64,000 nt of DNA from Escherichia phage JoYop. The DNA lies in sequence record OR769032.1; one strand, 5' to 3'. The notes beneath the pieces were generated by a model. It worked only from the letters and a program-made list of their open reading frames with translations, did not search any database and was not told the origin of the DNA. The number at the start of each line of letters is the position of its first letter. The first letter of the stretch is position 1. Both the position numbers and the translations under genes were made by a program. Of this stretch, positions 1 to 64,000 are shown piece by piece.

Positions 1-885
1 CTGTTTTATAATGATGGTACTACGTTCCATATATTATTAACAGATAAAAATACCGATACTGATAAAACTAAAGCCTCTGGTTCTTATAATAGCTTGAGAC
101 CTTTTTCTATCAATATTGCTTCTGGTAAAGTAACTATTTCAAACTCTATGAGCGTTTCTGGGGTATCAGAGTTTTATAATGGACTTAACATCAAAAATAA
201 TGGAAGTATTAACTTTGATAAGTCTGGCGCTAACCCGAGAAATATGAGAATATTTCATGCTGGTGATGCTTCTCGCGGTAACCGTATTGAAATTGCTGAT
301 GAAACTAACTATATTGCTTACTTTGAAAAAACTCCAGGTGGAGCTAACCGCTTTGTAGTAAATAATGCTACTGTGGATGGTGTTAATCAAATGAATTCAT
401 TTGGTATTAATATCAATAACGCACTTGGTGGAAATAGTATAGCATTTGGTGATAATGATACTGGAATTAAACAATCTGGTGACGGAATTCTCGATATCAT
501 TACTAACGCCGCACGCCGAATGAGATTCCAAACAGGTGACACCTATTCTGACATGAATATAAACGCCCCAAACGTTTATATTCGTTCTGATATTCGTTTG
601 AAATCTAATTTCAGACCTATTGAAAATGCTCTTGAAAAGGTTGAACAGCTTGATGGTTTAATCTATGATAAAGCTGACTATATAGGCGGTGAACCTGTTC
701 AAACAGAAGCAGGTATTATAGCTCAAACGTTGCAAGACGTTTTACCTGAAGCAGTTCGTGAAGTTGAAGATATTAAGGGTAATAAAATACTCACTGTTTC
801 TTCTCAATCCCAGATTGCTCTTCTGGTTGAAGCTGTGAAAACACTTTCTGCTCGTGTAAAAGAACTTGAATCTAAACTTATGTAA
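1..885 (+). CDS. 37: long tail fibre distal subunit (gp37-like), C-terminal fragment; 5-prime end outside window
   Basis: Frame 1 is open from nt 1 into track ORF 94..885; C-terminal ~110 aa (YIRSDIRLKSNF...LVEAVKTLSARVKELESKL) resembles self-cleaving intramolecular-chaperone domains of fibre/tailspike proteins; lies directly upstream of the gp38 adhesin gene. Confidence 0.75.
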   Translation: MFYNDGTTFHILLTDKNTDTDKTKASGSYNSLRPFSINIASGKVTISNSMSVSGVSEFYNGLNIKNNGSINFDKSGANPRNMRIFHAGDASRGNRIEIADETNYIAYFEKTPGGANRFVVNNATVDGVNQMNSFGININNALGGNSIAFGDNDTGIKQSGDGILDIITNAARRMRFQTGDTYSDMNINAPNVYIRSDIRLKSNFRPIENALEKVEQLDGLIYDKADYIGGEPVQTEAGIIAQTLQDVLPEAVREVEDIKGNKILTVSSQSQIALLVEAVKTLSARVKELESKLM

Positions 886-886
886 A

Positions 887-904
887 AGAGGGCTTCGGCC
901 CTCT
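887..904 (+). terminator. GC hairpin with UUCG loop (GAGGGC-UUCG-GCCCUC) just after gene 37 stop; possible attenuator before gene 38
   Basis: Perfect 6-bp inverted repeat seen in sequence, followed by AAGGAUUUUU and the gene 38 start. Confidence 0.35.
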
Positions 905-915
905 AAGGATTTTTA

Positions 916-1701
916 ATGGCAATTGTAGGTGTTCCTGGCTGGATTGGCGAATCTGCCGTGAATGAAACTGGACAACGTTGGATGGATGCTGCGATGAAAG
1001 CTGTTCGTGTTTCAGTTCCTGGTTGGATGAGCTCAATGGCTGGACAATCTAAAGAAGTATATTACAGCATTGGTGCTAGTAATTCTTATAATAAAGACAC
1101 GCTAATAAATTGGATAAAAGCTCAAGGAAGTACTCCTGTTGTTATTACAATTACAGGAAATATTGTTTCTCAATCTACTGGTGTTCCATGCTTAGATTTT
1201 CCTAGCTCATTAACTAATGCATACGTGACACTTAATATCAATTCAGGTGTATATGTTTGGGGCCGTGGCGGGAATGGCGGAAATAACTCTGCCGGTGGAG
1301 CAGGAGGAACTGCAATAAATAATGGAATTGGAACTAGATTGCGTATTAACAACAATGGTGTTATCGCAGGCGGTGGTGGCGGTGGCGGTGGTGGGTATTA
1401 TTCTCCTACGCCACAAATGAAATTAACCTTTGGTGGTGGTGGCGGTCGTCCGTTTGGTGCTGCTGGTGGATCTGCCAACATGCAATCAGGCGCAACTGCT
1501 GGTACTATTTCCGCGCCAGGTAAAGGGTCTGTCAACGGTGTCTATAATGGCGGAAACGGCGGTGATGCTGGTGCCGCAGGTGGTAAATGTAATATTCGTG
1601 GTCAAGGATCAGAATATAACGGCGGTGCGGCTGGTAAAGCTGTTACTGGTAATGCTCCAACTTGGACTAAAGTTGGTACAATATATGGTGCAAGAGTATA
1701 A
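916..1701 (+). CDS. 38: tail fibre tip adhesin gp38, T2-type with glycine-rich motifs
   Basis: 261 aa; N-terminus MAIVGVPGWIGESAVNETGQRWM and several poly-Gly blocks (GGGGGGGGGYY, FGGGGGRPFG) match my recollection of T2-type gp38; SD AAGGA upstream. Confidence 0.85.
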   Translation: MAIVGVPGWIGESAVNETGQRWMDAAMKAVRVSVPGWMSSMAGQSKEVYYSIGASNSYNKDTLINWIKAQGSTPVVITITGNIVSQSTGVPCLDFPSSLTNAYVTLNINSGVYVWGRGGNGGNNSAGGAGGTAINNGIGTRLRINNNGVIAGGGGGGGGGYYSPTPQMKLTFGGGGGRPFGAAGGSANMQSGATAGTISAPGKGSVNGVYNGGNGGDAGAAGGKCNIRGQGSEYNGGAAGKAVTGNAPTWTKVGTIYGARV

Positions 1702-1731
1702 TTTGAATAAATATCCTTAAAAGGAGGGTCT

Positions 1732-2388
1732 ATGGCAGCACCTAGAATATCATTTTCGCCCTCTGATATTCTATTTGGTGTTCTAGATCGCTTGTTCAAA
1801 GATAACGCTACCGGGAAAGTTCTTGCTTCCCGGGTAGCTGTCGTAATTCTTTTATTTATGATGGCGATTGTTTGGTATAGGGGAGATAGTTTCTTTGAGT
1901 ACTATAAGCAATCAAAGTATGAAACATACAGTGAAATTATTGAAAAGGAAAGAAATGCACGCTTTGAATCTGTCGCCCTGGAACAACTCCAGATAGTTCA
2001 TATATCATCTGAGGCAGACTTTAGTGCGGTGTATTCTTTCCGCCCTAAAAACTTAAACTATTTTGTTGATATTATAGCATACGAAGGAAAATTACCTTCA
2101 ACAATAAGTGAAAAATCACTTGGAGGATATCCTATTGATAAAACTATGGATGAATATACAGTTCATTTAAATGGACGTCATTATTATTCCAACTCAAAAT
2201 TTGCTTTTTTACCAACTAAAAAGCCTACTCCCGAAATAAATTACATGTACAGTTGTCCATATTTCAATTTGGATAATATCTATGCTGGAACAATAACCAT
2301 GTACTGGTATAGAAATGATCATATAAGTAATGACCGCCTTGAATCAATATGTTCTCAGGCGGCCAGAATATTAGGAAGGGCTAAATAA
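1732..2388 (+). CDS. t: holin T
   Basis: 218 aa, sequence MAAPRISFSPSDILFGVLDRLFKDNATGK... matches my recollection of T4 holin almost residue for residue; SD AAGGAGGG; AATAAATA late-promoter-like element at ~1706. Confidence 0.95.
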   Translation: MAAPRISFSPSDILFGVLDRLFKDNATGKVLASRVAVVILLFMMAIVWYRGDSFFEYYKQSKYETYSEIIEKERNARFESVALEQLQIVHISSEADFSAVYSFRPKNLNYFVDIIAYEGKLPSTISEKSLGGYPIDKTMDEYTVHLNGRHYYSNSKFAFLPTKKPTPEINYMYSCPYFNLDNIYAGTITMYWYRNDHISNDRLESICSQAARILGRAK

Positions 2389-2661
2389 TTATTTGTTTGT
2401 ATACATCTCTAGATATCGATATACACCCTCAAAACCCTCGTTGAATTCGTCGATGAGGGTTTTCTTATCTTCTTGAGTTAATTCAGAAACAATTTTACGG
2501 AATGAATTCTGATTTAATTTTCTACCTTCATGCGTTACTCCAATCTCATTCAGAAATGCGATAAAATTAGCACGATTCTCAACAATATCTTCTCTGGAAA
2601 ATTTAATCAAAATAGACGCAACAGTAATAATTTCACGAACTGTATCAATGTTTTTATTCAT
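2389..2661 (-). CDS. asiA: anti-sigma70 factor AsiA
   Basis: 90 aa, MNKNIDTVREIITVASILIKFSREDIVENRANF... matches recalled T4 AsiA. Confidence 0.95.
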   Translation of the reverse strand: MNKNIDTVREIITVASILIKFSREDIVENRANFIAFLNEIGVTHEGRKLNQNSFRKIVSELTQEDKKTLIDEFNEGFEGVYRYLEMYTNK

Positions 2662-2673
2662 TAACTATACCAC

Positions 2674-2826
2674 TCAATTAGTTGACTTTATTATAATATC
2701 ATCAGACACTTGATTTGTAAACTGGTCTGTGTTATTTTCTTCAAAAATTTTTTCTACGAATTCCTTGAACGACTCACGTTCCTGAGCTACATTATGCTCG
2801 ATTACCTTTTCAAGATTATGACTCAT
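2674..2826 (-). CDS. hypothetical small acidic protein (50 aa)
   Basis: ORF below track cutoff found by manual translation (MSHNLEKVIEHNVAQERESFKEF...); start overlaps arn stop in ATGA arrangement. Confidence 0.4.
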   Translation of the reverse strand: MSHNLEKVIEHNVAQERESFKEFVEKIFEENNTDQFTNQVSDDIIIKSTN

Positions 2827-3101
2827 TCGAAATAATCTTCAATTTCGTAATCATGGACGTAAATCATTATAGTTTTTAATACATCATCAATACTTTTTCC
2901 TGGAGCTGGAATTACGTAAAAATATCCCGCCTTTAAGTTATCTTTATAAGTTCCAACCAAGAAATCATTATTCTCAAGATGTAGTTCTTCAACTAATTCA
3001 TTAACAATTGAGTGGTATAAATTTGGTAGAAACTTATATAGCTTTTCTAGAATATCAATTTTGATTGTATATTGAACCACAGATTGAGAATCAATAATCA
3101 T
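2823..3101 (-). CDS. arn: Arn-like anti-restriction protein (McrBC inhibitor)
   Basis: 92 aa, same size and position (next to asiA) as T4 arn; sequence consistent with my recollection. Confidence 0.7.
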   Translation of the reverse strand: MIIDSQSVVQYTIKIDILEKLYKFLPNLYHSIVNELVEELHLENNDFLVGTYKDNLKAGYFYVIPAPGKSIDDVLKTIMIYVHDYEIEDYFE

Positions 3102-3184
3102 AGACCTTCCCCTTATGTTTCTGTTTGCGATTAGATTCTTTAAACGCTTTCTTCTTATCCTTATGAACAGAAGCTTTATTAAAA

Positions 3185-3403
3185 TTATGTTTTGCGACTA
3201 AATTGTTCATAGTGTTGAATTACCTCTCTTAAACATTTGCATGTGAATGAAAACTTTTTAGCTACACCACATTCAAATATATGTTCTCTTAAATCACGTG
3301 TGTCAGTATATCCCATCTCAACAATAAAATGCCGTATTAGATTTTTATCTTTATCATTGAGAGAGTTAAAATAATCGGATTTTGAATTAATTTCCCTGGC
3401 CAA
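3185..3403 (-). CDS. hypothetical protein (72 aa)
   Basis: Track ORF in the arn-motA interval; no motif recognised. Confidence 0.5.
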   Translation of the reverse strand: MAREINSKSDYFNSLNDKDKNLIRHFIVEMGYTDTRDLREHIFECGVAKKFSFTCKCLREVIQHYEQFSRKT

Positions 3404-3683
3404 ATTGAATCACCTTCAGTTGACGTTTTAGTTCTTTTATCATCTCTTCGTTCATCGCAATATAAAGATCGCGTAAAGCAGGCTTTAGCATTCCATTTAT
3501 TGGGGAACTAAATGGACATACATAATCTTTTCCTACGAGCTTTTTAGTGAATTCCATATTACAGAACTGAAATGCCGGTTCATTGGCATAAATTCCCCAT
3601 TTGGTTGACATCATTTTATTGGCATATTCCAATGCCTGGATTTGATTCATAATTCCATCAATTTGAAACTTTTTAATATTCAT
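3387..3683 (-). CDS. hypothetical protein (98 aa)
   Basis: Track ORF in the arn-motA interval; tightly packed with neighbours. Confidence 0.5.
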   Translation of the reverse strand: MNIKKFQIDGIMNQIQALEYANKMMSTKWGIYANEPAFQFCNMEFTKKLVGKDYVCPFSSPINGMLKPALRDLYIAMNEEMIKELKRQLKVIQFGQGN

Positions 3684-4144
3684 TAGTAAAGGTCCTCAGA
3701 GTAAAGTTCTTTTTCACTACCACCACGTTCAATACGTACTTGTCCAGCGTAAGTTGCAATAATCATTGCTTCTTCACGTGTCCAATAATTACTATATTGG
3801 TCAATAAACCCTTGGTCATCATCACAAACTTGTTGAGTAACTAATTGAGGTTTAACTACATCTAAAACTTCTGCCATATCTTTAGAATAATGACGAGCAC
3901 CTGGAATAATAAGAGTTCGTCCATCTTTTAATTTAAAACGATTAGCTGCACAGACAATTCGTCGTTGATACTTTTGGTTTTCATCCCAGTATGCAGTCTG
4001 CCAACAGATTTCAGGAACTTCATCTAAAACATTTTGTTCTGTATATTCACCACCGTAAGAAGCTAATTTAGCAGCCAGACTTTCCGGAGTCTCACGCGAC
4101 AAAGCTTTATCTAACAGAGCTAAGCGTTCTTTAAAAGTTTTCAT
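3683..4144 (-). CDS. hypothetical protein (153 aa)
   Basis: Track ORF; ATGA-type overlap with neighbours. Confidence 0.55.
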
Positions 4145-4470
4145 TTAAACCATCCTTTAATACGTTGCCACAAAGTTTTCTGCTGAGCTTTGTTAACACC
4201 AATTGAGCGAATAACCGGTTGAGATTCCTGGAATTCTTTATAATCATCAAGGTAAATTTCGTAAGCTGCATCTGTAAATGAACTTATTGCTGCCATAAAA
4301 TTATTGCGAATACCTACTGGAGCATCTTTACTTTCACGAATAATCATGTATTTACCAGTCTTAATCTTTACGATAGTTCCAAGATAAGCTCCGTGGTACC
4401 AAATATCCCAACCCTCTTGAGTAGGTTCTGCACAACGACGAAGTTCATTGATAATTTCTAACTTGTTCAT
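4141..4470 (-). CDS. hypothetical protein (109 aa)
   Basis: Track ORF directly upstream (in transcription order) of the arn-proximal ORFs. Confidence 0.55.
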
Positions 4471-4480
4471 TATTTATTCC

Positions 4481-5116
4481 TCACAGTTCAGATGCTACAG
4501 TGATTACAGCTTCGATGTTTTCTACCGAGCGTTTAATGTCAAGATACACATTACCATTTTTAGCGATTTTACATGACATTCCGATGTCAGTAAATTTCTG
4601 AATATGATGTTCCATCATTTTGTATCCAAAAATTCGCATATTTCCATTGTTGTTAATTTCAAAATTGCGAATTCCATGAGTACGTTTTTCTAAAATGGCA
4701 AGATAATTACTACGATAAGTTTCAACCTTTTTAAGAACAAATCCATTTTCATCTAAAAGTTTTAACATGAAGTCTTTATCTTCTTCCATATCAGAAGTAA
4801 TCTCACGAGCTTTACGAGTTGCTCGTTTTTTCAGCAGTTCCGGAGCATTTTCTTGTGCGTATAAAGTTGCTGCATTTGAAATAATATCCTGAGCTTCACC
4901 AGTAATGATTAATCCATCACCAGATTTCTCCACCAGGCCTTTTTTAATCAATACCCCAATATTACTATTAACTACTGCATTACCTAAATCTGGATGCACC
5001 TCACGAACTTCTGCAGCTGTAATGAAATCTTTCTTAGCAATGGTAATTAAAATTGCAGCAGTTTTTTCATTCAGAACATCGTTAGAAGCTTTGATGATGT
5101 AAGTTACTTTAGACAT
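4481..5116 (-). CDS. motA: MotA middle-transcription activator
   Basis: 211 aa, same size as T4 MotA; position between arn cluster and gene 52; early promoter immediately upstream. Confidence 0.85.
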   Translation of the reverse strand: MSKVTYIIKASNDVLNEKTAAILITIAKKDFITAAEVREVHPDLGNAVVNSNIGVLIKKGLVEKSGDGLIITGEAQDIISNAATLYAQENAPELLKKRATRKAREITSDMEEDKDFMLKLLDENGFVLKKVETYRSNYLAILEKRTHGIRNFEINNNGNMRIFGYKMMEHHIQKFTDIGMSCKIAKNGNVYLDIKRSVENIEAVITVASEL

Positions 5117-5187
5117 TTTCTAATCTCCGTAATTCTGTATCAGTAGTTGATAGTTGTATAGTACCACAGTATGCTTTGGTTGTAAAC
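5117..5187 (-). promoter_or_regulatory. early promoter plus conserved leader cassette upstream of motA
   Basis: Coding strand GTTTACA-17 bp-TACTAT followed by leader ACAACTATCAACT...GGAG...ATG; contains the 20-mer gttgatagttgtatagtacc (5146-5165). Confidence 0.6.
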
Positions 5188-5218
5188 CGTTTTGTGAAAA
5201 AAATTTTAAAATAAAAAA

Positions 5219-5238
5219 GGGAGAGCCGAAGCTCTCCC
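5219..5238 (-). terminator. intrinsic terminator hairpin (GGGAGAGC-UUCG-GCUCUCCC) plus U-tract
   Basis: Perfect 8-bp stem with tetraloop followed on the - strand by a T-rich run; downstream of gene 52/motA.1. Confidence 0.6.
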
Positions 5239-5243
5239 TAAAA

Positions 5244-5393
5244 TTACTGCATGACTGTGATAACTGTCATGATAACACGTTGAATTCCGAACGCAAGAAG
5301 ACCTCCTGCTACGGCTGGAACAACACCTAAACCCGCCAGTAAAATGCCACCAGATACTAATGCAGCGCTTGTAATACCTATGAATGGACTCAT
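5244..5393 (-). CDS. small hydrophobic membrane peptide (49 aa), motA.1-like by position
   Basis: Manual translation MSPFIGITSAALVSGGILLAGLGVVPAVAGGLLAFGIQRVIMTVITVMQ; start overlaps gene 52 stop (ATGA). Confidence 0.45.
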   Translation of the reverse strand: MSPFIGITSAALVSGGILLAGLGVVPAVAGGLLAFGIQRVIMTVITVMQ

Positions 5394-6718
5394 TTGATTT
5401 CCTCTAAATCTTTGGTGTATTCTGTAACTACATCAGTAGTTTTCCAATATTCGTTCTCTTCTTTTTTAGCTTTAGCTTCTTCAGCAAGTTTCTTTGCTTC
5501 ATCGGAAGTCATATGAAAAATATTCATTCCGACTAGTTTATCAGCATAAGAAGAATACATATCAATTTTAGAAAGTTCTTCAGTCAGTTCTTTGCGAGTT
5601 TTACCCTGTACAACGATTTCACCTGAAATTACTTTCTTAATGAAATGGGCCTTAGCAAAGGCTAAACGAAATGCTGACTCAGTTTCTTTGATTTTGTTAT
5701 CAATTCGTTTTTGGACATAAGTTTTACGAACTTCAACAAAGTCTTTGATTAAATCGACTACATTATCGTAAACTTGAAGCTTTCCTTTCTCATTAATAAC
5801 CGTAATATTCTGAGAACGACGCTCAATCAACCCGAAGTCTTTCATGATTTTTGCATGGCGTTCTTCTTCGTTATCACTCAAAGAGTATTCTTTACGGAAT
5901 TTAATTTTAAAACCAAAACCATGCTCACCGCAAGCATCATCCCATGTAATGAAGCCTTTATCTTCAAGCGGGTCTAAAATTTTGCTCACATAAGTTTCAC
6001 GATCATACTTATACGGAATCTCAGTGATATTCATTTGAGTTCGTGAAGTAAACTTGTATGTTCCGCGAATTTCATATTGTCCATCAATTTCAACGACTTC
6101 ACCGCGAAATTCTGGGAATTCTACTTTCGGTTTAGTTACTTTCTTTCCTTGAAGAGCTTGCAATACAGCTTTCTTGACAGAAGAAACACTATGAGGAAGA
6201 ATGTAAGTTGCATAACCAGTTGCAATACCGGAAACACCATTAAGAAGAACGGTAGGAATAATAGGCAAATAGAAAGCAGGCGGAATGTGTTCTTTATCTT
6301 GATGTACCGGAGCATATTCAGTATCTTTATATACACTATAGAAATTTTTACTTACACGAGCAAAAATATAACGACTTGCCGCTGCTTTTTGAACGGTACG
6401 AGAACCAAAGTTTCCTTGACCATCTAACAGAGGAAAGTTATTATTCCAAGTGTTAGCCATCAAAGCACCTGCGTCTTGCGCAGAGTTTTCACCATGATGA
6501 TATCCAAGGTCCGCTACACCACCTGCAATAGAAGCGAGTTTGTGAAACTTATCTTTATTTCCTCGTGCCAAATCAAGAGCTCGAGCAATAACAAATCGTT
6601 GAACTGGCTTAAATCCATCAATCATATTTGGAATGGCACGATTTTCAACCGTGTACATAGCATAAGCCAATGCTTCATTATCAATGATACTTTTTAAATC
6701 GCGATTATTCAGTTGCAT
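5390..6718 (-). CDS. 52: DNA topoisomerase II medium subunit gp52
   Basis: 442 aa, same size and position as T4 gp52; conserved topoisomerase-type segments. Confidence 0.9.
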   Translation of the reverse strand: MQLNNRDLKSIIDNEALAYAMYTVENRAIPNMIDGFKPVQRFVIARALDLARGNKDKFHKLASIAGGVADLGYHHGENSAQDAGALMANTWNNNFPLLDGQGNFGSRTVQKAAASRYIFARVSKNFYSVYKDTEYAPVHQDKEHIPPAFYLPIIPTVLLNGVSGIATGYATYILPHSVSSVKKAVLQALQGKKVTKPKVEFPEFRGEVVEIDGQYEIRGTYKFTSRTQMNITEIPYKYDRETYVSKILDPLEDKGFITWDDACGEHGFGFKIKFRKEYSLSDNEEERHAKIMKDFGLIERRSQNITVINEKGKLQVYDNVVDLIKDFVEVRKTYVQKRIDNKIKETESAFRLAFAKAHFIKKVISGEIVVQGKTRKELTEELSKIDMYSSYADKLVGMNIFHMTSDEAKKLAEEAKAKKEENEYWKTTDVVTEYTKDLEEIK

Positions 6719-6722
6719 AAAT

Positions 6723-6863
6723 TTACCATACTAGTGAATGTAGTGCCATAATAACATCAGAAATGAAAAGCACGACTTGAATTAATCCGAACATTACTCC
6801 ATAATATAGTGCTACTAATAAAGTAGCAAGGGCTAATGAATAGCCCAAGATTTTCTTAATCAT
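6723..6863 (-). CDS. small membrane peptide (46 aa), 52.1-like by position
   Basis: Manual translation MIKKILGYSLALATLLVALYYGVMFGLIQVVLFISDVIMALHSLVW; start overlaps upstream stop (ATGATTAA). Confidence 0.4.
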   Translation of the reverse strand: MIKKILGYSLALATLLVALYYGVMFGLIQVVLFISDVIMALHSLVW

Positions 6864-7014
6864 TGGTAGATAACAACACAAATGTTAAATATGCACACAT
6901 ACCCTGAGCTAAAGCTTGTGAAAACACACTGCTAGCATCGATACAGATAGTTAAAACACATGCTACTATCCAACAAATAAATGAAATAACTCCTAATAAT
7001 TTTGCGATATTCAT
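6856..7014 (-). CDS. small membrane protein (52 aa), Ac-like by position and size
   Basis: Manual translation MNIAKLLGVISFICWIVACVLTICIDASSVFSQALAQGMCAYLTFVLLSTND; lies between stp and gene 52 as ac does in T4. Confidence 0.4.
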   Translation of the reverse strand: MNIAKLLGVISFICWIVACVLTICIDASSVFSQALAQGMCAYLTFVLLSTND

Positions 7015-7021
7015 ATTTTCC

Positions 7022-7102
7022 TCACTGGCGTCCGAAGACGCCTTTAGTTTTAAGATTATTACGATAGAACTGCATCACGTGTTCGTTGTGGAAATTACTC
7101 AT
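7022..7102 (-). CDS. stp: Stp peptide (26 aa), activator of host anticodon nuclease / restriction modulator
   Basis: Manual translation [26 protein letters not shown] matches my recollection of T4 Stp; start overlaps ndd stop (TAATG). Confidence 0.8.
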
Positions 7103-7545
7103 TAATATGCCTGCAAAACAAATTTAAAGTTATCAGCCAACATACGATTCATTTCTTCAAGTGTTTGATACTCAGAATGATGATTACGAGTAAACGCCAA
7201 AGCTAACTGACCTTTTCCAAACCCCGTCGTCAGAGGTTTCATCTTAGAAGCAGGTAGATAAAATACCGTGTATGCCATATTGTTATTTGCAATAGTACGC
7301 GCAAGCTGAGATCGACGCTGACGAATATGACTTAGAACCGCACTGAATCCTTGCTTAGAACGCTGATTACCTACATAAAATCGTGCAGATACACATGAAC
7401 CGTCAAATTCATTTACCAAAAAGTAAAATCCAGGTTTAGACAAAATGTCTTTGTGCGGAGTTCCCAAAAACCACTCACCACCCTTAATTGTACCAATAAC
7501 AGTAGCACCTGCATTATTCAGATCAGTAACAGTCATATATTTCAT
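7102..7545 (-). CDS. ndd: Ndd nucleoid disruption protein
   Basis: Track ORF 7102..7593 trimmed to the ATG preceded by SD GAGGAAAT ([13 protein letters not shown]...); ~147 aa; position and sequence consistent with T4 ndd. Confidence 0.7.
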
Positions 7546-7577
7546 ATTAATTTCCTCTAAATTATTTTCTACTCCAA

Positions 7578-7599
7578 GGCCGCATGAATACACGCGGCC
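7578..7599 (-). promoter_or_regulatory. stem-loop (GGCCGC-10 nt loop-GCGGCC) in the ndd 5-prime region
   Basis: 6-bp GC inverted repeat seen in sequence between ORF 7606..7821 and ndd. Confidence 0.3.
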
Positions 7600-7605
7600 G
7601 ATAAA

Positions 7606-7821
7606 TTAATCGTCGCAGTCGACGCTCAATTCCCAGAACTCTTCTACAGTATAAGTTTCAGTATCATTTTCAATACAGAAACGTTCATTACTGTTATTTG
7701 CTAAAGTAGCATTAACTGTCGGTTTCTCGCTAGTGCTCTTAAGAGGTGAAATGCGAATTAACTGATCACCATTATCTAAACAGAAAATTTCACCAACTTT
7801 TACATCTTTAAAACTTTTCAT
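7606..7821 (-). CDS. hypothetical protein (71 aa)
   Basis: Track ORF; part of a run of small ORFs in the ndd-denB interval. Confidence 0.5.
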   Translation of the reverse strand: MKSFKDVKVGEIFCLDNGDQLIRISPLKSTSEKPTVNATLANNSNERFCIENDTETYTVEEFWELSVDCDD

Positions 7822-7829
7822 AATTCACC

Positions 7830-7940
7830 TCAAGGAGTATAAAATCCAAACGCAGTTGTTGACCATCCCATCCAATACGGGAAATTTGCGCCAATGTAAA
7901 ACATAAGAATATAAAACCAACCGCTCAGCAAATTCATCAT
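7830..7940 (-). CDS. tiny hydrophobic peptide (36 aa)
   Basis: Manual translation MMNLLSGWFYILMFYIGANFPYWMGWSTTAFGFYTP; ATGA overlap with upstream ORF. Confidence 0.3.
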   Translation of the reverse strand: MMNLLSGWFYILMFYIGANFPYWMGWSTTAFGFYTP

Positions 7941-8155
7941 TTTACACCATTCCAAATTGTTTCAACCACGGATTTTAAACCATTCTGATGAATATCCATT
8001 CCGACTACTGTCATCAAATAGATTCCAACTACAACTGAACCTAATGCAAAAATCAGCATGAAAATGAATAAAGCCGGAAAAATATTATCGAAAAACCATT
8101 CCATAAATGTAAAAGCACTGCGTTTACGTTTCATATTTTCCTCACATAAATCCAA
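7937..8155 (-). CDS. hypothetical membrane protein (72 aa)
   Basis: Track ORF with hydrophobic core ALFIFMLIFALGSVVVGIYLMTVV. Confidence 0.5.
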   Translation of the reverse strand: MDLCEENMKRKRSAFTFMEWFFDNIFPALFIFMLIFALGSVVVGIYLMTVVGMDIHQNGLKSVVETIWNGVK

Positions 8156-8255
8156 AGTAAGCGTTTAATACATCAATCATTAAAACGATTGGGAATATAC
8201 TCAAAACAACTAAAATTATAATTATATTCCATATAGCTTTAACAATCTTTTTCAT
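8142..8255 (-). CDS. tiny membrane peptide (37 aa)
   Basis: Track ORF 8142..8351 trimmed to the ATG after SD GGAGG (MKKIVKAIWNIIIILVVLSIFPIVLMIDVLNAYFGFM); the N-terminal extension in the track is translated promoter/leader. Confidence 0.45.
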   Translation of the reverse strand: MKKIVKAIWNIIIILVVLSIFPIVLMIDVLNAYFGFM

Positions 8256-8313
8256 TTTCTGTTCCTCCGTAGTTGATAGTTGTATAGTACCACAGAGGAA
8301 CAGTCTTGTAAAC
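8256..8313 (-). promoter_or_regulatory. early promoter plus leader cassette (type B copy 1)
   Basis: Coding strand GTTTACAAGACTGTTCCTCTGTGGTACTATACAACTATCAACTACGGAGGAACAGAAA-ATG; 61 bp identical to 61242..61302. Confidence 0.6.
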
Positions 8314-8319
8314 CACTTT

Positions 8320-8418
8320 TTAAAAATATTCGTAATAAATGTGAATACCAATCACTACTGCCGAAACTTGCGCAACCCACCACGCACAAGCAATAAGTAC
8401 AGAATTCAAAATTTTCAT
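8320..8418 (-). CDS. tiny membrane peptide (32 aa)
   Basis: Manual translation MKILNSVLIACAWWVAQVSAVVIGIHIYYEYF with SD GAGG. Confidence 0.3.
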   Translation of the reverse strand: MKILNSVLIACAWWVAQVSAVVIGIHIYYEYF

Positions 8419-8501
8419 AATAACCTCATTACAAAAGTAAATGTTAAACAAATTACCGGAATACTAATTAACCAAACAAAACACCACCATAACGAACTCA
8501 T
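8415..8501 (-). CDS. tiny hydrophobic peptide (28 aa)
   Basis: Manual translation MSSLWWCFVWLISIPVICLTFTFVMRLL; stop overlaps next start. Confidence 0.25.
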   Translation of the reverse strand: MSSLWWCFVWLISIPVICLTFTFVMRLL

Positions 8502-8529
8502 AGTTCAATCTCAACGATTTTCATTTTAC

Positions 8530-8736
8530 TCAATAATCCGCTAAAAGATCAACGATTGCATCACGAAGACATTTATTCGCAATACGTTTAAGAGCAATTT
8601 CAGTTTCAGGCGCATTTCGAATAATCATTGAATTCAATTCAGCTTCGGCAAACTGAAGTTCTTTGACTAATTCAGCTTTATATTTTCCTTGACCTTTCTT
8701 AGCTTTTGCTCGTTTTAATTCAGCTGTAGTAAACAT
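8530..8736 (-). CDS. hypothetical protein (68 aa)
   Basis: Track ORF 8530..8835 trimmed to the ATG after the conserved leader (MFTTAELKRAKAKKGQGKYKAELVKELQ...). Confidence 0.5.
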   Translation of the reverse strand: MFTTAELKRAKAKKGQGKYKAELVKELQFAEAELNSMIIRNAPETEIALKRIANKCLRDAIVDLLADY

Positions 8737-8800
8737 TTTATTCTCCAAATCCGTATCAGTTGATAGTTGTATAGTACCACAGTCCTTGTGGTATGTAAAC
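8737..8800 (-). promoter_or_regulatory. early promoter plus leader cassette (type A)
   Basis: Coding strand GTTTACATACCACAAGGACTGTGGTACTATACAACTATCAACTGATACGGATTTGGAGAATAAA-ATG. Confidence 0.6.
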
Positions 8801-8816
8801 CATTTTGTGAAAATTT

Positions 8817-9374
8817 TTAAATGGAAAGATACCATCCGTTGTAGTTACTTTTTCTTACAACCTTACGAAGGTCTTCTCTATCACCGATGAACTTCGGAGT
8901 GTACTGGATGACACCTGGATGAATTTCTTTAGTGTTGAATATAATTATACAGTCTGCGACCTGATGATTTAGAATGGGCCCTAGATTTATTCCAGAACCG
9001 TACGGATACTCTCCGCTGCATCCTGTTGTTACCGAAATCCAACGAGAGTCAGTTTGATGTGTTTTGACTTCTACTCGAAGACCGCAGTATTTTGGATGTG
9101 CCAAAACATCCCATGCATATGTATACGGGTCATCGACATCTTCTTGACCTTTGTTAACATACCCGCTTAGCCAATCTGCTACAAAAAATTCTGCGTACAC
9201 AGCGATACGGCATCTTTCGATAACTTCTGCCTTATCCTGATTTGGATTTTGCTTTAAAGAATATCTTGCAGTATCAGCAATTTTGACCTTCATTTCACTA
9301 GTCAAGTCACCGTTCGATAGGGTAAATGTCGGAATCTGAAATAGTCTCTGTAGCCCCGGATTCGTTTTCTGCAT
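8817..9374 (-). CDS. denB: endonuclease IV DenB
   Basis: 185 aa, same size and position (next to rIIB region) as T4 denB. Confidence 0.8.
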   Translation of the reverse strand: MQKTNPGLQRLFQIPTFTLSNGDLTSEMKVKIADTARYSLKQNPNQDKAEVIERCRIAVYAEFFVADWLSGYVNKGQEDVDDPYTYAWDVLAHPKYCGLRVEVKTHQTDSRWISVTTGCSGEYPYGSGINLGPILNHQVADCIIIFNTKEIHPGVIQYTPKFIGDREDLRKVVRKSNYNGWYLSI

Positions 9375-9636
9375 TTAGACTTTCCTTTTTACCGCTGAGA
9401 TAAGCGTTATACACTTTAAGAGTACCGTAGTAAATTCGATCGTTTTCATCTAAAGACTCGCGGTCAAGTTCATCGAGTTCCTTTTTATCCATGACTATAA
9501 CATCATTACAGTAAAGAAACCCAAGTTTTTCGTGACCAAACTCAAATTTATTACAGTACACAATATTAGCGTGATGATTTCCGTGTAGTTTAATCTCTTT
9601 TATGTCGGAATCACCGATATTCATACAATAAATCAT
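9307..9636 (-). CDS. hypothetical protein (109 aa)
   Basis: Track ORF; overlaps denB start by 68 nt in another frame; SD AAGGTAAA before first ATG. Confidence 0.45.
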   Translation of the reverse strand: MIYCMNIGDSDIKEIKLHGNHHANIVYCNKFEFGHEKLGFLYCNDVIVMDKKELDELDRESLDENDRIYYGTLKVYNAYLSGKKESLNAENESGATETISDSDIYPIER

Positions 9637-9653
9637 AATTTACCTTAAAACAA

Positions 9654-9669
9654 AAGGGCCGAAGCCCTT
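9654..9669 (-). terminator. terminator hairpin (AAGGGC-UUCG-GCCCUU)
   Basis: Perfect stem with tetraloop; part of a 30-bp block also found at 9880-9910. Confidence 0.5.
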
Positions 9670-9862
9670 ATTTAAATTGTTCAATTCTTTTCTCTAGACA
9701 TTCAGCATAAGATTTCATTGAGATAAACTGTGAAAGCAGTAATTCTTGTTCAACTTCATTAACTGTTAGAAACTTCGTGCTTTCTAAAAATTTGCCCAGT
9801 GCATTAATTTTGAGCATTAATTGTTCGTATTCTTCTTTTACTCGTGCTTGATAACCTAGCAT
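9668..9862 (-). CDS. hypothetical protein (64 aa), predicted helical/coiled
   Basis: Track ORF; ends with the same EQFK-stop-terminator sequence as rIIB. Confidence 0.5.
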   Translation of the reverse strand: MLGYQARVKEEYEQLMLKINALGKFLESTKFLTVNEVEQELLLSQFISMKSYAECLEKRIEQFK

Positions 9863-9879
9863 AATTTTCCTTAGTATGA

Positions 9880-9897
9880 TAAGGGCCGAAGCCCTTA
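9880..9897 (-). terminator. terminator hairpin after rIIB (UAAGGGC-UUCG-GCCCUUA)
   Basis: Perfect hairpin overlapping the rIIB stop codon. Confidence 0.55.
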
Positions 9898-10833
9898 TTT
9901 AAATTGTTCAGTAACGTCTTCAACTACTTCGTATTGGCAGGTACGCATTTTAGCATCGTTGTAATCAATCGGAATTGATACTACATCACGAGGATGTACT
10001 TTAACTTTTACAACTCGGCTGGTTGAACTGCCAAAGTGACGAATATAAGATTTAGAACACACATGCAGACCACGAGAACAAGTTTGTGTATCATCGTCAT
10101 TCACACGAGTACGTGGCATTTTAACTACTTTACCCGGACTGTTATCAAAGGTATTTGAGTGACAGTCAAAGTAATTACTGCGAACTACTTTCCAAGCATA
10201 GAAGTAACCATCTTCTGTAATTTCAATATCGTTTGCTACCAAGAAATCAAAGAGTCGAGATACCGCTTTCTGGCTCGGGTTTTCCAACAGATTTTCCAAG
10301 AACGGAAAATAGAATTCAAAGTTTTCGCCTTTTTCCATCGAGTCAAGAATACGATCAACCAGACCAGACCGTAATTCGATATTTTGATAGAACAAGCTTC
10401 CACCTTCAATTCGAACATCGCCGGAAATATATTTTTCAACAGCGCGACGAACATTAATTTTTTGTGCTGCTTCTTCCAACTTATCCGCTACGAGCAGATT
10501 AAGAATTTCCTGGAAGTTTGAATGAGTGTTAGGAGTTGCGTTATAAGTTACACCATCAACGGTAATTGAAATGAATTTTTTAGATGCATTCCAAATAATG
10601 TCAGATTTAGCAACTGGAGCAATAGCTGCATCGCTCTTAACTGTAACTGTAATGTCACCGCTAATGGTAACTTTGGAGCGCTCAGCTTCTTCAGCATTTT
10701 TCAAAACACGACGGATTGTGTCCACCGATACACCTTGCCAATCAGCCAATTCCTGTTGGGTGTAATTACCACTTGAATACAGTTTAACGATTTCAGCTTG
10801 TTCGTTTTTGGTCAGGCATTTAATATTGTACAT
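9895..10833 (-). CDS. rIIB: rIIB protein
   Basis: 312 aa, MYNIKCLTKNEQAEIVKLYSSG...; same size as T4 rIIB; adjacent to rIIA. Confidence 0.9.
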   Translation of the reverse strand: MYNIKCLTKNEQAEIVKLYSSGNYTQQELADWQGVSVDTIRRVLKNAEEAERSKVTISGDITVTVKSDAAIAPVAKSDIIWNASKKFISITVDGVTYNATPNTHSNFQEILNLLVADKLEEAAQKINVRRAVEKYISGDVRIEGGSLFYQNIELRSGLVDRILDSMEKGENFEFYFPFLENLLENPSQKAVSRLFDFLVANDIEITEDGYFYAWKVVRSNYFDCHSNTFDNSPGKVVKMPRTRVNDDDTQTCSRGLHVCSKSYIRHFGSSTSRVVKVKVHPRDVVSIPIDYNDAKMRTCQYEVVEDVTEQFK

Positions 10834-10844
10834 AATTTTCCTTA

Positions 10845-13022
10845 TTAGGCCGCAAGGGCCTTCATAGTTTTAGCGATTTGGGAAACTTCATCATCACTTA
10901 AAGAGTTGCGATAACCGATGAAGTCGGAAACAATACGGAATTTCTTGGTAAACTCAGCAACCATTTTATCACTGTTTTTTGAAGCATTATATGATAATTT
11001 ATCAAAAAGATTAGTTACTGTCCAGATGTCATGACCGATGGTATCTTTTCCACCGTTGAAATATACACCCTGTAATGAACTAACCATATTAGCGAGTCGT
11101 GTATATTTTTCAGAAACTTCATCTGTACTAAAGTACTTCATCATAAAATCTAACTCAGGATACTTGATGATTTTATCAATATATCGTTTAGCTGAACTTG
11201 AATAACCTACGTACTCATCATAATCTACATCATCAAAAGCATCTACATATAAATCACGCACAGTTTCAAAAATACATTGGCACTGACCAAGTTCTTTTAC
11301 CTTTTTCTGTAAAAGAGGACGAATAACATAAAATTCATTAATGCCAATAAGATTAGCCATACGAATCAAAATATTCATAGATGGATTACAAAGAGATGTA
11401 GTACCATCCATAGAAAAAATATCAGAACGATGCATAAACGCTACATAACCAGTAATTTCATCTGCTTCTGATGTAAGCGTAAATAGTTCTTCTTTTTCCC
11501 AACGCCCATCTTTAATTTCAAACTTAAACGCTGTAGCAGCTTTAGGACGAGGAGCTTTACTTTTAACTGCCTTCGGAATATAACTTTTAACTAAAGCTTC
11601 AATTTCTGACAAATAATGAATGTTAACTTCATCACTTTCAAACATCGCCATAATATCAGGAAGTAAATCAATTTGTGATTCTACTTCCGGGTTAATAAAC
11701 AGAAGACGCTCATTATGATGAATATTTAAAGTGTTATTAAATTCACTATCATCTAACGCATGTGCTAATCCACGGACAATATTAACACGATTTTTAATAT
11801 CATCAATAACGATATTAATTTTTGTTGTATTAATACCAAACAGACGATAGCTTGATGCAACGGCTGAAGTTTCATGGCTTTGCTTAATGCGTTTCAGTCG
11901 AGGGTCAAGATTTACTTCATACACAACCCCTGCATTACATAACTTACTATCAGGTTCAAACATGCTCTGCATCTTCTTATATGACAGATTTTTAGTCGTG
12001 AATTTGACTGAATTACTAATCATATAATCTCGAGCAGAATACCCCATCTTCATTAATTCGCGATATGTGTGACGAGGAGATGTAGATTCTTTAAATCGTT
12101 TTACATCTTCATTGAATGCCTTCTCACTAAGCTCTTTAACTCGTTCAATAATATTTTTACGAGTACGATCATCCAGTGAAAGAGCCTCGCGAGATGGAGC
12201 AATATCAAGTGAACCCATTGGAAACTTAATGTAATTCACTTCATTGCGAATGCTTAACCAATTACGCTCTCTAATAACACCATCAATAGGATAAACAATA
12301 CCGCCATATATGGCATACAATCCGCCGCGATCTGGCCAGTATCTTTCTGGATTTACGCCATAATAATCATCAAAATCTGGAAAATAATCAATTTCGCGGT
12401 CAAGACCATTAATGATAGCCAAATCTTTGAACGGTCGCATGATATAAGAAACTTCATAAGCAAAGTTTCTAAAGTCTTTTTCTTCAACTGGAACTACGAT
12501 TTCAATACCAGTTTTATCATCTGGACCCATTTCTTTTACGAATGTAGGTTTAATCTGTGGACCATCGCCATCCATATAAGCTACATAACCACGAATTTCG
12601 CCTTTATGATACGAAGTAATACTAAACGTATCAGTATAACTAAACGGAGATTTAGAACCTAAACCAAATCCACCAATGAAATCGTTGGATTCGGCTTTAG
12701 ATGAACTGAAGTATGAATTATACAAACCAGGAGAATTATCATCACCCTGAATATCAAAATCACTCATACCTGGACCAAAATCTCGGCAAACAAATCGTGG
12801 ATCTAATCGTCCAGGAACTTGAATGATAAATTTTTCAGGATTTCCATTGAGTGCATGAGCATCAATCATGTTAGTAATTAATTCACGAACTACTGCGCGA
12901 ATCTTGTTTGTATATAAATCAGACGACAGAATTTTAAATACTTTAGGAGATGCTGTGATGCTAAATGCTTTTGATTTAGAACCATTGCCCAGAATTGTTT
13001 CTTTTTCAGTGGTGATAATCAT
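10845..13022 (-). CDS. rIIA: rIIA protein
   Basis: 725 aa, same size as T4 rIIA; ATPase-like segments. Confidence 0.9.
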
Positions 13023-13032
13023 AATTTCCTCA

Positions 13033-13236
13033 TTAATTCATATTACGCTTAATAACTTCAGCAACTTCTAGCAATTCATCTTTAGTTGCAGTGTCGGATT
13101 GAATTTTATCTCTAATATCCTTAAAGCGGTTTTTAAACTCTTCGGCTTCTCCCATATCGAAAAAGCGCTGAATGATTCTATATTCTCGATGAACTGCTTT
13201 ATCAAAAAGTTCTAAATTTACTCTATATGATTTCAT
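13033..13236 (-). CDS. hypothetical protein (67 aa), rIIA.1-like by position
   Basis: Track ORF between gene 39 and rIIA with its own promoter. Confidence 0.55.
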
Positions 13237-13261
13237 TTCAATATCCTCATTTGCCCAATTA

Positions 13262-13291
13262 ATTATACCACATCCTTGTGGTAAAGTAAAC
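13262..13291 (-). promoter_or_regulatory. early promoter (GTTTAC -35, TGTGGTATAAT extended -10)
   Basis: Coding strand GTTTACTTTACCACAAGGATGTGGTATAAT upstream of ORF 13033..13236; the -35 overlaps the gene 39 stop. Confidence 0.55.
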
Positions 13292-15108
13292 TACTGGCTC
13301 ATCCATTCTTTGCGAAGGTCAGCATTATCTCCCATGAGCATTTCAAAAAGCTCTTTCCAATTCTCAGGAAGTTTAACAACATCATATACTGGATTTTGAA
13401 TCATCTCACGATATTCAGATTTTTCCAAAGAGCCAAGTCCTTTAATATAACGGATGCTATGTTTAGGTAGAGCATCTTTGGCACTCTCATATTCAGCGAC
13501 TGTATAAAACCATTCTTGTTTTTTACCGACCTGAGCGATGATTACAGGAGTTTTGACAAAGCGAATTCTTCCTTGTTCAAACAGTTCTGGCCAATTACTA
13601 AAAAATCCGAGCAGAGAAGGATAAATGCTTCCTAGACCATCATGGTCAGCATCAGTCATAATAGCAATATTACGATAATTCAAGTTTTCAGCTTTTTCAC
13701 CAAGAACTAGACCAGTGATTGCGCAAATATCAAATAGTTCTTTGTTTTTAAGCATATCGGCATATGACATACCCCAGCTATTAAGAACTTTACCACGCAA
13801 CGGATAACCACCATGAAGTTCTTTATCGCGAACATCAATAAGATATCCGATAGCAGAATCGCCTTCGGTTAAGAACAACGTAGTGTCAGCATCTTTACCA
13901 CAAAGATTCGCTTTAATATGTTTATGAACCTTAGCTTTAGAAGCCTTTTTAGCTGCTTTAGTTTCTGCTGCTTTTTCTGCCGCCAATTTACGAGCTAATG
14001 CTGCTTCAATAATTGGCATTAAAATTGCTTCATTATTTAGAATAGCGCGTGAAATCTTTTTAGCATCAAGTTGAATATGACTACGGATTTCACCAAATGG
14101 AGAAGTCAAACGCTCTTTAGTTTGAGAATCAAATCGCATGTTTTTCATATCACGAACAAACATAACGATAGTCAAACATTCTTTAACACGTGCTTTAGTT
14201 ACATCAATTTTGAACTTACGTTTGATTTGTGGAATAAGGTCTTCGCAAATATCATCCATAACACAATCAATGTGATGGCCACCATTCTTAGTGTGAATGT
14301 TATTCACGTAAGTTAATTGACGAAAACCATCCGGTGAACGACCAACCGCAATAGAACAATTTTCTTGCTCTTGAACGATAGCGTGTTCATCATATTGGCG
14401 TGCATATTTCTTAAAATTACCCTGAACCTTTTTACCATTAAAGGTAAATTGAATATCAGGATAAACTACAGCAAGAGTCTGGAGACGATCTAGTGTAATG
14501 TCAAGATAAACTTGGGATAACTCATTAGTTTCAAATGACATAAAATCAGGAATGAAAGTAACACGAGTTCCTTTCCATTTTCCAGGAATATCTTCCCATG
14601 ATTTATTTTCCATGCCATTTGAACAACGAACTACAATATTATTTTGACCATCACCAGTTTCACCGACAAACATCACAGAAAAAATGTTTGTTAAACTAGA
14701 ACCAACACCGTTCATACCACCGGTGACGCGTTCTTTATCATCACCGAAGTTACCACCTGCTTTTGGAATAGTCCATGCAGCAACAGGACCAGGAATTTCT
14801 TCACCGGTAGGTGTTTTAACCATCGCTTGTGGAATACCGCGACCGTTATCTTCAACTGTTACTTGATTGTTTTTAATAGTAACATTAATTTTATTCGCGA
14901 ATTTAAACTTAGTACGAATACCTTCATCTACTGAGTTATCGATAATTTCATCAATAAGCTTAACAAGACCAGGTACATACTGAACACTTTCCCATTTACC
15001 AAACAGAAAGCGCTCATGCATTTCATTAGCTGAAGAGCCAATGTACATGCCGCTACGCTTTTTGATATGTTCAATATCGCTCAGAATTTTAATTTCATTC
15101 TTAATCAT
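13291..15108 (-). CDS. 39: DNA topoisomerase II large subunit, continuous gene 39 (T4 gp39 plus gp60 equivalent)
   Basis: 605 aa from second Met (MIKNEIKILSDIEHIKKRSGMYIGSS...); GyrB-type ATPase motifs; C-terminus ...PENWKELFEMLMGDNADLRKEWMSQ in one frame. Confidence 0.9.
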   Translation of the reverse strand: MIKNEIKILSDIEHIKKRSGMYIGSSANEMHERFLFGKWESVQYVPGLVKLIDEIIDNSVDEGIRTKFKFANKINVTIKNNQVTVEDNGRGIPQAMVKTPTGEEIPGPVAAWTIPKAGGNFGDDKERVTGGMNGVGSSLTNIFSVMFVGETGDGQNNIVVRCSNGMENKSWEDIPGKWKGTRVTFIPDFMSFETNELSQVYLDITLDRLQTLAVVYPDIQFTFNGKKVQGNFKKYARQYDEHAIVQEQENCSIAVGRSPDGFRQLTYVNNIHTKNGGHHIDCVMDDICEDLIPQIKRKFKIDVTKARVKECLTIVMFVRDMKNMRFDSQTKERLTSPFGEIRSHIQLDAKKISRAILNNEAILMPIIEAALARKLAAEKAAETKAAKKASKAKVHKHIKANLCGKDADTTLFLTEGDSAIGYLIDVRDKELHGGYPLRGKVLNSWGMSYADMLKNKELFDICAITGLVLGEKAENLNYRNIAIMTDADHDGLGSIYPSLLGFFSNWPELFEQGRIRFVKTPVIIAQVGKKQEWFYTVAEYESAKDALPKHSIRYIKGLGSLEKSEYREMIQNPVYDVVKLPENWKELFEMLMGDNADLRKEWMSQ

Positions 15109-15160
15109 CACTTATCCTCGTTTGGTTTCGGGAATATTATACTCCGGTAATCATAAAGCT

Positions 15161-15178
15161 AAAGGCCCGAAGGCCTTT
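15161..15178 (-). terminator. terminator hairpin (AAAGGCC-UUCG-GGCCUUU)
   Basis: Perfect 7-bp stem with tetraloop overlapping the stop of ORF 15178..15447. Confidence 0.5.
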
Positions 15179-15447
15179 TATTTAAAACGAATAGTCGAAT
15201 CCTTGAAGAATAGACCAGAACACACGGTTCCTTCTACTTTCTGCCCGGTAGGTCCAATAGCACGAAATCCAGTATGTTGGAAATCATTTTCAGAGCAACC
15301 GAACCAGTTATATCCAGTGATTTCAATATTAGTAAAACCACTTGAAGACAAAACTTTAGTTGCATTATCAGCATCAGTACATCCTACTAAAGATACTGCT
15401 AATACTAATGCTGCGATAGAACGATTAACATATTTCATAATTTTCAC
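15178..15447 (-). CDS. small putative lipoprotein (89 aa)
   Basis: Signal peptide with lipobox-like LVGC (…AALVLAVSLVGCTDAD…). Confidence 0.5.
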   Translation of the reverse strand: MKIMKYVNRSIAALVLAVSLVGCTDADNATKVLSSSGFTNIEITGYNWFGCSENDFQHTGFRAIGPTGQKVEGTVCSGLFFKDSTIRFK

Positions 15448-15815
15448 TTAAATTTAATGGCTTGAAGAAGACTAATAATTCTCAAGCGACTTCTTTCATC
15501 TTTAACTGTAAAAGAAAGAGGGTCACCAGATTTCATAGTAATAGTACATTCAAAATCAAAATCTTCGGGAACTTCTTCGAATAGGTCAAATTCTTCATCA
15601 TAAATTAGAACATTACTCTGAAAACTGTGAAGAATTTTTCCATCATTTCCAGATGCTGTACTAATCATTGTAACATTATTACCTTTCATATCTTCAACGA
15701 TAAATTCGCTTGTAGATATTACAGCATTAATAGAACCATTCCTATAAATAGCAGAAAATAGATATTTCTTTTCTTCGCCTTCGCGAATACGATACTTCTT
15801 ACCGATTTTAAACAT
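15444..15815 (-). CDS. hypothetical protein (123 aa)
   Basis: Track ORF; ATGA overlap with downstream ORF. Confidence 0.55.
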   Translation of the reverse strand: MFKIGKKYRIREGEEKKYLFSAIYRNGSINAVISTSEFIVEDMKGNNVTMISTASGNDGKILHSFQSNVLIYDEEFDLFEEVPEDFDFECTITMKSGDPLSFTVKDERSRLRIISLLQAIKFK

Positions 15816-15817
15816 AA

Positions 15818-15994
15818 TTACCCTTTAAGTAAGTCGTAAAAACCGCCATTCACATGCTTAGGAGCAGAAGCCCGACGAGTAGACAAACGATGACATTTAG
15901 GGCAAACATCATTTTCTCGTTCAGAAATCTTTTTAATTTTTTCATATTCATGCCCGCAATCTTCGGATTGGCATTTATAATCATACATTGGCAT
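15818..15994 (-). CDS. small zinc-ribbon protein (58 aa)
   Basis: Manual translation MPMYDYKCQSEDCGHEYEKIKKISERENDVCPKCHRLSTRRASAPKHVNGGFYDLLKG; two CxxC pairs. Confidence 0.45.
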   Translation of the reverse strand: MPMYDYKCQSEDCGHEYEKIKKISERENDVCPKCHRLSTRRASAPKHVNGGFYDLLKG

Positions 15995-15996
15995 AA

Positions 15997-16401
15997 TTAT
16001 TCCTTAAAATGTGCTTTCAACATCTGATACAAAGACCATGCGTGTTCATTATTTTCAATAGTAACTTTCATTACCGGGAATTCTGTGAAATCTTCTATCT
16101 GTTCCTGCTCTTCAGAAGCTTGGTATGGATTTTCCACTTCATCAAAGAACTCAGCTTCGTTAGTAGAGAGCCAGATAAAGTTTTCGTCAAGGATATCAGC
16201 GCCGGCACAACGTTTGAGTACACCTGTGAATGTCACAATTTTAGTAGGACGACTGAGATGGTCAACATCTAAAATTTTAAAAGGCTCCATACCTAAACGT
16301 CGTGCATAGATTCCGTTATCAGTATGGTCTTTAATAAAAGCTTCTTGAGCTTGTTTATTTTTAAATTGATACCATTTATTAACTTCAAATCTAATAGCCA
16401 T
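15997..16401 (-). CDS. hypothetical acidic protein (134 aa), goF-like by position
   Basis: Track ORF upstream of cef-like ORF. Confidence 0.5.
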
Positions 16402-16616
16402 TAATAAATTTCCTTCCAGTAAGTTGTACCGTCTTCAGTGATTTCACGGAATACACCATAAATCGGTTGTTTATCACCAACCTTTTCATACACATAAACC
16501 GAAGTCAAGTGAGTAAACTTAACTGTGTGTTCCTTTTGAACTACTACCAAATCTGGATCGAATAATACATCTTCAAATTCGTCATTAGTACAATTCTGAA
16601 CAATTTTACGTTTCAT
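16401..16616 (-). CDS. cef: Cef-like protein (71 aa)
   Basis: Same size as T4 cef and same relative position; assignment by position/size only. Confidence 0.45.
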
Positions 16617-16629
16617 TACAATTTCCTCA

Positions 16630-16899
16630 TTAATTAAACAGTGGAGCGATGCGTTTCAGAAGAGTAGCAGCACCTTTGGCGAATTTTACATCATGAAAAA
16701 CAGTTTCTTCTTCCGTTACAACACGAGCTTTAATGTTTTCACAATCCCAATTTTTACGAACAATCTTCAAAAGCTGCAGTAAATCTTTACATTCAGCAAT
16801 ATCGATAACACATCCACGAGAATCTTCCATTATCGCACGATAACCATAAGCCATACCATAATCGTTGAAAGATTGTTCGATGATGATTAAGTTTTCCAT
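16630..16899 (-). CDS. hypothetical protein (89 aa)
   Basis: Track ORF 16630..16911 trimmed to the ATG after leader GGAGAATAAA (MENLIIIEQSFNDYG...). Confidence 0.5.
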   Translation of the reverse strand: MENLIIIEQSFNDYGMAYGYRAIMEDSRGCVIDIAECKDLLQLLKIVRKNWDCENIKARVVTEEETVFHDVKFAKGAATLLKRIAPLFN

Positions 16900-16975
16900 T
16901 TTATTCTCCAAGTTGTTTTCTGTATCAGTAGTTGATATTGATATAGTACCATAATCAACTACTGATGTATATAGT
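16900..16975 (-). promoter_or_regulatory. divergent copy of the promoter/leader cassette
   Basis: Coding strand ...GGTACTATATCAATATCAACTACTGATACAGAAAACAACTTGGAGAATAAA-ATG; -35 not canonical. Confidence 0.4.
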
Positions 16976-16997
16976 TTTATGAAAAAAATTTTAAACT

Positions 16998-17495
16998 TTA
17001 TGCACAGCGAGCTTTGCTATAGTGTTTAATCCAACTTTCAGGAATGACTTTGTATGTTCCTAAAAATACCGCGTTGTACAGCTTAACACCGTCTTCTACC
17101 CACTGATCGGTAATGTATGCGCACATAGCACGAGTACGGTGTTTTTGAACAACCCCTTCCTCATCTTCAGTAAATTCGAATTCATAAGGAGCAACGAACT
17201 TAATAGCTTGACCGAGTTTCCACTTAAAGTCTACACCTACATGTGAAGTATCAATCGTTTCAATTCCTTTAGCAGGAACAGCTTTCAAAAACGCAGATTC
17301 AAGAAATTTCGCACGAACATAGCCAAACTGAGGTTTAGACTTTCCATCTTTAGGAATGATACGCACTTTTACTTCAGAATCTTCATCTTTAACGCCATGT
17401 TTAAGCTGAATGCTTACAATTTCGACCAATTTTCCTGCTGCTTTAGAGCGGGATTTATCAGATACACGAGCTAATTCACCAATATTAATAATCAT
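16998..17495 (-). CDS. hypothetical protein (165 aa), MotB-like by position and size
   Basis: Track ORF; shares a C-terminal motif with ORF 17569..18003. Confidence 0.5.
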   Translation of the reverse strand: MIINIGELARVSDKSRSKAAGKLVEIVSIQLKHGVKDEDSEVKVRIIPKDGKSKPQFGYVRAKFLESAFLKAVPAKGIETIDTSHVGVDFKWKLGQAIKFVAPYEFEFTEDEEGVVQKHRTRAMCAYITDQWVEDGVKLYNAVFLGTYKVIPESWIKHYSKARCA

Positions 17496-17539
17496 AGTTA
17501 TTTCTCACTTGTTAAAAAGATTTTATACTCCGCGGGACC

Positions 17540-17569
17540 ATTATACTCTGGTCCCAAGAGTTTGTAAAC
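17540..17569 (-). promoter_or_regulatory. early promoter (GTTTACA-17 bp-TATAAT)
   Basis: Coding strand GTTTACAAACTCTTGGGACCAGAGTATAATGGTCCC; inverted repeat GGGACC/GGTCCC flanks the -10. Confidence 0.55.
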
Positions 17570-18003
17570 TAGCTTACACGAACATTAATCACTGCGCTGC
17601 GAGGAACTACGGAGTACTCTCCAGCATGAACTACATTAAGAAGTTCAACGCCATCTTCAATCCACTGGTCAGTTACCCAACCGCCAATCGGATTCGCGAA
17701 TGGACGACGAATATAAACTGCCTTACACAACAGATCAGTCGGGTCTTCAGGTTTTTCAATTTCTGTCAATAGATTAAAATCTTCTTCATAGATGATGAAT
17801 GATGATACCCTTCCATAATAGTTTCTAATTTCCATGTACACTGTACCAATGAGAATTCCGCTATTAACACTAATAACAGTAAAAGGATATCCGCCAGTTG
17901 TACCAAGAAGTTCCCAAAACTTGCTATCAGTCGTATTCGACATTGTCTGGAAATCAATTTCAGACGGTTTTTTCATTTGATACGTAGTATTAATTTTAAT
18001 CAT
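17569..18003 (-). CDS. hypothetical protein (144 aa), paralogue of 16998..17495 in its C-terminal part
   Basis: C-terminal WVTDQWIEDGVELLNVVHAGEYSVVP aligns with ITDQWVEDGVKLYNAVFLGTYKVIP. Confidence 0.5.
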   Translation of the reverse strand: MIKINTTYQMKKPSEIDFQTMSNTTDSKFWELLGTTGGYPFTVISVNSGILIGTVYMEIRNYYGRVSSFIIYEEDFNLLTEIEKPEDPTDLLCKAVYIRRPFANPIGGWVTDQWIEDGVELLNVVHAGEYSVVPRSAVINVRVS

Positions 18004-18013
18004 AATTTTCTCT

Positions 18014-18550
18014 TTAGTCTAAGGTAATAAAGCCTTTTAATTCAGCATGCGATTTGCGGAACATTACTTGGTGCCCACCAATGATAACTTCATCTTCAGG
18101 AACTTCGTATACAGCAAGATAAAATCCTTTAGAAGCTAATTCTTCACGCTCTTCTCGTGTGAACCATCTCATCATATCATATTCACTAGCGAAAGCAAAA
18201 TGATAAAGAGCTATAAACCATCCTGGAATATGATATTCTACTCCAACATAATCTTTCTTGAACTTAGTATTAATTACTATATTAGCGTTTTTAACTAGTA
18301 GTTTATCTTCGTGTGGTAAAGGAATTCTTTTATTATCGCTATGATGCATAAAATTAGGTCTGTCATAACCTACGTGTAATAGCCACTCTTCGCTCCATGA
18401 ATCTATTATACTCCTGTACGGCGTTATTTGAACACAAAGATTTCGACGTATTGTTATAGCATCTTCATAATCAAGAATACTAAATGATGATTCAACACGA
18501 TAAATTTTCATTTTATTATCCTCAGTAGCTATGGTGTTATAATACCACAA
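18014..18550 (-). CDS. hypothetical protein (178 aa)
   Basis: Track ORF upstream of the paralogue pair. Confidence 0.5.
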   Translation of the reverse strand: MWYYNTIATEDNKMKIYRVESSFSILDYEDAITIRRNLCVQITPYRSIIDSWSEEWLLHVGYDRPNFMHHSDNKRIPLPHEDKLLVKNANIVINTKFKKDYVGVEYHIPGWFIALYHFAFASEYDMMRWFTREEREELASKGFYLAVYEVPEDEVIIGGHQVMFRKSHAELKGFITLD

Positions 18551-18574
18551 CTAACCGAGGAAGTAAACAACTTT

Positions 18575-19258
18575 TTATCGTTTTGTTGGAAGAGATAGAG
18601 GATCGCAATCTTCCTCTGACGGAGCATCTTCAAGACCCATGGCGTATCGCAAAGCATACTTCATCATCAGGATGTCCTTCGCGCAGTCATGAATAGAATC
18701 ATGCGCAACGAATCCATCTAAGGTTCCTTTTGGAAGAGGACACGTGGTCATATCACGAACAAGTAGAAGTGCTTCAATTCTGGTACGAATATCACGCTGA
18801 TTCCAGAACTTACATGGTTCTAACTTAAATGTGTCAAGCTCATTTTCGGAAACGCCATTAAGACGTTGAATATCACGAATGAGATCGACTAAAATTGGAA
18901 AATCAAACGACATTCCACGGCACCAGCCTTGAGATTTCCAAGGATCGATATTATGTGCATTGATGTAATCATTAAATTTTGCAATACCATCGATAGTGCT
19001 TACATCTTCATCTGATGGTGCAATATTTTTTCGAGCTTCAGGGGATTGATTCTTCCACCATTCGATAGTGCTTTTAGTAAAAAGACGATGTCCTTTTTGG
19101 CTTTTTAAATCAAATTTGATTTTAATGCCGCGTGAAACTAATTCATCGAATGTTTCAACTACTTCTGGATTAGGGTCAAAAGCAATTACAGCCAAATCAA
19201 TAACAGCTGCTTTTTCACCACTTCCCATTGTTTCAAAATCTATAATAAAATCAAACAT
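18575..19258 (-). CDS. dexA: exonuclease A DexA
   Basis: 227 aa, same size and position as T4 dexA; N-terminus MFDFIIDFETMG typical of DEDD-type exonucleases. Confidence 0.85.
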   Translation of the reverse strand: MFDFIIDFETMGSGEKAAVIDLAVIAFDPNPEVVETFDELVSRGIKIKFDLKSQKGHRLFTKSTIEWWKNQSPEARKNIAPSDEDVSTIDGIAKFNDYINAHNIDPWKSQGWCRGMSFDFPILVDLIRDIQRLNGVSENELDTFKLEPCKFWNQRDIRTRIEALLLVRDMTTCPLPKGTLDGFVAHDSIHDCAKDILMMKYALRYAMGLEDAPSEEDCDPLSLPTKR

Positions 19259-19500
19259 TAAATTTTCCTTGCTAAATCGCGAATTTGACCTACAGTATAA
19301 TCTTGGATATAAACTTTATTAATGGGCTCATCAATAAATTTTGCCATAGATTCAATATCTTTTTGCATCTCTTCAAGACTGTATACTATCTTTAAAGCTT
19401 TTTCGCGAATAGTAACATTATCAGGTCCTGGATTTTTCTCAATGACAGCTTTAACGTTTGTCATAAGAGATTTAAACTGGCACAAACTTAATTCAATCAT
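19258..19500 (-). CDS. hypothetical protein (80 aa)
   Basis: Track ORF between dda and dexA. Confidence 0.5.
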   Translation of the reverse strand: MIELSLCQFKSLMTNVKAVIEKNPGPDNVTIREKALKIVYSLEEMQKDIESMAKFIDEPINKVYIQDYTVGQIRDLARKI

Positions 19501-19753
19501 TAATAATCACCTTATAAAGATGGCTAATTTCGCCTAAAACATAATCACTGATTGTAACAGTTTTCACTTCACCACAAAAGAATTCTAGAGCAATTAAATC
19601 TCGTTCAATTTCTTCCAATTGAAGCATTAACTTACCCGATTTAATTTTTACATTTGTGCGATTTTTACTATAAGCTATTTCATAAATTTCGCTCACTTTA
19701 TCCTGAAGAAGATAAAACTGATCTTTAGTTATTTCCACGAATAGCTTCCTCAA
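19493..19753 (-). CDS. hypothetical protein (86 aa)
   Basis: Track ORF between dda and dexA. Confidence 0.5.
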   Translation of the reverse strand: MRKLFVEITKDQFYLLQDKVSEIYEIAYSKNRTNVKIKSGKLMLQLEEIERDLIALEFFCGEVKTVTISDYVLGEISHLYKVIIND

Positions 19754-19985
19754 ATTTAATTAGTAATTTACAGACACTTTCATCTAATGTAATTACCGTA
19801 TCTGTATTACTATGATATGATTGTTTTTCAATTCGTTTAATTGCTAATATAGTATCACTTATAAGATAAAGCTTATTGAGGAGCTCAGCTCCTGTTACCA
19901 TAACATTAAGATTATCTTGCTTATTAGTATGCTTCCTTATACCATCTATTAGACGATGTAAATATTTTGAATTGATGTTAATCAT
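19725..19985 (-). CDS. hypothetical protein (86 aa)
   Basis: Track ORF between dda and dexA. Confidence 0.45.
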   Translation of the reverse strand: MININSKYLHRLIDGIRKHTNKQDNLNVMVTGAELLNKLYLISDTILAIKRIEKQSYHSNTDTVITLDESVCKLLIKFEEAIRGNN

Positions 19986-19991
19986 ATAGCC

Positions 19992-21311
19992 TCACACATA
20001 AAATACATCATAACGACCACGGGTAACACCTACATAAAGAAGCTGCTGAGCCAATTCAGCATCTGCATAATGAATACAAGGCGTATAAATGAAAGCACGG
20101 TCTACAGACATGCCCTGAGCTTTATGGAATGTTGATGCAGGAAGTGCTTTCACTTTACTAAACTGTGATTTAGCATCCCAAAAATCACTCCATGGAGCTT
20201 TTCCACCCTTATTCCAATTTTTATAAGTTTCTGCTGTTTTACCTAAAAATAGATTAAACTTATACAGCTCTTCATCGGATGAAATTATTTTAATCTTTTC
20301 ACGATAGTATTCATCATCGCCATAAGTTTCTACTGTCAAGTCCCAATGACGAATTAGGTATTCTCCAGAAACACCACGAGCTTTAACAAAGGTTGACGTA
20401 TACTCTGCTTCTATAATACGAACTAATTGTCCATTGTTAAAAATAATTTCTGACACAGGCTTTCCATCAATTTTATACGTTTTAATTAATGGTTCCTGCA
20501 TTACAATAATTTCACCTACAATAAAATCTTTATCAGTTTCAAAAATCTTTTTACGAATGATGCTATTTAACTTATCGACAGATTTATTCGTAAATGCCAT
20601 TACGCGATTTTCAAACAAATCATCTAGTGATTTAACGATTGAAAAATAATTTACCATAAAATCACGTAAAGCTGAATCACCAGTAAATCCACGTACTCCA
20701 TGACCGTCAACAACTTTATCATAAATCCACTTACCGTTACGAACGTCAGTAGCTACATCAATAATAGGAGCATTACTACGTTTAACTTCAGTGAGTTCAC
20801 ACTGATAAAAGTCTTTGTGTGTAAAGAATGGACTGATATAAGCAGTATTTTCTCCTGGGTCAACAGGTCTAATTTGCTTATTATCACCTATTCCAATTAT
20901 TGTACACCAAGGTGGAATGGTTGAAAGCAGAATTTTAAATAGCTTTCTATCATACATTGACACTTCGTCACAGATTAATACTCTGCATTTAGCTAAATCT
21001 GGTACTTCCTTCTGTTCAAAAAGGACATTTTCTTCATATGTTACAGGGTTAATTTTAAGAATACTATGAATAGTACTCGCTTCTTTCCCTGATAATTTTG
21101 AAAGAATCTTTTTAGCTGCGTGAGTAGGAGCCGCTAAAATAATACCAGTTTCACCTGTAGATATTAGGGCTTCAATAATGAACTTAGTAAGAGTAGTTTT
21201 ACCAGTACCAGCAGGTCCATTAATAGTTACATGGTGTTTCTTTTCTTTAATAGCCTTCATAACCATGTCGAAGGCATTTTTCTGGCCTTCGGTCAAATCA
21301 TCAAATGTCAT
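19992..21311 (-). CDS. dda: Dda DNA helicase (SF1)
   Basis: 439 aa; Walker A GPAGTGKTT, Walker B ICDEVSM; same size as T4 Dda. Confidence 0.9.
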   Translation of the reverse strand: MTFDDLTEGQKNAFDMVMKAIKEKKHHVTINGPAGTGKTTLTKFIIEALISTGETGIILAAPTHAAKKILSKLSGKEASTIHSILKINPVTYEENVLFEQKEVPDLAKCRVLICDEVSMYDRKLFKILLSTIPPWCTIIGIGDNKQIRPVDPGENTAYISPFFTHKDFYQCELTEVKRSNAPIIDVATDVRNGKWIYDKVVDGHGVRGFTGDSALRDFMVNYFSIVKSLDDLFENRVMAFTNKSVDKLNSIIRKKIFETDKDFIVGEIIVMQEPLIKTYKIDGKPVSEIIFNNGQLVRIIEAEYTSTFVKARGVSGEYLIRHWDLTVETYGDDEYYREKIKIISSDEELYKFNLFLGKTAETYKNWNKGGKAPWSDFWDAKSQFSKVKALPASTFHKAQGMSVDRAFIYTPCIHYADAELAQQLLYVGVTRGRYDVFYV

Positions 21312-21619
21312 CGTAAATTCCCTGCAATTGGTATACTAACAATACGCCCAGTATCTAGAATTCGTTGATATAATCTTTGCGTGTCTACGTCAGGCTTAAC
21401 ATGTTTAACTTCTATTTTATTAAACCAAAACTTACGCGGAGTCTCAACTAATCTTGGAATTCCCTTACCTAAAGCTAGTTGATACTGCTCTTTAAGAGTT
21501 GTAAAAACTTTATCAGCAATCTCCCTTTCAAAAAATACAGCAGGACGATGTTCATCAAGAGGAACAGGCACCGCAAATCCATCTTTATCTCTATACACTA
21601 TCGCATATACATAAAACAT
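21308..21619 (-). CDS. hypothetical protein (103 aa)
   Basis: Track ORF, ATGA overlap with dda. Confidence 0.5.
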   Translation of the reverse strand: MFYVYAIVYRDKDGFAVPVPLDEHRPAVFFEREIADKVFTTLKEQYQLALGKGIPRLVETPRKFWFNKIEVKHVKPDVDTQRLYQRILDTGRIVSIPIAGNLR

Positions 21620-21620
21620 A

Positions 21621-22376
21621 TTATCCTCGGATAAGTTTAAAAATTGAACAATTTAGCGGGTATCCTCTTTTCAGTTTAAGTTTATCAATAAAAGACAAGT
21701 TTTGATACCGCTTTACACCTTGAATAATTTTATCACACATATCATATTGCATTTCTGCTTCTGACAACTTTTTCACAGTTTTCCAATCAGAACCTTTAAG
21801 AAGAACGTTCAGTTTAACAATTTCAGCGCCTTCTGCTATGCGAGAACCATCAATTCGCGCTTTGAGTGCTATAATCATTAGCTTAATGTCAGAAGTTTGT
21901 TTTGATTTAGAAAGCTGAGAAAGATGTTCAATTCGGTTTTCACGTTTTTTCTGTATAGCTTTAATTTGATTATAAGTCTTTTTGATTTTAGCCCATTTCT
22001 TTTCATCTAAATTTAGTTTATGAACTTTTTTAGCAGATGAACGACCAATTCGCAAAGCAAATAAATCACGCTTTTCAATCAACTCCTCTAAAGTATAATC
22101 AGAACGAAATGTATTATACTTTTTCTTTACTGCAATAACATTCCCTTTAATGTATCCAACGTTATTATCAAAACGTTCTAACGATAATTTCTCACCTTCA
22201 ATACGATTATCAAAAGGTTCTCCCGAGTAAGCACAAACTTTTTGATCTAAAATGTTCTTAATGTAATTGAAGTCTAAGTTAAAATCTTTAGAACGTCTTT
22301 TTGCAGATGCCTGAGTATGCTCTAAACGACGTTTAATTTTACGAATTTGATTTTTGGACATATTATGCAGTTTCAT
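21621..22376 (-). CDS. srd: Srd-like protein (251 aa)
   Basis: Position between dda and modA as in T4; basic, sigma-like; assignment by position/size. Confidence 0.5.
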   Translation of the reverse strand: MKLHNMSKNQIRKIKRRLEHTQASAKRRSKDFNLDFNYIKNILDQKVCAYSGEPFDNRIEGEKLSLERFDNNVGYIKGNVIAVKKKYNTFRSDYTLEELIEKRDLFALRIGRSSAKKVHKLNLDEKKWAKIKKTYNQIKAIQKKRENRIEHLSQLSKSKQTSDIKLMIIALKARIDGSRIAEGAEIVKLNVLLKGSDWKTVKKLSEAEMQYDMCDKIIQGVKRYQNLSFIDKLKLKRGYPLNCSIFKLIRG

Positions 22377-22409
22377 ATTTTTCTCACATCTTACGGACGG
22401 TTGACTACT

Positions 22410-22441
22410 ATACTATAACATTTTTACCTTGGCCTGTAAAC
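22410..22441 (-). promoter_or_regulatory. early promoter upstream of srd-like gene
   Basis: Coding strand GTTTACAGGCCAAGGTAAAAATGTTATAGTAT. Confidence 0.45.
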
Positions 22442-22498
22442 AACTTTATGTAAAAATGCTTTAAAAATTTCATGGTATAATGAATCTAAGTCCTTCCA

Positions 22499-23101
22499 TT
22501 ATAAATTAAATCCTTCAAAATCGAGAGTATAGATAGTGTATGTTGAATACTTTTTATACTCATATCTATCTGCAATTCTAAATACACTTCCAGCTGGTAT
22601 CATTACTTCTTGTTCATCTGAAACTAATTCCATATTACGATAGCGATGGCTATCTGGAAATTTAAAGCTTGGATTATATTCTTTACAGCGTAGAGCTTTT
22701 ATAGCATACTCCTGGAAATTGAATACCATAGGAGCTTTGAATTCAAAAATAACTTGTGTGTTATACTCTAAACCAGAAGCAAAATGTAGAGCTATATTTT
22801 TATCATATGAAGCTGATACGACTTTATCAAATGTAATAATATCAATTCCTTGATTTAATACTTGTTTAGTTTCGACTGGAACACCTCTCCAAAGAGGTTT
22901 ATCGTTTGGAACCAAACGAGATTTGATTATTTCATTTAACCAAGTATGGTCATCTGGCTTATTAGTAATACAGTGAATTAAAAGTTCAATTTCAGATAAA
23001 TTAAACCCTTCAGAAAGCAATTCTTCACGAATAGAAGCACGCACAGATGCATCCATTGATTTTATTTTAAAATCTTTTAGTTGCATTACTGAGTATTTCA
23101 T
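22499..23101 (-). CDS. modA: ADP-ribosyltransferase ModA
   Basis: 200 aa, same size and position as T4 modA. Confidence 0.7.
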   Translation of the reverse strand: MKYSVMQLKDFKIKSMDASVRASIREELLSEGFNLSEIELLIHCITNKPDDHTWLNEIIKSRLVPNDKPLWRGVPVETKQVLNQGIDIITFDKVVSASYDKNIALHFASGLEYNTQVIFEFKAPMVFNFQEYAIKALRCKEYNPSFKFPDSHRYRNMELVSDEQEVMIPAGSVFRIADRYEYKKYSTYTIYTLDFEGFNL

Positions 23102-23733
23102 TCAACTACCTCAATATCATACACTTTAAATGTTCCAAATGAATCGTGTAATTTTTCTTTTGAAATAGAAGTTATTTTATACTTTCCAATTGGAACCATC
23201 CATTCTTGTTCATGTACAATCATCATTAAGTTATCAGTACGCTCTGAATCTAATCCATCAGTATCTTCATATGTATACTTGAACTCAGTATTTGGAGAAG
23301 AAAGTATAATATCGCTGATATGGTCAGAATAATTAAAAGCTTTATCAGTTTTTAAGCGAAATATTATTTCAGTAAAATATTCAGCATAAGAAAAAGAGCA
23401 TGCTGTATGCAAACTAGTAGTAAATGAATCTACCCTGTTCGTTGAAAACACTTCTCCAACTTGTAAATCTTTAATAAGTTCTTGTGTTGATTTTGATATA
23501 CCACGATATAATTGATAAGGCGATTTAGTTAAATGCTTTTTAACGATTTTATTCAACTGTCGATGAAGAGCTTCGTTCTTTTTGGCTTCCATACATTGCC
23601 AAAGAATTGACTGTTCAAAGTCAGTAAATTTTTCACAGACCTTTTTATACATATCATATTGAAAATCAACACTTTCAGCTTTTATAGATAACTGTTCAAC
23701 ATCTGCAAGATTAATAATCATGATAGCCTCCAT
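23098..23733 (-). CDS. modB: ADP-ribosyltransferase ModB
   Basis: 211 aa; adjacent to modA with ATGA overlap as in T4. Confidence 0.7.
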   Translation of the reverse strand: MEAIMIINLADVEQLSIKAESVDFQYDMYKKVCEKFTDFEQSILWQCMEAKKNEALHRQLNKIVKKHLTKSPYQLYRGISKSTQELIKDLQVGEVFSTNRVDSFTTSLHTACSFSYAEYFTEIIFRLKTDKAFNYSDHISDIILSSPNTEFKYTYEDTDGLDSERTDNLMMIVHEQEWMVPIGKYKITSISKEKLHDSFGTFKVYDIEVVE

Positions 23734-23788
23734 ATACTTCAGAAGCTATCATATCATTGTTAGAAAGTAAAGTAAACAACTTTTTGAA

Positions 23789-23971
23789 TTATTTTGCCCA
23801 GGGAGCCCAGGGCGGAGGGTCAAGATGGTATGAAGCTAGTTCTTCTAGAAGAGCATCTGGGGCTTCAATTCCATAATTCTGTAATACTATACGGTACTCT
23901 TTCTTATAATCACTAGAATCATTCTGGTTATTCGTAGAATGATTATCTTCTAACATCTCAAATAAATCCAT
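23789..23971 (-). CDS. hypothetical protein (60 aa)
   Basis: Track ORF in modB-soc interval. Confidence 0.45.
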   Translation of the reverse strand: MDLFEMLEDNHSTNNQNDSSDYKKEYRIVLQNYGIEAPDALLEELASYHLDPPPWAPWAK

Positions 23972-23979
23972 ATTAATTC

Positions 23980-24450
23980 CTAGCGATAAAAACCAAAGTG
24001 ACGATTAGCTTCAACAATCTTTCTTTCTTCTTCGGACATTCTCCAACGTAGTCCAACATCAAAATGAGCCCAGACCATCTTAACAAATGCGTTTATATCT
24101 TTAATATCTTCAATAATGAATGTTTTGCTTTTAGAAGGCTGACTCGCCAATTTAACTTTATCATCTTCAAACAGGTCAAAAAGACCATATTCGTGAGCTC
24201 TTTTATAGCCTTTAATAGTTAAAGCTTCAGAAGAAGAAAATGGTGAATCTGTATTCTGCAAAATATCTTCAGTATGCTTTATAATTAGAATAATATTTTC
24301 TGGATATTTTCTTTCTTTTATATCTTTAATTAAAATATCCGGATTTTCTGCTAAAGGAATAATTAACGAGCAATTTTTATCAAGCGTATTTACTGATTTA
24401 CCTTCTTTAGACATAAATCCTATTGAATAATGTTTTGCTACTTCAATCAT
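23980..24450 (-). CDS. hypothetical protein (156 aa)
   Basis: Track ORF in modB-soc interval. Confidence 0.55.
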
Positions 24451-24607
24451 GCGATTTCCTCTTGCCTACTAATGGACCATCAGGAATTTTGTTTTCCTGG
24501 ATATATTTCTCATTTTCTTCCATCATTTTACTACCGATTTTAAGAAGCAAATCTAAGGCTTCATTTGCTTTATCCTTAGCCTCTTCTAACGTCATATTCT
24601 TGTTCAT
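24443..24607 (-). CDS. hypothetical small protein (54 aa)
   Basis: Manual translation [54 protein letters not shown]; ATGA overlaps at both ends. Confidence 0.35.
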
Positions 24608-24807
24608 GATTTATCCCCATAGATGTCTCTCATCAATTTAAGCGCTGAGCGTTCTAATTTCTTTTCTTTCTCAGCACTAATCATTGATTTCATCCATTCT
24701 TCTGATTCGTTCTGCATTTCTTTATTTGCCTGTTCAACCCAACCATCATCAATATACATTGAGTTTGGTCTACTGAACCATTCAAGCATCTTCTTCAGAA
24801 CTTTCAT
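24604..24807 (-). CDS. hypothetical protein (67 aa)
   Basis: Track ORF. Confidence 0.5.
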
Positions 24808-25279
24808 TTGTTTTACCTAAAACAATAGTAGGAGCATCATCAAATTCATGAATTTTTAGCAATTTTGGATTTAAATTATTCCATACATAATAAATAAAGT
24901 ATGATAAAGCATCTTCACTCGCAATTATAAATTTATTTCCTTTATCTATTTTCCAGTCATATACTGAATCATACGAATAAAAAGATAAAGGGTTATCATT
25001 ATATTGTTCTGCGCTGACATTAATGTATTCGGATTTAGTAAATGCTTCAATTGCTCTAAACGGACTATTTGGTACAGTTTCAATAATTCCGATCTTTTTA
25101 AGTTTTATTTCAGCATCTTCTGGAACTGGCATTGAAACGAAATTTTCTACGAGATACATAGGGTTACGATAACCCTTATCAATCATTACGGCTACAGTAA
25201 TTGGAACATCTTTAGCAAATGACATGTTATTACTGCTAATATACATTTCAAACAAAATCGCTTCCATAATTTTCCTCAA
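24782..25279 (-). CDS. hypothetical protein (165 aa)
   Basis: Track ORF. Confidence 0.5.
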
Positions 25280-25617
25280 TCACAAGATGTAGATGAACAA
25301 CTAGAATCACAAGAACTTCCACATGAATCGCCCGTCCATACATGAACAGGAACATTAGTGTCATATGAATCAGAACTAGACTGTGTATTCTGCGTATTAG
25401 ATGATGCAGTAGGTATTGACCAGCGCCAAGGATTTTTATAATATTCTTGGGCTTCTTCATAAGTCATAGTAACTGCTTCTACTGTTCCATCTCCCATATA
25501 AACATATTCAACTACAGTTAAAGGAAGGTAGTCATTTGAAATAGGAACTACACCTTCTCCGGGAGTTGTAGAGAAAAAATCTTTAAAGAAACTTTTAAAC
25601 CAATTAAAGATAAACAT
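25276..25617 (-). CDS. hypothetical protein (113 aa) with Cys/Ser-rich C-terminus
   Basis: Track ORF ending ...[19 protein letters not shown]. Confidence 0.5.
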
Positions 25618-25823
25618 TACAAAAAGCCTCTTTTGAATTCAACTTGTTTATCGCCATAATCATATCGAATCTCTGCGTTAAATTCAACAGAACCATCCGC
25701 GTACATCATAAATGAATGCACAACAACTTCTGTAGACCATGGTTGCAATTCATATTTCTTCATTACATGCCGTGAAATGATAATATCTAAATCTTCATTT
25801 GGTTTAATCCAACGATTTAACAT
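25617..25823 (-). CDS. hypothetical protein (68 aa)
   Basis: Track ORF with its own early promoter. Confidence 0.5.
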   Translation of the reverse strand: MLNRWIKPNEDLDIIISRHVMKKYELQPWSTEVVVHSFMMYADGSVEFNAEIRYDYGDKQVEFKRGFL

Positions 25824-25849
25824 AGTGCTCTCCTCTATAAGATAGTTCT

Positions 25850-25879
25850 ATTATACCATACTCATTTTGATATGTAAAC
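25850..25879 (-). promoter_or_regulatory. early promoter (GTTTACA ... TGGTATAAT)
   Basis: Coding strand GGTTTACATATCAAAATGAGTATGGTATAAT upstream of ORF 25617..25823. Confidence 0.5.
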
Positions 25880-25892
25880 CATTTAAATGAAA

Positions 25893-25914
25893 AAGGACTC
25901 CCGAAGGAGTCCTT
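25893..25914 (-). terminator. terminator hairpin after soc (AAGGACUCC-CGAA-GGAGUCCUU)
   Basis: Perfect 9-bp stem with tetraloop just downstream of the soc stop. Confidence 0.55.
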
Positions 25915-25918
25915 GAAT

Positions 25919-26161
25919 TTATTCACCAGTTACTTTCCACAAATCTTCATTTGCAGCAATCCATTCAGTACGTTGATTTTCTTCATATACTGTAGAATAT
26001 GCTGCTTTTTCTGAAGGGAACGTCTGGTAATGAGCACCAGAAATTTTGTGAACATCAGAATAAAGAGGGAAAGCTACAGAAATTTCTTTACCCTGAATTG
26101 TACCACCATCAACTGCTTGGTCAAATGTTTTAATATTAACATAACCGCGAGTACTAGCCAT
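25919..26161 (-). CDS. soc: small outer capsid protein Soc
   Basis: 80 aa, MASTRGYVNIKTFDQAVDGGTIQGKEISVAFPLYSDVHKISGAHYQTF... matches recalled T4 Soc. Confidence 0.9.
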   Translation of the reverse strand: MASTRGYVNIKTFDQAVDGGTIQGKEISVAFPLYSDVHKISGAHYQTFPSEKAAYSTVYEENQRTEWIAANEDLWKVTGE

Positions 26162-26177
26162 GTAATTCTCCTTTTAT

Positions 26178-26387
26178 TTAAATTACATGATTATTTATAA
26201 TAAATTCTCGCGGAACGTTAAAATACCCGATTTTAGTTAATATAACAACATCGCCGTTAATGATTACCGGAGAATAATCTTCTGGAGCATTAAATTTCCA
26301 ATGGGCTCTAATATTATATCCATCAGAACCAAATGCTCGAGTAGCCGGTCTCCCGGCTTTTTGCCATGCGTAGAAATCAAATTTCAT
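26178..26387 (-). CDS. hypothetical protein (69 aa)
   Basis: Track ORF between gene 56 and soc. Confidence 0.5.
   Translation of the reverse strand: MKFDFYAWQKAGRPATRAFGSDGYNIRAHWKFNAPEDYSPVIINGDVVILTKIGYFNVPREFIINNHVI
26193..26200 (-). promoter_or_regulatory. late promoter TATAAATA upstream of soc
   Basis: Exact TATAAATA on the coding strand ~32 nt upstream of the soc ATG. Confidence 0.55.
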
Positions 26388-26578
26388 TTTGAATGCTCTA
26401 TAATTAATTTTAAAGCTTCTTCACTGACATAAATTTCGTCATGACCTTCTGTAACTTCAACCATACGAAGCTGATTAGTTAAGAGCTCACATACGAGCCC
26501 TTTGTCATAATCTTTAAATAGCTGGTCAATACGTTTCTTGTGGGCTTTCTTAAGCTGGCGTTTATTTAAACGAGCCAT
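26384..26578 (-). CDS. hypothetical protein (64 aa)
   Basis: Track ORF, ATGA overlap with gene 56. Confidence 0.5.
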   Translation of the reverse strand: MARLNKRQLKKAHKKRIDQLFKDYDKGLVCELLTNQLRMVEVTEGHDEIYVSEEALKLIIEHSK

Positions 26579-27096
26579 TAATAACCTCGGTCTTGACGAG
26601 CGAAGTTTTCAGCATTTTTCAGATAATAAAGTTTAAAGATTTCTTCAGCTGACATTCCAAGAGCAATGAATTTATTCATGAAAAAGTGAAATTGGTCAAT
26701 AAGTTCAAATTTAATTTCAAGCTGATCTTCGGGAGATAAATCTTGAATTTTTTTGGATTGCATTTCAGAATAACGTTTCTTCCAAGGTTTCCATACAGCA
26801 GAAGCTTCTTTTTCACCATTACTCATACCGCCAAGAGAAGTATATAGCTCGCGAGTTTCGTCTGCGATATAATCGTCTTGGTTTCGCAACCAAGCAAGAA
26901 CTTCTCCCGCAGTTTCAAGTGAATCGGGATGACGATTTGTTTCTGGTTTATCGTTAGCCAAACGAATCTGTAAATGCCGTTGCATATCAAGCATAACCTG
27001 CAGTGGGTCAATATTGTGCATAATATTCTCAGCATATGCACGATTTGCTTTATCAACACCTTCGATCAAATGAGCACATTCATTAAAGTAAGCCAT
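26578..27096 (-). CDS. 56: dCTP pyrophosphatase gp56
   Basis: 172 aa, size and position match T4 gp56; MazG-like helical signature. Confidence 0.8.
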   Translation of the reverse strand: MAYFNECAHLIEGVDKANRAYAENIMHNIDPLQVMLDMQRHLQIRLANDKPETNRHPDSLETAGEVLAWLRNQDDYIADETRELYTSLGGMSNGEKEASAVWKPWKKRYSEMQSKKIQDLSPEDQLEIKFELIDQFHFFMNKFIALGMSAEEIFKLYYLKNAENFARQDRGY

Positions 27097-27168
27097 TATT
27101 TTTTCCTTTCAATTCATGGGTTAGTAGATTAATTATACAATAAATATATAAAGCAATAAGGAGGACAT

Positions 27169-27369
27169 ATGGTACAAAAATTAATGGCACTTGTCAATGC
27201 CATAAAAGGTAATAAAAAGCGTATAGCTTTTACTATTTCTGCTATGGTAGGAATTTTACTCTGGAACTTTATTTTATCACCAATTGCAATTGCGCATGGT
27301 GTTAATATTCCAGTAGTTACTCTTGATACATTCGTAGATTTAGCATTTGCTCTAGTTGGGCTAATTTAA
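27169..27369 (+). CDS. small membrane protein (66 aa) on the opposite strand
   Basis: Strong SD AAGGAGG 5 nt before ATG; hydrophobic segments; AATAAATA/TATATAAA late-promoter-like AT box upstream; convergent with gene 61. Confidence 0.55.
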   Translation: MVQKLMALVNAIKGNKKRIAFTISAMVGILLWNFILSPIAIAHGVNIPVVTLDTFVDLAFALVGLI

Positions 27370-28394
27370 ATCTTAGCATATTTAGATAGCCGCATTTTAG
27401 CCATTAACCCCTGGGCAATATTATTTTTCATATATTCCATAATTTGTTCAGGGGTTGCACCTTCCTTTCTAATCATATCATTAACATCTTTAGATTTCCA
27501 GGGAGATTTATCCCAAAACATAACCCTTTCTCCTGCATTGACTAATTTAGTCATTCGCTTAATTGTATCAGGATGCCGAGGTTCATTATCTAAGACCCAC
27601 ACACGTCTATCTTTAAATGGAACAACTTCTAGGTCTAATTGGCCACCCGTAATGGCTATACCATTTTCAATAAAAAGTGAGTCGATAGGTCCTTCTAGAA
27701 CATATACATCACCATCTTTAACTCGTTCAACACCGTAAATTTTTGTTGCCTCAGGATAAGCTTTGATGGTGATATATTTTTGAGGAGCATCTTTCTTTAA
27801 TGCGCGTCCTTGAAAAGACTCAGCTTTTCCGTTAGCATTATAAATTGGAATAACAAGTCTAGGTTCAGAAATTTCCTTTTTGTATGTTCCTGGAGCTATG
27901 CTATTAACTAATTTAGGCCATTCAGATGTAAACCAAAGATACTTCCATTTATCCTTTGGAATACAACGAGCTTTTACATATTTTATAATTGGATGGTCTT
28001 CCGCCAGTTTATCTAATCTAATGCATGACGGAAGAGATTTAATTATTTTCTTCTCAGGTTGTTTAGGAAGTTCTTTAGGTTTTTCTACTGGACGACTTTT
28101 ACCTTTTTCTTTTCTTATTTCAAAGATATACTCACGATATAAATCAGGTTCAAACTCCTTTAAATATATTCCGATTGGTGCATGATAGTTGCAGTTATAA
28201 CAATGAATATTTCCTTCATTATTATCGCCATAATACCATCCACGGGCTTTATTTTGATCGGTTTTTGAATCTCCACAAACAGGGCATCTAAACCGTAATT
28301 TAAAAGTTGAACTATTATTTACTTGTGTAAATTTAGGTAAATGAGCTAATGCACGGTATGCAAACTCATTATCAATCCAAGGTATTGATGACAT
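27366..28394 (-). CDS. 61: DNA primase gp61
   Basis: 342 aa; zinc-ribbon CPVCGDSK...CYNCNYH; same size as T4 gp61. Confidence 0.9.
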   Translation of the reverse strand: MSSIPWIDNEFAYRALAHLPKFTQVNNSSTFKLRFRCPVCGDSKTDQNKARGWYYGDNNEGNIHCYNCNYHAPIGIYLKEFEPDLYREYIFEIRKEKGKSRPVEKPKELPKQPEKKIIKSLPSCIRLDKLAEDHPIIKYVKARCIPKDKWKYLWFTSEWPKLVNSIAPGTYKKEISEPRLVIPIYNANGKAESFQGRALKKDAPQKYITIKAYPEATKIYGVERVKDGDVYVLEGPIDSLFIENGIAITGGQLDLEVVPFKDRRVWVLDNEPRHPDTIKRMTKLVNAGERVMFWDKSPWKSKDVNDMIRKEGATPEQIMEYMKNNIAQGLMAKMRLSKYAKI

Positions 28395-28396
28395 TT

Positions 28397-28561
28397 TTAC
28401 TCTTCTTTTTCTTTAGATTCCTCTTTTTTCTTTTTAGGAATCTGCTCAGGACCTTTATTTACTACAGCGCCTGACGTTGTTCCAGTGGAGATATTTTCAG
28501 GATTACCACCTGAATCTCCAGCGACCATATCTTCTTTGATAAATTCTTTATACGTTTTCAT
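28397..28561 (-). CDS. hypothetical small lysine-rich protein (54 aa)
   Basis: Manual translation MKTYKEFIKEDMVAGDSGGNPENISTGTTSGAVVNKGPEQIPKKKKEESKEKEE. Confidence 0.35.
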   Translation of the reverse strand: MKTYKEFIKEDMVAGDSGGNPENISTGTTSGAVVNKGPEQIPKKKKEESKEKEE

Positions 28562-28562
28562 A

Positions 28563-28919
28563 TTAACCTCTATTCATAAAAGCATTAAAAATTTGGTCAT
28601 CAATCGACGGAATAGCAACCTTTTCTGCGTTATTTAGCAAATCATTAATTTCATCAGATAGCATAACACATGTACCTTTATTTCCTGTAATTGTTACTGC
28701 GCAATTACGAACGTTTTCTTTATCAAATTTTAGGTTAATATTTTCGTAGTGAAAATCCTTTAATGCTGAATATATTTTTAAAATAAAATTATCTTTTACT
28801 ACAATAAAACCGACTTCACTGTTAAAACGCGGCTCATGAAAACTGTAATAAACCTTTTCATCTATAAAATCGTATGAAATTTTTTCCATTTTTAAATATG
28901 GAAATTCAGAACTATACAT
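28563..28919 (-). CDS. hypothetical protein (118 aa)
   Basis: Track ORF between sp and gene 61. Confidence 0.5.
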   Translation of the reverse strand: MYSSEFPYLKMEKISYDFIDEKVYYSFHEPRFNSEVGFIVVKDNFILKIYSALKDFHYENINLKFDKENVRNCAVTITGNKGTCVMLSDEINDLLNNAEKVAIPSIDDQIFNAFMNRG

Positions 28920-28931
28920 ATTAACCTCTAA

Positions 28932-29225
28932 TTATTCACCTACCACTTCAGCGATGATATTTTTATTATTAAAGTTTTTATCGCAATACAAAACATAATT
29001 ATACTGCATTACACCGCCAGATTTAAGCTGTTTTTGCACTTCAGCTTTCATTTCAGGACGATCGCGCTCAACGATATTCATAATATCTGCTTCAATTTGA
29101 GTTTCAACCTCAGTCTGATCTGCAGTCATAGACCACTCACATAAATCTTTATCATAACCCGCCATAGCAGGCTGAGCAGTACAAGAAGCCAAAGCAAAAA
29201 TTGCAGCAAAAACAAATTTTTTCAT
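28932..29225 (-). CDS. sp: Spackle periplasmic protein
   Basis: 97 aa with signal peptide MKKFVFAAIFALASCTAQPAMAGYDKD; same size and position as T4 sp. Confidence 0.75.
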   Translation of the reverse strand: MKKFVFAAIFALASCTAQPAMAGYDKDLCEWSMTADQTEVETQIEADIMNIVERDRPEMKAEVQKQLKSGGVMQYNYVLYCDKNFNNKNIIAEVVGE

Positions 29226-29251
29226 GATAATCTCCTCAGTAGTTTATGTTT

Positions 29252-29281
29252 ATAGTATCTCAATTTTCAACAAAAGTAAAC
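29252..29281 (-). promoter_or_regulatory. early promoter upstream of sp
   Basis: Coding strand GTTTACTTTTGTTGAAAATTGAGATACTAT. Confidence 0.5.
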
Positions 29282-29328
29282 ACTAGTAGAAGCAAACAGA
29301 CAAATTGCAATAATTGGTGATTTCAGTT

Positions 29329-29511
29329 TCATTCTTCTCCTCCTTCATGTTGATGAACATATTCTTTTTCAAGTCTAGAGCACAAGTTTTCATATTCAAC
29401 TAATAAAAGTGAATCAAGTGCGTTATTTCTATGCTGACACCGTTCTTGTAAAGAATCCATTTCTGAGCGTTGTTCTTGTGTTAATAATTGATAACCTGAT
29501 ACTTTAGACAT
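29329..29511 (-). CDS. hypothetical protein (60 aa)
   Basis: Track ORF trimmed to the ATG after leader GGAGAACAAA (MSKVSGYQLLTQEQRSEMDSLQERCQHRNN...). Confidence 0.5.
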   Translation of the reverse strand: MSKVSGYQLLTQEQRSEMDSLQERCQHRNNALDSLLLVEYENLCSRLEKEYVHQHEGGEE

Positions 29512-29547
29512 TTTGTTCTCCATTTACTCGTTTGTTTTGATAGGTCT

Positions 29548-29576
29548 ATAATAACATGTTTAAAACAAAAGTAAAC
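29548..29576 (-). promoter_or_regulatory. early promoter
   Basis: Coding strand GTTTACTTTTGTTTTAAACATGTTATTAT upstream of ORF 29329..29511. Confidence 0.45.
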
Positions 29577-29830
29577 TATTTTATTTCCTCAAGTTCGTTA
29601 ATCAATAAAAGTTCTCTGACGCTAAAAACAAAGAAAAATGTGTTCCCATCAACCAGAGCATGACCGCTAATAGAACACCCTCTGCGGAATTTAGAAACTT
29701 CACAATCTAGAACTGTAAAGGGTTTTAATCCTATGACTTTAGCTGTGCGTCTATTCAGTTCACAACCACTCGCGAATTTTTCCAAATCTTCTTCTGATTT
29801 AAACTGATATTCTCTATTAACTAGCATCAT
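29576..29830 (-). CDS. hypothetical protein (84 aa)
   Basis: Track ORF with its own early promoter. Confidence 0.5.
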   Translation of the reverse strand: MMLVNREYQFKSEEDLEKFASGCELNRRTAKVIGLKPFTVLDCEVSKFRRGCSISGHALVDGNTFFFVFSVRELLLINELEEIK

Positions 29831-29861
29831 TTTCTTTTCTCCGCGATTAGCTGATAGAATT

Positions 29862-29891
29862 ACTATAACACAACTCTATCAGCTTGTAAAC
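29862..29891 (-). promoter_or_regulatory. early promoter
   Basis: Coding strand GTTTACAAGCTGATAGAGTTGTGTTATAGT. Confidence 0.45.
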
Positions 29892-29914
29892 TACTATTTT
29901 ACTAGCATCAATAA

Positions 29915-30178
29915 CTATTTCTCTAACTTGACGATTTTACGAAAGTATCTTTTGCATTGACGAATCTGTCGCTTAGTAGGGCGCACAGCAAACTTAATAA
30001 ATTCCACTCGACCGAATGGAGGGTTTTCTTCTGATGGAATATCTAACACCAATTCCCACGTATCTGCGATAAGTGCTTTGAATTGAGTATTTTTCCTAAC
30101 GTTATACGGAGTAGGCTTAAATAAAACTATATGCATATTATCCTCGGCAATCCACTTCACACACTTTCTTGTCATCAA
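29915..30178 (-). CDS. hypothetical basic protein (87 aa)
   Basis: Track ORF; overlaps dmd-like ORF by 41 nt, true start may be internal. Confidence 0.45.
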   Translation of the reverse strand: MMTRKCVKWIAEDNMHIVLFKPTPYNVRKNTQFKALIADTWELVLDIPSEENPPFGRVEFIKFAVRPTKRQIRQCKRYFRKIVKLEK

Positions 30179-30320
30179 TGAAAGCTTTAACTAGCGCTTT
30201 ATTAACTTCAGCATATTGAGTAGTAGCCCATTGAACATCATCTTTCATCATTGTGATTTCTTTAGTAAACATGCTTTCATTCTTAAACCACCCCATAAAA
30301 ACTACCTTTACCAATTCCAT
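30138..30320 (-). CDS. dmd: Dmd-like protein (60 aa), antitoxin against RnlA-type toxins
   Basis: 60 aa and immediately next to gene 41 as T4 dmd; own early promoter; assignment by position/size. Confidence 0.55.
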   Translation of the reverse strand: MELVKVVFMGWFKNESMFTKEITMMKDDVQWATTQYAEVNKALVKAFIDDKKVCEVDCRG

Positions 30321-30349
30321 AACAATCTCCTCATTTAACCAACAAGACT

Positions 30350-30379
30350 ACTATACCATAGTCTTGTCAGCTTGTAAAC
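30350..30379 (-). promoter_or_regulatory. early promoter upstream of dmd-like gene
   Basis: Coding strand GTTTACAAGCTGACAAGACTATGGTATAGT; -35 overlaps gene 41 stop. Confidence 0.5.
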
Positions 30380-31806
30380 TAAAATTTTAATTCATTCGCC
30401 AAAGCATCTAACTGAGCTCGAGTCGATTCATTTCTTTGATAGCGATTCTGCTCAGCCTGAATCTGCTGCGAACCTGCCACTTCATTCACTTCGGTTGGAG
30501 TAGAATCTTGTTCAATTTCTACCCATTTTTGATTTCCTTTTTGAACACCCATTAAAAACTTATTCCATTTATTCTTATCACCATATCGTGATTTGATTTG
30601 CTTAATGAGTTGCTGTTCAGCAGCTGCTAACTCCTCGGTTTCAATGACCGCAAGCATAAAATCGGCTGTCGCTGGAAGACCAGCAGATTCTGCGATATCA
30701 CTCATGTTAACATCAGAAGAGTCCCAAGCTTGCTTACCAACCTGTGCTGCAGTCCAAAGAACAGTTTCGGTTTCAACAGCCAGAGCACGTAATTCCTCTG
30801 CAATAGCTTTAACAGTTGTGTAACTATTTTCTGAATAAACTCGGATGCGACACGATTTACAAATACCCAAATAGTCGACAATAATGATTGTTGGAACAAA
30901 ATTCTTCTTGAGCTTCAATTCGTTTAAAAGTGATCGAAATGTATTAGCGTCTGCTCCACCAGTAGGATACTGTTTAACGATTAAACGACCGAGAGTAGAT
31001 TTCTCACGCCATTTTTCCATTTTTCCTTTATACTCAGCGTAAGAAATATGCCCATCATCAATGTCATCAAGAGAAACATCAAGCATATTAGCATCAATAC
31101 GCTTAGCACAGACTTCTTCAGCCATTTCCATGGAAATGTAAAGAACATTATGTCCAAGCTGTAAATAATCCGCTGCTAGTGAACACAATCCTAATGACTT
31201 ACCAACGTTAACGCCAGCCATTAAAACATTTAGTGTTCCAGTCTCAGCTCCGCCTTTAGTAATTTTGTTCAGAATTTTTAGTTTAAATGGAACCTTACGA
31301 GCTTTATTCATATAAGATAGCCAACGTGCTTCATAGTCATCCATCCAATCATGACCAACGTAACTATCAAATGAAATAGATAATGCTTGCCGCATGATGT
31401 CAGGAATGGCACCTACATCTGGCATTTTCTTATTTCGTTTTTCCGGAGGAAGCTCAGCATTAGTTTGAATTTCAATTATTTTAGATGTGGCGTTAAACAT
31501 CGCCCTTTGCTGAACATATTTTTCTGTTTCTTTTACTAACCAGCTGTGGTCTTCCGGAGAATCAGCTAGTTTTGAAATAAGTGTTTTTACACCAGAATAT
31601 TCTGTTTCAGTAAATGAACTATTTTCTAATGCAACATTTAACGCATTAATAGATGGAACGCTATGGTACTCATCGACATGAGATTTAATTAATTTGAATG
31701 TATTTTTAGCTGGACCACTTTCAAAATATTCTGAATCCATATATGGCCAAACTTTTGAAAAATAAGCTTGATCAAATATGAGATGAGAAAGAATAATTTC
31801 TACCAC
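30379..31806 (-). CDS. 41: replicative DNA helicase gp41 (DnaB family)
   Basis: 475 aa; Walker A GVNVGKS; same size as T4 gp41. Confidence 0.9.
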   Translation of the reverse strand: MVEIILSHLIFDQAYFSKVWPYMDSEYFESGPAKNTFKLIKSHVDEYHSVPSINALNVALENSSFTETEYSGVKTLISKLADSPEDHSWLVKETEKYVQQRAMFNATSKIIEIQTNAELPPEKRNKKMPDVGAIPDIMRQALSISFDSYVGHDWMDDYEARWLSYMNKARKVPFKLKILNKITKGGAETGTLNVLMAGVNVGKSLGLCSLAADYLQLGHNVLYISMEMAEEVCAKRIDANMLDVSLDDIDDGHISYAEYKGKMEKWREKSTLGRLIVKQYPTGGADANTFRSLLNELKLKKNFVPTIIIVDYLGICKSCRIRVYSENSYTTVKAIAEELRALAVETETVLWTAAQVGKQAWDSSDVNMSDIAESAGLPATADFMLAVIETEELAAAEQQLIKQIKSRYGDKNKWNKFLMGVQKGNQKWVEIEQDSTPTEVNEVAGSQQIQAEQNRYQRNESTRAQLDALANELKF

Positions 31807-31815
31807 ACTTACTCC

Positions 31816-32160
31816 TTAAAAGAATTTAAATTTTTTCTTTGACCTTTTATTAAATGCATCTTGTAGTTGCATTGTAATACATTTTTCTACATGAGGAGCT
31901 AACTCAGCTTTTCTTTCTTGGTCAAGAACAGCAAAGTCCATTACAACCTTTCCATCAACCCAATCTAATTTTGTCACATACACAATGTGTGTAGAACCGT
32001 CTTCTAGTTTAATGACAATCTCCTGGATAACATTTTCCATAGCGGATTTAATTATCTTAAGAGATTCATTAAAAAGACGTTCTTTTCTTTCTTCTTCCCC
32101 CTCCGAAGAGGGGGATTCATCGATAATTTCTAGATCTAAATCTAAATCATCTTTATTCAT
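31816..32160 (-). CDS. 40: head vertex assembly chaperone gp40
   Basis: Track ORF trimmed to the ATG 3 nt after the uvsX stop (MNKDDLDL..., 114 aa, the T4 gp40 length). Confidence 0.7.
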   Translation of the reverse strand: MNKDDLDLDLEIIDESPSSEGEEERKERLFNESLKIIKSAMENVIQEIVIKLEDGSTHIVYVTKLDWVDGKVVMDFAVLDQERKAELAPHVEKCITMQLQDAFNKRSKKKFKFF

Positions 32161-33334
32161 TAAATTCTTCCATATCACTTAACTGATCTAGGTCAGTTTC
32201 TAAATCAGCTGCTGATTTACTTTTACTTTCTGGAAATTTAAATTTTTCAACCTTTGAGTTAATTAATTCATCAACTTCAGCTTCAACAATTTCATTACTA
32301 TCAATAGCACCTAACTGATAAGCACGTTTAATAGCATCTCGGAATGGTTGATGCTTAAATAAAGGACCCCAGAATGTAGTACAGTTGGTATCTTTTGCAC
32401 GCCAAGATTTTTCTTCGCGAATCATCTCGCCGGTTTCTTCATCAAGAAATTCACGAGCATACCAACCATTTTTAGGTTTTACTACAAATCCTAATTCTAG
32501 AGCCATATCTAACAATCCAGAATAAGGATCGATACCACCGTCAAATTTAACATCAATAAAGAATTTACTTTTTTCTTTAACGGTACGAGATTTTTCTACA
32601 TTTAGAACAAATTGATACCCCTGAAGATCAGAACCATCTTTAATCTGGCGCTTACCGATAATGAATACGGTATCAGCCGAATACATTACGCCTGTACCAC
32701 CTGTCATCACGGTTTTACTAAACATTTCAATTGTTTCAATTGTATGGTTAACCGCAACACATGGAATATTTTTAATGCTAAAATAAGGAGTAACAATACG
32801 GAATAATGACTTCAGCGATTTAGCACGAGTCATATCTGCCACAGATTTTTCATTCAAGGCATCTTCCGTTTCTTTCTTAGAAGCCATATTACCGATTGAG
32901 TCGATGAAAACAATAACCTTTTCACCACGCTCAATAGCTTCAAGCTGATTCACCATATCAATTTTCAGTTGTTCAACTGACTGAATTGGTGTATGAATTA
33001 CTCGTTCCGGGTCAACACCCATGGATCGCAAATAAGCTGGAGTAATACCAAATTCGCTATCATAAAATAGACAAACCGCGTCAGGATATTTGTTCAAATA
33101 CGCCGCAACCATAGTCAAAGACATATTTGATTTAAAGTGTTTAGAAGGACCTGCAAAAATAGTTAAACCAGACTGCATACCACCATCAATCGCACCAGAA
33201 ATAGCGATATTAAGCATTGGGATTTTTGTGCGAATTACATCCTTTTCATTAAAGAATTTAGATGTAGTCAGTTCAGCAGTCATTTTAGAAGTGGAAGCTT
33301 TAATCAAACGGGATTTTAAATCTGCAATAGACAT
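32153..33334 (-). CDS. uvsX: UvsX recombinase (RecA/Rad51 family)
   Basis: 393 aa; Walker A GPSKHFKS; near-identical to recalled T4 UvsX. Confidence 0.9.
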   Translation of the reverse strand: MSIADLKSRLIKASTSKMTAELTTSKFFNEKDVIRTKIPMLNIAISGAIDGGMQSGLTIFAGPSKHFKSNMSLTMVAAYLNKYPDAVCLFYDSEFGITPAYLRSMGVDPERVIHTPIQSVEQLKIDMVNQLEAIERGEKVIVFIDSIGNMASKKETEDALNEKSVADMTRAKSLKSLFRIVTPYFSIKNIPCVAVNHTIETIEMFSKTVMTGGTGVMYSADTVFIIGKRQIKDGSDLQGYQFVLNVEKSRTVKEKSKFFIDVKFDGGIDPYSGLLDMALELGFVVKPKNGWYAREFLDEETGEMIREEKSWRAKDTNCTTFWGPLFKHQPFRDAIKRAYQLGAIDSNEIVEAEVDELINSKVEKFKFPESKSKSAADLETDLDQLSDMEEFNE

Positions 33335-33411
33335 TCATTTTTTCCATAGGCATCATTATATTTTCCTCACTGGTTAAAGATAAAGTAATTATAACACAAT
33401 AAATTTAGGCA

Positions 33412-34260
33412 TTAATCAACTGCTATTGGATGAATAGCATTAAACTTATGAAATGCTTCTGATTTTTCTTTACGCGAAACACACATGCGAAGAACCTTTA
33501 ATGGCTCGTCTTCTTCACCCAACGATTTTCGCTTTTCAATATTAGATGTTTTCCAACGAGCTTGCTCTGGAAACTCTTTATTAATTTGCTCAAGCGCTCT
33601 ATTATGTTTAGAATTACTACGAATTGAACTACACCCACCCGGAGCCTGTGCTTTTCCAGATACAACCAGATATTTGAACAAGGCCAAATGCGGATAACCT
33701 TGATTAATTAAATTGAGAAATGCATACATATCTTCGCATAAATCAATTTTTCCATACCCAATTTGTTCTGTCGTAAGTTTTCCGAGGTCATACCATGTAT
33801 TCGTGAATCCATATGAATTTTCACGATAATTACCCCAAGATGAAGTAATTTTAAAAATTGGTAGACGAGCATGGCCATGATAATACCCACAATCCATAGC
33901 ATCTTCAACGTATTGAATTAATTCGTAGAATTGTTCACGGGTTAATTGATTGACTTTATCTACACAACGACGATCGTCTCTTTTTCGCATTGAGCTCATA
34001 CGAATCGTAGTATCATCGTCAATCATCCAGATTCGTTGACCTGCATACATATCAGTAATTGCTTTACGAGTACCAGCAATTCCATTTACATCATCAGGAA
34101 TGGTTATAATTTTAGCTCTAGACCCGTAAGCGTCATAATAAGCTTTTTCTTCATGTTCACGTACTACGATATGAGGTTCATAATCAGTCGGAAACATATC
34201 AAGGGCAGAAACTGCCCCTACGCGTTGATAGCTTGGAATTACAAATTGAATCATTTCCAC
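33412..34260 (-). CDS. candidate DNA glucosyltransferase (GT-A fold, DxD motif); occupies the T4 beta-gt position but is 282 aa
   Basis: Motif RIWMIDDDTT; located between uvsX and gene 42; size consistent with the beta-glucosyl-HMC alpha-glucosyltransferase of T2/T6 as I recall it. Confidence 0.5.
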   Translation of the reverse strand: MEMIQFVIPSYQRVGAVSALDMFPTDYEPHIVVREHEEKAYYDAYGSRAKIITIPDDVNGIAGTRKAITDMYAGQRIWMIDDDTTIRMSSMRKRDDRRCVDKVNQLTREQFYELIQYVEDAMDCGYYHGHARLPIFKITSSWGNYRENSYGFTNTWYDLGKLTTEQIGYGKIDLCEDMYAFLNLINQGYPHLALFKYLVVSGKAQAPGGCSSIRSNSKHNRALEQINKEFPEQARWKTSNIEKRKSLGEEDEPLKVLRMCVSRKEKSEAFHKFNAIHPIAVD

Positions 34261-34991
34261 TCACCGTTATAATCTTTTTTCATAATATGAGTTTCGCCAG
34301 TATTCCACCAATGATCAACCAAGTAAAAATGACGGGAATATACATGAAGACTTCCAACATTCCATATAATAGAACCTGCTTTATACTGACGAGTTGAATC
34401 GCCTGCATTCAAATCAGATACTAATTTATCTAGTACGTATTTTTGCCATGCATAGTCATTACGGAATCCGAAGACCACGTCATTTGAGCGCATGCTAACA
34501 ACTGCATTGATTTTCTTGTCACGAATCAAGTATTGTACTGTATTCGTGCACATGAAATCTGACATACCATCTTTATTGTAGTCAAATTGCATGGATGGAC
34601 GAGTATAAATCATGATACCACGTCGAGAATCAGGATTTTGACCAAGTTCAGCTAAGCACATATCATACTGGGCATAGTTATCTTCTGACCAGATAGCCCA
34701 ACCATAATTCGAGTTAATTTCGCCTTTAGAAGATGCTACCTGTTGCCAAATCTTTGGTGTTTCACCTGGAATATCTTTAACAAACAGGCTTTGAGACTTG
34801 TACCATTCAAGTTCACGCTGAATGTATTCATCATTAAGAGCACCAAAAATAAAGGGTTCATCTGCTACAAATGATGCGCCAATAATTTCAATAGTTTTAA
34901 CACCAGTTTTATCAATTACGAAATCTTTTTCCTTTAATGCAGTTCCCAAATAAAGACGGATTTCTTCAACTGTCATAGAGTCATTAATCAT
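34251..34991 (-). CDS. 42: dCMP hydroxymethylase gp42
   Basis: 246 aa, thymidylate-synthase-like; same size and position as T4 gp42. Confidence 0.85.
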   Translation of the reverse strand: MINDSMTVEEIRLYLGTALKEKDFVIDKTGVKTIEIIGASFVADEPFIFGALNDEYIQRELEWYKSQSLFVKDIPGETPKIWQQVASSKGEINSNYGWAIWSEDNYAQYDMCLAELGQNPDSRRGIMIYTRPSMQFDYNKDGMSDFMCTNTVQYLIRDKKINAVVSMRSNDVVFGFRNDYAWQKYVLDKLVSDLNAGDSTRQYKAGSIIWNVGSLHVYSRHFYLVDHWWNTGETHIMKKDYNGEWK

Positions 34992-35144
34992 TTAAACCTC
35001 AATTGATGCATTCATATTTAAATTGTAACAGTAATAAACCCCACCCTATGATAAGAGTTGGAATCATAACAGGAACTGTTACGCTATAGTATATACTTAT
35101 TATAACCATCAAGATTAAAAGCAACACTGCTATAATTTTGCTTT

Positions 35145-35396
35145 TCATTCTTTCTCTCTGATGATAATTACTTGATTTGGCTGTGCAGACTTTTTGGTTT
35201 CACCCGCAATTGACCAAATAAATGTAATAAACCAACCGATAATTGACCAGTTAAACAGTAAAGACGTGAAAAAGATTCCTACTGTCGATTTTGACCCACG
35301 CATCAAGGCAATGAACCATGGAAGCATGTATATAATAATAGCCAACACGCCTGAAACTAAAACCATAAAAATTGAACCTGCTACTAAAGTTTCCAT
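35145..35396 (-). CDS. imm: Imm superinfection immunity membrane protein
   Basis: 83 aa, two TM segments, METLVAGSIFMVLVSGVLAIIIYMLPWFIALMRG... matches recalled T4 Imm. Confidence 0.85.
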   Translation of the reverse strand: METLVAGSIFMVLVSGVLAIIIYMLPWFIALMRGSKSTVGIFFTSLLFNWSIIGWFITFIWSIAGETKKSAQPNQVIIIREKE

Positions 35397-35403
35397 ATTT
35401 TCC

Positions 35404-35784
35404 TCACTTAGTCAAATTTTTTACACATGAATTATAAGAATTCACCACATACTCCATCGGAGCATTTTTACCTGTACGCCATTGGTAATTATTAGCCCAA
35501 TTTGCCCAAAGTTCAGCGCAATAATTTTCAATTTTTTCTTCGTGTGTAATTACATCTGAATTACGATATGCTTGAGCAGATTCATCTGGGCGAATAGCTT
35601 CGTCAAAATTCGCCTGCATTTGTTCTACTGTCTGCTTTGGAGCTTCTTTATAACACTTGACATTAGGATTATAAAATTTGCTTGAGCAGTTTACAATTTT
35701 TCCTACATCAGATTGATTTACTACCGGTCCTTGAGCTACACAACCAGTAAGACCCAATGCAATAACCAAAATAGCGATTTTCAT
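35404..35784 (-). CDS. putative lipoprotein (126 aa)
   Basis: Signal peptide with lipobox LTGC (MKIAILVIALGLTGCVAQ). Confidence 0.55.
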   Translation of the reverse strand: MKIAILVIALGLTGCVAQGPVVNQSDVGKIVNCSSKFYNPNVKCYKEAPKQTVEQMQANFDEAIRPDESAQAYRNSDVITHEEKIENYCAELWANWANNYQWRTGKNAPMEYVVNSYNSCVKNLTK

Positions 35785-35794
35785 AACAATTTCC

Positions 35795-36031
35795 TCAAAT
35801 GCAAGTAGTAATTACACCTGTAGTGCTCACACATGTATTCCCTAATTGAACACCTAAAGATCCGTTAGTATTCATATGAAGATTATCACCAATTTTAGTT
35901 GATACTTTCCCATTCATATGAATAATAACACTAGATTCAATAGGAGTCTGAATATCATTTTCAACATCAATAAATGGAATTGTTGCTAATGCAACTAAAC
36001 AAACTGCTAAGCAACCATAAACAATTTTCAT
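35795..36031 (-). CDS. small secreted protein (78 aa)
   Basis: Track ORF trimmed to the ATG after leader GGAGAACAAA (MKIVYGCLAVCLVALATIPF...); signal-peptide-like N-terminus. Confidence 0.5.
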   Translation of the reverse strand: MKIVYGCLAVCLVALATIPFIDVENDIQTPIESSVIIHMNGKVSTKIGDNLHMNTNGSLGVQLGNTCVSTTGVITTCI

Positions 36032-36095
36032 TTTGTTCTCCAAATCCGTATCAGTTGATAGTTGTATAGTACCATGGAAGAACAGTGATGTAAAC
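36032..36095 (-). promoter_or_regulatory. early promoter plus leader cassette (type A)
   Basis: Coding strand GTTTACATCACTGTTCTTCCATGGTACTATACAACTATCAACTGATACGGATTTGGAGAACAAA-ATG. Confidence 0.6.
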
Positions 36096-36183
36096 AGTTT
36101 TGTGAAAAAATTTTCAATGAATTCTAAAGACCCAGAATCATCTGTTTTTCACAAGTATAGATTTATATTACTTGTATGAAAAA

Positions 36184-36199
36184 GGGACCCGGAGGTCCC
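36184..36199 (-). terminator. terminator hairpin after gene 43 (GGGACC-UCCG-GGUCCC)
   Basis: Perfect 6-bp GC stem downstream of the gp43 stop. Confidence 0.5.
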
Positions 36200-36212
36200 T
36201 AGATTTATTCTA

Positions 36213-38909
36213 TCAGCCAAACAGGAAGTCTAACGAAGCTTTTTCTTCATAGTCCATACCTGCCGATTCACACATACCTGCAAGTGGTTTAACAAACGAT
36301 TTTTGGAACAAAGTTGAGTAGTCAATCCAAGATAGTACGTCAGAACGAATTTCCTTTGGAAGTTCTGTTCCCGATGGCCAAGCAATACACTTATCACCAA
36401 ATGGGTTTCCTTCACGTAATGGAAGAACCATTACTTTATTTCCATCCAAAATTGGAGCTACACCTAAACCGCTAACAGCTCGACGATAAGTTAGCACACC
36501 ACGAATATGGAACGGGCATTTAAATCCTGGCCAACCTTTATCATCGTATTTCGCTATATCGTTCGCAGTTTTTACTTCAGCAATAACTTTATAGTCAAGT
36601 TGACGATATTCTTTCTCAAAGTTCTTGTAATATTCTTGGACAGACTCTTCACCTTCCTGAAGAATACGACGAATACTTTCTTCGAGAGCTTCTTGTACTG
36701 CTTTTGGTGTTGAACTCTGTTGAGTTTCCATACCCATGATTTTTAGATGCGGTTCAGCAAATCGCTTATCTTCCATATCATAAACGTTCAGAGCATAACG
36801 CTTTTTCGCTTTCCAAAAACCACCGACACCCTTTGAACCAAGTGGAGGACAAGAAATAGCTTCACGGTCCATATGCATCAGATGCTCGCGGTTATTCATA
36901 TAATCACATAACTCACGATATGCAACATCAATCATAGGTTCCATCTTTTTCTTACCGAACTGATTCATGAATTCAACTAAATCATTTTGTTCTTTAAAGC
37001 GGTCAAGACCTACTTTTTCAATAACTTTATCTACGCAAACATATACCGAATCAGTGTCACCAGCTGCGATGAAGTCTTCACCATTAGTTCCACACACTTT
37101 ATTCAGATACTCATTAATTTTACGAGCAATCCACTGAATACCAACTTGGCCGAAAATTGTGATAGCAGTAGCATTTCGCAAATCATAGTAACGGAAATGA
37201 ATATTACCAAGAGCACCATAAAGACTGTTAATAAGAATTTTACGGTTCAGCTGATTTGTATTAGCAAGTGTAGCAGCTTTTTCACATTCTTCAATCAAAC
37301 TATTGAGAACAGATTCAGTATAATTCGATAGTTCATTTAAGAAATCATCACTGAACTTAACATATCGTTCAACTTCCGGTTTAGTTGAACAAGTCCCTGC
37401 GCCTTTCATAATAATTTTTTTAATAGCTTCGGCATTCATTTCTTCTGCGAACATTTTCTTTTTCCAGTCTTTACGTTGGAAAAATACTTTAGCGATTTCC
37501 TTTGGAATGATACCTTCTTGGTGCTTATCATACATCCATCCATTCGGAGAGCAAGAATATTCATCACTTGGCTTAGGAGCTGTTCCTGCGATATATTCAT
37601 GAATTGGATGAACTTTAAACTGACCACGAATAGTCTCAGGACTAATGTTAACCTGACGAATAATGCTCGGATACAGAGAAGTTAAGTCAAAACTCATAAT
37701 ATACCGACGAGCAATCGGTTTAGGTTCAAACACAAATGCACCCGGAAAACTCTGCTTAACGTGTGAACCTTGCTGAGGAATAACCTTATGTTCACCTTTC
37801 AGTGAGTTAAAAATAATAGCATCCCAAGTTTTAATAGGACTCATTACGCCAGAAAAAGGCATTTTAGCGTAATAAGACATACTTAAAACCAGATCGATAA
37901 ACCCACGAATTTTATCGATTGCTTGAACTGATTCTACGTCAATGATGTTATAACTAATGTATCGTTGATGATTAGTCTCACGAAGTTTATTAATAGGACC
38001 ATCGTACGGTAATTTACCTTTTTTGGTTTCATGTTGAGCAACTGATTCCAAAGAGAATGACGGCAAATTAGTAAACGCGAATTTCTTATACAAATCTAAA
38101 TAATCAAGAATAGATACGCCATCAATAGAATAAATTTCTTTGCTACCGTACATGTTTTGAATTAGTTTAGATTTTACTCGACCGATTGGGGAGAAGCGTT
38201 TCATACTGCGTTCACCAAGAACCATTTTAACACGATTCATGATATACGGAACGTCAAATCCCTCAATATTCCAACCAGTAAAAATAGCAGGTCGTTTCTG
38301 TTCCCAGAGATTAATATATTCCATGAGCATATCACGCTCATTATCAAATGGCATATAAATTACTCGGTCAAGAATTTCTTGAGGAACTTCATCACCACCT
38401 TCACAGTCAAGCTTAGCAGCTAATTTTGCATCCCATTTTGATACTGAGCCATACATTGAATTCAACAAATCAAAGACGTAAAAACGGTCGTCAATTGAAT
38501 CATAATGAGTGATAGCATCAATTTCATATTCTGCTTTCATTGGGTCAGGAAATTTATCACCAGTAACCTCAATGTCACAGTTAGCTACACGAACAAATTT
38601 TCGGTCATAAACAATTTCCGAACCGTATGTATCACTGATATAAGCGAGTTTAAAATCGTTCATACCGAGAGCTTCGAGACCGATGTCTTCCATTCGCTTC
38701 ATCCAGTCTCGTGCATCTTTCATTGATGGAAATTTTTGAGGAGCGCAGTTTTTACCATAGATGTCTTTGTATTTTGACTCTTCCTTACAATGCCTAAACA
38801 TAGTCGGAAGATATTCTACTTCACGAGTACGTTCCTTTCCATTTTCATCAATATAACGCTCAACAATGTTATTTCCGACTGTTTCGATAGAGATATAAAA
38901 TTCTTTCAT
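36213..38909 (-). CDS. 43: DNA polymerase gp43 (family B)
   Basis: 898 aa, same size as T4 gp43; exonuclease and polymerase motifs (YGDTDS). Confidence 0.95.
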   Translation of the reverse strand: MKEFYISIETVGNNIVERYIDENGKERTREVEYLPTMFRHCKEESKYKDIYGKNCAPQKFPSMKDARDWMKRMEDIGLEALGMNDFKLAYISDTYGSEIVYDRKFVRVANCDIEVTGDKFPDPMKAEYEIDAITHYDSIDDRFYVFDLLNSMYGSVSKWDAKLAAKLDCEGGDEVPQEILDRVIYMPFDNERDMLMEYINLWEQKRPAIFTGWNIEGFDVPYIMNRVKMVLGERSMKRFSPIGRVKSKLIQNMYGSKEIYSIDGVSILDYLDLYKKFAFTNLPSFSLESVAQHETKKGKLPYDGPINKLRETNHQRYISYNIIDVESVQAIDKIRGFIDLVLSMSYYAKMPFSGVMSPIKTWDAIIFNSLKGEHKVIPQQGSHVKQSFPGAFVFEPKPIARRYIMSFDLTSLYPSIIRQVNISPETIRGQFKVHPIHEYIAGTAPKPSDEYSCSPNGWMYDKHQEGIIPKEIAKVFFQRKDWKKKMFAEEMNAEAIKKIIMKGAGTCSTKPEVERYVKFSDDFLNELSNYTESVLNSLIEECEKAATLANTNQLNRKILINSLYGALGNIHFRYYDLRNATAITIFGQVGIQWIARKINEYLNKVCGTNGEDFIAAGDTDSVYVCVDKVIEKVGLDRFKEQNDLVEFMNQFGKKKMEPMIDVAYRELCDYMNNREHLMHMDREAISCPPLGSKGVGGFWKAKKRYALNVYDMEDKRFAEPHLKIMGMETQQSSTPKAVQEALEESIRRILQEGEESVQEYYKNFEKEYRQLDYKVIAEVKTANDIAKYDDKGWPGFKCPFHIRGVLTYRRAVSGLGVAPILDGNKVMVLPLREGNPFGDKCIAWPSGTELPKEIRSDVLSWIDYSTLFQKSFVKPLAGMCESAGMDYEEKASLDFLFG

Positions 38910-38926
38910 AGATATTCCTTAGTTTA

Positions 38927-38944
38927 TAGCCCGAGTTATTAGGC
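38927..38944 (-). promoter_or_regulatory. gp43 translational operator hairpin next to the SD
   Basis: mRNA sequence AGCCUAAUAACUCGGGCU followed by AUAAACUAAGGAAUAUCUAUG, as I recall for the T4 gene 43 operator. Confidence 0.5.
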
Positions 38945-38967
38945 TCTTGATATATTATACTCCAAAT

Positions 38968-38985
38968 AAGGGGCCGAAGCCCCTT
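38968..38985 (-). terminator. terminator hairpin (AAGGGGC-UUCG-GCCCCUU) between regA and gene 43
   Basis: Perfect 7-bp stem with tetraloop. Confidence 0.5.
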
Positions 38986-39210
38986 GCTTAAATTAGTACT
39001 ATTTGTCGGGTGAAAATTGTCAATCCATTTGCATCAATTGACTTAACGACTGCAGTAAAGTGTTTTTGTTCTGGGTGAATTAATTTTTGAAATTCTACCT
39101 GAAATTTTAGTTGGAGGTTTTCTGGTAAATCAAAAAGTGTTTCTGTCGCAGAAAGATTGTATTTTTCTTTAAGAGACGCCATGTATTCTTGCGGAGTTAT
39201 AGCAGTCATA

Positions 39211-39579
39211 TTAATTACCAATCGTATATTTAGGAACGAGTTTCCATTCATGTTTTTGTTTAAAAGAAATAACTCGGAAGTTATTAGTTAAATCTTTCAT
39301 AAAAGTTCTTTGGCCAGGAGCGATTTCAATCAGTCCCCAATCTTCTAACAGCCACGCAATCGAATCACGACGAATTTCATCTTCTTCTGTCATTTCAACT
39401 TGGCGACCATCCATGCGAAGCATTTCTTTAAAATGAACGATATAGTATAGTCCTTTTTTCTGGAGAATATGACAGGACTGATACAGAACTTTATCTTTGT
39501 TATTAGCAATTCCCATACGAGTCAAAGTTTCTTTTACTTTCAGAAAATCTTCAGGTTTTTTAAGAGTAATTTCAATCAT
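39211..39579 (-). CDS. regA: RegA translational repressor
   Basis: 122 aa, MIEITLKKPEDFLKVKETLTRMGIANNKDKVLYQSCHILQKKGLYYIVHFKEM... matches recalled T4 RegA. Confidence 0.9.
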   Translation of the reverse strand: MIEITLKKPEDFLKVKETLTRMGIANNKDKVLYQSCHILQKKGLYYIVHFKEMLRMDGRQVEMTEEDEIRRDSIAWLLEDWGLIEIAPGQRTFMKDLTNNFRVISFKQKHEWKLVPKYTIGN

Positions 39580-39580
39580 T

Positions 39581-40144
39581 TTACCATTCCAATGCTAGTT
39601 TTTTGAGTTGTTTCTGTTCTTTTACGTTCTTAGTCACTTCTTTCAAAAAATCATCCGTGACTAAACCTTTTAGTTCTTTTAATACTAAAGGAAGTTTTCC
39701 ATTTTTAGTAAGAATTGATTTATAGTTAATTGCATCATTCGTATTAACTTGATACCGCTTAGCAAGTAACTTAATAATCAATACTTCGGTAGAATCTTCA
39801 ACCAGTTTCGCCCATTTACCATATCTTTTACCACGAGGAACTGCAGCCATTAGATAATTAAAATGAGCTTCATCACTTAATCCAGAACCGATTAAATTCA
39901 TTGCATACACTGCCGGCATGCACTCCGGAAATTGTGATAGTGCATTTTCAACCATGAATTTTGAATAATCTTTTTGAGCAATAGAGCATTTAGTTTTATT
40001 ATTAATAGCTCCAATTATTTCAAAAAATTCATTTTCAGCTTTTTCTTTAAAAGAATCAGCAGCAGATTGGACAGCTGTCCAATCTTTTGAATACCAAGCA
40101 ACTTGATGCTCGTTTAATTGAATATCATCTTCAAATAAGCTCAT
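39581..40144 (-). CDS. 62: clamp loader small subunit gp62
   Basis: 187 aa, same size and position as T4 gp62. Confidence 0.85.
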
Positions 40145-40145
40145 A

Positions 40146-41105
40146 TCACTTCCACTGCATTTCGCATGCTAATTGAATGAAAAGATAAGCTAAATGTAAT
40201 TCCGTGTTAGCTGCAATTCCATGATACTGGTTATTTTCACCGACAATTTCATACATGCGAATAATACTCTGTGGAGTTACACGTGAATAAATTTCTTCGG
40301 CAAGTTTACCAACGAACCAAGAATAATCAGCCGCATATTTTGGTGCTAAAGCTCTGAGTTGTTTAACATCTTTATTTTTGAGAGACTCAAGAACATCATC
40401 AATAGCACCACGATCGTTAGTAACCAGTGATAAAATACCAGCATCCAAAACACCTTTAGATGAATAACTATCGAGCTCACCAATAGTTTTACGAAAATCA
40501 GGAAAATTCTTTTTAACCAAAGCTGCTACAACTTTCATATCAGCTATAGCAATTCCTTCATGCTTGCAGATTTCAGTCAATCGACGAATCATCTGCTTCA
40601 TCATTTCAATTTTATCTTCATCGGTCGGTTGACCGAACGTAATAACTCGGCAGCGTGACTGAAGTGGTTTAATAATACCATCAATATTGTTAGCAGTAAT
40701 AATAATACTACAGTTTGAACTATAAGCTTCCATAAAGGAACGAAGATGCCGCTGAGACTCTGCTAACCCTGAACGGTCAAATTCATCAATAACGATTACT
40801 TTTTGACGACCATCAAATGAAGCTGCACTGGCAAAATTAGTCAAAGGACCACGAACGAAATCAATTTTACAATCTGACCCATTCACAAACATCATATCAG
40901 CATTTACATCATGGCACAATGCTTTTGCTACGGTTGTTTTACCTGTTCCTGGAGAAGGAGAATGAAGAATAATATGTGGAATCTTACCTTTACTTGTAAT
41001 AGATTTAAAGGTTTCTTTATCAAAGGCGGGAAGAATACATTCATCGATAGTAGATGGACGATATTTCTGTTCAAGAATGTGTTCTTTTTCATTTACAGTA
41101 ATCAT
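40146..41105 (-). CDS. 44: clamp loader ATPase gp44
   Basis: Track ORF trimmed to [17 protein letters not shown] (319 aa); Walker [11 protein letters not shown]. Confidence 0.9.
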
Positions 41106-41137
41106 AATTTCCTCATTCAAGTTTTAGTGTAAATTAT

Positions 41138-41155
41138 AAAGGGCCGAAGCCCTTT
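41138..41155 (-). terminator. hairpin (AAAGGGC-UUCG-GCCCUUU) between genes 45 and 44; partial terminator or processing signal
   Basis: Perfect stem with tetraloop in the 36-bp gap. Confidence 0.45.
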
Positions 41156-41156
41156 A

Positions 41157-41843
41157 TTAAAAGTCGTGGGTAGAATCAGCTTCAAGAGCTACTACATAAT
41201 TCGCATGTTCACCTTCAAATTTAGCAGCACCTTGTTTACCTTTTGCCCAAAGCAGAAGTTTATAATTTCCTGGTTGCATTTTCATATTTGCCATATTGAT
41301 AATGAAATTAAATGTATTTTCACCATCATAATCACCAAGAGTCAAAGAATATTTAACACGAGTCAAAGCAGAATCTTCTACTTTATTAAAACCGTTAATT
41401 ACGATTTTACCTTCTTTTACTGTGATAGCAATTGTATCAATCTGCAGACCACGAGATACACGCAACAGCTGTTGAAGGTCTTCAGCTTTAATTTCAGTAA
41501 CAACAGATGCTACCGGGAATGGAATTGGTTTATTAGGAGCAACTACTGTACTTGGATCGGCTGCTGGCCAAAAAATTGTTGAGCGGGCATCAGCAATTTT
41601 AATATTTCCATCTTCTGACTGGGAAATTTCTGCATCATCATTAACTAAGGACAGAATACCAAGAAAACCGTTCAAATCGTAAATTGCTACATCAAAATCA
41701 ATAACGTCAGAAATATTTGCTTCCGCATAAGTTGTACCATTAACTGCGCGAGTCATAATAAATTGACCTGATTTAAGCATAATACCGGAGTTAATAGTAG
41801 CGAAATTTTTAAGCAGAGCAGTAGTATCTTTAGACAGTTTCAT
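41157..41843 (-). CDS. 45: sliding clamp gp45
   Basis: 228 aa, same size and position as T4 gp45. Confidence 0.9.
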   Translation of the reverse strand: MKLSKDTTALLKNFATINSGIMLKSGQFIMTRAVNGTTYAEANISDVIDFDVAIYDLNGFLGILSLVNDDAEISQSEDGNIKIADARSTIFWPAADPSTVVAPNKPIPFPVASVVTEIKAEDLQQLLRVSRGLQIDTIAITVKEGKIVINGFNKVEDSALTRVKYSLTLGDYDGENTFNFIINMANMKMQPGNYKLLLWAKGKQGAAKFEGEHANYVVALEADSTHDF

Positions 41844-41898
41844 GTAATTTCCTTCAATTCAAATGAGATTTAATTTTATAACTAATTTAATAAAGCAA

Positions 41899-42288
41899 TT
41901 AACGATTAAAATCAGAAGCAATTGTTTCTGCAACAATTTGAGCAGCAACAATTAGACGTTCATCTGCATTACCGCAATAATCATCTTCAAGGCGTTCACC
42001 ACATGAAGTCATAATAAATTTAGCACCAGCATTTAGGGATTCTGCAGTATGTTTACGCATTAGTTCAATCCATTTATCACTTACTTCACGATCGATAGCT
42101 TCATAATACGCATGACGAGCTGGAGCAGATTTAATTTTATCCTGAATAATTTCCATTGCGTTTTCAGAAAGAGACAAAACCCATGCTCGACGAATTTTAT
42201 TTTGGTTTTGCGGATTTGAGTCAGAACGCACGTGTTTTGGCTGAATATCTTTTACATCAACGTTATAATTCACAGTAATTTTAGTCAT
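41899..42288 (-). CDS. rpbA: RNA polymerase-binding protein RpbA
   Basis: 129 aa, same size and position as T4 rpbA. Confidence 0.75.
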
Positions 42289-42297
42289 AATACACCT

Positions 42298-42486
42298 TTA
42301 GTCATAATAATCAGTAACAGTCCAAGCTTCATTTCTGTTGGACATTATTTTTGTATATTCTGATTTAAATGCATTCTTAAGCATAGATTCAGTAACTATA
42401 TGCTCTTCATTAGAAAAATTATTTCTCAGAATATATCGTTTTATTTCAGGAAAAGTTAATAAATGCTGTCCAGTTGAATATTCCAT
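42298..42486 (-). CDS. hypothetical protein (62 aa)
   Basis: Track ORF between gene 46 and rpbA. Confidence 0.5.
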   Translation of the reverse strand: MEYSTGQHLLTFPEIKRYILRNNFSNEEHIVTESMLKNAFKSEYTKIMSNRNEAWTVTDYYD

Positions 42487-42541
42487 GTTTTTCCTCCATA
42501 GAGATTATACTCTAATAAATTAAAGCATAATCTCTTGTAAA

Positions 42542-44224
42542 TTAAGCCATTACAGTAAATCGACCAACTTTCTTCATTTGAAGATGCTGACCATATTCTT
42601 GTGGGTCATGGTCTTTATGCGAAATTATAAAAACATTAGTATTTTTCATTGAATTTATAATATTCGCTACACCTTTAATACCTTCGGCATCAAATGACCC
42701 ATCAAACACTTCATCGAGTATTAATGTACTAATACTAACACCAGATACAATAGAAGCAATATCACGCCAAGTAAATAAAAGAGCAATATCAATTCTTGCC
42801 TTTTCACCTTCACTAAATGAAGCATAACTAAAATCTTCACGACCGCGGGATTTAATTGTCTCATTAAATTCTTCATCTAATGTAAACACATAATCCGCTT
42901 CCATTATTTTAAGATAATGGTTAATCTGCTTATTGAATAATGGAATGTACTTTTTAATAATAGCACCTTTAATACCAGAATCTTTGAGCATATCAGTCAA
43001 AATTCCTCGGTGGTATTTTTCCATTACTAAATTAGTTTTTGTCTTAACAATTTTATCAAGTTCTTCTTGAAGCAGTGCTATTTCATCAGCATGGTCAATA
43101 AACTCAGAAGATGCTTTTTCTATAGCCGCTTTAACCTTTTTAGCTTTATCTACCGTCGTGATTAAAGATTGCTTTTTATTGCGAATATCATTTGCCAACG
43201 ACTGCTGGGTTTTAATATTATCTCGATATTCATCAACAAGAACTTTTAAATTATCACGATGTGTTGAAAGCTGTTCAAACGAATGCGTGCATTCAGAAAC
43301 TTTATCTTTAATTTTAGAAACAACTTTGTCACCGGAACTTAATTGTGACAAACAGGTTGGACATAATCCACCTTCGTGATACATATTAATGACTTTATTA
43401 TACGAGTCAATTTTTGATTTAATTAAAAATGCTTCTTGACCGATTTTATTAAATGCATCAGTCGGGTCTTCATCTAAAACAATATTAACTAATCTTTCAT
43501 TAGCTTCTTCAATTTCTGATTTTAGCGTTCTAGCTTCTTTTGCTAAATCATCATACATATTCTGCAGACGAGTAAGGTTGTCACCAGTTAATTTTTTCTG
43601 GCGTTCAACGTTATCATTATATATTTTAATTTGTTGGATAATACTATCTTTTTTAACGTCAAGCACTTGGTTTTGTGAATTTAATTCACGTATTAGTGCT
43701 TTATTAAGCTTATCCATTTCAGCTAATGTTCCTACCTCGAGCAGGTCTTCCACAAGCTTTCTTCGCGCAGGGGTCGACAAACCCATGAAAGGGGTATACC
43801 CTGCTGTACCAAGGACAACAATCTGCTTGAAACTGGCATATGACATTCCGATAAGCTGTTCAAATTCTGCTTGGAAATCTTTACTGCTGGCAGATTCATT
43901 AAGACGTGTACCGTTAACGGTGATTTCGAAAACGTTTGGTTTTTGTCCTCTTTTGATATAGTACTTTTTCTCATCATATTCCATCCACAGTTCAACTAAA
44001 AGTTCTTTCTTATTTGTGCTGTTTATTAATTGGCCTTTCTTTACATCGCGAAATGGCTTGCCAAAAAGCCCAAATGTGATGGCTTCTAACATAGTAGACT
44101 TACCACCGCCATTTCGTCCAGTAATAAGAGTTTTTTGAACCTTATCTAATTGAATGTCAATAGGATTTTGTCCAACTGACATTATATTTTTATATTTTAC
44201 TCTGTTAAGTTTAAAATTCTTCAC
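42542..44224 (-). CDS. 46: recombination nuclease subunit gp46 (Rad50/SbcC-like ATPase)
   Basis: 560 aa; Walker A GRNGGGKST; coiled-coil middle; C-terminal ABC signature region. Confidence 0.9.
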   Translation of the reverse strand: MKNFKLNRVKYKNIMSVGQNPIDIQLDKVQKTLITGRNGGGKSTMLEAITFGLFGKPFRDVKKGQLINSTNKKELLVELWMEYDEKKYYIKRGQKPNVFEITVNGTRLNESASSKDFQAEFEQLIGMSYASFKQIVVLGTAGYTPFMGLSTPARRKLVEDLLEVGTLAEMDKLNKALIRELNSQNQVLDVKKDSIIQQIKIYNDNVERQKKLTGDNLTRLQNMYDDLAKEARTLKSEIEEANERLVNIVLDEDPTDAFNKIGQEAFLIKSKIDSYNKVINMYHEGGLCPTCLSQLSSGDKVVSKIKDKVSECTHSFEQLSTHRDNLKVLVDEYRDNIKTQQSLANDIRNKKQSLITTVDKAKKVKAAIEKASSEFIDHADEIALLQEELDKIVKTKTNLVMEKYHRGILTDMLKDSGIKGAIIKKYIPLFNKQINHYLKIMEADYVFTLDEEFNETIKSRGREDFSYASFSEGEKARIDIALLFTWRDIASIVSGVSISTLILDEVFDGSFDAEGIKGVANIINSMKNTNVFIISHKDHDPQEYGQHLQMKKVGRFTVMA

Positions 44225-44484
44225 AAAAGATTCCTTTTAATGTATCTTTTAGACCATTCTATCATATCATCATAATCTAAAAAGTATTCATCAAATTCAG
44301 CCATACAAACAACGCCTTGTGCTGCTTTTGATGTGATATAAATTATTCCAACATATCTAGAATCTTCTTCGGTGTAATCAATATTTGCTATGAATTCATC
44401 ATTAATGTCAAATGTCGAAAACTTCACAGTATGCATCCTTAATACAAGATACAGCCATATCTTGTAATGATTTAGGTGTATCAT
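44221..44484 (-). CDS. hypothetical protein (87 aa)
   Basis: Track ORF between genes 47 and 46. Confidence 0.5.
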   Translation of the reverse strand: MIHLNHYKIWLYLVLRMHTVKFSTFDINDEFIANIDYTEEDSRYVGIIYITSKAAQGVVCMAEFDEYFLDYDDMIEWSKRYIKRNLL

Positions 44485-44671
44485 TATCTAAAATGTTGAA
44501 GTTAAAAGATACAGCCCAGTCAGTGCAGACTGTAACCTTTTTAATACAATTATCTTCAACCTCTAGCGGTTCAAACCAGTATTCAATAATATCTTTATGA
44601 CCAATATCATCTTTTACTTCGCATTCAAAATGCTGACTCATCATAACATTTTTAAATTCATCAAAAGTCAT
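44408..44671 (-). CDS. hypothetical protein (87 aa)
   Basis: Track ORF between genes 47 and 46; overlaps neighbour, start may be internal. Confidence 0.45.
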   Translation of the reverse strand: MTFDEFKNVMMSQHFECEVKDDIGHKDIIEYWFEPLEVEDNCIKKVTVCTDWAVSFNFNILDNDTPKSLQDMAVSCIKDAYCEVFDI

Positions 44672-45687
44672 TGTGTTGCCTCTACATATAACTGATTTGC
44701 ATATTGAATAAGTGCTTCACGGTCAGAATCAGTGATGTCTGGAATTGCATTAATATACTCTTCCATCAACGTCTGAAGCGATTGAACTTCAACTTCTTCA
44801 CTATCATCTGACTCGACAGAGTTATCAATCTTTGACACAACTCGTAATGAATGCACAACTTTTTCTAGCTCAGATTCGAACTTCGTCAGATTTTTGTCTA
44901 CCTCAGTTACTATAACACGTACTGATAGATTTGTAAAATCTTTATAATCAATTTTTCCCTTAAATGGATATTGAATTCGACGATGCCAAGTAGTATTGTT
45001 TGGAATAAATTCCATTCGTTCTGTTTCTGTGTCAAACATCCAGAACCCACGAGGGTCATTCTCGTCACCTGCAGTTAGTGTCCATGGTGTCCCAATATAT
45101 TTGACGTTTGCAGCCTCAGAAATAGTATGGAAGTGACCAGACCACACTTCTTTATAAGTCTTAAGGAAATCAGGTTCAAGACCGTGAGATTTCATTCCTT
45201 TATAAAAATAAAATCCATTCAGTTCCCAGTGACCGACACAAAAAGAAGCAGATGAAGTTTTGATATGCTCAAGAATTTCACCAGTATTTTCTTCGCACAT
45301 CCAAGGAATCAAATCAATCAAACATCCGTCAAAATCTACTGTAGTAGGCTTATCATATACTTTAACATTAGGATATTTAGCCAAAAGCTCAGTAGAGGCA
45401 TTTGGAGTTAAAGTATTTTTGAAGTGCATATCATGGTTTCCTACAATAGTATGTAGGGTAATACCAGCATCATCAAGCATTTGAACTATTTCACGAGCGA
45501 ACTCCATAGTTTTATGCGTGATTGCTTTTCGCACATCAAAAATATCGCCGTATTGAATCCAGGTAGTAATTCCATTTTTCTTAGAATATTCTATAGCTTG
45601 CTTAATTCCATCCAGCTGAATGGATTGAACCCACTCATCATCGGCTTTAACGCCTAAATGCCAATCACCTAAATTTAAAATTTTCAT
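44668..45687 (-). CDS. 47: recombination nuclease subunit gp47 (Mre11/SbcD-like)
   Basis: 339 aa; phosphoesterase motifs (LGDWH, GNHD); same size as T4 gp47. Confidence 0.9.
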   Translation of the reverse strand: MKILNLGDWHLGVKADDEWVQSIQLDGIKQAIEYSKKNGITTWIQYGDIFDVRKAITHKTMEFAREIVQMLDDAGITLHTIVGNHDMHFKNTLTPNASTELLAKYPNVKVYDKPTTVDFDGCLIDLIPWMCEENTGEILEHIKTSSASFCVGHWELNGFYFYKGMKSHGLEPDFLKTYKEVWSGHFHTISEAANVKYIGTPWTLTAGDENDPRGFWMFDTETERMEFIPNNTTWHRRIQYPFKGKIDYKDFTNLSVRVIVTEVDKNLTKFESELEKVVHSLRVVSKIDNSVESDDSEEVEVQSLQTLMEEYINAIPDITDSDREALIQYANQLYVEATQ

Positions 45688-45824
45688 ATATCAAGAACCG
45701 TCATTGAAATGCAAAATAAAATTATTGAAATAAATCCATCTGGAGTGTTAAAAAACCCAATCCAACATGCTCTAGCGAATAGATAAAATGCAAGAAAAAG
45801 TATCACATATCCAAGAAATATCAT
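45684..45824 (-). CDS. small membrane peptide (46 aa)
   Basis: Manual translation MIFLGYVILFLAFYLFARACWIGFFNTPDGFISIILFCISMTVLDI; ATGA overlap with gene 47. Confidence 0.4.
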   Translation of the reverse strand: MIFLGYVILFLAFYLFARACWIGFFNTPDGFISIILFCISMTVLDI

Positions 45825-45846
45825 TATATCAAACTCCGTATAAAGC

Positions 45847-45864
45847 TAAAGGGCCGAAGCCCTT
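45847..45864 (-). terminator. terminator hairpin after alpha-gt (AAAGGGC-UUCG-GCCCUUU)
   Basis: Perfect stem with tetraloop overlapping the alpha-gt stop. Confidence 0.5.
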
Positions 45865-47066
45865 TATTTTGTAATAATGTCAAACTGTTCTTTAAAACAG
45901 AAGCTTGAATCTTGGTGCTGATACAAAAATTCATAAGCTTTTTCACGTTCACGATCATAAAGAGCTCGGTCAGATGACAGTTCTTTAATTCGTTCAAATG
46001 TTGATTCCATGTCATTTTCATCAAACCAAACGATACCGCTATCATGCGAAATTAACGGAGTATTATCAACACGGAATTTTAAATTTTCGCCAGTAGATTT
46101 CCAAAATACCGGAATTGTTCCGCACGCACCAAGCTCGAGATGAGTATATTCTAAAGAACGTTGTAGATATTTTTTGTCCAACTTACTCAGCTGATAACCA
46201 AATCCGGATTTACTCATGCGTTCAAGCATTTCGCTATTTACATAACGGTCAAGAATTTGCGTTGGCAAATTAGGAGCAATTTTAATTTGGTCTACTTGAT
46301 GAAGACGATAATACTCGTATGGAATTCCTTTTTCTTTAATAGGAATGAATGCCGGAGAACGTTCCAGACCTTCCATAATAGTACTTAGTCCTGCAGGTTT
46401 AAGATGTTTTTCGTGAAAATCAAACATCTGATAAAAACCTTTCCACGTAGTTGTACGACCAATCCAACGGTTGATATTCATGTTAATTTCAGAAACATCT
46501 TTCCAGTAAGTTGATCGAACCTTCGCAATATCCATAGGAGGCTGAAAGTTATATACGGTCGGTGCTTCTTCAATATCATCAAACAAAGAAACTGTTTCTG
46601 GATACCATTCTTTCATCAAAACTTTATTAAAGTCACCATTATCAGAATGACTAAAAATAACATCAGCTCGACGAACAGTTTCTTCTAATCCCAAATTTCG
46701 GCGTAAAGAAAGAGAAGAATGGTCATGTTGATAAACTACAACACGAACAGAAGGTTTAATGTTATCAATAATTTTTTTATAGTTATTAATTGTGTCTTCT
46801 TCAACTGAAGTAGCAGGAACTGAATTGATAACTAGAATATCACAATCATTTACCAGCTTAAGTGTTTTATCGTATTCTTTTGCCAATAAAACTGGAATTG
46901 AAAATGACTTATAATCATGCGCGCAATTACGAGTAAATGATTTATCTTTAGCATAAACCAAAGTTACTTCATGACCATTTTTAATAAACCAATCACGCTG
47001 CTCAAGAGAAAATTTAGTTACGCCACAACCTTCAAGACCTCGAGCCATAAAAATGCATACTTTCAT
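45864..47066 (-). CDS. agt: DNA alpha-glucosyltransferase
   Basis: 400 aa, same size and position (between gene 47 and gene 55 region) as T4 alpha-gt. Confidence 0.8.
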   Translation of the reverse strand: MKVCIFMARGLEGCGVTKFSLEQRDWFIKNGHEVTLVYAKDKSFTRNCAHDYKSFSIPVLLAKEYDKTLKLVNDCDILVINSVPATSVEEDTINNYKKIIDNIKPSVRVVVYQHDHSSLSLRRNLGLEETVRRADVIFSHSDNGDFNKVLMKEWYPETVSLFDDIEEAPTVYNFQPPMDIAKVRSTYWKDVSEINMNINRWIGRTTTWKGFYQMFDFHEKHLKPAGLSTIMEGLERSPAFIPIKEKGIPYEYYRLHQVDQIKIAPNLPTQILDRYVNSEMLERMSKSGFGYQLSKLDKKYLQRSLEYTHLELGACGTIPVFWKSTGENLKFRVDNTPLISHDSGIVWFDENDMESTFERIKELSSDRALYDREREKAYEFLYQHQDSSFCFKEQFDIITK

Positions 47067-47116
47067 TTAATATCCTCATTGTTTTGGTTTATTTTACCAA
47101 AAATTTATAAAGCAAT

Positions 47117-47136
47117 ATAGGAGCCGAAGCTCCTAT
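47117..47136 (-). terminator. hairpin (AUAGGAGC-UUCG-GCUCCUAU) upstream of alpha-gt
   Basis: Perfect 8-bp stem with tetraloop. Confidence 0.45.
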
Positions 47137-47306
47137 CCGCATAATACGCCATACAGAGGCTCATTAGAACTTCTAAATTTTATACGCTTATATTTTATAG
47201 TTCCTTCTGCTTTAGCTTTATCATGAGACTCTTTAAAGCGTCTCATCATTTCTTCTTTAGAGGAACGAATTTTATTATAATCTATTTCAGAGGTCTGGGC
47301 GTTCAT
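47133..47306 (-). CDS. hypothetical basic protein (57 aa)
   Basis: Manual translation MNAQTSEIDYNKIRSSKEEMMRRFKESHDKAKAEGTIKYKRIKFRSSNEPLYGVLCG. Confidence 0.35.
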   Translation of the reverse strand: MNAQTSEIDYNKIRSSKEEMMRRFKESHDKAKAEGTIKYKRIKFRSSNEPLYGVLCG

Positions 47307-47309
47307 CTT

Positions 47310-47516
47310 TCACAGTTGCCACCATTTTTTGACTTGATAAGAATCAACCCACACTTTCATATTAGGGTCTGCTCTTACAATAGGAGGATTAACTTCTTTA
47401 ATTGAACTATCATGGTATTCTTTTTCAGAAATTTTCACACAAAGATGACCATTCAAAGATTCAGTAAATCCTGCATTAATTTTAAGACGCTTGAATTTTA
47501 CGTGTGTAAGCATCAA
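47310..47516 (-). CDS. hypothetical protein (68 aa)
   Basis: Track ORF. Confidence 0.5.
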   Translation of the reverse strand: MMLTHVKFKRLKINAGFTESLNGHLCVKISEKEYHDSSIKEVNPPIVRADPNMKVWVDSYQVKKWWQL

Positions 47517-47799
47517 TCATATCCTCAATCTGTGATCTAGTAGTCTTCCAAAGAATACTAATGAGTTCATCGTTATATGGCTGTTTAAGAATATCCCGAC
47601 TTTTCTTGATAGCATATTCGTACTGAGCAAAATTATTATTTTCAGCTGCAATCTGAGCGTGCTTGTAAAGACGGTTCAGTTCGCGTTTGTTTTTAGACAA
47701 TAACTTGTTTGCTTTTCTTTCTGCTTCAAGACGGTTCTTTTCTTCAATAGAAGAAATAAGCTTTTCCACTTCATCATTAATTTCGGGTTTATCAGTCAT
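47482..47799 (-). CDS. hypothetical protein (105 aa)
   Basis: Track ORF. Confidence 0.5.
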   Translation of the reverse strand: MTDKPEINDEVEKLISSIEEKNRLEAERKANKLLSKNKRELNRLYKHAQIAAENNNFAQYEYAIKKSRDILKQPYNDELISILWKTTRSQIEDMIDAYTRKIQAS

Positions 47800-47800
47800 A

Positions 47801-48019
47801 TTATTTCTCTAATATAAAATAAAAATCATCATCTGTTAAATGATACCGATAGTTTAATTCTACACCATTAGATTTAAAAGCGGTATCATACGGATTTTCT
47901 GGGTCAATATCAATGTCAAGAGCTAAAACTTCCCTGAGATACATTTTAAGTAAATAGGGAATAGCTTCAACTTCAGGTATTTCTTCCAAGAATCCGGAGA
48001 GGTTAATCGTTAGCCTCAT
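47801..48019 (-). CDS. hypothetical protein (72 aa)
   Basis: Track ORF immediately downstream of gene 55. Confidence 0.5.
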
Positions 48020-48560
48020 ATAAAAAATCCAAACTAGGAGAATCGTCTACAACACTTTTCTTTTCAGCCCCCGGTGTTCTATAGGTTGATTCTTCGTAAT
48101 GCGTCATTTTATCGTAGATATCTTGAATAAAAGTTTCATCTACTAACGCAACCATATCGTCGTCACGACTGTCATAGACATTGTGAACGAAGTAACTATA
48201 TTTCTTTGCAACTTCCTTACGCTCTTTTTTAATACGTTGGACGAATGCATTAAAACAAGCTTGAGTTATATATGCATGTGGGTTTTTATATTTCGTTTCA
48301 TCAAAATTATGAAGCCCCTTAATAGAAGCTTCTATACCATCTGCAATCATTTCTTGTTTCCAAGACTGGGTGTATCCTGAAAAGTTGAAACGTTTAGATA
48401 AGCCTTCTGCAATAAGCATAATGGCTAATCCGATAGTATCATTCTGACGAACTACTTTATTTGGGTCTTTATTATTTGCTAATTCTGTTTTCCAATCAAT
48501 AATAGCTTGTAAAAGCTCTTTATTGTTTACGTAATTATATTTAGGCTTAGTTTCTGACAT
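48003..48560 (-). CDS. 55: late sigma factor gp55
   Basis: Track ORF trimmed to [23 protein letters not shown] (185 aa), matches recalled T4 gp55. Confidence 0.9.
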
Positions 48561-48638
48561 TTTCACCTCTTAGCTCAATTCATAGATCTATTATATCATA
48601 ATATTTGAAGACCTATCTTAAAGCATAGAGGATATCAG

Positions 48639-48908
48639 TTATCTAAGTAAGCAGTATGCTTGGAACACTTTCTCCATCATCTTTTTAAATTCATGAATAT
48701 CTATATAATGACTAGTTAAATCAGCATGATATAAAAAGTCTAAAAACTTTTCATGTGTGCTAACATATTCACTTTCATTTAATTCAGAAACATGACTTTC
48801 CCAATATCCAACACCAGTCTTATTTGGGAAAAATGAAATTTTCATGTATTGGTCAACATAGAAAATTCCATAATTTTCAATAGTAATAGAAATATTAATT
48901 AATTTCAT
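48639..48908 (-). CDS. hypothetical protein (89 aa)
   Basis: Track ORF in the nrdH-55 interval. Confidence 0.5.
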   Translation of the reverse strand: MKLINISITIENYGIFYVDQYMKISFFPNKTGVGYWESHVSELNESEYVSTHEKFLDFLYHADLTSHYIDIHEFKKMMEKVFQAYCLLR

Positions 48909-49120
48909 GCATTCATCAACTTAGCCGCTCCAAGAGCTGCATCTAGTGAATCAAATTGGTCAACATATTCAATCAATTCGCCGTAATTGGCGTATAACCA
49001 CCATTGATTGAATTCATACTCAAGGATGAATCCATTTCCTTCAATTTGAGTTAAACCAATGCCATTTGTATTTACTTCATATCCAGCAAGGCGTAAATCG
49101 TTAATAAGAGCTTCGTTCAT
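48905..49120 (-). CDS. hypothetical protein (71 aa)
   Basis: Track ORF, ATGA overlap. Confidence 0.5.
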   Translation of the reverse strand: MNEALINDLRLAGYEVNTNGIGLTQIEGNGFILEYEFNQWWLYANYGELIEYVDQFDSLDAALGAAKLMNA

Positions 49121-49122
49121 AA

Positions 49123-49449
49123 TTATGCCTTAGTAATTTTCAGGTCTGCAAATTTTTTCTTGCGTTGATTTTTCATGCGACGAATAGTTTTATCAGAAAT
49201 TTCATGCTTTTGATAAGCTTTCGATTCTACACCAAAGGCTTTAACATCAAATTCTGACAAGATATATTGAACCAGCAATTCACGGACAGTATTGCGTCCA
49301 ATCTTCTGATCATTCTGTTTCATCGTCTGATGAAGCTCTTTTTCCCAGTTATCCAAAATTTGAGGAGTTACAATATCGCCTTTTTCTAGCAAAGAAACTA
49401 CTTTATCATATGCATAAGAATTAATGGCGTTTTTAATTTGAATAGTCAT
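49123..49449 (-). CDS. hypothetical protein (108 aa)
   Basis: Track ORF. Confidence 0.5.
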   Translation of the reverse strand: MTIQIKNAINSYAYDKVVSLLEKGDIVTPQILDNWEKELHQTMKQNDQKIGRNTVRELLVQYILSEFDVKAFGVESKAYQKHEISDKTIRRMKNQRKKKFADLKITKA

Positions 49450-49487
49450 ACATTATCCTCAATTGCGTTAAAATTTTATTATCCAAA

Positions 49488-49503
49488 AAGGGCCGAAGCC
49501 CTT
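49488..49503 (-). terminator. terminator hairpin (AAGGGC-UUCG-GCCCUU)
   Basis: Perfect stem with tetraloop overlapping the stop of ORF 49502..49702. Confidence 0.5.
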
Positions 49504-49702
49504 AGCTAAACTGTTTGGCGCCCTTCCAGCCTTCGTACATCATTGCAGCTGATATTAATATTGCTCCTGCGCATTTTGAATATTTGTGATTCCAAAACCA
49601 GTTCAGAAAAACTTCGTCATCAATACCTTGGGCTATCATATTTTCAAAGAACTGACGACGAGCTTCGGCAATTCGTTGTGATAATTTAGATTCAGGATTC
49701 AT
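49502..49702 (-). CDS. hypothetical protein (66 aa)
   Basis: Track ORF. Confidence 0.5.
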   Translation of the reverse strand: MNPESKLSQRIAEARRQFFENMIAQGIDDEVFLNWFWNHKYSKCAGAILISAAMMYEGWKGAKQFS

Positions 49703-49834
49703 TTAAATTTTCCAGTTACCATTTTCATCAATAAATTTAATCCAGTCATTTACTGACCACTTAGTTGTATCACCTTTTGGAGTAACATTTAAAGTGTATA
49801 ACCCCTGCTTAAAAAGCATTCGTTTGATATTCAT
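49703..49834 (-). CDS. hypothetical small protein (43 aa)
   Basis: Track ORF 49703..49918 trimmed to the ATG after SD GAGGAAAAT (MNIKRMLFKQ...). Confidence 0.35.
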   Translation of the reverse strand: MNIKRMLFKQGLYTLNVTPKGDTTKWSVNDWIKFIDENGNWKI

Positions 49835-49841
49835 ATTTTCC

Positions 49842-50135
49842 TCAGCTGTAACGATAACACTCGTTTGATTTACGTTTAGCAACTCGTTGAGAAGTATTAT
49901 AATCAAAATCATCATCAATGTAAATTGATTTTTTCAACTTTCTTACTTCACCACGTAATTGGCGATTTAGCTCATCTTTAACTTCTGAATCAATGCCTTT
50001 CATTCTACGCCATTTATCTGAGCGAAAAATGTTTTCAACCATATCTTTATGACTTACACCATCAGGAGCTTTACGCTTTCCGAAATAGTCATAATCACGA
50101 ACTTTCAAGTCTTTACGACGATACGTTTTACCCAT
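49842..50135 (-). CDS. hypothetical basic protein (97 aa)
   Basis: Track ORF 49842..50180 trimmed to internal ATG (MGKTYRRKDLKVRDY...). Confidence 0.45.
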   Translation of the reverse strand: MGKTYRRKDLKVRDYDYFGKRKAPDGVSHKDMVENIFRSDKWRRMKGIDSEVKDELNRQLRGEVRKLKKSIYIDDDFDYNTSQRVAKRKSNECYRYS

Positions 50136-50310
50136 GGAGTTTAATTTCCTTAGCAACTGAACTAAATACAGCACGGTCACAAATCATCTGTTTATTTAAC
50201 TTAAGTATAAGATAATAAACTTCAAAACCGTTTACATAAGTAACACGAACAACATTACCATTAATAAGATAATATTGTCCCTTTTTAATTTCTTTATCAA
50301 CCACAACCAT
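50128..50310 (-). CDS. hypothetical protein (60 aa)
   Basis: Track ORF with its own early promoter. Confidence 0.5.
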   Translation of the reverse strand: MVVVDKEIKKGQYYLINGNVVRVTYVNGFEVYYLILKLNKQMICDRAVFSSVAKEIKLHG

Positions 50311-50340
50311 ATCAATTCCTCAAAGGCAATTCATATGTTA

Positions 50341-50370
50341 ATAATACCACGGTTTGAACTCGTTGTAAAC
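50341..50370 (-). promoter_or_regulatory. early promoter
   Basis: Coding strand GTTTACAACGAGTTCAAACCGTGGTATTAT. Confidence 0.5.
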
Positions 50371-50448
50371 AACTTTGTGAAAATTTTTAGGGAATGATAA
50401 GAAGGGAACGATAGCTTAGAATGGTAATATACAGAATGTGAGAAAGAA

Positions 50449-50461
50449 AGGCCCAGAGGGC
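50449..50461 (-). terminator. short hairpin after nrdH (GGCCC-AGA-GGGCC)
   Basis: 5-bp GC stem downstream of the nrdH stop. Confidence 0.35.
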
Positions 50462-50466
50462 CCGTC

Positions 50467-50775
50467 TTAGTCTTCTATGATATCTCTATCATATCCAAGT
50501 GAAATGAGAGTTTCTTTGAAGTGTTTAATGTTCTTTTGTCTAGAATCATTAATGAAAATGACTGGATAACGAATGTTAAGAGATGTGAATCCAGCGCGTT
50601 TAGCAAGAGATACAATCAGCGGACGATCATACTCAATCTTACCGTTATTTGTAAGAACTTTATAGAAAGTAAAAGGAGCATTAAGCTCCTTTAGAAGTTT
50701 TGTAACTGATTGACATCCAGGACAACGACCTACTTCTTCAGGGATACCATAAATCTCAATTAAGTTTTGACCCAC
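50467..50775 (-). CDS. nrdH: glutaredoxin-like protein NrdH
   Basis: 102 aa; CPGC redox motif. Confidence 0.75.
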   Translation of the reverse strand: MGQNLIEIYGIPEEVGRCPGCQSVTKLLKELNAPFTFYKVLTNNGKIEYDRPLIVSLAKRAGFTSLNIRYPVIFINDSRQKNIKHFKETLISLGYDRDIIED

Positions 50776-51067
50776 AGGAAATTACCCCCTGATAGTTCCA
50801 GGTTTTTAGAACTTCTTCGCAAACAGCTTCTTCATCAACGGTTTCATAAGGAACATAAACCTGGATAAGGAATCCGGTATCGTCGAAGCTGAAATAAACT
50901 GTAGGCTTAATACCATGAATCTCAGACAATGCATAGATGTCTTTAAGGTCGTCTTCTTTACCCACAAAGAACTCTGGATTCAGGTCACAATCATGGAAAT
51001 ACCATTCATCACCGAACTTGTCCCATGCATTCCAGTTTGTTACAACATATTCTTCAAATCTAATCAT
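50756..51067 (-). CDS. hypothetical protein (103 aa)
   Basis: Track ORF. Confidence 0.5.
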   Translation of the reverse strand: MIRFEEYVVTNWNAWDKFGDEWYFHDCDLNPEFFVGKEDDLKDIYALSEIHGIKPTVYFSFDDTGFLIQVYVPYETVDEEAVCEEVLKTWNYQGVISCGSKLN

Positions 51068-51069
51068 AA

Positions 51070-51309
51070 TTAAGCCTTTTTATCAAGAACAGAATTCAGC
51101 TTATTAGTAATTTTATCCAGACGCGCATTGAACTCGCTAGAAGACAGTCCTTTTTCTGGAGAAATCAAACTAATCACGAAAAATATAACAATAAAAGGAA
51201 TAAGGAAAATAGCTCCAACTGCCATAAACAGAAAGAATGTTACAGTTGTAAGAAAATCAGCTAAACCTTTACGAAATTTATACATATTTACCCTTAATTG
51301 ATTAACCAA
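51070..51309 (-). CDS. hypothetical membrane protein (79 aa)
   Basis: Track ORF with long hydrophobic segment. Confidence 0.5.
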   Translation of the reverse strand: MVNQLRVNMYKFRKGLADFLTTVTFFLFMAVGAIFLIPFIVIFFVISLISPEKGLSSSEFNARLDKITNKLNSVLDKKA

Positions 51310-51399
51310 GCATTGATAAGCACTAAACTATATTGTGAATAAAATTCTGGACCAAAATGAAAAATCATATCATTTATAGTATCCATAATATAATTCAAT

Positions 51400-51870
51400 T
51401 TAATCATGTTTCCACACCCCATCGGTATTTGACCAAAGTCGCTGATTATCTGATCCTCGCCACAGCTTTTTGGTAGGAAGATTTTTCTCATACTTCCCAT
51501 CAATAATAACATCAACATATTTAAGCATTTCTAGTTGTTTAATATCTTCAAACTTATACCCTGTCCACAACCAAATGCTTTTATTGGGATAAAGATTTTT
51601 AATAGTTTGTACCACAGAGTGAATCACGTCTCTGTTATCAGGATAGAGAGGGTCTCCTCCAGTTATAGTTAATCCTTCTATATAATCATTATTCAAACAT
51701 TCAATTAATTGTTCTAGTGTTTCACCAGTGAATGGAATACCGTTTCTAGCATTCCATGTTGATTTATTATAACACCCTTCGCATTTATGCAAACATCCAG
51801 TAACAAAAAGAACGGTCCTGCACCCAGGACCATTAACAAAATCACAAGGATAAATTCTATCGTAATTCAT
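51400..51870 (-). CDS. nrdG: anaerobic ribonucleotide reductase activase NrdG (radical SAM)
   Basis: 156 aa; cysteine motif GCLHKCEGC; overlaps nrdD stop. Confidence 0.85.
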   Translation of the reverse strand: MNYDRIYPCDFVNGPGCRTVLFVTGCLHKCEGCYNKSTWNARNGIPFTGETLEQLIECLNNDYIEGLTITGGDPLYPDNRDVIHSVVQTIKNLYPNKSIWLWTGYKFEDIKQLEMLKYVDVIIDGKYEKNLPTKKLWRGSDNQRLWSNTDGVWKHD

Positions 51871-53684
51871 TGATGCTTAACCCTATGCATGATTTCTTTA
51901 TTTTTGCCGAGATTAAATCCGCGTTCATTCGGATTTCCCAAATAGCCGCATGTTCTTCTTATGGTATTCATCTTTTTAGGATCAGTTTCTCCACAAATAG
52001 AACAAACAAATCCATTTTCAGTCGGAGTCATTTCATGGGTACTTCCGCATGTAAAACACTTATCTACTGGCATGTTAACACCAAAATAATCTAAATGCTG
52101 TGCAGCATAATCCCATACAGCCTCAAGACCTTTTAGGTTGTTTTTCATATCAGGAAGTTCAACATAAGAAATGTGACCACCTGTCGCAATGAAATGATAT
52201 GGTGCTTCACGAGAAATCTTTTCAAACGGAGTAATATTTTCTTCTACTGAAACATGGAAACTGTTAGTGTACCATCCTTTATCAGTAACATCCTTTACAC
52301 TTCCATATTTTTCGGTATCGAGTTTACAGAAGCGATAACAAAGGTTTTCAGCAGGAGTAGAATACAAGCTAAAAGCAAATCCGGTTCTTTCTGTCCACTG
52401 CTTAAGACGAGCATTCATTTTAGTTAAAATTTCTTGTCCAATATCACGACCAACAAGAATATTCAATTCGTGAATACCAATGTATCCTAGGGACACTGAA
52501 CTTCTACCGTTTTTAAATAACTCAATTATATCGTCATCAGGTTTAAGACGAACCCCGAATGCACCTTCTTGGTAAAGAATAGGAGCAACAGTCGCTTTAA
52601 CTCCTTTTAAGGAACTAATTCTACACATCAATGCTTCAAAACACAAATCCATTCGCTCATTGAATAATTCGGCAAATTTCTGTTCATTGAACTGTGTTCC
52701 AATATAAGAATCTAGCGCAATGCGAGGAAGATTCAGTGTTACAACACCAAGATTATTACGTCCATCAAGAATTTCATTACCAGTCGAATCTTTCCATACA
52801 CTCAAGAAACTGCGGCAACCCATCGGAGAAACAGGAATAGATGAACCGGTGATAGCTTTATTATTCTTAGCTGAAATAATATCAGGATACATCCTTTTGC
52901 TTGCGCACTCTAGAGCAAGCTGCTTAATATCATAGTTCGGATCGTCTTTGTAAAGATTAACGCCTTCTTCGACGAACATAACAAGCTTAGGAAAAATAGG
53001 AGTTATCCCATCACGACCAAGACCTTTAATACGATTTTTCAGAATTGCTTTCTGAATCATTCGTTCAGTCCAGTCAGTTCCCGTACCAAATGTAATTGTT
53101 ACAAAAGGCGTTTGCCCGTTTGAACTAAAGAGAGTATTTACTTCATATTCATAAGCTTGGAATGCATCGTATACGTCTTTTTCTGTTTTAGATTGAGCAT
53201 AATTCAACGCATCAGCGATTTGCCATTTTTCTGCATCCTCGATATGTTTTGCATAGGTGCGTTTAACATAAGGAGAAAGTACTTTATCTACATTCGCAAA
53301 AGTCGTTCCGCCATATTGATGAGAAGCAACTTGTGCAGTAATTTGTGCCATAATTGCAGTAGCAACGCCAATTGATTTAGGAGTTTCAATCTGCGCATTA
53401 CCAAGCTTAAATCCATTCTCAAGCATTCCTTTTAAATCTACTAAACAGCAATTAGTAAATGGAAGAGCAGGTGAATAATCAATATCATGAAAATGGATAA
53501 TTCCGCTTTCATGCGCTTTCATAATAAAAGACGGGACCATATTTTTGGCAATGTGTTTAGACACAATACCAGCCATAAGGTCCCGTTGAGTTGGAAAAAC
53601 ACGAGAATCTTTATTAGCATTCTCGTTTAAAAGGTCTTTATTAGTTTTATGAATTAATCCTTCAATTTCTTTTTCAATTGTCAT
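51867..53684 (-). CDS. nrdD: anaerobic ribonucleoside-triphosphate reductase NrdD, uninterrupted
   Basis: 605 aa; C-terminal Cys cluster and glycyl-radical motif RTCGY; no intervening sequence. Confidence 0.9.
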   Translation of the reverse strand: MTIEKEIEGLIHKTNKDLLNENANKDSRVFPTQRDLMAGIVSKHIAKNMVPSFIMKAHESGIIHFHDIDYSPALPFTNCCLVDLKGMLENGFKLGNAQIETPKSIGVATAIMAQITAQVASHQYGGTTFANVDKVLSPYVKRTYAKHIEDAEKWQIADALNYAQSKTEKDVYDAFQAYEYEVNTLFSSNGQTPFVTITFGTGTDWTERMIQKAILKNRIKGLGRDGITPIFPKLVMFVEEGVNLYKDDPNYDIKQLALECASKRMYPDIISAKNNKAITGSSIPVSPMGCRSFLSVWKDSTGNEILDGRNNLGVVTLNLPRIALDSYIGTQFNEQKFAELFNERMDLCFEALMCRISSLKGVKATVAPILYQEGAFGVRLKPDDDIIELFKNGRSSVSLGYIGIHELNILVGRDIGQEILTKMNARLKQWTERTGFAFSLYSTPAENLCYRFCKLDTEKYGSVKDVTDKGWYTNSFHVSVEENITPFEKISREAPYHFIATGGHISYVELPDMKNNLKGLEAVWDYAAQHLDYFGVNMPVDKCFTCGSTHEMTPTENGFVCSICGETDPKKMNTIRRTCGYLGNPNERGFNLGKNKEIMHRVKHQ

Positions 53685-54154
53685 TTTAAACTCTTTCTAA
53701 GCTGCTTCTTAAATGAAGCTATTAATTGTGTTTTAGTGTCAGATTCATTATATTCAAATCCTCTTTGAAGCATCTCGGCCATCATTTCCTCTTTTCCTAA
53801 ACGAGAAAATTCCTTTGATTTATCTCCAACAAAGTTAGGGTGAATATTATTTTGGGTGTAATCGGATTTTAAATAAGTGAGTAAATTTTCTAACCATTCA
53901 AGATAATCAACGCCTTGTCCCTTTAAACCAGAACGATTAAATTTGTGCTTCATTTGACCTTCTGCAGCATTACACAGATTACATAACAATCCACGTACCT
54001 TTCCTGCTTTCGGTCCATTTAATTCATGGTCATGATCGAGGTGATTAGCTTGAACATCAGGATTTAATTCTCGTTGGCAAATTAAGCATTTACCATTTTG
54101 TGCATTATAAAATTTTTGTTTTTCTTCTTTGTATAATTTGCCAGTCAATAACAT
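53681..54154 (-). CDS. 49: endonuclease VII gp49 (Holliday junction resolvase)
   Basis: 157 aa; zinc-binding CLIC...CNLC and HLDHDHE motif. Confidence 0.85.
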   Translation of the reverse strand: MLLTGKLYKEEKQKFYNAQNGKCLICQRELNPDVQANHLDHDHELNGPKAGKVRGLLCNLCNAAEGQMKHKFNRSGLKGQGVDYLEWLENLLTYLKSDYTQNNIHPNFVGDKSKEFSRLGKEEMMAEMLQRGFEYNESDTKTQLIASFKKQLRKSLK

Positions 54155-54203
54155 AATAAAACCCTTACCTTAAATAGATAAGGGTATTTATTATTTTCAA
54201 GTA

Positions 54204-54668
54204 TTAAAACGCTCGGTCAGAAAAAGAAATTTGAGTTTCAAGCCATTCAATGTACTCTGCAGCAGCTTGCATCAAATTTCCTTCATAGCCATCGTTATTT
54301 TCTTGTGAAGCTAATTTAGCTAATGCATATGAAATACGTTCACCTTGAAAAGCGGCTTTAGGCTTCTGGGCAGCTTGATCAATTCGTTCTACAACTTCTT
54401 CAATTTCGCCATTTTCTGCGGATTCAGTATTCCACAAGCACCAATACGTAATTGGCTTATCATAGATGTTAATAATCTTTCCATCAGAAAGTTCAATTTC
54501 AATAATTCCAGTATCAGGTTCTATATCATCTTCACATTCTTTTGCAAGTTCACGAACTTTAAAGACAGTACCTGCACTAAGTTCCGGCCAATAATTACAC
54601 AGCCCTTTATCAGCACGATTAATTCTAAACCACTTATCTACTGCAATCATGTCCCATCTCCATATCAA
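54204..54668 (-). CDS. hypothetical protein (154 aa), Pin-like by position
   Basis: Track ORF downstream of gene 49 where T4 carries pin; assignment by position only. Confidence 0.45.
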   Translation of the reverse strand: MIWRWDMIAVDKWFRINRADKGLCNYWPELSAGTVFKVRELAKECEDDIEPDTGIIEIELSDGKIINIYDKPITYWCLWNTESAENGEIEEVVERIDQAAQKPKAAFQGERISYALAKLASQENNDGYEGNLMQAAAEYIEWLETQISFSDRAF

Positions 54669-54773
54669 TTAAGTCATTTATTGTTGGTTCATTATATACT
54701 GTTTCTTCATCAGTGTAAACCGGTTCTTCCGGCTCTGGCTCTACAGTTTCCCATCTAGCCGCCCACCAAGGTT

Positions 54774-55094
54774 TTATAGCGTAATCCATTCTCGTACTGT
54801 CTGAGTTACTACACGTTCACGGGGCTCGACTAATTCAACAGTCGGAACTGCATAATACCAGTCAGAATGATAAGAACCTGATCGAGATTCATTTACCGCT
54901 ACATGTACATTATGTTTTGGACTAAAGTAAACACACTGACGATATTGGCATTTACCATCTTGCACCCAATCTTCTATTTCGACAGGTTTAAGATAATCCG
55001 AAAAATCGAAATCATAATTTTCTGAAAATGCATCGTGGTCTTCAATAATTTCACTCAGAACTGCATCAACATCTAATTTATTTTCAATAGTCAT
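54774..55094 (-). CDS. hypothetical protein (106 aa)
   Basis: Track ORF. Confidence 0.5.
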   Translation of the reverse strand: MTIENKLDVDAVLSEIIEDHDAFSENYDFDFSDYLKPVEIEDWVQDGKCQYRQCVYFSPKHNVHVAVNESRSGSYHSDWYYAVPTVELVEPRERVVTQTVREWITL

Positions 55095-55104
55095 TTGTCA
55101 CCAC

Positions 55105-55314
55105 TTAATTTCGCAATTTATTAAGTTCTTCATAATCAATCCAGGATTCTAATCCTGATGGCAAATCAGATTCAATTTCCCAAAGAAGTTCTTCAATTTT
55201 CTGAAGACGATCCAATTCTTCAGCTGGAATAGTAACCATTGCCGGAGCTCTTGCTGCACTAATATCGTAAATCATATTTACCCCAGTTTGACCATGCAAT
55301 CGCCATATTTCCAC
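55105..55314 (-). CDS. hypothetical protein (69 aa)
   Basis: Track ORF; overlaps neighbour by 56 nt, start may be internal. Confidence 0.4.
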   Translation of the reverse strand: MEIWRLHGQTGVNMIYDISAARAPAMVTIPAEELDRLQKIEELLWEIESDLPSGLESWIDYEELNKLRN

Positions 55315-55492
55315 TTAGAAATAGACTTTTCGTCATTAGAATAATAAACTTCGAGTTTAGCACGGTTATTTTAATTTGAATAACCTTAGCTGTCATTAAA
55401 GTTCCATACCCATAGTAAACTGCAACTTCATCACCTACATATACCGCGCTTCCGCGGTAGTCATGGATATAATCAGTTCCTTCGAGCATCAT
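55259..55492 (-). CDS. hypothetical protein (77 aa)
   Basis: Track ORF, ATGA overlap with nrdC. Confidence 0.45.
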   Translation of the reverse strand: MMLEGTDYIHDYRGSAVYVGDEVAVYYGYGTLMTAKVIQIKITVLNSKFIILMTKSLFLSGNMAIAWSNWGKYDLRY

Positions 55493-55752
55493 TTAAAGTA
55501 TTCCCGCAATTGGTCAAATCCACCAATATGACTTCCATCAGGAGCAAATACTTGAGGCATCGTCAAGCCGATTTGAGTATCACGACCTAGTTTCGTCAGA
55601 AGCTCAGCAATTTTCTCATCATCAAAAACACCTTTTTCCGGCATAATGTTGATAAATTCAAACGGCTGCTTCTTCACGGTCAAAAGACGTTTTGCATTAT
55701 CGCAATACACACATTTATGGATGTTGCTATCATAACCGTATACTTTAAACAT
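55489..55752 (-). CDS. nrdC: thioredoxin/glutaredoxin NrdC
   Basis: 87 aa; CVYC motif; MFKVYGYDSNIHKCVYCDNAKRLL matches recalled T4 NrdC. Confidence 0.9.
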   Translation of the reverse strand: MFKVYGYDSNIHKCVYCDNAKRLLTVKKQPFEFINIMPEKGVFDDEKIAELLTKLGRDTQIGLTMPQVFAPDGSHIGGFDQLREYFK

Positions 55753-55753
55753 A

Positions 55754-56011
55754 TTATTCCTTAATTCCTAGTACTTGTTTAAAAGTCTCATCGTAATCAA
55801 GACTTTGGCCCGTTTGTTCTTTATGTTTGTATATAATATCACTTACTTCTGATAGCATATTTTTATATGAACGAGTTAAAGCAGATTTAAGAACGCTGTA
55901 TCTATCAGGAAATTTACCATGTTCATTATAATAAGCTATTGCTAATTCACGGACTGCCTTTTCAGCAGCCTCCATATATTCTTTACGCTTGGTCATTTTC
56001 TTCTCGGTCAA
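55754..56011 (-). CDS. hypothetical protein (85 aa)
   Basis: Track ORF. Confidence 0.5.
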
Positions 56012-56300
56012 ATCGGTGTTTACAATGGCGACATTTATAACGAAGATTACTATTCTGCCAATGAACTAATTGTACCTGTTCAGTGCCGCACTTTGGGCAA
56101 TTAGGAATATTCTTAGAAGCTCTTTCACGTCGTTCAACCATGGCCATAATAGCATCCCATGCTGGAGGTTTAAAATCTAAATCGTCGCAACCATGAATCT
56201 TTCCACGCATTTCCATATCATCTTCCTCACCAGCCATAATAATTTTAATTAAACTGGAATTACTTGAAGCTGCGATGTCTTCTAATAAACGCTTTTTCAT
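55983..56300 (-). CDS. hypothetical zinc-ribbon protein (105 aa)
   Basis: C-terminal CPKCG...CRHCKHRF. Confidence 0.5.
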
Positions 56301-57226
56301 TTCAATACCTCGATGGCATTACGTAAACCATTTGCTTTGGCGGTTAAAGCCTTAAGAACTTTAGTATGCTCTTCAATTTGTTTTTCAACTTCAGCCAAAC
56401 GTATATTGAGATATTCACGTTCTTCGCTCAGATTATCAACCTTTTCTACTTTAGGTTCTTTTATAACTGACTTATATGTATTAGGGTTCTTCAGTTTAAT
56501 TAGAATGCGTGAACTATATAACATTGAACCATTATCTTCGGTTTCGTCATACATTTCTACTACGTCCATGATTTTTAACATCATGCGGAGTTTATAAGAC
56601 AACGAACGAATAGTTTTGTTGTGCTTATTAATTTCTCTAGAGTTCATGGTGCCGAGATTACGTGAGTAATAATAAGGAACCTGGATATTAATTAATACTG
56701 ATGAACCACCTGGCTTGTGTGTTACTTCATCAGCAATAACCCAGTCCTTAACATGAACTGTATTTGTACGATCATCGCCCGCGGTGAACAGTTTGCGAGC
56801 ATGCTTAAAAAGCATATTCACTTGGTCATTGAATTGGCAAGCAAATTTATCAGCAAATTTGGTTTCAGGAATGGTAGAAAACCAATCAGCCAAATGAGTC
56901 TTTTTAACATCATTAACAATAGTAAATTCAACCAAATCGGTTATAGATGTCTCAGATTTAATGAAGCTCGGCTTCATAAAGTTTTTAATGTTCTCATGAG
57001 CTACAGTAGAAGATAACATACGAGAACGTTTAAACCATTCAAGCAAATTGCCTAACGAATGAGAATAAGCGTTTTGAGTATCTTTACAGATATGATTTTC
57101 CTGTCCAACATATTGAAGGAAATCACGAAGAATATTATTAACTACTGCTCTGTGTCCTATCTGATAATTGCGATGTTTAGTAATAAGACTGTCAAAATAA
57201 TCAATATAATGTTTACGAGTTTTCAT
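56297..57226 (-). CDS. hypothetical protein (309 aa) with C-terminal coiled coil; member A of tandem family
   Basis: Track ORF; heptad-like C-terminus [42 protein letters not shown]. Confidence 0.6.
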   Translation of the reverse strand: MKTRKHYIDYFDSLITKHRNYQIGHRAVVNNILRDFLQYVGQENHICKDTQNAYSHSLGNLLEWFKRSRMLSSTVAHENIKNFMKPSFIKSETSITDLVEFTIVNDVKKTHLADWFSTIPETKFADKFACQFNDQVNMLFKHARKLFTAGDDRTNTVHVKDWVIADEVTHKPGGSSVLINIQVPYYYSRNLGTMNSREINKHNKTIRSLSYKLRMMLKIMDVVEMYDETEDNGSMLYSSRILIKLKNPNTYKSVIKEPKVEKVDNLSEEREYLNIRLAEVEKQIEEHTKVLKALTAKANGLRNAIEVLK

Positions 57227-57280
57227 ATTCTTCTCACTTAGTTAATGATTTATGCTCCAAGCCATCCTTGGCTTTAAATT

Positions 57281-58282
57281 TTACTTAATTAACTGTAAAG
57301 CTTGTTCAAGACGATCAAGACGATTAACAGATTCTTCCCAAATCCTTTTAGCCTGTTCATATTCTTTCTGTGCTTTATTAGAAATTTCTAGAACTTCTTT
57401 ATAAGCTTTTTCTAGTGCAATAACTTCTGGACGAATTTCTACCGGTTCAGGTGAATCATCAAGACATTCTATTAGTTCCTCAAGAGTAGTTTCTTCTTTA
57501 GGAGTATTCACAATTTCCTCGCATTTTTGTTGATAAATTTCTTTATCAGTCGGTGAGTACGCGCATTTCACTTCACGAAGGCTAATTATAATTTTATATC
57601 CTTCCCAACCACATATATTTTTGAAAGGATACGTATGAATACTTTTTACAGTTTCCATACAGCCCAAAGCCGCCTCTAACTGATGGGTTATAGTACTAGC
57701 AATTGAGAAAAATTTATTAATATTCTTTTGGTTAACTTCCGGTGTAAAAAATCCATAATTCACAAAAATAGCTACTTTATTTTTATCAAGCTCATATTCT
57801 TTTACGATAATCATATCAGAAGCTAAAGGATGAATTTGACGATAATCACCATAACATAATTTAGAAGCTGATTTTAAAATTTGTCCTTTAAAAAGTCTGA
57901 AATTACTAATCCAACGACGAGTAAAAATATTCTCAGGGTCTTCTTTATTATTAAGATGATAAGAATTAACATCACCGAACCAATTATATCCTACTACATC
58001 TTTGGTTCGTTTAATTTCTTTCCCAAATTTACCAAAAATATCCCGATTAACCAAATATGAAAGAAGACGAGACCCTTTAAAGGTTTCCTTAATATCATCT
58101 TTATCTACACGGCTAGAAATTTTACAAACTTCATGAATAAATTTACTTGAAGAAACTATACTTGCATCAATACTATTGAGCCATTGATTGATAATAGAAA
58201 GAACACCGTGATGACTAGACATGGGTTTAACTTTATCATCAATAACGCTATTGAATGATTTGATATATTCGTTACGAGTCAT
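57281..58282 (-). CDS. hypothetical protein (334 aa) with C-terminal coiled coil; member B
   Basis: Track ORF 57281..58333 trimmed to the ATG after SD GAGGAGATT (MTRNEYIKSF...). Confidence 0.6.
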   Translation of the reverse strand: MTRNEYIKSFNSVIDDKVKPMSSHHGVLSIINQWLNSIDASIVSSSKFIHEVCKISSRVDKDDIKETFKGSRLLSYLVNRDIFGKFGKEIKRTKDVVGYNWFGDVNSYHLNNKEDPENIFTRRWISNFRLFKGQILKSASKLCYGDYRQIHPLASDMIIVKEYELDKNKVAIFVNYGFFTPEVNQKNINKFFSIASTITHQLEAALGCMETVKSIHTYPFKNICGWEGYKIIISLREVKCAYSPTDKEIYQQKCEEIVNTPKEETTLEELIECLDDSPEPVEIRPEVIALEKAYKEVLEISNKAQKEYEQAKRIWEESVNRLDRLEQALQLIK

Positions 58283-58310
58283 AATAATCTCCTCAGTAGA
58301 AAGTAAGAAC

Positions 58311-58340
58311 ATTATACCACATTCTTGTGGCAAAGTAAAC
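58311..58340 (-). promoter_or_regulatory. early promoter (GTTTAC ... TGTGGTATAAT) inside the tandem family
   Basis: Coding strand GTTTACTTTGCCACAAGAATGTGGTATAAT; -35 overlaps the stop of member C. Confidence 0.55.
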
Positions 58341-59347
58341 TAGTTCAGTGCATTTAGTGCATTGTTCAGTTTAGAACGTTGTTTTGTCAGATTTTGAACC
58401 CTTGACTGTGCTTGTTCTAACACCTTTTCAGCTTCTAACATTTCATTAGTTGCTTTAACAAGTTCATCATCTACTGCTTTAAGAGACTTCTCAATCGCAT
58501 CGGCGTGCCATTTTTCTACAGGTTTAAAATTTGAATTTTCAGTAGGAAGAAAACTCACTTTATTAAGTTTCCATGCATCTGTACTACTTGAACTGTACAT
58601 CCAACATTTAGGATCGTTGGATGAGCGATTAGTTTGAGGTTCAGGTTTTTTCTCTTGCGTAACTTCATCCTTTCTCAAATAATCATATTTAAATGAAACG
58701 ACCATATCAAGTTCATATGTTGTCGTATCTAATTTAAATCGTTCGAAATGCTGCGAAATCTTAGACTGAACAGCGGAAACAACATCCATATACTTAAATG
58801 CTTCTGTCAATTGTGATTTAAGGCATTCACAGATTGAAAGAGAATTTTTTGTATTAGGTTTAAAGCTAATTCGTGCAGTTCTGTTATTTTCTTTTAATGG
58901 TCTTACTTCCATCTGAAGAGTATAACCATCAAATTTCAGATTCTTTAAGTTAATGTCAGAGCCTTTTAATCGACTAGCTGTGGACAAAATTTGCTTTAGT
59001 TGTTTACGAAATAGAGCAATAAATCTCCATTCAATACGATAATGATTTGGATTGAAAAATCCAGATGATAAATCGACCTTACTTTGACCAACGCCTTGAA
59101 CAAATAGAGGATTTTTATAATCAATAGTTTTACAGAAATCAACGAGTTGTTCACGAGCAGTCATTTGTGTAATATACCCCGCTTTACTAAAATGACGTAA
59201 CCATTCACTGCTATTCAGATGCTTAAAGGCATGAATGGAACAATTAACTTTACCAAGGTCTAAATTATTTTCGCACAAAAATGTCATAACATCACGAGTA
59301 TAACTGGCATTACGAACAATATCTTCAATTTGAGAACGAGTTTTCAT
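58340..59347 (-). CDS. hypothetical protein (335 aa) with C-terminal coiled coil; member C
   Basis: Track ORF; C-terminus ...DELVKATNEMLEAEKVLEQAQSRVQNLTKQRSKLNNALNALN. Confidence 0.6.
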   Translation of the reverse strand: MKTRSQIEDIVRNASYTRDVMTFLCENNLDLGKVNCSIHAFKHLNSSEWLRHFSKAGYITQMTAREQLVDFCKTIDYKNPLFVQGVGQSKVDLSSGFFNPNHYRIEWRFIALFRKQLKQILSTASRLKGSDINLKNLKFDGYTLQMEVRPLKENNRTARISFKPNTKNSLSICECLKSQLTEAFKYMDVVSAVQSKISQHFERFKLDTTTYELDMVVSFKYDYLRKDEVTQEKKPEPQTNRSSNDPKCWMYSSSSTDAWKLNKVSFLPTENSNFKPVEKWHADAIEKSLKAVDDELVKATNEMLEAEKVLEQAQSRVQNLTKQRSKLNNALNALN

Positions 59348-59355
59348 AGTATTCC

Positions 59356-60246
59356 TTAAGATTTAAGTAAATCAACAATTTTAATTAACTTTTCACGCTC
59401 AGATTTAGCTTTACTACTCAATCCAGATAGTCTAAAAATTTCATCATCATATTGTTGAATAGAAATATTCAGTTCTTCAATCTGTTTATTAAAATAATCA
59501 ATTTGTTCAGAATGTTTTTCGTTACTACGAACTGGTACAGGTTTTGTAGGCAATTCAATTGAACTGGATTCATCCGGGCGATAAATTAAAATACAACTTG
59601 AACCAATTGGGCATTTTGCACCAGATGAATATTCTAATGTTCCAGCTTCTTTTAAAACTTCAAAAGCTAAGCAGAGATGATGCCCCATATTAACATAATC
59701 TGTAGAGCGAGCTCTAATGTAATAATCAATTCCACGAGTACTAAATTTAAAGCATTTAAGGTCTTCTGTATTATTAGTCTTAAAAATCATTTGTTTATCT
59801 AGACCTTTAGCCAATCGAGCGCCTAATGCTAATAATCGTCGTTGATTTTCCCACAAATCTGTAATCATTTGATCGAATGATAATTTCGGCATTAGTCGAC
59901 CATAAAGGTCATATCCTTTATTATAATTGCGAAGGATTTCACTCGCGTTAATACGAGACAATGCTCCAATTTTATTAAGGGCTTTCATAATGCGATTAGA
60001 TAAACTCATTCCAGACCCATTTGTTCGCTGTAAATGTTTTTCTAATCCAAATCCAATATCAATTTTAAATTTATCTAAAATTTCAGCATGAACATCTCTG
60101 TCAATAACATTCAAATCCAAAGTTGGGTTAAATCTATGAAAAAATTTATCTGGCTCTCCACGACGAAATACAGTCCATTCATTCATCATTTTTTTATTAA
60201 CTAAAGATTTAATTACTGCATTGACATTATTAATTACTACTGACAT
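59356..60246 (-). CDS. hypothetical protein (~296 aa) with C-terminal coiled coil; member D
   Basis: Track ORF trimmed to the ATG after SD GAGGAAAAT (MSVVINNVNAV...). Confidence 0.55.
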   Translation of the reverse strand: MSVVINNVNAVIKSLVNKKMMNEWTVFRRGEPDKFFHRFNPTLDLNVIDRDVHAEILDKFKIDIGFGLEKHLQRTNGSGMSLSNRIMKALNKIGALSRINASEILRNYNKGYDLYGRLMPKLSFDQMITDLWENQRRLLALGARLAKGLDKQMIFKTNNTEDLKCFKFSTRGIDYYIRARSTDYVNMGHHLCLAFEVLKEAGTLEYSSGAKCPIGSSCILIYRPDESSSIELPTKPVPVRSNEKHSEQIDYFNKQIEELNISIQQYDDEIFRLSGLSSKAKSEREKLIKIVDLLKS

Positions 60247-60253
60247 ATTTTCC

Positions 60254-60661
60254 TCACTCAATTTCAATTTTACTAAATACACAGAATATGATTGAACAGA
60301 CTACATAAGCACCACACACAGATTGAACTAATACCATCCCAAAGAACCAAACAATATTATCAAACAGTGTCTGTTTTACGTCGAAAGGACGTAAACTTAC
60401 AGTAATATTATCACCTTTTTCTATTGAAGAATACATCTCTGGGGAAATATATTCACTAAATCTATAACCGTCTTTGAGTTCATATACGGCAATAAACGAT
60501 AAACTAGACCCTTTTCCTTGTGTTCCTGTAATAGTATTAACTACAGTAACATCATAATCTTTATAATGCATATAATCATTAATAGCATAATAACCATATG
60601 CAACTACTATACATAAACAACATATCAATAAATTCAATCTTTTAATTATCAACTGTTTCAT
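60254..60661 (-). CDS. hypothetical membrane protein (135 aa)
   Basis: Track ORF; N- and C-terminal hydrophobic segments. Confidence 0.55.
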   Translation of the reverse strand: MKQLIIKRLNLLICCLCIVVAYGYYAINDYMHYKDYDVTVVNTITGTQGKGSSLSFIAVYELKDGYRFSEYISPEMYSSIEKGDNITVSLRPFDVKQTLFDNIVWFFGMVLVQSVCGAYVVCSIIFCVFSKIEIE

Positions 60662-60716
60662 AATAATCTCAATTAAAAGGGCTTAGAACCATTATACCAT
60701 CCTTGGTATAAAGCGG

Positions 60717-61244
60717 TTATGCGAGTACCGTCTTTAACCGTTCTTCAAACTTCCGAAGAGTATTTTGGCGTTCAGCTCTTTGCTTTTTGTAAGTTTCAAT
60801 ACGCTCTGAAATGAGAGTGTATCGTTCATTCACTGATTCTTTCATAAAATCAGGAATTTCACGAGAAGCTTTAATCTCGTCAAATTTATCAATAACAGCT
60901 TGCTCTTCAGCAATTAAGTTATCATACATTAAAATATCTTTCTTGATGAACTCAATATCTTCTTGAGTTACACGAGATAATTTAGATGCTTTATCCTTTT
61001 TGTACTGTTCGTTAGTATCACGAGACCAGTGTAATGTACGATTTTTATTCGTATTTTTGTAAATTTCTACAATACCAATCTCATCAATAATAACGATCCA
61101 ATTCCAACGGGATTTGTAAATCTGTCCTCCATCAACCGTAATTTCACCTCCGATTGAGATGTCATTAAAGAACTTGCTTTGTGCTTCTGACTTAAATTTA
61201 CCATCGTTGTAATTTACCAGGTTGAAAATATCTTTAGCATTCAT
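60717..61244 (-). CDS. hypothetical protein (175 aa)
   Basis: Track ORF 60717..61304 trimmed to the ATG after leader GGAGGAACAGAAA (MNAKDIFNLVNYNDG...). Confidence 0.55.
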   Translation of the reverse strand: MNAKDIFNLVNYNDGKFKSEAQSKFFNDISIGGEITVDGGQIYKSRWNWIVIIDEIGIVEIYKNTNKNRTLHWSRDTNEQYKKDKASKLSRVTQEDIEFIKKDILMYDNLIAEEQAVIDKFDEIKASREIPDFMKESVNERYTLISERIETYKKQRAERQNTLRKFEERLKTVLA

Positions 61245-61302
61245 TTTCTGTTCCTCCGTAGTTGATAGTTGTATAGTACCACAGAGGAACAGTCTTGTAA
61301 AC
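61242..61302 (-). promoter_or_regulatory. early promoter plus leader cassette (type B copy 2)
   Basis: 61 bp identical to 8253..8313. Confidence 0.6.
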
Positions 61303-61304
61303 AA

Positions 61305-61619
61305 CTAAAAGAAACTTCTTTCACAATTTTTTCCACTGAACCAGGCGCTCACTGCTTTCTTAGTCTCGGGAGCAGTGTTATCCATAAACCATTCAAAGGC
61401 AGCCTTTTTATGATTCTGGAGGGCTTCTCGGGCTTTAATCTGCTCACGGTCTATTAACACTAACATATGAGCCTTTCTTGTCACCATGGGCTTCTTATGA
61501 TTTTTTGAATACTCCCAATCATTTGTCCATCGCATTGTCGTTGCGAATTGAAGTACAGCTTCTTTAATTTTAGTTTCGTAAATTTCACGAGCCTTTGAGT
61601 ATAACATTATTACCTCCAT
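61305..61619 (-). CDS. hypothetical protein (104 aa)
   Basis: Track ORF. Confidence 0.5.
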   Translation of the reverse strand: MEVIMLYSKAREIYETKIKEAVLQFATTMRWTNDWEYSKNHKKPMVTRKAHMLVLIDREQIKAREALQNHKKAAFEWFMDNTAPETKKAVSAWFSGKNCERSFF

Positions 61620-61689
61620 TCACCAGTTTAATTCTAGTCATCTTTTCGATGGCAGTCCATATAATCTATTTCTGAACTGCCTTTTTGTC

Positions 61690-62409
61690 TTACGATTCTT
61701 CTAAATGTCTTTTCTGAAAAGTTGATACCATACTACGATATGGTTCATTTGGATACCCGTGTTTTATAGCTTCCTTTGTAAATTTTCTCCATCCATATTT
61801 GGTTTCTTTCCAAAGCTCGAATAATTCATCTTCATATTGCCATATAGTTAAATGAGAACGCTTTGCAGCTTTAATTCCATTAATGTGCTTTTCTTTTACT
61901 GTAGGATTGCTTAGTGTCTTTTTAATAATATTACTAACTTTTCTAACAAAAGCTGGGTCCTTATATCGTTGTGAAGTTTTTATTGAAGTGTTTAATTTAG
62001 CTTCCGGCGTGGATGTGACCTCTTTCATCTTTTTCTTCATATGCTGTATATGATTAGGATTTTTCCATAAATTTATAGAATGCTTTTTACATTTTATCCT
62101 AGTTTCATCTGCAACCTTTCCTCCTTCACCCCCATATGACAGGTTAACACAGTTTTTTCCATATTTCAATTTACCTGCCATGATATATAATATTTCAGCT
62201 TGTACCATTTTATCATAATTATCAAAAACTTCTAAAACCGTTTTTGATAATATGTGGTCATTTGACACTTTTACACGTTCTATATAATTTCCACTACCAA
62301 CATATGAATCATTGATGTTATTAGTTATATGTCGACCATAATAGTATTTCTTAATACCTGTCTTTAAATTTAATATTTCAGTTTTATAGATAGTAAAATA
62401 TTTTTTCAT
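61690..62409 (-). CDS. GIY-YIG-like nuclease domain protein (239 aa); possible Seg-type endonuclease
   Basis: N-terminal TIYKTEILNLKTGIKKYYYGRH...YVGSG resembles GIY-(10-11)-YIG; basic C-terminal half with repeated K/S/N motifs; start overlaps ATPase stop (ATGA). Confidence 0.4.
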   Translation of the reverse strand: MKKYFTIYKTEILNLKTGIKKYYYGRHITNNINDSYVGSGNYIERVKVSNDHILSKTVLEVFDNYDKMVQAEILYIMAGKLKYGKNCVNLSYGGEGGKVADETRIKCKKHSINLWKNPNHIQHMKKKMKEVTSTPEAKLNTSIKTSQRYKDPAFVRKVSNIIKKTLSNPTVKEKHINGIKAAKRSHLTIWQYEDELFELWKETKYGWRKFTKEAIKHGYPNEPYRSMVSTFQKRHLEES

Positions 62410-63374
62410 TTTAATAATACCGTTTCAGCAATTTCTTCCCAATGGTTTTTGTCGGTCATAATAAAGTCAGCAAGATAAAGAGCAGTACGCAGTGAAACAT
62501 TGCGTAAACGATTAACATTAACTTTCATCCATGATAATGCTTTATAAGTTTCTTCATCAGAAAGACCACGTTTTTGCATCATGTCAGTTGAAAGAATAAC
62601 ATCTTCAACCCTGACCATAATTTCTTCATTAGTGTGAACACCTAAATCTAAATAAACTGAGCGGGACACTAATGCTTGTAAATGTGGAGCAAGTTTAGTT
62701 CCACGGTCTAATTCACGGTCAATGTCAACGTTTGTGATAAAAACAATCGTTCCTTTAAATTCAAACTCACGCTCAATGCCTTTTTCTTCTAAGTAAGAAG
62801 ATGCAGTGCTCCAGCAGACTTTACGGGTCTCTCCAGTGTCCAGAGCAGCTTTTAGAAGATTAAGAATGTCCATATCAGAGAAAACATCCACATCATCAAT
62901 TAAAAGGACAGAATTCTCTTCACGATTATTCCAGAGCTGCTCATAAAGACCGATACCAGAGATTTTACCATTAATGCTTTTATATTCAATGTATCCAACA
63001 TCATTTGCTTTATTTAAAGCTTTATCTAAAGAATACGTTTTACCAATACCTGCCGCACCAGAGATAATTAATGAACGAATGTTTCCGTTAATAATACCAT
63101 TCGTCATCATTCCCATAACATTAAATCTTTTATTAATGCGGGTTTTCATATCTTCATATGATTCTTTAACTTCTTCAACTTTTACACCATCATATGAAAT
63201 ATCTGATTTGTAAACCCAAACACCGCGACGCTTACCGTCAATTTCAACAAAAACTTTACCATCTCCTTGTGCATCTACCGGAGCATTATCTGGGAACCAT
63301 TCACCTAAGAGCTCAAAAGTTCCAGAGATTTCTTTACCGAAGTAGATACCCTTATTGATAGTTACAGTTTTCAT
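62406..63374 (-). CDS. P-loop NTPase (AAA+-like), 322 aa
   Basis: Track ORF trimmed to the ATG after leader GGAGAACAAA; Walker A GAAGIGKT, Walker B VLLIDDVD. Confidence 0.6.
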   Translation of the reverse strand: MKTVTINKGIYFGKEISGTFELLGEWFPDNAPVDAQGDGKVFVEIDGKRRGVWVYKSDISYDGVKVEEVKESYEDMKTRINKRFNVMGMMTNGIINGNIRSLIISGAAGIGKTYSLDKALNKANDVGYIEYKSINGKISGIGLYEQLWNNREENSVLLIDDVDVFSDMDILNLLKAALDTGETRKVCWSTASSYLEEKGIEREFEFKGTIVFITNVDIDRELDRGTKLAPHLQALVSRSVYLDLGVHTNEEIMVRVEDVILSTDMMQKRGLSDEETYKALSWMKVNVNRLRNVSLRTALYLADFIMTDKNHWEEIAETVLLK

Positions 63375-63438
63375 TTTGTTCTCCAAATCCGTATCAGTTG
63401 ATAGTTGTATAGTACCATAAAGCTTTATGCTTGTAAAC
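63375..63438 (-). promoter_or_regulatory. early promoter plus leader cassette (type A)
   Basis: Coding strand GTTTACAAGCATAAAGCTTTATGGTACTATACAACTATCAACTGATACGGATTTGGAGAACAAA-ATG. Confidence 0.6.
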
Positions 63439-63468
63439 TGTTTTGTGAAAAATTTTTAAAAATAAAAA

Positions 63469-63488
63469 AGGGAGCCCGAAGGCTCCCT
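63469..63488 (-). terminator. terminator hairpin (AGGGAGCC-UUCG-GGCUCCCU) plus U-tract
   Basis: Perfect 8-bp stem with tetraloop followed on the - strand by a T-run. Confidence 0.55.
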
Positions 63489-63489
63489 A

Positions 63490-64000
63490 TCATTTATAAT
63501 AACTTCGGTGGTTTTCAAGATAAACCTTCTCAAGGAAGTCATCCCAGAAACTCATGTCTACTTTTTGCTGCATACCGTTCTTAGAAGCTTCAGTAGATGC
63601 TGCTTCTACTTGATCGACCACATCTTCCAAAAACTCTTGAACCGTTTTAAACGGATGCTTACCCAACTTCACGTCGAGAATAAATGGAGCATCTTTGAGT
63701 GGATAGACCAAGTCACCAGTTTTGTAAATTTCCAATAGTTGGAGTCCACCACGACAAGCATGACTTAGTGCTTTCCAGTCAATACCTTCATTGGCTTCAG
63801 CCTTACGAGCACGTTCACCGTATTCAGCATCTAATTTGTTCAGTGACTGCTTAAGCTCAATAAGAGAAAGCGTTGTCTGATATTTACGACCCAACACAGT
63901 GTAGAACGTTTGAGGGCCTGTTTTCTCATGATTATGGAATACCCATTCACAGAATTCGTTTTCTGGAAGACGATGCTTAATATCTTCAACCTTGGTACGA
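63490..64000 (-). CDS. hypothetical protein, C-terminal fragment (5-prime end outside window)
   Basis: Frame stays open from track ORF 63490..63897 to the window edge. Confidence 0.5.
   Translation of the reverse strand, partial: RTKVEDIKHRLPENEFCEWVFHNHEKTGPQTFYTVLGRKYQTTLSLIELKQSLNKLDAEYGERARKAEANEGIDWKALSHACRGGLQLLEIYKTGDLVYPLKDAPFILDVKLGKHPFKTVQEFLEDVVDQVEAASTEASKNGMQQKVDMSFWDDFLEKVYLENHRSYYK

What the first reader, a model, noticed from the sequence alone, without database searches (positions are those of the whole stretch)
8253..8313. A promoter/leader cassette present in multiple near-identical copies
The 20-mer gttgatagttgtatagtacc (+ strand) occurs six times exactly: 5146-5165, 8272-8291, 8759-8778, 36054-36073, 61261-61280, 63397-63416. 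A degenerate seventh copy lies at about 16925-16965. On the coding (-) strand each copy is an early promoter (GTTTACA, 17-18 bp, TACTAT) followed by a conserved leader ending in an SD and ATG. Two subtypes exist: 61 bp identical at 8253..8313 and 61242..61302, and a ~38-bp block shared by 8741-8778, 36036-36073 and 63379-63416. Each copy sits in front of a small or unassigned ORF (motA is the exception), so the cassettes may mark recombinationally shuffled gene modules, as described for promoter-stem-loop cassettes in T4-type phages.
Basis: partly seen in the sequence, partly recalled or inferred. Interest (0 to 1): 0.5.

Follow-up and report, generated by a model that had tools for sequence, protein, structure and literature searches.

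The report
T4-type early promoter and leader repeats
The repeated 20-mer is the core of the strong "early" promoters that T4-like phages use to seize the host's RNA polymerase, each with a short leader ending in a ribosome-binding site; this is known T4 biology, though the copies exchange sequence and sit where small genes come and go.

Summary
In detail: six exact copies plus one 3-mismatch copy, against 0 expected by chance. The window is a Tequatrovirus (T4-like phage) segment colinear with T4 asiA/motA through nrdC.11, and T4 carries the same 20-mer at the orthologous sites.

On the minus strand each copy reads: A/T-rich UP element, GTTTAC (-36..-31), 15-nt spacer, TGGTACTAT (extended -10), start block ACAACT|ATCAAC, a 22-37 nt leader, GGAG, ATG. 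The 20-mer spans -14..+6. Four leaders end in the published RegB/S1 cleavage consensus, GGAGAAUAAAA or GGAGAACAAAA.

So these are classical T4 early promoters with RegB-sensitive translation starts, which is already known.

Comparison with T4, six other Tequatrovirus genomes, three further Tevenvirinae genera and some viral contigs adds three points:
- The downstream ORFs are polymorphic.
- Several insertions or replacements have a junction in the CTATCAA start block or at the SD-ATG.
- Paralogous copies show gene conversion; the window's ndd.4 copy was overwritten by its nrdC.8 copy over 63 bp.

Enrichment of indels at these cassettes is not significant (p=0.12). Only 2 of 7 have an abutting PeSL-like terminator.

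A side finding is that three of the seven, and other early promoters, lie inside hairpins that would form only in read-through RNA.

The parts
5114..5239 (-). motA early promoter cassette. Intrinsic terminator 5218-5239; UP element about 5188-5211; -35 GTTTAC 5182-5187; TGGTACTAT 5158-5166; 20-mer 5146-5165; predicted +1 at 5151; GGAG 5125-5128; ATG 5114-5116.
   Evidence: The orthologue is identical in T4 at 163632-163651. The motA SD is a known RegB site.
8253..8337 (-). ndd.4 early promoter cassette. -35 8308-8313; TGn/-10 8284-8292; predicted +1 at 8277; GGAG 8265-8268; ATG 8253-8255. It is 63-bp identical to the nrdC.8 copy. A hairpin at 8259-8303 pairs the spacer with the SD.
   Evidence: (z = -5.8). 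In T4, RB14 and six other genomes this locus carries the variant start block TTACCC.
8734..8824 (-). Cassette downstream of denB (the T4 ndd.6 promoter). -35 8795-8800; predicted +1 at 8764; RegB consensus GGAGAATAAAA 8736-8746; ATG 8734-8736. It drives a 68-aa ORF (8530-8736, an RB32ORF266c homologue) that T4 lacks.
16897..16997 (-). Degenerate copy upstream of an 89-aa ORF next to cef. -35 TATATAC 16967-16973; 3-mismatch 20-mer 16931-16950; predicted +1 at 16936; GGAGAATAAAA 16899-16909; ATG 16897-16899. A hairpin at 16924-16966 pairs the spacer with +3..+15.
   Evidence: (z = -4.8). The same variant is present in T4 at 6589-6608. The ORF is internally deleted in T4, HP3, Paracelsus and Killian.
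36029..36119 (-). Cassette between gene 43 and imm.1. -35 36090-36095; predicted +1 at 36059; GGAGAACAAAA 36031-36041; ATG 36029-36031. It drives a 78-aa ORF (35795-36031) that T4 lacks. The gene 43 terminator lies at 36183-36200.
61242..61326 (-). nrdC.8 early promoter cassette. -35 61297-61302; predicted +1 at 61266; GGAG 61254-61257; ATG 61242-61244. A hairpin at 61248-61292 pairs the spacer with the SD.
   Evidence: (z = -5.3). The T4 nrdC.8 GGAG is moderately cut by RegB in vivo.
63372..63488 (-). nrdC.10 early promoter cassette. Intrinsic terminator 63469-63488; UP element; -35 63433-63438; predicted +1 at 63402; GGAGAACAAAA 63374-63384; ATG 63372-63374.
18495..18568 (-). Related early promoter (motB.2) without the 20-mer. 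Its spacer pairs with the leader and SD (GAGGA).
   Evidence: z = -4.9. The Mosigvirus orthologue keeps the hairpin with different arm sequences.
29283..29912 (-). A 630-bp two-ORF module in which each ORF has its own early promoter (-10 ends at 29548 and 29862). One leader carries the fifth RegB consensus site (29511-29521). The module is absent from T4, HP3, Paracelsus and Killian.
30312..30379 (-). Related early promoter upstream of dmd. Its spacer pairs with +1..+13.
   Evidence: z = -4.2.

Best explanation
Each copy is a T4-type early promoter fused to a short 5' leader and a translation start.

**How it works (inferred from sequence and from the T4 literature).**
- Immediately after infection, unmodified host sigma-70 RNA polymerase binds the A/T-rich UP element, GTTTAC at -36..-31, the TGn extended -10 and TACTAT.
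- Transcription starts at the A of ATCAAC. The 20-mer therefore covers -14..+6.
- The resulting mRNA has a 22-37 nt leader and is translated from GGAG-N5-8-AUG.
- In four copies the GGAG is the 5' end of the 11-nt RegB/S1 site (GGAGAAUAAAA or GGAGAACAAAA). The phage endoribonuclease RegB can therefore cut the Shine-Dalgarno sequence and end expression after a few minutes.
- In the motA and nrdC.8 copies the site departs from the consensus, but the T4 orthologues are known to be cut well (motA) or moderately (nrdC.8).

**Why the copies are so alike.** Selection for a near-optimal promoter contributes. Short-tract ectopic gene conversion between copies also contributes.

**Consequence for genome structure.** The shared 20-60 bp blocks, and the stereotyped SD-AUG-AAA starts, serve as homology or microhomology at which leader-plus-ORF modules are inserted, replaced or deleted in this plastic early region.
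For: **Identity**
- The window is 93-97% identical to Tequatrovirus genomes and colinear with T4.
- T4 has the exact 20-mer before motA, ndd.6, imm.1, nrdC.8, nrdC.10 and e.8, and the same 3-mismatch variant beside cef.
- The frame matches the published consensus: GTTTAC at -36..-31, T at -7, A-rich -40..-44, TGn (measured).

**RegB**
- All five exact GGAGRAYARAA sites in the window (0.36 expected) are early-promoter leaders, and four are in these cassettes.
- The consensus, the cutting of motA (good) and the cutting of nrdC.8 (moderate) come from Durand 2006.

**Gene conversion**
- The ndd.4 and nrdC.8 copies differ at 6-9 of 61 positions in T4, SH-2, HP3 and Paracelsus, but at 0 in the window.
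- The window's ndd.4 copy differs from its orthologues at 4-7 positions. Its nrdC.8 copy differs from its orthologues at 0-2.
- The 6-nt blocks ACAACT and TTACCC swap between the ndd.4 and ndd.6 sites in PaulHMueller, the window and L024.
- ADUt carries the leader variant TAATAC at two loci 27 kb apart.

**Modules**
- The ORF75 insertion upstream of motA has two flanking promoters. Its upstream junction falls in the CTATCAA start block and its downstream junction at the GGAG of the motA leader.
- Leader-plus-ORF swaps after CTATCAA occur in L019 and L009.
- ORF75 homologues sit at three different loci in three genera. In each case an early-promoter cassette lies immediately before and immediately after the ORF.
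- Presence/absence frequencies are given.
Against: - No transcript 5' ends or RegB cuts were measured for this phage. The T4 dRNA-seq start-site tables are not held and GenBank T4 records carry no promoter features.
- Indel enrichment at the seven cassettes is not significant (p=0.12). Indels are common at many gene boundaries in this region.
- Most junctions at cassettes are SD-ATG microhomologies that any T4 gene start could supply.
- None of the 12 highest-ranked of 506 matching records shows a deletion between the two tandem copies 487 bp apart; the remaining records were not inspected.
- The conversion events are few and were read from about 15 genomes.
Confidence: 0.85

Rival explanations
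1. The copies are alike only because each is independently held at the optimum for RNA polymerase and ribosome binding. There is no sequence exchange between copies, and they have no role in gene shuffling.
For: T4 early promoters are known to carry consensus well beyond the two hexamers. All seven sites are positionally conserved between the window and T4. Indel enrichment is not significant.
Against: Multi-nucleotide blocks change together to exactly the paralogue's sequence: ACAACT versus TTACCC, and the 63-bp identity that is specific to the window. A rare leader variant is shared by two loci of one genome. The spacers, which are not under a common constraint, differ freely between loci. 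Insertion junctions fall inside the conserved block.
Confidence: 0.1
2. They are true PeSL-type mobile cassettes. Terminator stem-loop plus promoter units flank ORFans, recombine with one another, and excise as mini-circles that carry genes between phages.
For: The motA and nrdC.10 copies have a GGGAG..CTCCC terminator abutting the UP element. ORF75 is bracketed by promoter cassettes at three loci in three genera, and in Melville the bracketing cassettes share a leader of about 50 nt. The 29283-29912 module has one promoter per ORF.
Against: Four of seven copies have no upstream stem-loop, and a fifth has one only about 90 nt away. The promoters are T4-type rather than E. coli-consensus type, and the PeSL authors call the T-even elements analogues. 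No deletion between the tandem 8272 and 8759 copies appears among the 12 highest-ranked of 506 matching records. Most junctions are ATG microhomologies. Circles cannot be tested here.
Confidence: 0.2
3. The conserved -6..+6 block (ACAACTATCAAC) is an operator for a phage protein that shuts off early promoters. It is not merely a start-site preference of RNA polymerase.
For: The mechanism of early-promoter shut-off is reported as unknown; neither AsiA nor ModA is required. CTATCA recurs downstream of the -10 in about half of the early-type promoters in the window, and also in Mosigvirus and Gelderlandvirus promoters.
Against: No candidate binding protein was identified. The block varies between subfamilies (ACAACT, TTACCC, AGACCT, ATCAAT). 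Nothing tested here separates this idea from a polymerase start-site or discriminator preference.
Confidence: 0.08
4. The repeat reflects conserved short antisense ORFs on the + strand that start at the TTG inside the 20-mer.
For: Mechanical + strand ORFs start inside four of the copies: 5154-5330, 36033-36179, 61269-61457 and 63405-63584.
Against: These ORFs diverge immediately after the 20-mer because the spacers differ. They lie antisense to promoters in a region that is otherwise entirely minus-strand coding. No such gene is annotated in the nine relatives whose annotation tables covered these loci.
Confidence: 0.01

Closest known systems
Bacteriophage T4 early promoters (the 'uber' UP/-35/TGn/-10 class; Liebig and Rueger 1989, Wilkens and Rueger 1996 and Miller 2003 from my own knowledge; Hinton 2010, PMC2988021 and Nolan 2006, PMC1524935 read here)
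   Same: The frame is the same: GTTTAC at -36..-31, TGn, a -10 with T at -7, and an A/T-rich UP element. The genomic sites are the same as in T4. The promoters sit before early genes and novel ORFs.
   Different: Nothing essential differs. The window is a different Tequatrovirus isolate in which one copy (ndd.4) has been converted to the nrdC.8 sequence.
PeSL (promoter-early stem-loop) cassettes of RB49 and phi1 (Arbiol et al. 2010, PMC2839356)
   Same: Both are repeated early-promoter units in hyperplastic regions next to ORFans. Both are associated with insertion, deletion and replacement differences between close relatives. Two copies here have an abutting GC-rich terminator.
   Different: The promoter here is T4-type, not E. 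coli consensus. Most copies lack the stem-loop. Junctions lie in the start block or at the SD-ATG rather than in or next to the stem-loop. Mini-circles have not been shown. The PeSL authors describe the T-even elements as analogues.
RegB/S1 endoribonuclease target sites (Durand et al. 2006, PMC1702504)
   Same: The 3' end of four leaders is exactly GGAGAAUAAAA or GGAGAACAAAA, placed as the Shine-Dalgarno sequence. The motA and nrdC.8 orthologues are experimentally cut in T4.
   Different: The ndd.4/nrdC.8 subtype (GGAGGAACAGA) departs from the A-rich consensus. It can also be masked by a hairpin in longer RNAs.
Promoter-embedded hairpins that mask the translation start in T4 genes e, soc, 49 and I-TevI (Uzan and Miller 2010, PMC3014915)
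   Same: The 5' arm lies upstream of the proximal promoter's start site and the 3' arm covers the SD. Only read-through transcripts can fold, and promoter-proximal transcripts stay open.
   Different: In the known cases the proximal promoter is a late promoter, which gives late-only translation. Here it is an early promoter, which would give early-only translation. In three of the hairpin-bearing promoters the 3' arm does not reach the SD.
Morons of lambdoid phages and integron gene cassettes (as discussed in Arbiol 2010)
   Same: Small accessory ORFs travel together with their own expression signals.
   Different: There is no integrase or attC site. The ORFs are co-oriented with their neighbours. 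Exchange appears to use the phage's general recombination system on short homologies.

Membership tests
T4-type early promoter | GTTTAC at -36..-31 | tested here: met
   Exact in 6 of 7 copies. The 16931 copy has TATATAC, as does its T4 orthologue.
T4-type early promoter | TGn extended -10 followed by a TAnnnT hexamer, 15 nt after GTTTAC (17 bp between hexamers) | tested here: met
   TGGTACTAT is present in all seven. The consensus scan reports spacer 17 and TG = yes.
T4-type early promoter | A/T-rich UP element upstream of -37 | tested here: met
   A+T is 75-88% over -60..-37. The motif AAAATTTTTTCACAAAAC is present in 5 of 7.
T4-type early promoter | Orthologous position to early promoter regions of T4 | tested here: met
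   The same 20-mer occurs at colinear T4 sites.
T4-type early promoter | Primary transcripts start there within the first minutes of infection | not testable with these tools
   The T4 dRNA-seq tables are not held. motA transcription and translation at 1 min are reported for T4.
RegB/S1 cleavage site | GGA(G) followed by the A-rich 7-mer (GGAGRAYARAA) | tested here: met
   Exact in the 8759, 16931, 36054 and 63397 leaders. motA (GGAGATTAGAA) and ndd.4/nrdC.8 (GGAGGAACAGA) deviate from it.
RegB/S1 cleavage site | The site is single-stranded | tested here: inconclusive
   Leaders of 5146, 8759, 36054 and 63397 fold no better than shuffles when folded from -36 (z -0.24 to +0.55). The 8272 and 61261 sites are paired only in RNA that includes the spacer. 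These are predictions only.
RegB/S1 cleavage site | RegB-dependent cleavage in vivo | not testable with these tools
   For the T4 orthologues, motA is cut well and nrdC.8 moderately.
PeSL cassette | [quoted passage not shown] | tested here: not met
   The -35 is GTTTAC(A) and the -10 is TACTAT (9 of 12 to TTGACA/TATAAT). Arbiol et al. state that the T-even elements are T4-type analogues.
PeSL cassette | Adjacent stable GC-rich stem-loop acting as a terminator | tested here: not met
   It abuts the promoter at only 2 of 7 (5218-5239 and 63469-63488). One more lies 87 nt upstream (36183-36200). The other four have none.
PeSL cassette | Flanks variable ORFans in hyperplastic regions | tested here: met
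   All six non-motA ORFs match PHROG families of unknown function. ORFs next to the cassettes occur in about 25-60% of related records.
PeSL cassette | Recombination between copies generates indels, replacements and mini-circles | tested here: inconclusive
   Junctions inside the cassette core are seen at motA, in L019 and in L009. However, enrichment gives p=0.12, and no deletion between the tandem copies appears among the 12 highest-ranked of 506 matching records. Circles are not testable here.
Promoter-embedded hairpin masking the translation start (T4 e/soc/49/I-TevI type) | 5' arm upstream of the proximal +1, 3' arm covering the SD or AUG, and stability beyond shuffles | tested here: met
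   Met for 8272 and 61261 (z -5.8 and -5.3), and for motB.2, T4 regB and T4 denV. Not met for 5146, 8759, 36054 and 63397. In 16931 the 3' arm stops before the SD.
Promoter-embedded hairpin masking the translation start (T4 e/soc/49/I-TevI type) | Translation is blocked on long transcripts and allowed on promoter-proximal transcripts | not testable with these tools
   This needs reporter fusions or ribosome profiling.

The most novel reading that the evidence does not exclude
A sizeable subset of T-even early promoters is built into RNA hairpins. The untranscribed -30..-16 spacer encodes the 5' arm, and the leader (often the SD/RegB site) encodes the 3' arm.

Transcripts that read through from upstream would therefore be masked against ribosomes and RegB at that gene, while the promoter's own transcripts stay open. 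This would restrict translation of the gene to the immediate-early burst. It is the mirror image of the late-only control known for e, soc, 49 and I-TevI.

Alongside this, ectopic gene conversion keeps the promoter cores identical. That would make the -14..+6 block a portable crossover site for leader-plus-ORF modules across Tevenvirinae.

Support:
- 6 of 19 window promoters have p<=0.001 each, summed z = -7.5. Two of the six are the identical ndd.4/nrdC.8 copies.
- 12 Mosigvirus promoters give summed z = -7.7.
- The orthologous motB.2 hairpins have different arm sequences.
- The sense strand folds better than the antisense strand in 10 of 11 cases.

I could not establish whether the older T4 literature already describes this.
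Probability: 0.4. Interest if true: 0.45.

Novelty: already known. Interest (0 to 1): 0.27.

Why it matters
As a promoter finding it is textbook T4 biology, and its main use is to annotate this genome correctly: seven immediate-early transcription units, their predicted start sites, and their RegB sites.

The comparative results give concrete, checkable examples in the T-even phages proper of two ideas that rest mostly on work in RB49/phi1. The first is that regulatory cassettes are where accessory genes are swapped. The second is that the cassettes are homogenised by gene conversion.

The promoter-embedded hairpins, if functional, would help explain how some early genes are confined to the first minutes of infection. 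The T4 literature still describes early shut-off as incompletely understood.

Tried and rejected
- **Metagenome scan.** The pattern GTTTAC-N15-TGGTACTAT was too loose. A handful of the returned loci were T4-like.
- **Annotated promoters in T4 records.** NC_000866 and AF158101 carry no promoter features.
- **T4 dRNA-seq start-site tables.** The held supplement contains only primers and table titles.
- **Older literature.** Miller 2003 and Repoila 1994 are not held.
- **Rfam at gathering threshold on the whole window.** No match.
- **Covariation in the hairpins across Tequatrovirus orthologues.** Variation is too low. Most of the roughly nine substitutions seen in stems are G-C/A-U to G-U changes that keep sense-strand pairing, two break terminal pairs, and there are no double compensatory changes. 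This is suggestive only.
- **Indel enrichment at cassette-led gene starts.** 4/7 versus 32/113, p=0.12, not significant.
- **Hairpin versus upstream terminator as alternatives.** No overlap between the two groups, but by my own hypergeometric calculation on the counts p is about 0.11.
- **Predicted deletion product between the tandem 8272 and 8759 copies.** All 12 top-ranked records of 506 are two-piece matches that retain the intervening segment.
- **Antisense + strand ORFs starting in the 20-mer.** Rejected as mechanical.
- **DNA cruciform reading of the inverted repeats.** Disfavoured because the sense-strand RNA folds are about 5 kcal/mol more stable than the antisense folds.
Full report

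Yes. The 20-mer GTTGATAGTTGTATAGTACC occurs exactly at 5146, 8272, 8759, 36054, 61261 and 63397. A 3-mismatch copy lies at 16931-16950. None is expected in dinucleotide-preserving shuffles.

The repeat finder groups the same sites into families of 44-88 nt. Exact extension gives these blocks:
- 63 identical bases at 8251-8313 = 61240-61302.
- 39 identical bases at 8741-8779 = 36036-36074 = 63379-63417.
- 51 identical bases at 36025-36075 = 63368-63418.

**2. Anatomy on the minus strand**

Each copy reads, in order:
- an A/T-rich stretch (75-88% A+T over 24 nt, mostly AAAATTTTTTCACAAAAC);
- GTTTAC (TATATAC in the degenerate copy);
- a 15-nt spacer that differs between loci;
- TGGTACTAT;
- ACAACT then ATCAAC (ATCAAT then ATCAAC in the degenerate copy);
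- a leader;
- GGAG, then 5-8 nt, then ATG.

In the published T4 numbering, GTTTAC is -36..-31 and the last T of the -10 is -7. On that numbering the 20-mer spans -14..+6, and the predicted start is the A of ATCAAC. The predicted starts are at 5151, 8277, 8764, 16936, 36059, 61266 and 63402. Leaders are 22-37 nt long. These start sites are inferred, not measured.

**3. Where the window comes from**

The window is a Tequatrovirus. It is 93-97% identical to several hundred T4-like genomes and colinear with T4 from about 160.2 kb, through the T4 coordinate origin, to 55.9 kb. The genes run from asiA/motA through rIIB, rIIA, 39, dda, 41, uvsX, 43, 45, 46, 47, 55, nrdD and nrdC to nrdC.11.

T4 itself has the exact 20-mer at the orthologous places:
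- before motA, ndd.6, imm.1, nrdC.8 and nrdC.10;
- before e.8, which lies just outside the window;
- the same 3-mismatch variant beside cef.

The seven copies are therefore the counterparts of sites in the T4 early region. Their sequence matches the T4 early-promoter consensus. Reviews describe that consensus as "uber" UP/-35/TGn/-10 promoters with additional regions of consensus, and it has been reported upstream of many novel ORFs in T4-like genomes.

The six non-motA downstream ORFs match only PHROG families of unknown function. The 322-aa nrdC.10 homologue has weak, sub-threshold AAA-ATPase similarity.

**4. The leader**

Durand et al. (2006) defined the RegB/S1 target as 11 nt of single-stranded RNA. 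The degenerate consensus is GGAGRAYARAA, and the most frequent T4 form is GGAGAAUAAAA. They reported motA as a good substrate and nrdC.8 as moderately cut.

The window contains five exact matches to GGAGRAYARAA against 0.36 expected. All five are the SD of an early-promoter leader, and four belong to these cassettes.

The cassette is thus a complete immediate-early expression unit: a very strong promoter, a short unstructured leader, and a ribosome-binding site that RegB can destroy. The sequence match is shown here. The cleavage itself is inferred from the T4 orthologues.

**5. Stem-loops**

Strong intrinsic terminators abut the UP element of only the motA and nrdC.10 copies. They are GGGAGAGC-TTCG-GCTCTCCC plus T6 at 5218-5239, and GGGAGCC-TTCG-GGCTCCC plus T6 at 63469-63488. 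The gene 43 terminator lies 87 nt upstream of the 36054 copy. The other four copies have none. The PeSL architecture (terminator plus promoter) therefore applies to a minority.

**6. Are the downstream ORFs variable and bounded by the cassettes?**

I chained alignments of the window against T4, ADUt, SH-2, HP3, Paracelsus and Killian. They give about 27 indel loci, and four of these touch the seven cassettes.

- **(a) motA.** HP3, Paracelsus and Killian carry 322 extra bp. The two flanking alignments overlap by 23 bp at window 5144-5166, which is the 20-mer. The insert is a new leader plus a 75-aa ORF plus a second, different early promoter. The upstream promoter keeps motA's UP, -35 and spacer, then switches after CTATCAA. 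The downstream junction is at the GGAG of the motA leader. Both ends of the insert share TATCAAATAAATGAACTGAAAC.
- **(b) After the 8759 copy.** The locus has four states: nothing (T4), ORF266c (window), ORF266c plus ORF269c (RB14, ADUt, SH-2, PaulHMueller, Killian), and ORF269c alone (HP3, Paracelsus). All junctions are at (A/T)AAATGAAA.
- **(c) and (d) T4 deletions.** T4 lacks the 78-aa ORF after the 36054 copy (junction ATGAAAAT). T4, HP3, Paracelsus and Killian have an internal deletion of the 89-aa ORF after the 16931 copy, starting 8 nt into the ORF.

Viral contigs add two more promoter-retained swaps of leader plus ORF after CTATCAA, at the nrdC.10-type promoter (L019) and at a trna.4-type promoter (L009).

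Among roughly 510 related records, presence is as follows:

| ORF | Records |
|---|---|
| ORF266c | 117 at >=90% identity |
| ORF75 | 138 at >=95% identity |
| 89-aa ORF | 260 at >=95% identity |
| 78-aa ORF | 325 |

ORF75 homologues also occur in other genera, at different loci:
- In Melville (Gelderlandvirus) the homologue lies between the nrdC.11-like and nrdC.10-like genes.
- In Metamorpho (Jiaodavirus) it lies after the tRNA genes.

Each is immediately preceded and followed by an early-promoter cassette. In Melville the cassettes bracketing the two-ORF module share a leader of about 50 nt.

**7. Limits of the shuffling claim**

- With a crude gene model, 4 of 7 cassette-led starts have an indel breakpoint within -95..+12, against 32 of 113 other starts (odds ratio 3.4, p=0.12). 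Indels are common at gene boundaries throughout this region.
- Most cassette junctions are short microhomologies at the SD-ATG-AAA start. Many T4 genes share that feature.
- A synthetic query representing the deletion expected from recombination between the tandem 8272 and 8759 copies matched 506 records. All 12 top-ranked records were two-piece matches that retain the intervening segment, and the rest were not inspected.

The cassettes are places where modules are exchanged. I have not shown that they are preferred places.

**8. Gene conversion between copies**

- The ndd.4 and nrdC.8 cassettes differ at 9, 6, 7 and 6 of 61 positions in T4, SH-2, HP3 and Paracelsus, but at 0 in the window.
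- The window's ndd.4 copy differs from its eight orthologues at 4-7 positions. Its nrdC.8 copy differs from its orthologues at 0-2. The ndd.4 copy was therefore overwritten from nrdC.8, 53 kb away. One viral contig (L024) shares this state.
- The block downstream of the -10 is TTACCC at ndd.4 and ACAACT at ndd.6 in most genomes. It is TTACCC at both sites in PaulHMueller and ACAACT at both in the window.
- ADUt has the leader variant TAATAC at both the ndd.6-locus and imm-locus cassettes. Elsewhere TAATAC is seen only at the imm locus.
- Paracelsus and L131 have a chimeric leader at the ndd.6 locus.

These are multi-nucleotide, templated changes. Independent mutation does not explain them.

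**9. Side finding: promoters inside hairpins**

In three of the seven copies (8272, 61261, 16931) the -30..-16 spacer is complementary to the leader. RNA from -36 to just past the ATG folds at -20 to -23 kcal/mol, with z = -4.8 to -5.8. The other four copies fold no better than shuffles.

The same holds for other early promoters: motB.2, dmd and the promoter at 29862 in the window; regB and denV in T4; and two promoters in Mosigvirus.

- Across 19 window promoters, six have p<=0.001 against spacer shuffles, and the summed energy is 7.5 sd below the null. Two of the six are the identical ndd.4 and nrdC.8 copies, so five are independent.
- Across 12 Mosigvirus promoters the summed energy is 7.7 sd below the null.
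- In ndd.4, nrdC.8, motB.2, regB and denV the 3' arm covers the SD.
- The motB.2 orthologues of the two genera keep the hairpin with different arm sequences.
- The sense strand folds better than the antisense strand in 10 of 11 cases, with 23 G-U pairs against 9. This favours an RNA structure over a DNA cruciform.

Because the 5' arm lies upstream of +1, only read-through RNA can fold. This is the design known for e, soc, 49 and I-TevI with late promoters. Structure is also known to protect RNA from RegB.

Within Tequatrovirus, variation is too low for a covariation test. Among the 19 promoters, none of the six with a strong hairpin also has a strong upstream terminator. My hypergeometric calculation on those counts gives p of about 0.11. 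The function is inferred, and I could not check whether the older T4 literature already describes it.

**10. Verdict**

The finding is real and correctly read as an early promoter plus leader. It is a known kind of element, at sites already present in T4. The shuffling idea is supported by specific events and by gene conversion, but not by a significant enrichment. The elements are analogues of PeSLs rather than members of that family. Interest is low to moderate.

Noticed in passing
window 9654-9683 and 9881-9910: An exact 30-bp direct repeat, AAGGGCCGAAGCCCTTATTTAAATTGTTCA. On the minus strand it comprises the last codons of a gene plus a GGGCTTCGGCCC (UUCG-loop) terminator hairpin. It is shared by the 3' ends of rIIB and denB.1 and so brackets the denB.1 ORF. 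Related hairpins occur at 15153, 38966, 41136, 45840 and 49485. It might be a second kind of repeat bounding an ORF module.
   Followed up: no
window 13291-15111, 26199-26615, 27137-27158, 33322-34269, 47057-47082, 51850-51870, 53146-53149: Relative to T4, the window lacks the gp60/mobA split of topoisomerase gene 39 (it has a single 606-aa ORF), segF, dam, mobB, mobC and the nrdD intron with I-TevII. segA plus beta-gt is replaced by a 282-aa ORF that relatives annotate as beta-alpha-glucosyltransferase.
   Followed up: partly
window 8736, 16899, 29511, 36031, 63374 (minus strand): All five exact matches to the RegB/S1 consensus GGAGRAYARAA (0.36 expected) are the SD of an early-promoter leader immediately before an ATG.
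   Followed up: yes
window 29283-29912: A 630-bp module of two small ORFs (84 and 64 aa), each with its own early promoter. It is present in the window, ADUt and SH-2, and absent from T4, HP3, Paracelsus and Killian. It lies between 61.4 and the sp promoter.
   Followed up: partly
window 61690-62409: A 239-aa ORF between the nrdC.9 and nrdC.10 homologues. It is present in the window and SH-2 but absent from T4, HP3 and Paracelsus as a 732-bp indel.
   Followed up: no
L029 (HP3) about 2556-2780; L158 (Melville) 1495-1731; L159 (Metamorpho) 1495-1731: The 75-aa ORF inserted upstream of motA in 138 Tequatrovirus records has homologues at two other genomic loci in Gelderlandvirus and Jiaodavirus. 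An early-promoter cassette lies immediately before and after it each time. The Melville CDS annotated at 1394-1498 overlaps that promoter and is probably spurious.
   Followed up: partly
L157 (Mosigvirus AlbertHofmann) 3123 and 3444: Two near-identical early promoters in tandem (shared GCTTCAAACATGATATTATAGACCTATCAAAACAAA) precede motA and the small ORF upstream of it. They resemble the motA-proximal promoter of HP3, Paracelsus and Killian. This hints that the motA-proximal promoter and ORF75 region of those phages came from another genus.
   Followed up: no
window about 8496-8525 (minus strand); T4 166993-167019: An 8-codon mini-ORF (MKIAEIEL in T4, MKIVEIEL in the window) ends in ATGA, overlapping the ndd.6 start. 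In T4 the cassette's ATG is the start of this mini-ORF. This suggests translational coupling rather than a direct start of ndd.6.
   Followed up: no
L003 12735-12805 (T4 regB promoter) and L003 15345-15420 (T4 denV promoter): The T4 regB and denV early promoters also lie inside hairpins that pair the spacer with the SD (z = -4.75 and -3.05). regB's own SD is a known RegB site, and denV is reported as poorly cut.
   Followed up: partly

What the first reader, a model, noticed from the sequence alone, without database searches (positions are those of the whole stretch)
8259..8303. Perfect 9-bp inverted repeat joining the promoter spacer to the SD
In both type B copies (8259-8267/8295-8303 and 61248-61256/61284-61292) the spacer holds CTGTTCCTC and the leader holds its complement GAGGAACAG, which includes the SD. 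A transcript starting at this promoter would lack the left arm and leave the SD free; a read-through transcript from upstream would contain both arms and could sequester the SD. This resembles the initiation-region occlusion known for some T4 genes. The copy at 36032-36095 has an imperfect version (TGTTCTTCC/GGAGAACA) and the promoter at 17540-17569 has GGGACC/GGTCCC around its -10.
Basis: inference. Interest (0 to 1): 0.45.

Follow-up and report, generated by a model that had tools for sequence, protein, structure and literature searches.

The report
Early promoter that hides its gene's ribosome site
[quoted passage not shown] The design is conserved for the same genes across four phage genera.

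Summary
On the transcribed (minus) strand both copies form a 15-bp RNA helix (13 Watson-Crick + 2 G·U, -23 kcal/mol, z about -5). Its 5' arm is the promoter spacer and its 3' arm holds the Shine-Dalgarno sequence (SD). Read-through RNA folds it with probability 0.99. RNA started at the local promoter lacks the 5' arm.

The window is a Tequatrovirus and the two copies precede ndd.4 and nrdC.8. The motB.2 and modB promoters in the window use the same design with unrelated sequences. T4 has all four, plus regB and denV.

Orthologs in RB69, JS98 and VR20 keep SD occlusion for the same genes, with different or compensated helices (T4 vs RB69: rho 0.80, p=2e-4). G·U pairs make the sense strand 6-10 kcal/mol more stable than the antisense, which points to selection on RNA.

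Best reading: own-promoter-only translation. It resembles T4 e/soc/49/I-TevI occlusion, but with early rather than late promoters, inside PeSL promoter cassettes.

No experiment was possible. The imperfect copy at 36095 is not significantly structured. The example at 17569 is a different hairpin around the -10.

The parts
8251..8313 (-). Cassette copy 1 (ndd.4 early promoter plus leader). A 63-nt block identical to copy 2, running from the -35 to ATG+2.
   Evidence: lies between ndd.5 and ndd.4 by homology to RB14 and T4
8307..8312 (-). -35 hexamer TTTACA, within the T4 early motif GTTTACA
8289..8303 (-). 5' arm CUGUUCCUCUGUGGU (the anti-SD). It lies in the promoter spacer and its last base is the first base of the -10. 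It is absent from locally initiated RNA.
8284..8289 (-). -10 hexamer TACTAT with an extended TG. It sits in the 15-nt loop together with the predicted start site at about 8277.
   Evidence: the start site is inferred from the usual sigma-70 spacing
8259..8273 (-). 3' arm ACUACGGAGGAACAG, containing the SD GGAGG (8264-8268)
8142..8255 (-). ndd.4 ORF (37 aa, predicted membrane protein). ATG at 8253-8255.
61240..61302 (-). Cassette copy 2 (nrdC.8 early promoter plus leader). -35 at 61296-61301, 5' arm 61278-61292, -10 at 61273-61278, 3' arm 61248-61262, SD 61253-61257.
60717..61244 (-). nrdC.8 ORF (175 aa)
18509..18568 (-). motB.2 early promoter cassette with the same architecture but an unrelated sequence. 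5' arm 18544-18561 (UCCUCGGU.AGUUGUGGU), 3' arm 18519-18535 (ACCAUAGCUACUGAGGA). -23.7 kcal/mol, z = -5.5.
23719..23777 (-). modB early promoter cassette. The 5' arm 23741-23753 is the -10 TATGAT plus the discriminator. The 3' arm 23719-23731 covers the SD and the AUG. -15.4 kcal/mol, z = -3.6.
36029..36095 (-). Weak relative of the cassette, at the imm.1 position. The pairing UGUUCU(U)CC/GGAGAACA is imperfect and not significant. A canonical intrinsic terminator precedes it at about 36179-36200.

Best explanation
This is a promoter-embedded anti-Shine-Dalgarno element that should gate translation by where the transcript starts. The spacer of a sigma-70-type T4 early promoter (or, in modB, its -10 and discriminator) is complementary to the SD region of the gene 20-30 nt downstream.

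RNA polymerase that starts at this promoter begins after the 5' arm. That mRNA has a free ribosome-binding site and is translated. Polymerase arriving from an upstream early or middle promoter transcribes both arms. The nascent RNA then closes a 10-18 bp helix (15 bp and -23 kcal/mol here) over the SD, so that cistron is translationally silent on read-through RNA.

T4 early promoters are shut off 2-3 min after infection. The expected net effect is that the protein is made only in the immediate-early burst, whatever transcription later crosses the gene. The helix probably also shields the GGAG from RegB cleavage on the long RNAs.

Shown here: the sequence, the promoter geometry, the thermodynamics, the sense-strand asymmetry, and conservation with compensation across genera. 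Inferred: the start-site position, the existence and amount of read-through RNA at these sites, the actual block of translation, and the selective purpose.
For: Thermodynamics. A 15-bp helix, -23.2 kcal/mol, z = -5.1 and -5.6. Helix probability is 0.99 and P(SD free) = 0.000 in every read-through context tested. Local RNA is open whatever the exact start site.

Specificity within the window. The extra cost of opening the ribosome-binding site in long versus short RNA is 18.8 (ndd.4), 15.5 (nrdC.8), 12.5 (motB.2) and 10.0 (modB) kcal/mol. The other 16 early promoters are at or below 4.9. Only 6 of 378 non-cognate promoter/leader chimeras reach 10, and those come from spacers that also carry anti-SD strings.

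Conservation. T4 has the same four, plus regB (17.5) and denV (10.1).

Different helices for the same gene:
- motB.2 has three unrelated helix sequences in Tequatrovirus, JS98 and RB69.
- nrdC.8 uses CUGUUCCUCUGUGGU/ACUACGGAGGAACAG in the window and AUCUCCAGUAG/CUACUGGAGGU in JS98.
- ndd.4 in VR20 uses AUCUCCGGUGGUUG/CAACUACUGGAGAU.
- regB differs between T4 and RB69 at three pairs changed on both sides.
- modB in RB69 has a compensated G/U insertion.

Statistics. Across 16 orthologous promoter-gene pairs, T4 vs RB69 gives Spearman rho 0.80 (p = 2e-4) and Fisher p = 0.036. In the B-type alignment, column pair 13-45 is U-A x7, A-U x5, G-U x2 and never unpaired; 0 of 500 shuffles reach the covariation score.

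Strand asymmetry. Seventeen representative helices contain 30 G·U pairs and no A·C mismatch. Sense folds are 6-10 kcal/mol more stable than antisense in the Tequatrovirus cases, and the SD is 4/4 paired in all 17.

Context. The upstream stop codon lies 5-21 nt before the -35 (5-12 nt for three of the four cassettes), and there is no terminator between the upstream promoter and either cassette copy.

Literature.
- Early transcripts routinely extend into downstream genes (PMC2988021).
- The regB promoter shuts off at 2-3 min, and regB is described as tightly regulated (PMC3014915).
- Hairpin occlusion cuts T4 lysozyme synthesis about 100-fold.
- modB RNA is noted to form a stable structure over its GGAG (PMC1702504).
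Against: - There is no experimental evidence here for start sites, read-through levels, RNA structure or translation at these loci.
- Within the closely related ndd.4/nrdC.8 family, variation is low. There are only three one-sided pair-preserving changes and no change on both sides, and the two basal pairs break in some phages.
- Conservation is not universal. RB69 nrdC.8 has only a hairpin around the -10 (extra cost 4.0), and e.8 and 55.6 switch class between T4 and RB69.
- Several other early promoters carry equally stable embedded hairpins that do not touch the SD: dmd, motB and the one at 29891. Some more general function of promoter-embedded hairpins may be primary, with SD coverage partly a matter of geometry, because the leader is only about 22 nt long.
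- The metric threshold and the ortholog pairing were chosen by me.
- Durand et al. suggest that RegB can act on nascent modB RNA before the structure forms, so kinetics may matter.
Confidence: 0.6

Rival explanations
1. It is an ordinary PeSL stem-loop. In this reading the hairpin's selected role is the one proposed for PeSLs: attenuating, pausing or terminating transcription from upstream, or stabilising the 3' end of upstream mRNA. Overlap with the SD would be incidental, a result of the short leader.
For: - PeSL cassettes (early promoter, stem-loop, SD, ATG) are described in T4/PST, and the ndd.4/.5 locus is used as an example (PMC4122927).
- Stem-loops are reported at variable positions relative to the promoter, and one RB49 stem-loop lowered downstream lacZ expression like a strong terminator (PMC2839356).
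- In the window, three or four other early promoters have significant embedded hairpins that leave the SD free.
Against: - No U-tract follows any of these helices; the sequence after the helix is AAAAUG. The terminator scan finds none at either copy.
- The same genes keep SD coverage across four genera although the helix sequence is replaced. A position-indifferent terminator would not be expected to do this.
- Whatever else the helix does, a -23 kcal/mol helix over the SD must impede 30S binding. This follows from established principle and from the T4 gene e precedent.
Confidence: 0.2
2. It is a shield against RegB or other RNases. In this reading the helix exists mainly to hide the intercistronic GGAG of long polycistronic RNAs from RegB cleavage and the decay that follows. 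That would keep distal genes expressed. Translational silencing of the proximal cistron would be a side effect.
For: - RegB cuts GGAG in the SDs of early mRNAs, and RNA secondary structure protects against it.
- Sixteen RegB-resistant T4 RNAs have the GGAG inside stable structures, modB RNA is resistant in vitro, and the denV SD is resistant in vivo (PMC3014915 and PMC1702504).
- All the helices found here cover a GGAG or GAGG.
Against: - The ndd.4/nrdC.8 SD context GGAGGAACAGA fits the RegB consensus GGAGRAYARAA poorly (my comparison).
- regB mutants are viable with only a mild phenotype, so selection for this role would be weak.
- This reading does not exclude the main explanation; both effects follow from the same helix.
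Confidence: 0.1
3. It is a DNA-level element. The inverted repeat would act as a cruciform, a recombination hot spot or a protein-binding palindrome that promotes cassette exchange, with no role for RNA.
For: - The 63-nt block is duplicated exactly from the -35 to ATG+2 at loci 53 kb apart.
- The loop variants ACAACT and TACCCT occur at both loci in different phages, which suggests exchange between them.
- PeSL mini-circles arise by recombination between cassettes.
Against: - Helix extension depends on G·U pairs that exist only on the sense strand. With DNA parameters the sense strand folds at -11 kcal/mol (z = -4.0) and the complementary strand at -6.9 (z = -1.6).
- There are 30 G·U pairs and no A·C mismatch in 17 helices.
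- Helix sequences differ between genes and genera, so no common protein site exists.
- Recombination needs only the repeated cassette, not an internal inverted repeat.
Confidence: 0.05
4. It is a chance inverted repeat that was copied when the promoter cassette duplicated.
For: About 21 perfect 9-bp repeat seeds with a 3-40 nt loop are expected by chance in 64 kb, and the two copies are not independent.
Against: - The RNA helix is 15 bp with z about -5.
- Three independent sequence solutions exist in the same window.
- The helix is conserved and compensated across four genera.
Confidence: 0.03

Closest known systems
T4 hairpins that occlude the translation initiation region and contain an internal promoter: genes e (lysozyme), soc, 49 and I-TevI; also I-TevII/III, Aeh1 mobE and segB
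   Same: The SD and/or AUG is sequestered in a helix whose 5' strand lies upstream of a promoter-proximal start site. Long transcripts are silent and promoter-proximal transcripts are translated (PMC3014915 section 29).
   Different: In every listed case the internal promoter is a late (gp55, TATAAATA) promoter, and the effect is to delay translation until late. Here the internal promoter is an early sigma-70 promoter, the anti-SD is the promoter spacer itself (or the -10), and the predicted effect is the reverse: translation confined to the first minutes. The gene set (ndd.4, nrdC.8, motB.2, modB, regB, denV) is not on that list.
PeSL (promoter-early stem-loop) cassettes of T4-like phages (Arbiol et al. 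2010; Comeau et al. 2014)
   Same: A repeated cassette of roughly 60-100 bp made of an AT-rich upstream region, an early promoter, a stem-loop, an SD and an ATG. It lies between small ORFs in hyperplastic regions. The ndd.4/.5 locus is itself a published example, and cassettes recombine with each other.
   Different: The PeSL papers treat the stem-loop as a terminator/attenuator and the SD as a separate element. Neither paper contains the words translation or ribosome. For PST/T4 the stems are drawn just upstream of the promoter. Here the stem joins the spacer to the SD, has no U-tract, and its SD coverage is conserved gene by gene.
Protection of IS10/Tn10 and IS50 transposase genes from outside transcription ('fold-back inhibition'). 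Recalled from memory (Davis, Simons and Kleckner 1985; Schulz and Reznikoff 1991) and not checked here.
   Same: Transcripts entering from external promoters include a segment upstream of the element's own start site. That segment pairs with the ribosome-binding site, so only self-initiated mRNA is translated. The logic of insulating a mobile module is the same.
   Different: Those are transposons, not phage early genes. The sequences are unrelated, and the comparison rests on memory.
RegB/S1 inactivation of T4 early mRNAs at GGAG Shine-Dalgarno sequences
   Same: It targets the same SD motifs, serves the same goal of ending early protein synthesis, and is blocked by RNA structure.
   Different: RegB is a trans-acting nuclease. 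The element here is a cis-acting RNA fold that depends on where the transcript starts.

Membership tests
PeSL cassette | Strong sigma-70-like early promoter (T4 type TTTACW-N17-TAYWAT) with an AT-rich upstream region | tested here: met
   GTTTACA-17-TGgTACTAT, preceded by TTTTTAAAAAGTG. Promoter activity itself was not assayed.
PeSL cassette | Stable stem-loop associated with the promoter | tested here: met
   15-bp helix, z about -5. Its position (spacer to SD) is not among the five positions listed in PMC2839356.
PeSL cassette | SD and start codon of a downstream small ORF at the 3' end; intergenic location in a hyperplastic region; repeated in the genome | tested here: met
   The ndd and nrdC ORF clusters. 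Six cassettes in the window share the core GGTACTATACAACTATCAAC, and two are identical over 63 nt.
PeSL cassette | The stem-loop acts as a transcription terminator or attenuator | tested here: inconclusive
   No U-tract, and no terminator-like hit at either copy. Pausing or attenuation cannot be tested in silico.
PeSL cassette | Mediates recombination or module exchange | tested here: inconclusive
   Exact duplication bounded by the -35 and ATG+2, and loop-variant mosaics between the two loci across phages.
T4 promoter-in-hairpin occlusion of the translation initiation region (e/soc/49/I-TevI class) | SD and/or AUG base-paired in transcripts initiated upstream | tested here: met
   Predicted only: P(helix) 0.99 and P(SD free) 0.000. 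The SD is 4/4 paired in 17 representative helices.
T4 promoter-in-hairpin occlusion of the translation initiation region (e/soc/49/I-TevI class) | A promoter placed so that its transcripts lack the 5' strand of the helix | tested here: met
   The 5' arm ends at the first base of the -10. The start site is inferred, not mapped.
T4 promoter-in-hairpin occlusion of the translation initiation region (e/soc/49/I-TevI class) | The internal promoter is a late (gp55) promoter, giving late-only translation | tested here: not met
   The promoter is of the early sigma-70 type with a -35 element and no TATAAATA. It works like this class but is not a member as the class is currently defined.
T4 promoter-in-hairpin occlusion of the translation initiation region (e/soc/49/I-TevI class) | Demonstrated difference in translation between long and short transcripts | not testable with these tools
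   Needs reporter fusions, toeprinting or structure probing.
Curated RNA families (Rfam 15) | Match to any covariance model at the gathering threshold | tested here: not met
   No hits in the whole window.

The most novel reading that the evidence does not exclude
T4-type phages have a conserved and so far undescribed class of early genes: regB, modB, denV, motB.2, nrdC.8 and ndd.4. In each, the early promoter doubles as an anti-Shine-Dalgarno sequence. Only mRNA started at the gene's own promoter is translated, and every read-through transcript is silent for that cistron. Together with early-promoter shut-off and RegB, this would be a third, cis-encoded mechanism that confines potent early enzymes to the first 2-3 minutes. 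It would also insulate mobile PeSL gene cassettes from their transcriptional surroundings.
Probability: 0.45. Interest if true: 0.65.

Novelty: new variant of a known kind. Interest (0 to 1): 0.55.

Why it matters
T4 is the reference system for timed phage gene expression, yet the sharp stop of immediate-early protein synthesis is only partly explained by promoter shut-off and RegB.

A cis-encoded rule that only the gene's own promoter yields translatable mRNA would explain two things. It would show how an RNase (RegB) and an ADP-ribosyltransferase (ModB) are kept to a brief pulse even though later transcripts cross their genes. It would also show how cassette-borne ORFs can be shuffled between genomes without their dosage depending on the new neighbourhood.

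The idea reinterprets part of the PeSL stem-loops as translational rather than transcriptional devices. It also suggests a compact, portable design for synthetic biology: a promoter whose spacer insulates its gene from read-through.

The hypothesis can be tested directly with a handful of reporter constructs or T4 point mutants.

Tried and rejected
- Rfam scan of the whole window: no family matched.
- Intrinsic-terminator reading: no U-tract and no terminator-like site at either copy.
- Classical covariation within the ndd.4/nrdC.8 helix type: too little divergence, with only one-sided changes. The case rests instead on different helices at orthologous genes and on the B-type alignment.
- Association between the absence of an upstream terminator and SD occlusion: a trend only, 1/16 versus 18/75, and the orthologs are not independent.
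The viral-contig scans and protein-anchored loci supplied the useful sequences.
- The copy at 36095 as a third instance: rejected, because it is not significantly structured.
- Older T4 literature could not be opened. This includes Miller et al. 2003 MMBR, Piesiniene et al. 2004, Tiemann et al. 2004 and the 1994 T4 book. An earlier description of individual cases, for example regB or modB, therefore cannot be excluded.
- Full-text searches found no description of early promoters embedded in SD-occluding hairpins.

Full report
**What the window is.** The region 7000-10000 matches Tequatrovirus (T4-like) phages at 94-96% identity and covers denB, ndd, ac and rIIB. The genes run on the minus strand. 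By homology to RB14 and T4, the cassette at 8251-8313 lies between ndd.5 and ndd.4. The second copy, at 61240-61302, precedes nrdC.8.

**The observation.** Read on the minus strand, the cassette is GTTTACAAGA[CTGTTCCTC]TGTGGTACTATACAACTATCAACTACG[GAGGAACAG]AAAATG. It is a T4-type early promoter: -35 TTTACA, a 17-nt spacer and an extended -10, TGgTACTAT. A 22-nt leader, GGAGG and the ATG follow.

- The two copies are identical over exactly 63 nt, from the -35 to ATG+2, and their flanks are unrelated.
- A bare 9-bp inverted repeat with a 3-40 nt loop is not rare. About 21 seeds are expected by chance and 60 are observed in the window. The repeat alone, duplicated once, proves little.

**The helix is longer than reported.** Folded as RNA, the helix is 15 bp: CUGUUCCUCUGUGGU/ACUACGGAGGAACAG, with 13 Watson-Crick and 2 G·U pairs. 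Its 15-nt loop contains the -10 and the predicted start site. The energy is -23.2 kcal/mol, z = -5.1 and -5.6, and none of 200 dinucleotide shuffles folds as well.

- With 0-400 nt of upstream and 25-150 nt of downstream context, the helix has probability about 0.99 and the SD is never free.
- RNA starting anywhere from the -10 to 10 nt beyond it lacks the 5' arm and leaves the SD largely accessible.
- The extra free energy needed to open ATG-14..ATG+3 in long versus short RNA is 18.8 kcal/mol for ndd.4 and 15.5 for nrdC.8.

**Read-through is expected.** The upstream gene's stop codon lies 5-21 nt before the -35 (5-12 nt for three of the four cassettes). No terminator-like site lies between the next upstream early promoter (8800 or 63438) and either cassette. 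Early T4 transcripts are known to extend into downstream genes (PMC2988021).

**It is not unique in the window.** I applied the same measure to all 20 GTTTAC-N17/18-TAnnnT promoters on the minus strand.

- Two further promoters stand out, with unrelated sequences. The first is motB.2 at 18568: UCCUCGGU.AGUUGUGGU/ACCAUAGCUACUGAGGA, -23.7 kcal/mol, z = -5.5, extra cost 12.5. The second is modB at 23777: its -10 plus discriminator pairs with the SD and AUG, z = -3.6, extra cost 10.0.
- The other 16 promoters are at or below 4.9.
- Swapping promoter halves among cassettes gives values of 10 or more in 6 of 378 chimeras, and those come from spacers that also carry anti-SD strings.
It sits just after a canonical terminator.
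Its roughly 13-bp hairpin brackets the -10 and covers a leader GGAG, but not motB's SD.

**Comparative evidence.**

- T4 itself has the same four cassettes, with extra costs of 14.0, 15.3, 12.4 and 12.8, plus regB at 17.5 (UUUUCCUCUUGACUG/CAGUUAAGAGGAGAA) and denV at 10.1.
- RB69 (Mosigvirus): motB.2 18.8 (UUCUCCUCUGGUU/AACCAGAGGAGAA); modB 13.4, with a G inserted in one arm paired to a U inserted in the other; regB 14.9 (UUCUCCUCUAGUUG/CAACUAGAGGAGAA, three pairs changed on both sides relative to T4); denV 8.0 (UUCCUCCAAG/CUUGGAGGAA).
- JS98 (Dhakavirus): motB.2 UUCUCCUCAUG/CAUGAGGAGAA, nrdC.8 AUCUCCAGUAG/CUACUGGAGGU, and regB and denV AUCUCCUGUAG/CUACAGGAGAU.
- VR20 (Gaprivervirus): an annotated Ndd.4 homolog uses AUCUCCGGUGGUUG/CAACUACUGGAGAU.
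- In the B-type alignment, column pair 13-45 is U-A x7, A-U x5 and G-U x2, and is never unpaired. None of 500 shuffles reaches the covariation score.
- Across 16 orthologous promoter-gene pairs, the T4 and RB69 values correlate (Spearman 0.80, p = 2e-4). Four genes are SD-occluding in both, against 1.9 expected (Fisher p = 0.036).
- Exceptions exist. RB69 nrdC.8 has only a hairpin around the -10 (4.0), and e.8 and 55.6 switch class.
- Within the closely related ndd.4/nrdC.8 type there are only one-sided, pair-preserving changes, plus breaks at the two basal pairs.

**RNA or DNA?** The helices contain 30 G·U pairs and no A·C mismatch. Sense-strand folds are 6-10 kcal/mol more stable than antisense for the Tequatrovirus examples. 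With DNA parameters the sense strand folds at -11 kcal/mol (z = -4.0) and the complementary strand at -6.9 (z = -1.6). This asymmetry points to selection on the sense transcript, not on a cruciform or a protein-binding palindrome.

**Mechanism.**

- Established principle, and the T4 gene e precedent of about 100-fold (PMC3014915), say that a -15 to -24 kcal/mol helix over the SD blocks 30S binding. The physical consequence follows: read-through RNA is translationally silent for that cistron, while locally started RNA is competent.
- T4 early promoters are switched off at 2-3 min, and regB is described as tightly regulated. The predicted outcome is synthesis only in the immediate-early period.
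- ModB and RegB are indeed classed as early proteins by proteomics (PMC9697503). This is consistent with the prediction but not decisive.
- RNA structure also protects GGAG from RegB. modB RNA was noted to be structured and resistant in vitro, and denV's SD is resistant in vivo. The same helix may therefore shield long RNAs from RegB.

**Relation to known systems.**

- The cassette is a PeSL in the sense of Arbiol 2010 and Comeau 2014, and the ndd.4/.5 locus is one of their examples.
- Those papers interpret the stems as terminators and never mention translation. There is also no U-tract here.
- The logic is that of T4 e/soc/49/I-TevI, but every listed case has a late promoter. The late-promoter feature is not met here, so this works like that class without belonging to it.
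- From memory, IS10 and IS50 protect themselves against outside transcription by the same logic.
- No Rfam family matches.
- I found no earlier description in the searchable library, but key older T4 papers could not be opened.

**Verdict.** It remains untested by experiment.

Noticed in passing
window 30318-30379, 29828-29891, 17527-17561, 58280-58340 (minus strand): Other early promoters carry equally stable hairpins embedded in the promoter that do not cover the SD. These are dmd (15 bp, z = -4.0), the promoter at 29891 (14 bp, z = -4.3), motB (z = -3.2) and nrdC.4 (z = -2.5). Their 5' arm also lies upstream of the start site, and none is followed by a U-tract. Their function is unexplained; they match the classical PeSL description.
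   Followed up: partly
window 63438, 61302, 36095, 8800, 8313, 5187 (positions of the -35 GTTTAC, minus strand): Six early promoters share the -10/leader core GGTACTATACAACTATCAAC but have different spacers. Four of them also share the upstream string TTTCACAAAAC and the leader GATACGGATTTGGAGAA. The ndd.4 and nrdC.8 copies are identical over exactly 63 nt, bounded by the -35 and ATG+2. The loop variants ACAACT and TACCCT occur at both loci in different phages, which suggests repeated gene conversion between cassettes 53 kb apart.
   Followed up: partly
window 63469-63488, about 36179-36200, and within 150 nt upstream of the promoters at 5187, 25879, 50370 and 29891: Canonical intrinsic terminators, several with UUCG-type tetraloops, sit directly upstream of early promoters that lack an SD-occluding helix. 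Only 1 of 16 SD-occluding promoters (window, T4 and RB69 combined) has such a terminator, against 18 of 75 others. This is a weak trend that fits the idea of two alternative ways to insulate a gene.
   Followed up: partly
window 17527-17569 (motB promoter and leader): The 3' arm of the motB promoter hairpin contains the leader GGAG (CCCGCGGAGU), at the position expected for the RegB cleavage site reported for motB mRNA. It would be base-paired only in read-through RNA.
   Followed up: no
window 35795-36031 (minus strand): The ORF behind the cassette at 36095 (MKIVYGCLAV..., 78 aa, with a hydrophobic, signal-peptide-like N-terminus by eye) differs from T4 imm.1 (MKIAILVIAL...) at the same position. 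This looks like an ORF replacement next to a PeSL cassette.
   Followed up: no
whole window: Perfect 9-bp inverted repeats with 3-40 nt loops are about three times more frequent than in Markov-1 random sequence (60 seeds against 21 +/- 7). Terminators and promoter-embedded hairpins account for some of them.
   Followed up: partly
outside the window: T4 NC_000866 about 62740-62800 (regB) and 65355-65415 (denV); loci L291, L289: The regB and denV early promoters of T4, RB69 and JS98 are SD-occluding cassettes of the same kind. For regB this would add a second layer of control to the known cleavage of its own SD by RegB.
   Followed up: yes

What the first reader, a model, noticed from the sequence alone, without database searches (positions are those of the whole stretch)
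9649..9915. Duplicated rIIB 3-prime end and terminator bracket a 64-aa ORF
A ~30-bp block (aagggccgaagcccttatttaaattgttca) occurs twice, at 9654-9685 and 9880-9911. It contains the terminator hairpin and the last codons, so both rIIB and ORF 9668..9862 end in EQFK-stop. This looks like the footprint of a small gene module inserted by recombination at a terminator.
Basis: seen in the sequence. Interest (0 to 1): 0.4.

Follow-up and report, generated by a model that had tools for sequence, protein, structure and literature searches.

The report
Hairpin repeats flanking T4's anti-Thoeris sponge gene
The 30-base repeat is real, but it is two copies of a common T4-type "stop codon plus CUUCGG hairpin" cassette flanking an old resident gene, denB.1, already shown in T4 to be an anti-Thoeris sponge; it is not the scar of a recent gene insertion.

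Summary
Observation confirmed: an exact 30-nt direct repeat (9654-9683 and 9881-9910, 227 nt apart) holds the last four codons (EQFK), the stop codon and a C(UUCG)G hairpin of both rIIB and the 64-aa ORF.

- **The ORF.** It is T4 gene denB.1 (89% identical), a Pfam PF21825 "Sequestin" protein. A 2025 preprint showed that the T4 protein (there called Y16O) blocks type I Thoeris and that a purified family member binds 3'cADPR.
- **Insertion reading.** The order rIIB - denB.1 - DUF7418 - denB holds in seven T4-type genera. Six of them lack the identical downstream hairpin copy, so the repeat does not mark the gene's arrival.
- **The two copies.** The rIIB hairpin is ancient and its stem covaries. 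The copy after denB.1 is specific to Tequatrovirus and is the only one with a U-tract, so it alone looks like a terminator.
- **Allele.** Most Tequatroviruses, T4 included, have a degenerate denB.1-end version. The window's exact allele is a minority, probably made by short-tract gene conversion from the rIIB end.
- **Loss.** Mosigvirus (RB69 and 155 other records) lacks denB.1 and keeps a single hairpin.

All parts are known kinds; interest is low to moderate.

The parts
9895..10833 (-). rIIB (312 aa), ending ...DVTEQFK-TAA
   Evidence: ORF list. phrog_609 RIIB, E=3.8e-111. The C-terminal DVTEQF motif is shared with JS98, Bp7 and VR20 rIIB, so this end is native to rIIB.
9881..9910 (-). Repeat copy 1 (hp1): last 4 codons of rIIB, TAA, and the C(UUCG)G hairpin AAGGGCUUCGGCCCUU (core 9883-9894). 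No U-tract follows.
   Evidence: RNA fold -11.9 kcal/mol, z=-2.7. Not called terminator-like. A CUUCGG hairpin follows rIIB in every genus examined; 4 of 6 stem pairs show compensatory changes and 96.7% of cells pair. The 30-mer at this site is exact in roughly 200 Tequatrovirus records.
9863..9880 (-). Rest of the 32-nt rIIB-denB.1 spacer, with the Shine-Dalgarno AAGGAAAA before the denB.1 ATG. Too short for a promoter.
   Evidence: Sequence. Gap length 32 nt. Family D1 SD/start repeat. Only a weak 9/12 sigma-70-like match, spanning the hairpin.
9668..9862 (-). denB.1 (64 aa), ortholog of T4 denB.1/Y16O: Sequestin-family (PF21825) 3'cADPR sponge, anti-type-I-Thoeris
   Evidence: 89% identical to T4 denB.1. 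PF21825 at 68.8 bits against a cut-off of 24.8. phrog_774. AF2 helical hairpin, pLDDT 96.9. Contact residues R7/E11/Q45/R59 present and conserved. Function of the T4 protein shown in bioRxiv 10.1101/2025.07.12.664507.
9654..9683 (-). Repeat copy 2 (hp2): last 4 codons of denB.1, TAA, and an identical hairpin (core 9656-9667)
   Evidence: An identical hairpin at this site was found only in Tequatrovirus among the genera compared. Two allele classes exist in Tequatrovirus; the window carries the EQFK allele with no spacer.
9647..9655 (-). U-tract (UUUUGUUUU) directly after hp2. Together with hp2 it forms the only intrinsic-terminator-like site in 8500-11200 on the coding strand apart from one inside rIIB.
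   Evidence: scan_promoters_terminators. Other annotators call a terminator at the equivalent position, e.g. G2133.
9307..9636 (-). DUF7418 ORF (109 aa), the next gene downstream, starting 31 nt after the denB.1 stop
   Evidence: PF24193 E=9.5e-37. Orthologs follow denB.1 directly in other genera. Intact in 10 of 18 Tequatrovirus loci and deleted or truncated in 8 of 18, including T4.
8817..9374 (-). denB (endonuclease IV). The 185-aa ORF overlaps the DUF7418 3' end; the conserved 158-aa form would start at the ATG at 9291-9293.
   Evidence: phrog_1360 E=5e-97. RB69, JS98 and PaulHMueller annotate 477-nt genes.

Best explanation
The repeat is two copies of a T4-type intercistronic cassette, a stop codon fused to an extra-stable C(UUCG)G tetraloop hairpin. 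The copies flank denB.1, an ancestral resident gene of the rIIB-denB region that encodes a Sequestin-family sponge for the Thoeris signal 3'cADPR.

The upstream copy (after rIIB) is ancient and kept for its structure. It has no U-tract, so rIIB and denB.1 are most likely co-transcribed, with the hairpin acting as an RNA 3'-end or stability element or a weak attenuator (inferred).

The downstream copy arose in the Tequatrovirus lineage, or in the Tequatro+Mosigvirus ancestor. It separated denB.1 from the DUF7418 gene it abuts elsewhere, and with its U-tract it is the intrinsic terminator of the rIIA-rIIB-denB.1 unit (inferred from sequence).

Both genes acquired the same derived ending, ...QF-K-TAA-hairpin. 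Most Tequatroviruses, T4 included, have a degenerate denB.1 end: GCA CAA TTC AAR TAA, then a 4-6-nt spacer, then the hairpin. The window belongs to a minority allele in which those differences (A61E, loss of the spacer, and in most members TTC>TTT) all match the rIIB end. The most likely cause is a short-tract gene conversion or template switch that copied the rIIB 3' end onto the denB.1 3' end. It is not an insertion scar.
For: - **Gene identity and function.**, and the preprint read. The preprint's T4-Y16O primers equal the T4 denB.1 ends read.
- **Ancestral position.** The same gene order holds in seven genera.
- **hp1 is ancient and structural.** It is present in all genera, with compensatory stem changes.
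- **hp2 is lineage-specific.** Other genera have the denB.1 stop 1-8 nt from the next ATG.
- **Only hp2 is terminator-like**.
- **Dispersed cassette.** 7 exact GGGCTTCGGCCC copies and 15 perfect CUUCGG hairpins in the window, mostly directly after TAA. The motif class is described by Tuerk et al. 1988, cited via PMC8948821.
- **Direction of copying.** rIIB's DVTEQF is shared with Dhaka- and Gaprivervirus. The class-A denB.1 end GCA-CAA-TTC matches the orthologous GCA-CGA-TTC of Kanagawavirus CIP9.
- **Allele classes.** Exact-repeat length ranges from 9 to 30 nt across 18 Tequatrovirus loci. The class-E allele is found in about 16-24 of about 450 records.
- **Composition.** No anomaly in denB.1.
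Against: - **Polarity of the two alleles is not settled.** E61 is also the consensus of the wider family. Two class-E genomes keep TTC between the converted sites, which needs a patchy tract, a TTC-type donor (one such rIIB end exists) or a later mutation. Class E could instead be the original copy, with class A derived by slippage.
- **Coincidence explains part of the identity.** Cassette ubiquity, plus an ancestral F near both C-termini, means some of the match needs no copying.
- **No transcript data were examined.** The terminator and stabiliser roles are inferred from sequence only.
- **The window's own allele (E61) was not tested for Thoeris inhibition.** Only the T4 ortholog was.
Confidence: 0.72

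Rival explanations
1. One reading: denB.1 arrived as a small module by recombination at the rIIB terminator, duplicating the target (the rIIB 3' end plus hairpin) on both sides.
For: The geometry fits: direct repeats flank a single small ORF. The sister genus Mosigvirus has the 'empty' arrangement with one hairpin.
Against: denB.1 occupies the same slot in six other genera that lack the identical downstream repeat, including lineages outside the Tequatro+Mosig clade in the rIIB tree. No Tequatrovirus has an empty site. The class-A denB.1 3' codons are orthologous to those of Kanagawavirus rather than to rIIB. Composition is unremarkable.
Confidence: 0.05
2. Class E (the window's allele) is the original state. 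A roughly 30-nt copy of the rIIB 3' end was laid down after denB.1 once, in the Tequatrovirus ancestor, and this phage simply retains it. The common T4-type allele then arose by an E61A change plus 4-6-nt slippage duplications in the AAATAA run.
For: The class-A spacers (ATAA, AATAA, AATAAA, AAGA) look like slippage products of AAATAA and are heterogeneous, whereas class E is uniform. E61 is the family consensus. Class E with TTC needs no patchy conversion.
Against: Class A's GCA and TTC codons both match the Kanagawavirus ortholog. Class E is rare. Keeping 30 of 30 nt identical since the origin of the genus, while flanks diverge 4-6%, would be surprising without conversion or selection.
Confidence: 0.2
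3. No copying at all: both ends are independent instances of the genome-wide stop-hairpin cassette, and the EQFK/QFK match is coincidence helped by an ancestral phenylalanine in both proteins.
For: The cassette (A)AATAA(A)GGGCTTCGGCCCTTT recurs at other gene ends in the window. denB.1 orthologs end RIxxF and rIIB orthologs end TEQF.
Against: Both genes gained the same derived extra codon (K) plus stop plus an identical hairpin in the same genus. In class E, 30 of 30 nt match, including synonymous positions. The full 30-mer has no third copy even at 3 mismatches.
Confidence: 0.1
4. The identity is maintained by selection because the 30-mer (RNA or DNA) is a binding or processing site for a phage or host factor that must act at both gene ends.
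For: The rIIB-end 30-mer is strikingly invariant: exact in roughly 200 records.
Against: The denB.1-end copy is degenerate in most Tequatroviruses, including T4, T2 and T6. Other genera keep only the hairpin structure, not the sequence. There is no Rfam match.
Confidence: 0.05

Closest known systems
T4 denB.1 (UniProt-style name Y16O) / Sequestin family, Pfam PF21825 'crAss001_48 related protein'
   Same: 64 aa, 89% identical, and in the same position between rIIB and denB. PF21825 hit well above the cut-off. The four 3'cADPR-contact residues reported for SequestinB (R7, E11, Q45, R59) are present at the same numbering. The predicted all-helical hairpin is consistent with the described antiparallel homodimer.
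   Different: 7 substitutions relative to T4, including A61E in the tail created by the repeat allele. The activity of this allele is untested.
C(UUCG)G hairpins of T4 intercistronic regions (Tuerk et al. 1988 PNAS, cited in PMC8948821)
   Same: Same loop and closing pair, the same intergenic location just after stop codons, and many copies per genome.
   Different: Here two neighbouring copies also share 14 nt of upstream coding sequence, giving identical protein C-termini.
PeSL (promoter-early stem-loop) mobile regulatory cassettes of T4-type phages (Arbiol et al. 2010, PMC2839356; Comeau et al. 2014, PMC4122927)
   Same: A stem-loop plus Shine-Dalgarno plus start codon flanks a small non-essential gene. 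Recombination between such repeats is the proposed route to gene loss, gain and mini-circles. The Mosigvirus junction looks like a solo-repeat product.
   Different: There is no sigma-70 early promoter or AT-rich UP element. The spacers are 32 and 31 nt against roughly 100 bp for a PeSL. The repeat extends into coding sequence. No indel polymorphism exists within the genus.
Other phage immune-signal sponges (Tad1, Tad2, Acb2, Acb4)
   Same: Small, oligomeric early accessory proteins that sequester nucleotide immune signals. PF21825 domains are found fused to Tad2 and Acb4.
   Different: The fold and family are unrelated. No PADLOC or NCBIfam model matches.

Membership tests
Sequestin (PF21825) 3'cADPR sponge | Pfam PF21825 domain above the gathering threshold | tested here: met
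   68.8 bits against a cut-off of 24.8, E=3.8e-19, covering residues 4-61. The profile search returns 412 PF21825 clusters.
Sequestin (PF21825) 3'cADPR sponge | Short (~60-80 aa) all-alpha protein, usually free-standing | tested here: met
   64 aa. AF2 model with pLDDT 96.9 and helices at 4-27, 29-33 and 36-61.
Sequestin (PF21825) 3'cADPR sponge | Conserved ligand-contact residues (SequestinB R7, E11, Q45, R59; E, Q and R are essential) | tested here: met
   R7, E11, Q45 and R59 are present in the window protein and in all 18 Tequatrovirus copies. Q45 is invariant and R7/E11/R59 are at least 90% conserved in a 49-sequence family alignment. Residue roles come from the preprint.
Sequestin (PF21825) 3'cADPR sponge | Antiparallel homodimer with two interface pockets that bind 3'cADPR | not testable with these tools
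   Only monomer prediction is available. Foldseek against PDB gives generic helical hairpins only (best E=0.59).
Sequestin (PF21825) 3'cADPR sponge | Inhibits type I Thoeris in vivo | not tested
   Shown for the T4 ortholog Y16O (= denB.1, 89% identical) knocked into SBSphiJ, per bioRxiv 10.1101/2025.07.12.664507. Not shown for this allele.
PeSL cassette (Arbiol 2010) | Stable intergenic stem-loop | tested here: met
PeSL cassette (Arbiol 2010) | [quoted passage not shown] | tested here: not met
   The spacers are 32 and 31 nt. The only hit is a 9/12 match that spans hp1 itself and is absent from many alleles.
PeSL cassette (Arbiol 2010) | Flanked gene is present or absent between closely related phages | tested here: inconclusive
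   No presence/absence polymorphism within Tequatrovirus. The gene is absent from sister genus Mosigvirus, which keeps a single hairpin, but the deletion end-points cannot be assigned to the hairpins.
Rho-independent terminator | GC-rich stem-loop immediately followed by a U-tract | tested here: met
   Met for hp2 (9654-9669 plus UUUUGUUUU). Not met for hp1, whose tail is AUCAUACUAA.
C(UUCG)G tetraloop hairpin class (Tuerk 1988) | UUCG loop closed by C-G, intercistronic, with the stem maintained by compensatory change | tested here: met
   4 of 6 pairs have double-sided changes, and 0 of 500 shuffles reach the observed covariation score.
Insertion with target duplication | Outgroups and close relatives show the uninterrupted target (one repeat, no ORF) | tested here: not met
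   Six other genera carry the ORF. Only Mosigvirus lacks it, and it is nested among carriers in the rIIB tree.

The most novel reading that the evidence does not exclude
The two stop-hairpin cassettes work as a promoter-less, PeSL-like recombination pair that makes the anti-Thoeris sponge gene an excisable and re-insertable cassette. On this reading the Mosigvirus solo hairpin is the excision scar, and the exact 30-mer in a minority of Tequatroviruses reflects ongoing gene conversion between the copies. In those phages the 30-mer would raise the rate of denB.1 loss or mini-circle formation.
Probability: 0.15. Interest if true: 0.45.

Novelty: already known. Interest (0 to 1): 0.25.

Why it matters
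The practical gain is correct annotation. The "hypothetical 64-aa ORF" next to rIIB in hundreds of T-even genomes, often mislabelled "endonuclease", is an ortholog of an experimentally validated counter-defence gene, the Sequestin 3'cADPR sponge. It is absent from the whole Mosigvirus group. That predicts a difference in Thoeris sensitivity between two phage genera widely used in therapy collections. The repeat is a small, clean example of how dispersed CUUCGG stop-hairpin cassettes can homogenise neighbouring gene ends, even rewriting a protein's C-terminus (A61E). They can also create short direct repeats around accessory genes. It does not reveal a new kind of element.

Tried and rejected
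- **IMG/VR scan with the denB.1 protein** gave only 5 loci, so the allele survey rests on 18 Tequatrovirus loci plus BLAST summaries. Allele frequencies are therefore approximate.
- **Structure search.** Foldseek against PDB gave only generic helical hairpins (best E=0.59). The afdb50 library was unavailable. A PDB sequence search gave nothing.
- **Family libraries.** PADLOC and NCBIfam had no match. Rfam had no match in 8500-11200.
- **Literature.** Searches for 'denB.1' and 'crAss001_48' were unproductive. The function came from searching the Pfam accession. The T4 genome review (PMC150520) is not held.
- **Mosigvirus deletion end-points.** I tried to decide whether the deletion used the two hairpins or the SD/ATG regions by comparing the T-rich spacers by eye. 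They match the Tequatrovirus hp2 tail and the Marfavirus hp1 tail about equally well, so this is unresolved.
- **Promoter across hp1.** I considered one (TTTAAA-16-TATCAT) and rejected it as a chance match, because it is missing from many alleles.
- **Foreign origin of denB.1.** Rejected on composition: GC is within the 5-95% range of 195-nt windows.

Full report
**1. The observation**

The window carries an exact 30-nt direct repeat at 9654-9683 and 9881-9910, 227 nt apart. No third copy exists even at 3 mismatches, and none appeared in shuffles. All genes here are on the minus strand. There the block reads T GAA CAA TTT AAA TAA GGGCTTCGGCCC TT.

rIIB (9895-10833, 312 aa) and the 64-aa ORF (9668-9862) therefore both end EQFK-stop, with the stop codon fused to a C(UUCG)G hairpin.

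Two qualifications apply:
- Only the copy after the 64-aa ORF is followed by a U-tract (CCCUUUUGUUUU) and scores as terminator-like. The copy after rIIB is a stable hairpin (-11.9 kcal/mol) with no U-tract.
- The hairpin core is a dispersed motif. GGGCTTCGGCCC occurs 7 times in the window against 0.02 expected, and there are 15 perfect CUUCGG hairpins, 13 of them on the minus strand like these genes, usually immediately after a TAA stop. This is the classical T4 intercistronic CUUCGG hairpin (Tuerk et al. 1988, as cited in PMC8948821).

**2. What the ORF is**

It is the ortholog of T4 gene denB.1: 64 aa, 89% identical, in the same slot between rIIB and denB.

It hits Pfam PF21825 ('crAss001_48 related protein') at 68.8 bits against a cut-off of 24.8, and phrog_774. 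A profile search finds 412 clusters of mostly free-standing ~63-aa proteins, in T4-type, crAss-like and T5-like phages. AlphaFold2 with a 49-sequence alignment gives a confident helical hairpin (pLDDT 96.9). Foldseek against PDB returns only generic coiled-coil hairpins.

The function comes from the literature. bioRxiv 10.1101/2025.07.12.664507 names PF21825 'Sequestin'. It reports that:
- 10 of 13 tested members inhibit type I Thoeris;
- purified SequestinA binds and depletes 3'cADPR;
- AlphaFold3 models the proteins as antiparallel homodimers with two interface pockets;
- E11, Q45 and R59 (SequestinB numbering) are essential.

[quoted passage not shown] The primers it lists for T4-Y16O are the 5' and 3' ends of T4 denB.1 as I read them, so Y16O is denB.1.

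The window protein has R7, E11, Q45 and R59 at the same numbering, as do all 18 Tequatrovirus copies examined. These positions are invariant or nearly so across the family.

**3. Is the repeat an insertion footprint?**

No. The order rIIB - denB.1 - DUF7418 ORF - denB is conserved in:
- Tequatrovirus;
- Dhakavirus (JS98, Bp7);
- Gaprivervirus (VR20);
- Kanagawavirus (CIP9);
- Marfavirus (P545), plus an unclassified Klebsiella phage (kv_tblp8) whose rIIB is identical to P545's;
- Winklervirus (Virsaitis27).

Every one of them has a CUUCGG hairpin right after the rIIB stop. The stems differ by compensatory changes (GGAGGC/GCCUCC, GGGGC/GCCCC, GGGGAC/GUCCCC, GGAGAC/GUCUCC). Four of six pairs show double-sided changes, 96.7% of cells pair, and 0 of 500 shuffles reach the observed covariation score.

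Outside Tequatrovirus, however, the denB.1 stop lies 1-8 nt from the DUF7418 ATG with no hairpin. Winklervirus has an unrelated one. The gene is therefore older than the downstream repeat copy.

Within Tequatrovirus I found no empty site. About 497 records match the rIIB end at 90% identity or more, and about 496 carry denB.1 at 80% amino-acid identity or more. Every junction class in a spread sample retains denB.1; the variable part is the DUF7418 ORF downstream. denB.1's GC content (30.3%) lies within the window's 5-95% range.

**4. Where the repeat comes from**

rIIB's DVTEQF ending is shared with Dhaka- and Gaprivervirus, so that end is native to rIIB. denB.1 orthologs end RIARF, RIQRF, RISYFGE or RISNFDF. 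In Tequatrovirus both genes show the same derived ending: QF, then K, then TAA, then GGGCTTCGGCCC.

Across 18 Tequatrovirus loci the denB.1 end falls into two classes.

| Class | denB.1 3' end | Members |
|---|---|---|
| A | GCA CAA TTC AAR TAA, a 4-6-nt spacer, then the hairpin | T4, T6, Shfl2, ZN18, P922 and others |
| E | GAA CAA TTY AAA TAA, then the hairpin directly | window, PaulHMueller, G2133, Sa45lw, Sf23 (exact 30-mer); BCPEco_001, SHFML-11 (one mismatch) |

The longest exact repeat per genome ranges from 9 to 30 nt. From BLAST summaries, class E accounts for roughly 16-24 of about 450 records. The rIIB-end 30-mer itself is exact in roughly 200 records.

Class A's GCA-CAA-TTC is one transition from the orthologous GCA-CGA-TTC of Kanagawavirus CIP9. 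That suggests class A is the older state. Class E would then have arisen by a short gene-conversion or template-switch tract copying the rIIB end, changing A61 to E, removing the spacer and, in most members, changing TTC to TTT.

This polarity is only moderately supported. E61 is also the family consensus. The TTC-bearing class-E genomes need a patchy tract or a TTC-type donor; one rIIB end with TTC exists.

**5. Presence/absence at genus level**

RB69 (Mosigvirus) has rIIB-TAA-TAATT-GGGGACTTCGGTCCCC-TTTTTTCTTTAGGGGTAATT-ATG(DUF7418), with no denB.1. In all, 156 records share that junction. A six-frame HMM scan of the whole RB69 genome finds no Sequestin ORF: best E is 0.32, against 4.6e-29 for the window's copy as positive control.

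In an rIIB neighbour-joining tree, RB69 is sister to Tequatrovirus. Dhaka+Gaprivervirus come next, and Marfa-, Winkler- and Kanagawavirus lie outside. One loss in Mosigvirus is therefore the parsimonious reading.

The product, one hairpin plus a T-run plus SD plus DUF7418, is what recombination between two flanking hairpin copies would leave. A deletion between the SD/ATG regions of an ancestor whose rIIB hairpin already had a T-run (as in Kanagawa-, Marfa- and Winklervirus) would give the same result. I could not discriminate between the two.

**6. How it most likely works**

- **Shown:** gene identity; family membership by domain and contact residues; hairpin conservation and covariation; terminator-like features at hp2 only; spacers of 32 and 31 nt, which leave no room for a promoter.
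- **Inferred:** denB.1 is co-transcribed with rIIB as an early gene, so the sponge is made before Thoeris signalling builds up. hp1 acts as an RNA structural or stability element. hp2 terminates or attenuates the unit.
- **Consistent with the inference:** DUF7418, which lies downstream of hp2, is intact in only 10 of 18 Tequatrovirus loci and carries several different deletions, including in T4.

**7. Comparison with known systems**

All the parts are known: the T4 denB.1/Y16O Sequestin sponge, CUUCGG hairpins and an intrinsic terminator.

The nearest concept for repeat-flanked small genes in T4-type phages is the PeSL cassette (PMC2839356, PMC4122927). This element fails the PeSL's defining promoter criterion and shows no within-genus indel polymorphism. 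It can be said at most to resemble the stem-loop half of a PeSL.

**8. Verdict**

The insertion interpretation is not supported, although the gene is a dispensable accessory unit that one sister genus has lost. Novelty is low: the gene and the motif are already described. The allele-level homogenisation of two gene ends is a minor new detail. Interest 0.25.

Noticed in passing
window 9307-9636 (minus); L001 2161-2243; L002, L003, L004, L023: The DUF7418 ORF (109 aa, PF24193) just downstream of the terminator copy is intact in 10 of 18 Tequatrovirus loci. In 8 of 18 it is cut to 4-40 codons by at least three different internal deletions. T4 itself retains MIYMNIGDSDIKE fused to the 3' end, about 211 nt missing.
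   Followed up: partly
window 8817-9374 vs 8817-9293 (minus): The 185-aa denB ORF overlaps the DUF7418 3' end by 68 nt. RB69, JS98 and several Tequatrovirus records annotate a 158-aa DenB starting MKVK (ATG at 9291-9293). T4's 185-aa annotation may be an upstream over-extension into the DUF7418 remnant.
   Followed up: no
L001 (NC_000866) 2205-2262 and 2439-2490: The T4 reference has 1-nt G/C deletions in both hairpins (GGCTTCGGCCC after rIIB, GGGCTTCGGCC after denB.1). Other T4 records (KJ477684, OZ035787) carry the exact 30-mer at the rIIB end. This looks like an old gel-compression sequencing error or a lab-strain mutation.
   Followed up: partly
window, e.g. 890, 5235, 7041, 15176, 25910, 38983, 41153, 45863, 47133, 49502, 63485: There are 15 perfect N4-CTTCGG-N4 hairpins in 64 kb, 13 of them on the minus strand, mostly directly after a TAA stop. 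Several share (A)AATAA(A)GGGCTTCGGCCCTTT, which makes them a dispersed stop-hairpin cassette family.
   Followed up: partly
L027-L031 (RB69, NC_004928): Mosigvirus RB69 has no Sequestin/PF21825 ORF anywhere in its genome (six-frame HMM best E=0.32), and 156 records share its denB.1-less junction. This predicts a difference in Thoeris sensitivity between genera.
   Followed up: yes
many GenBank records under the denB.1 match: denB.1 orthologs are frequently annotated 'endonuclease', apparently by name bleed-through from denB. The crAss-phage homologs are annotated 'shock protein C'. Both labels appear to be wrong for a PF21825 sponge.
   Followed up: no
L024 3001-3192 (Bacteroides phage PhiCrAssBcn13): The crAss-phage family member, the Pfam family's namesake, is a 63-aa gene lying between two giant genes annotated as putative RNA-polymerase subunits.
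   Followed up: no
L011 (IMGVR_UViG_3300010279_000008), rIIB end: This genome's rIIB ends CAA TTC AAA TAA, not TTT, matching its own denB.1 end. It could be a conversion in the reverse direction or a chance synonymous change.
   Followed up: no
window 9876-9903 (minus): A weak sigma-70-like match (TTTAAA-16-TATCAT, 9/12) spans the rIIB hairpin. It is present only in alleles with the TTATCAT spacer, so it is probably chance.
   Followed up: partly
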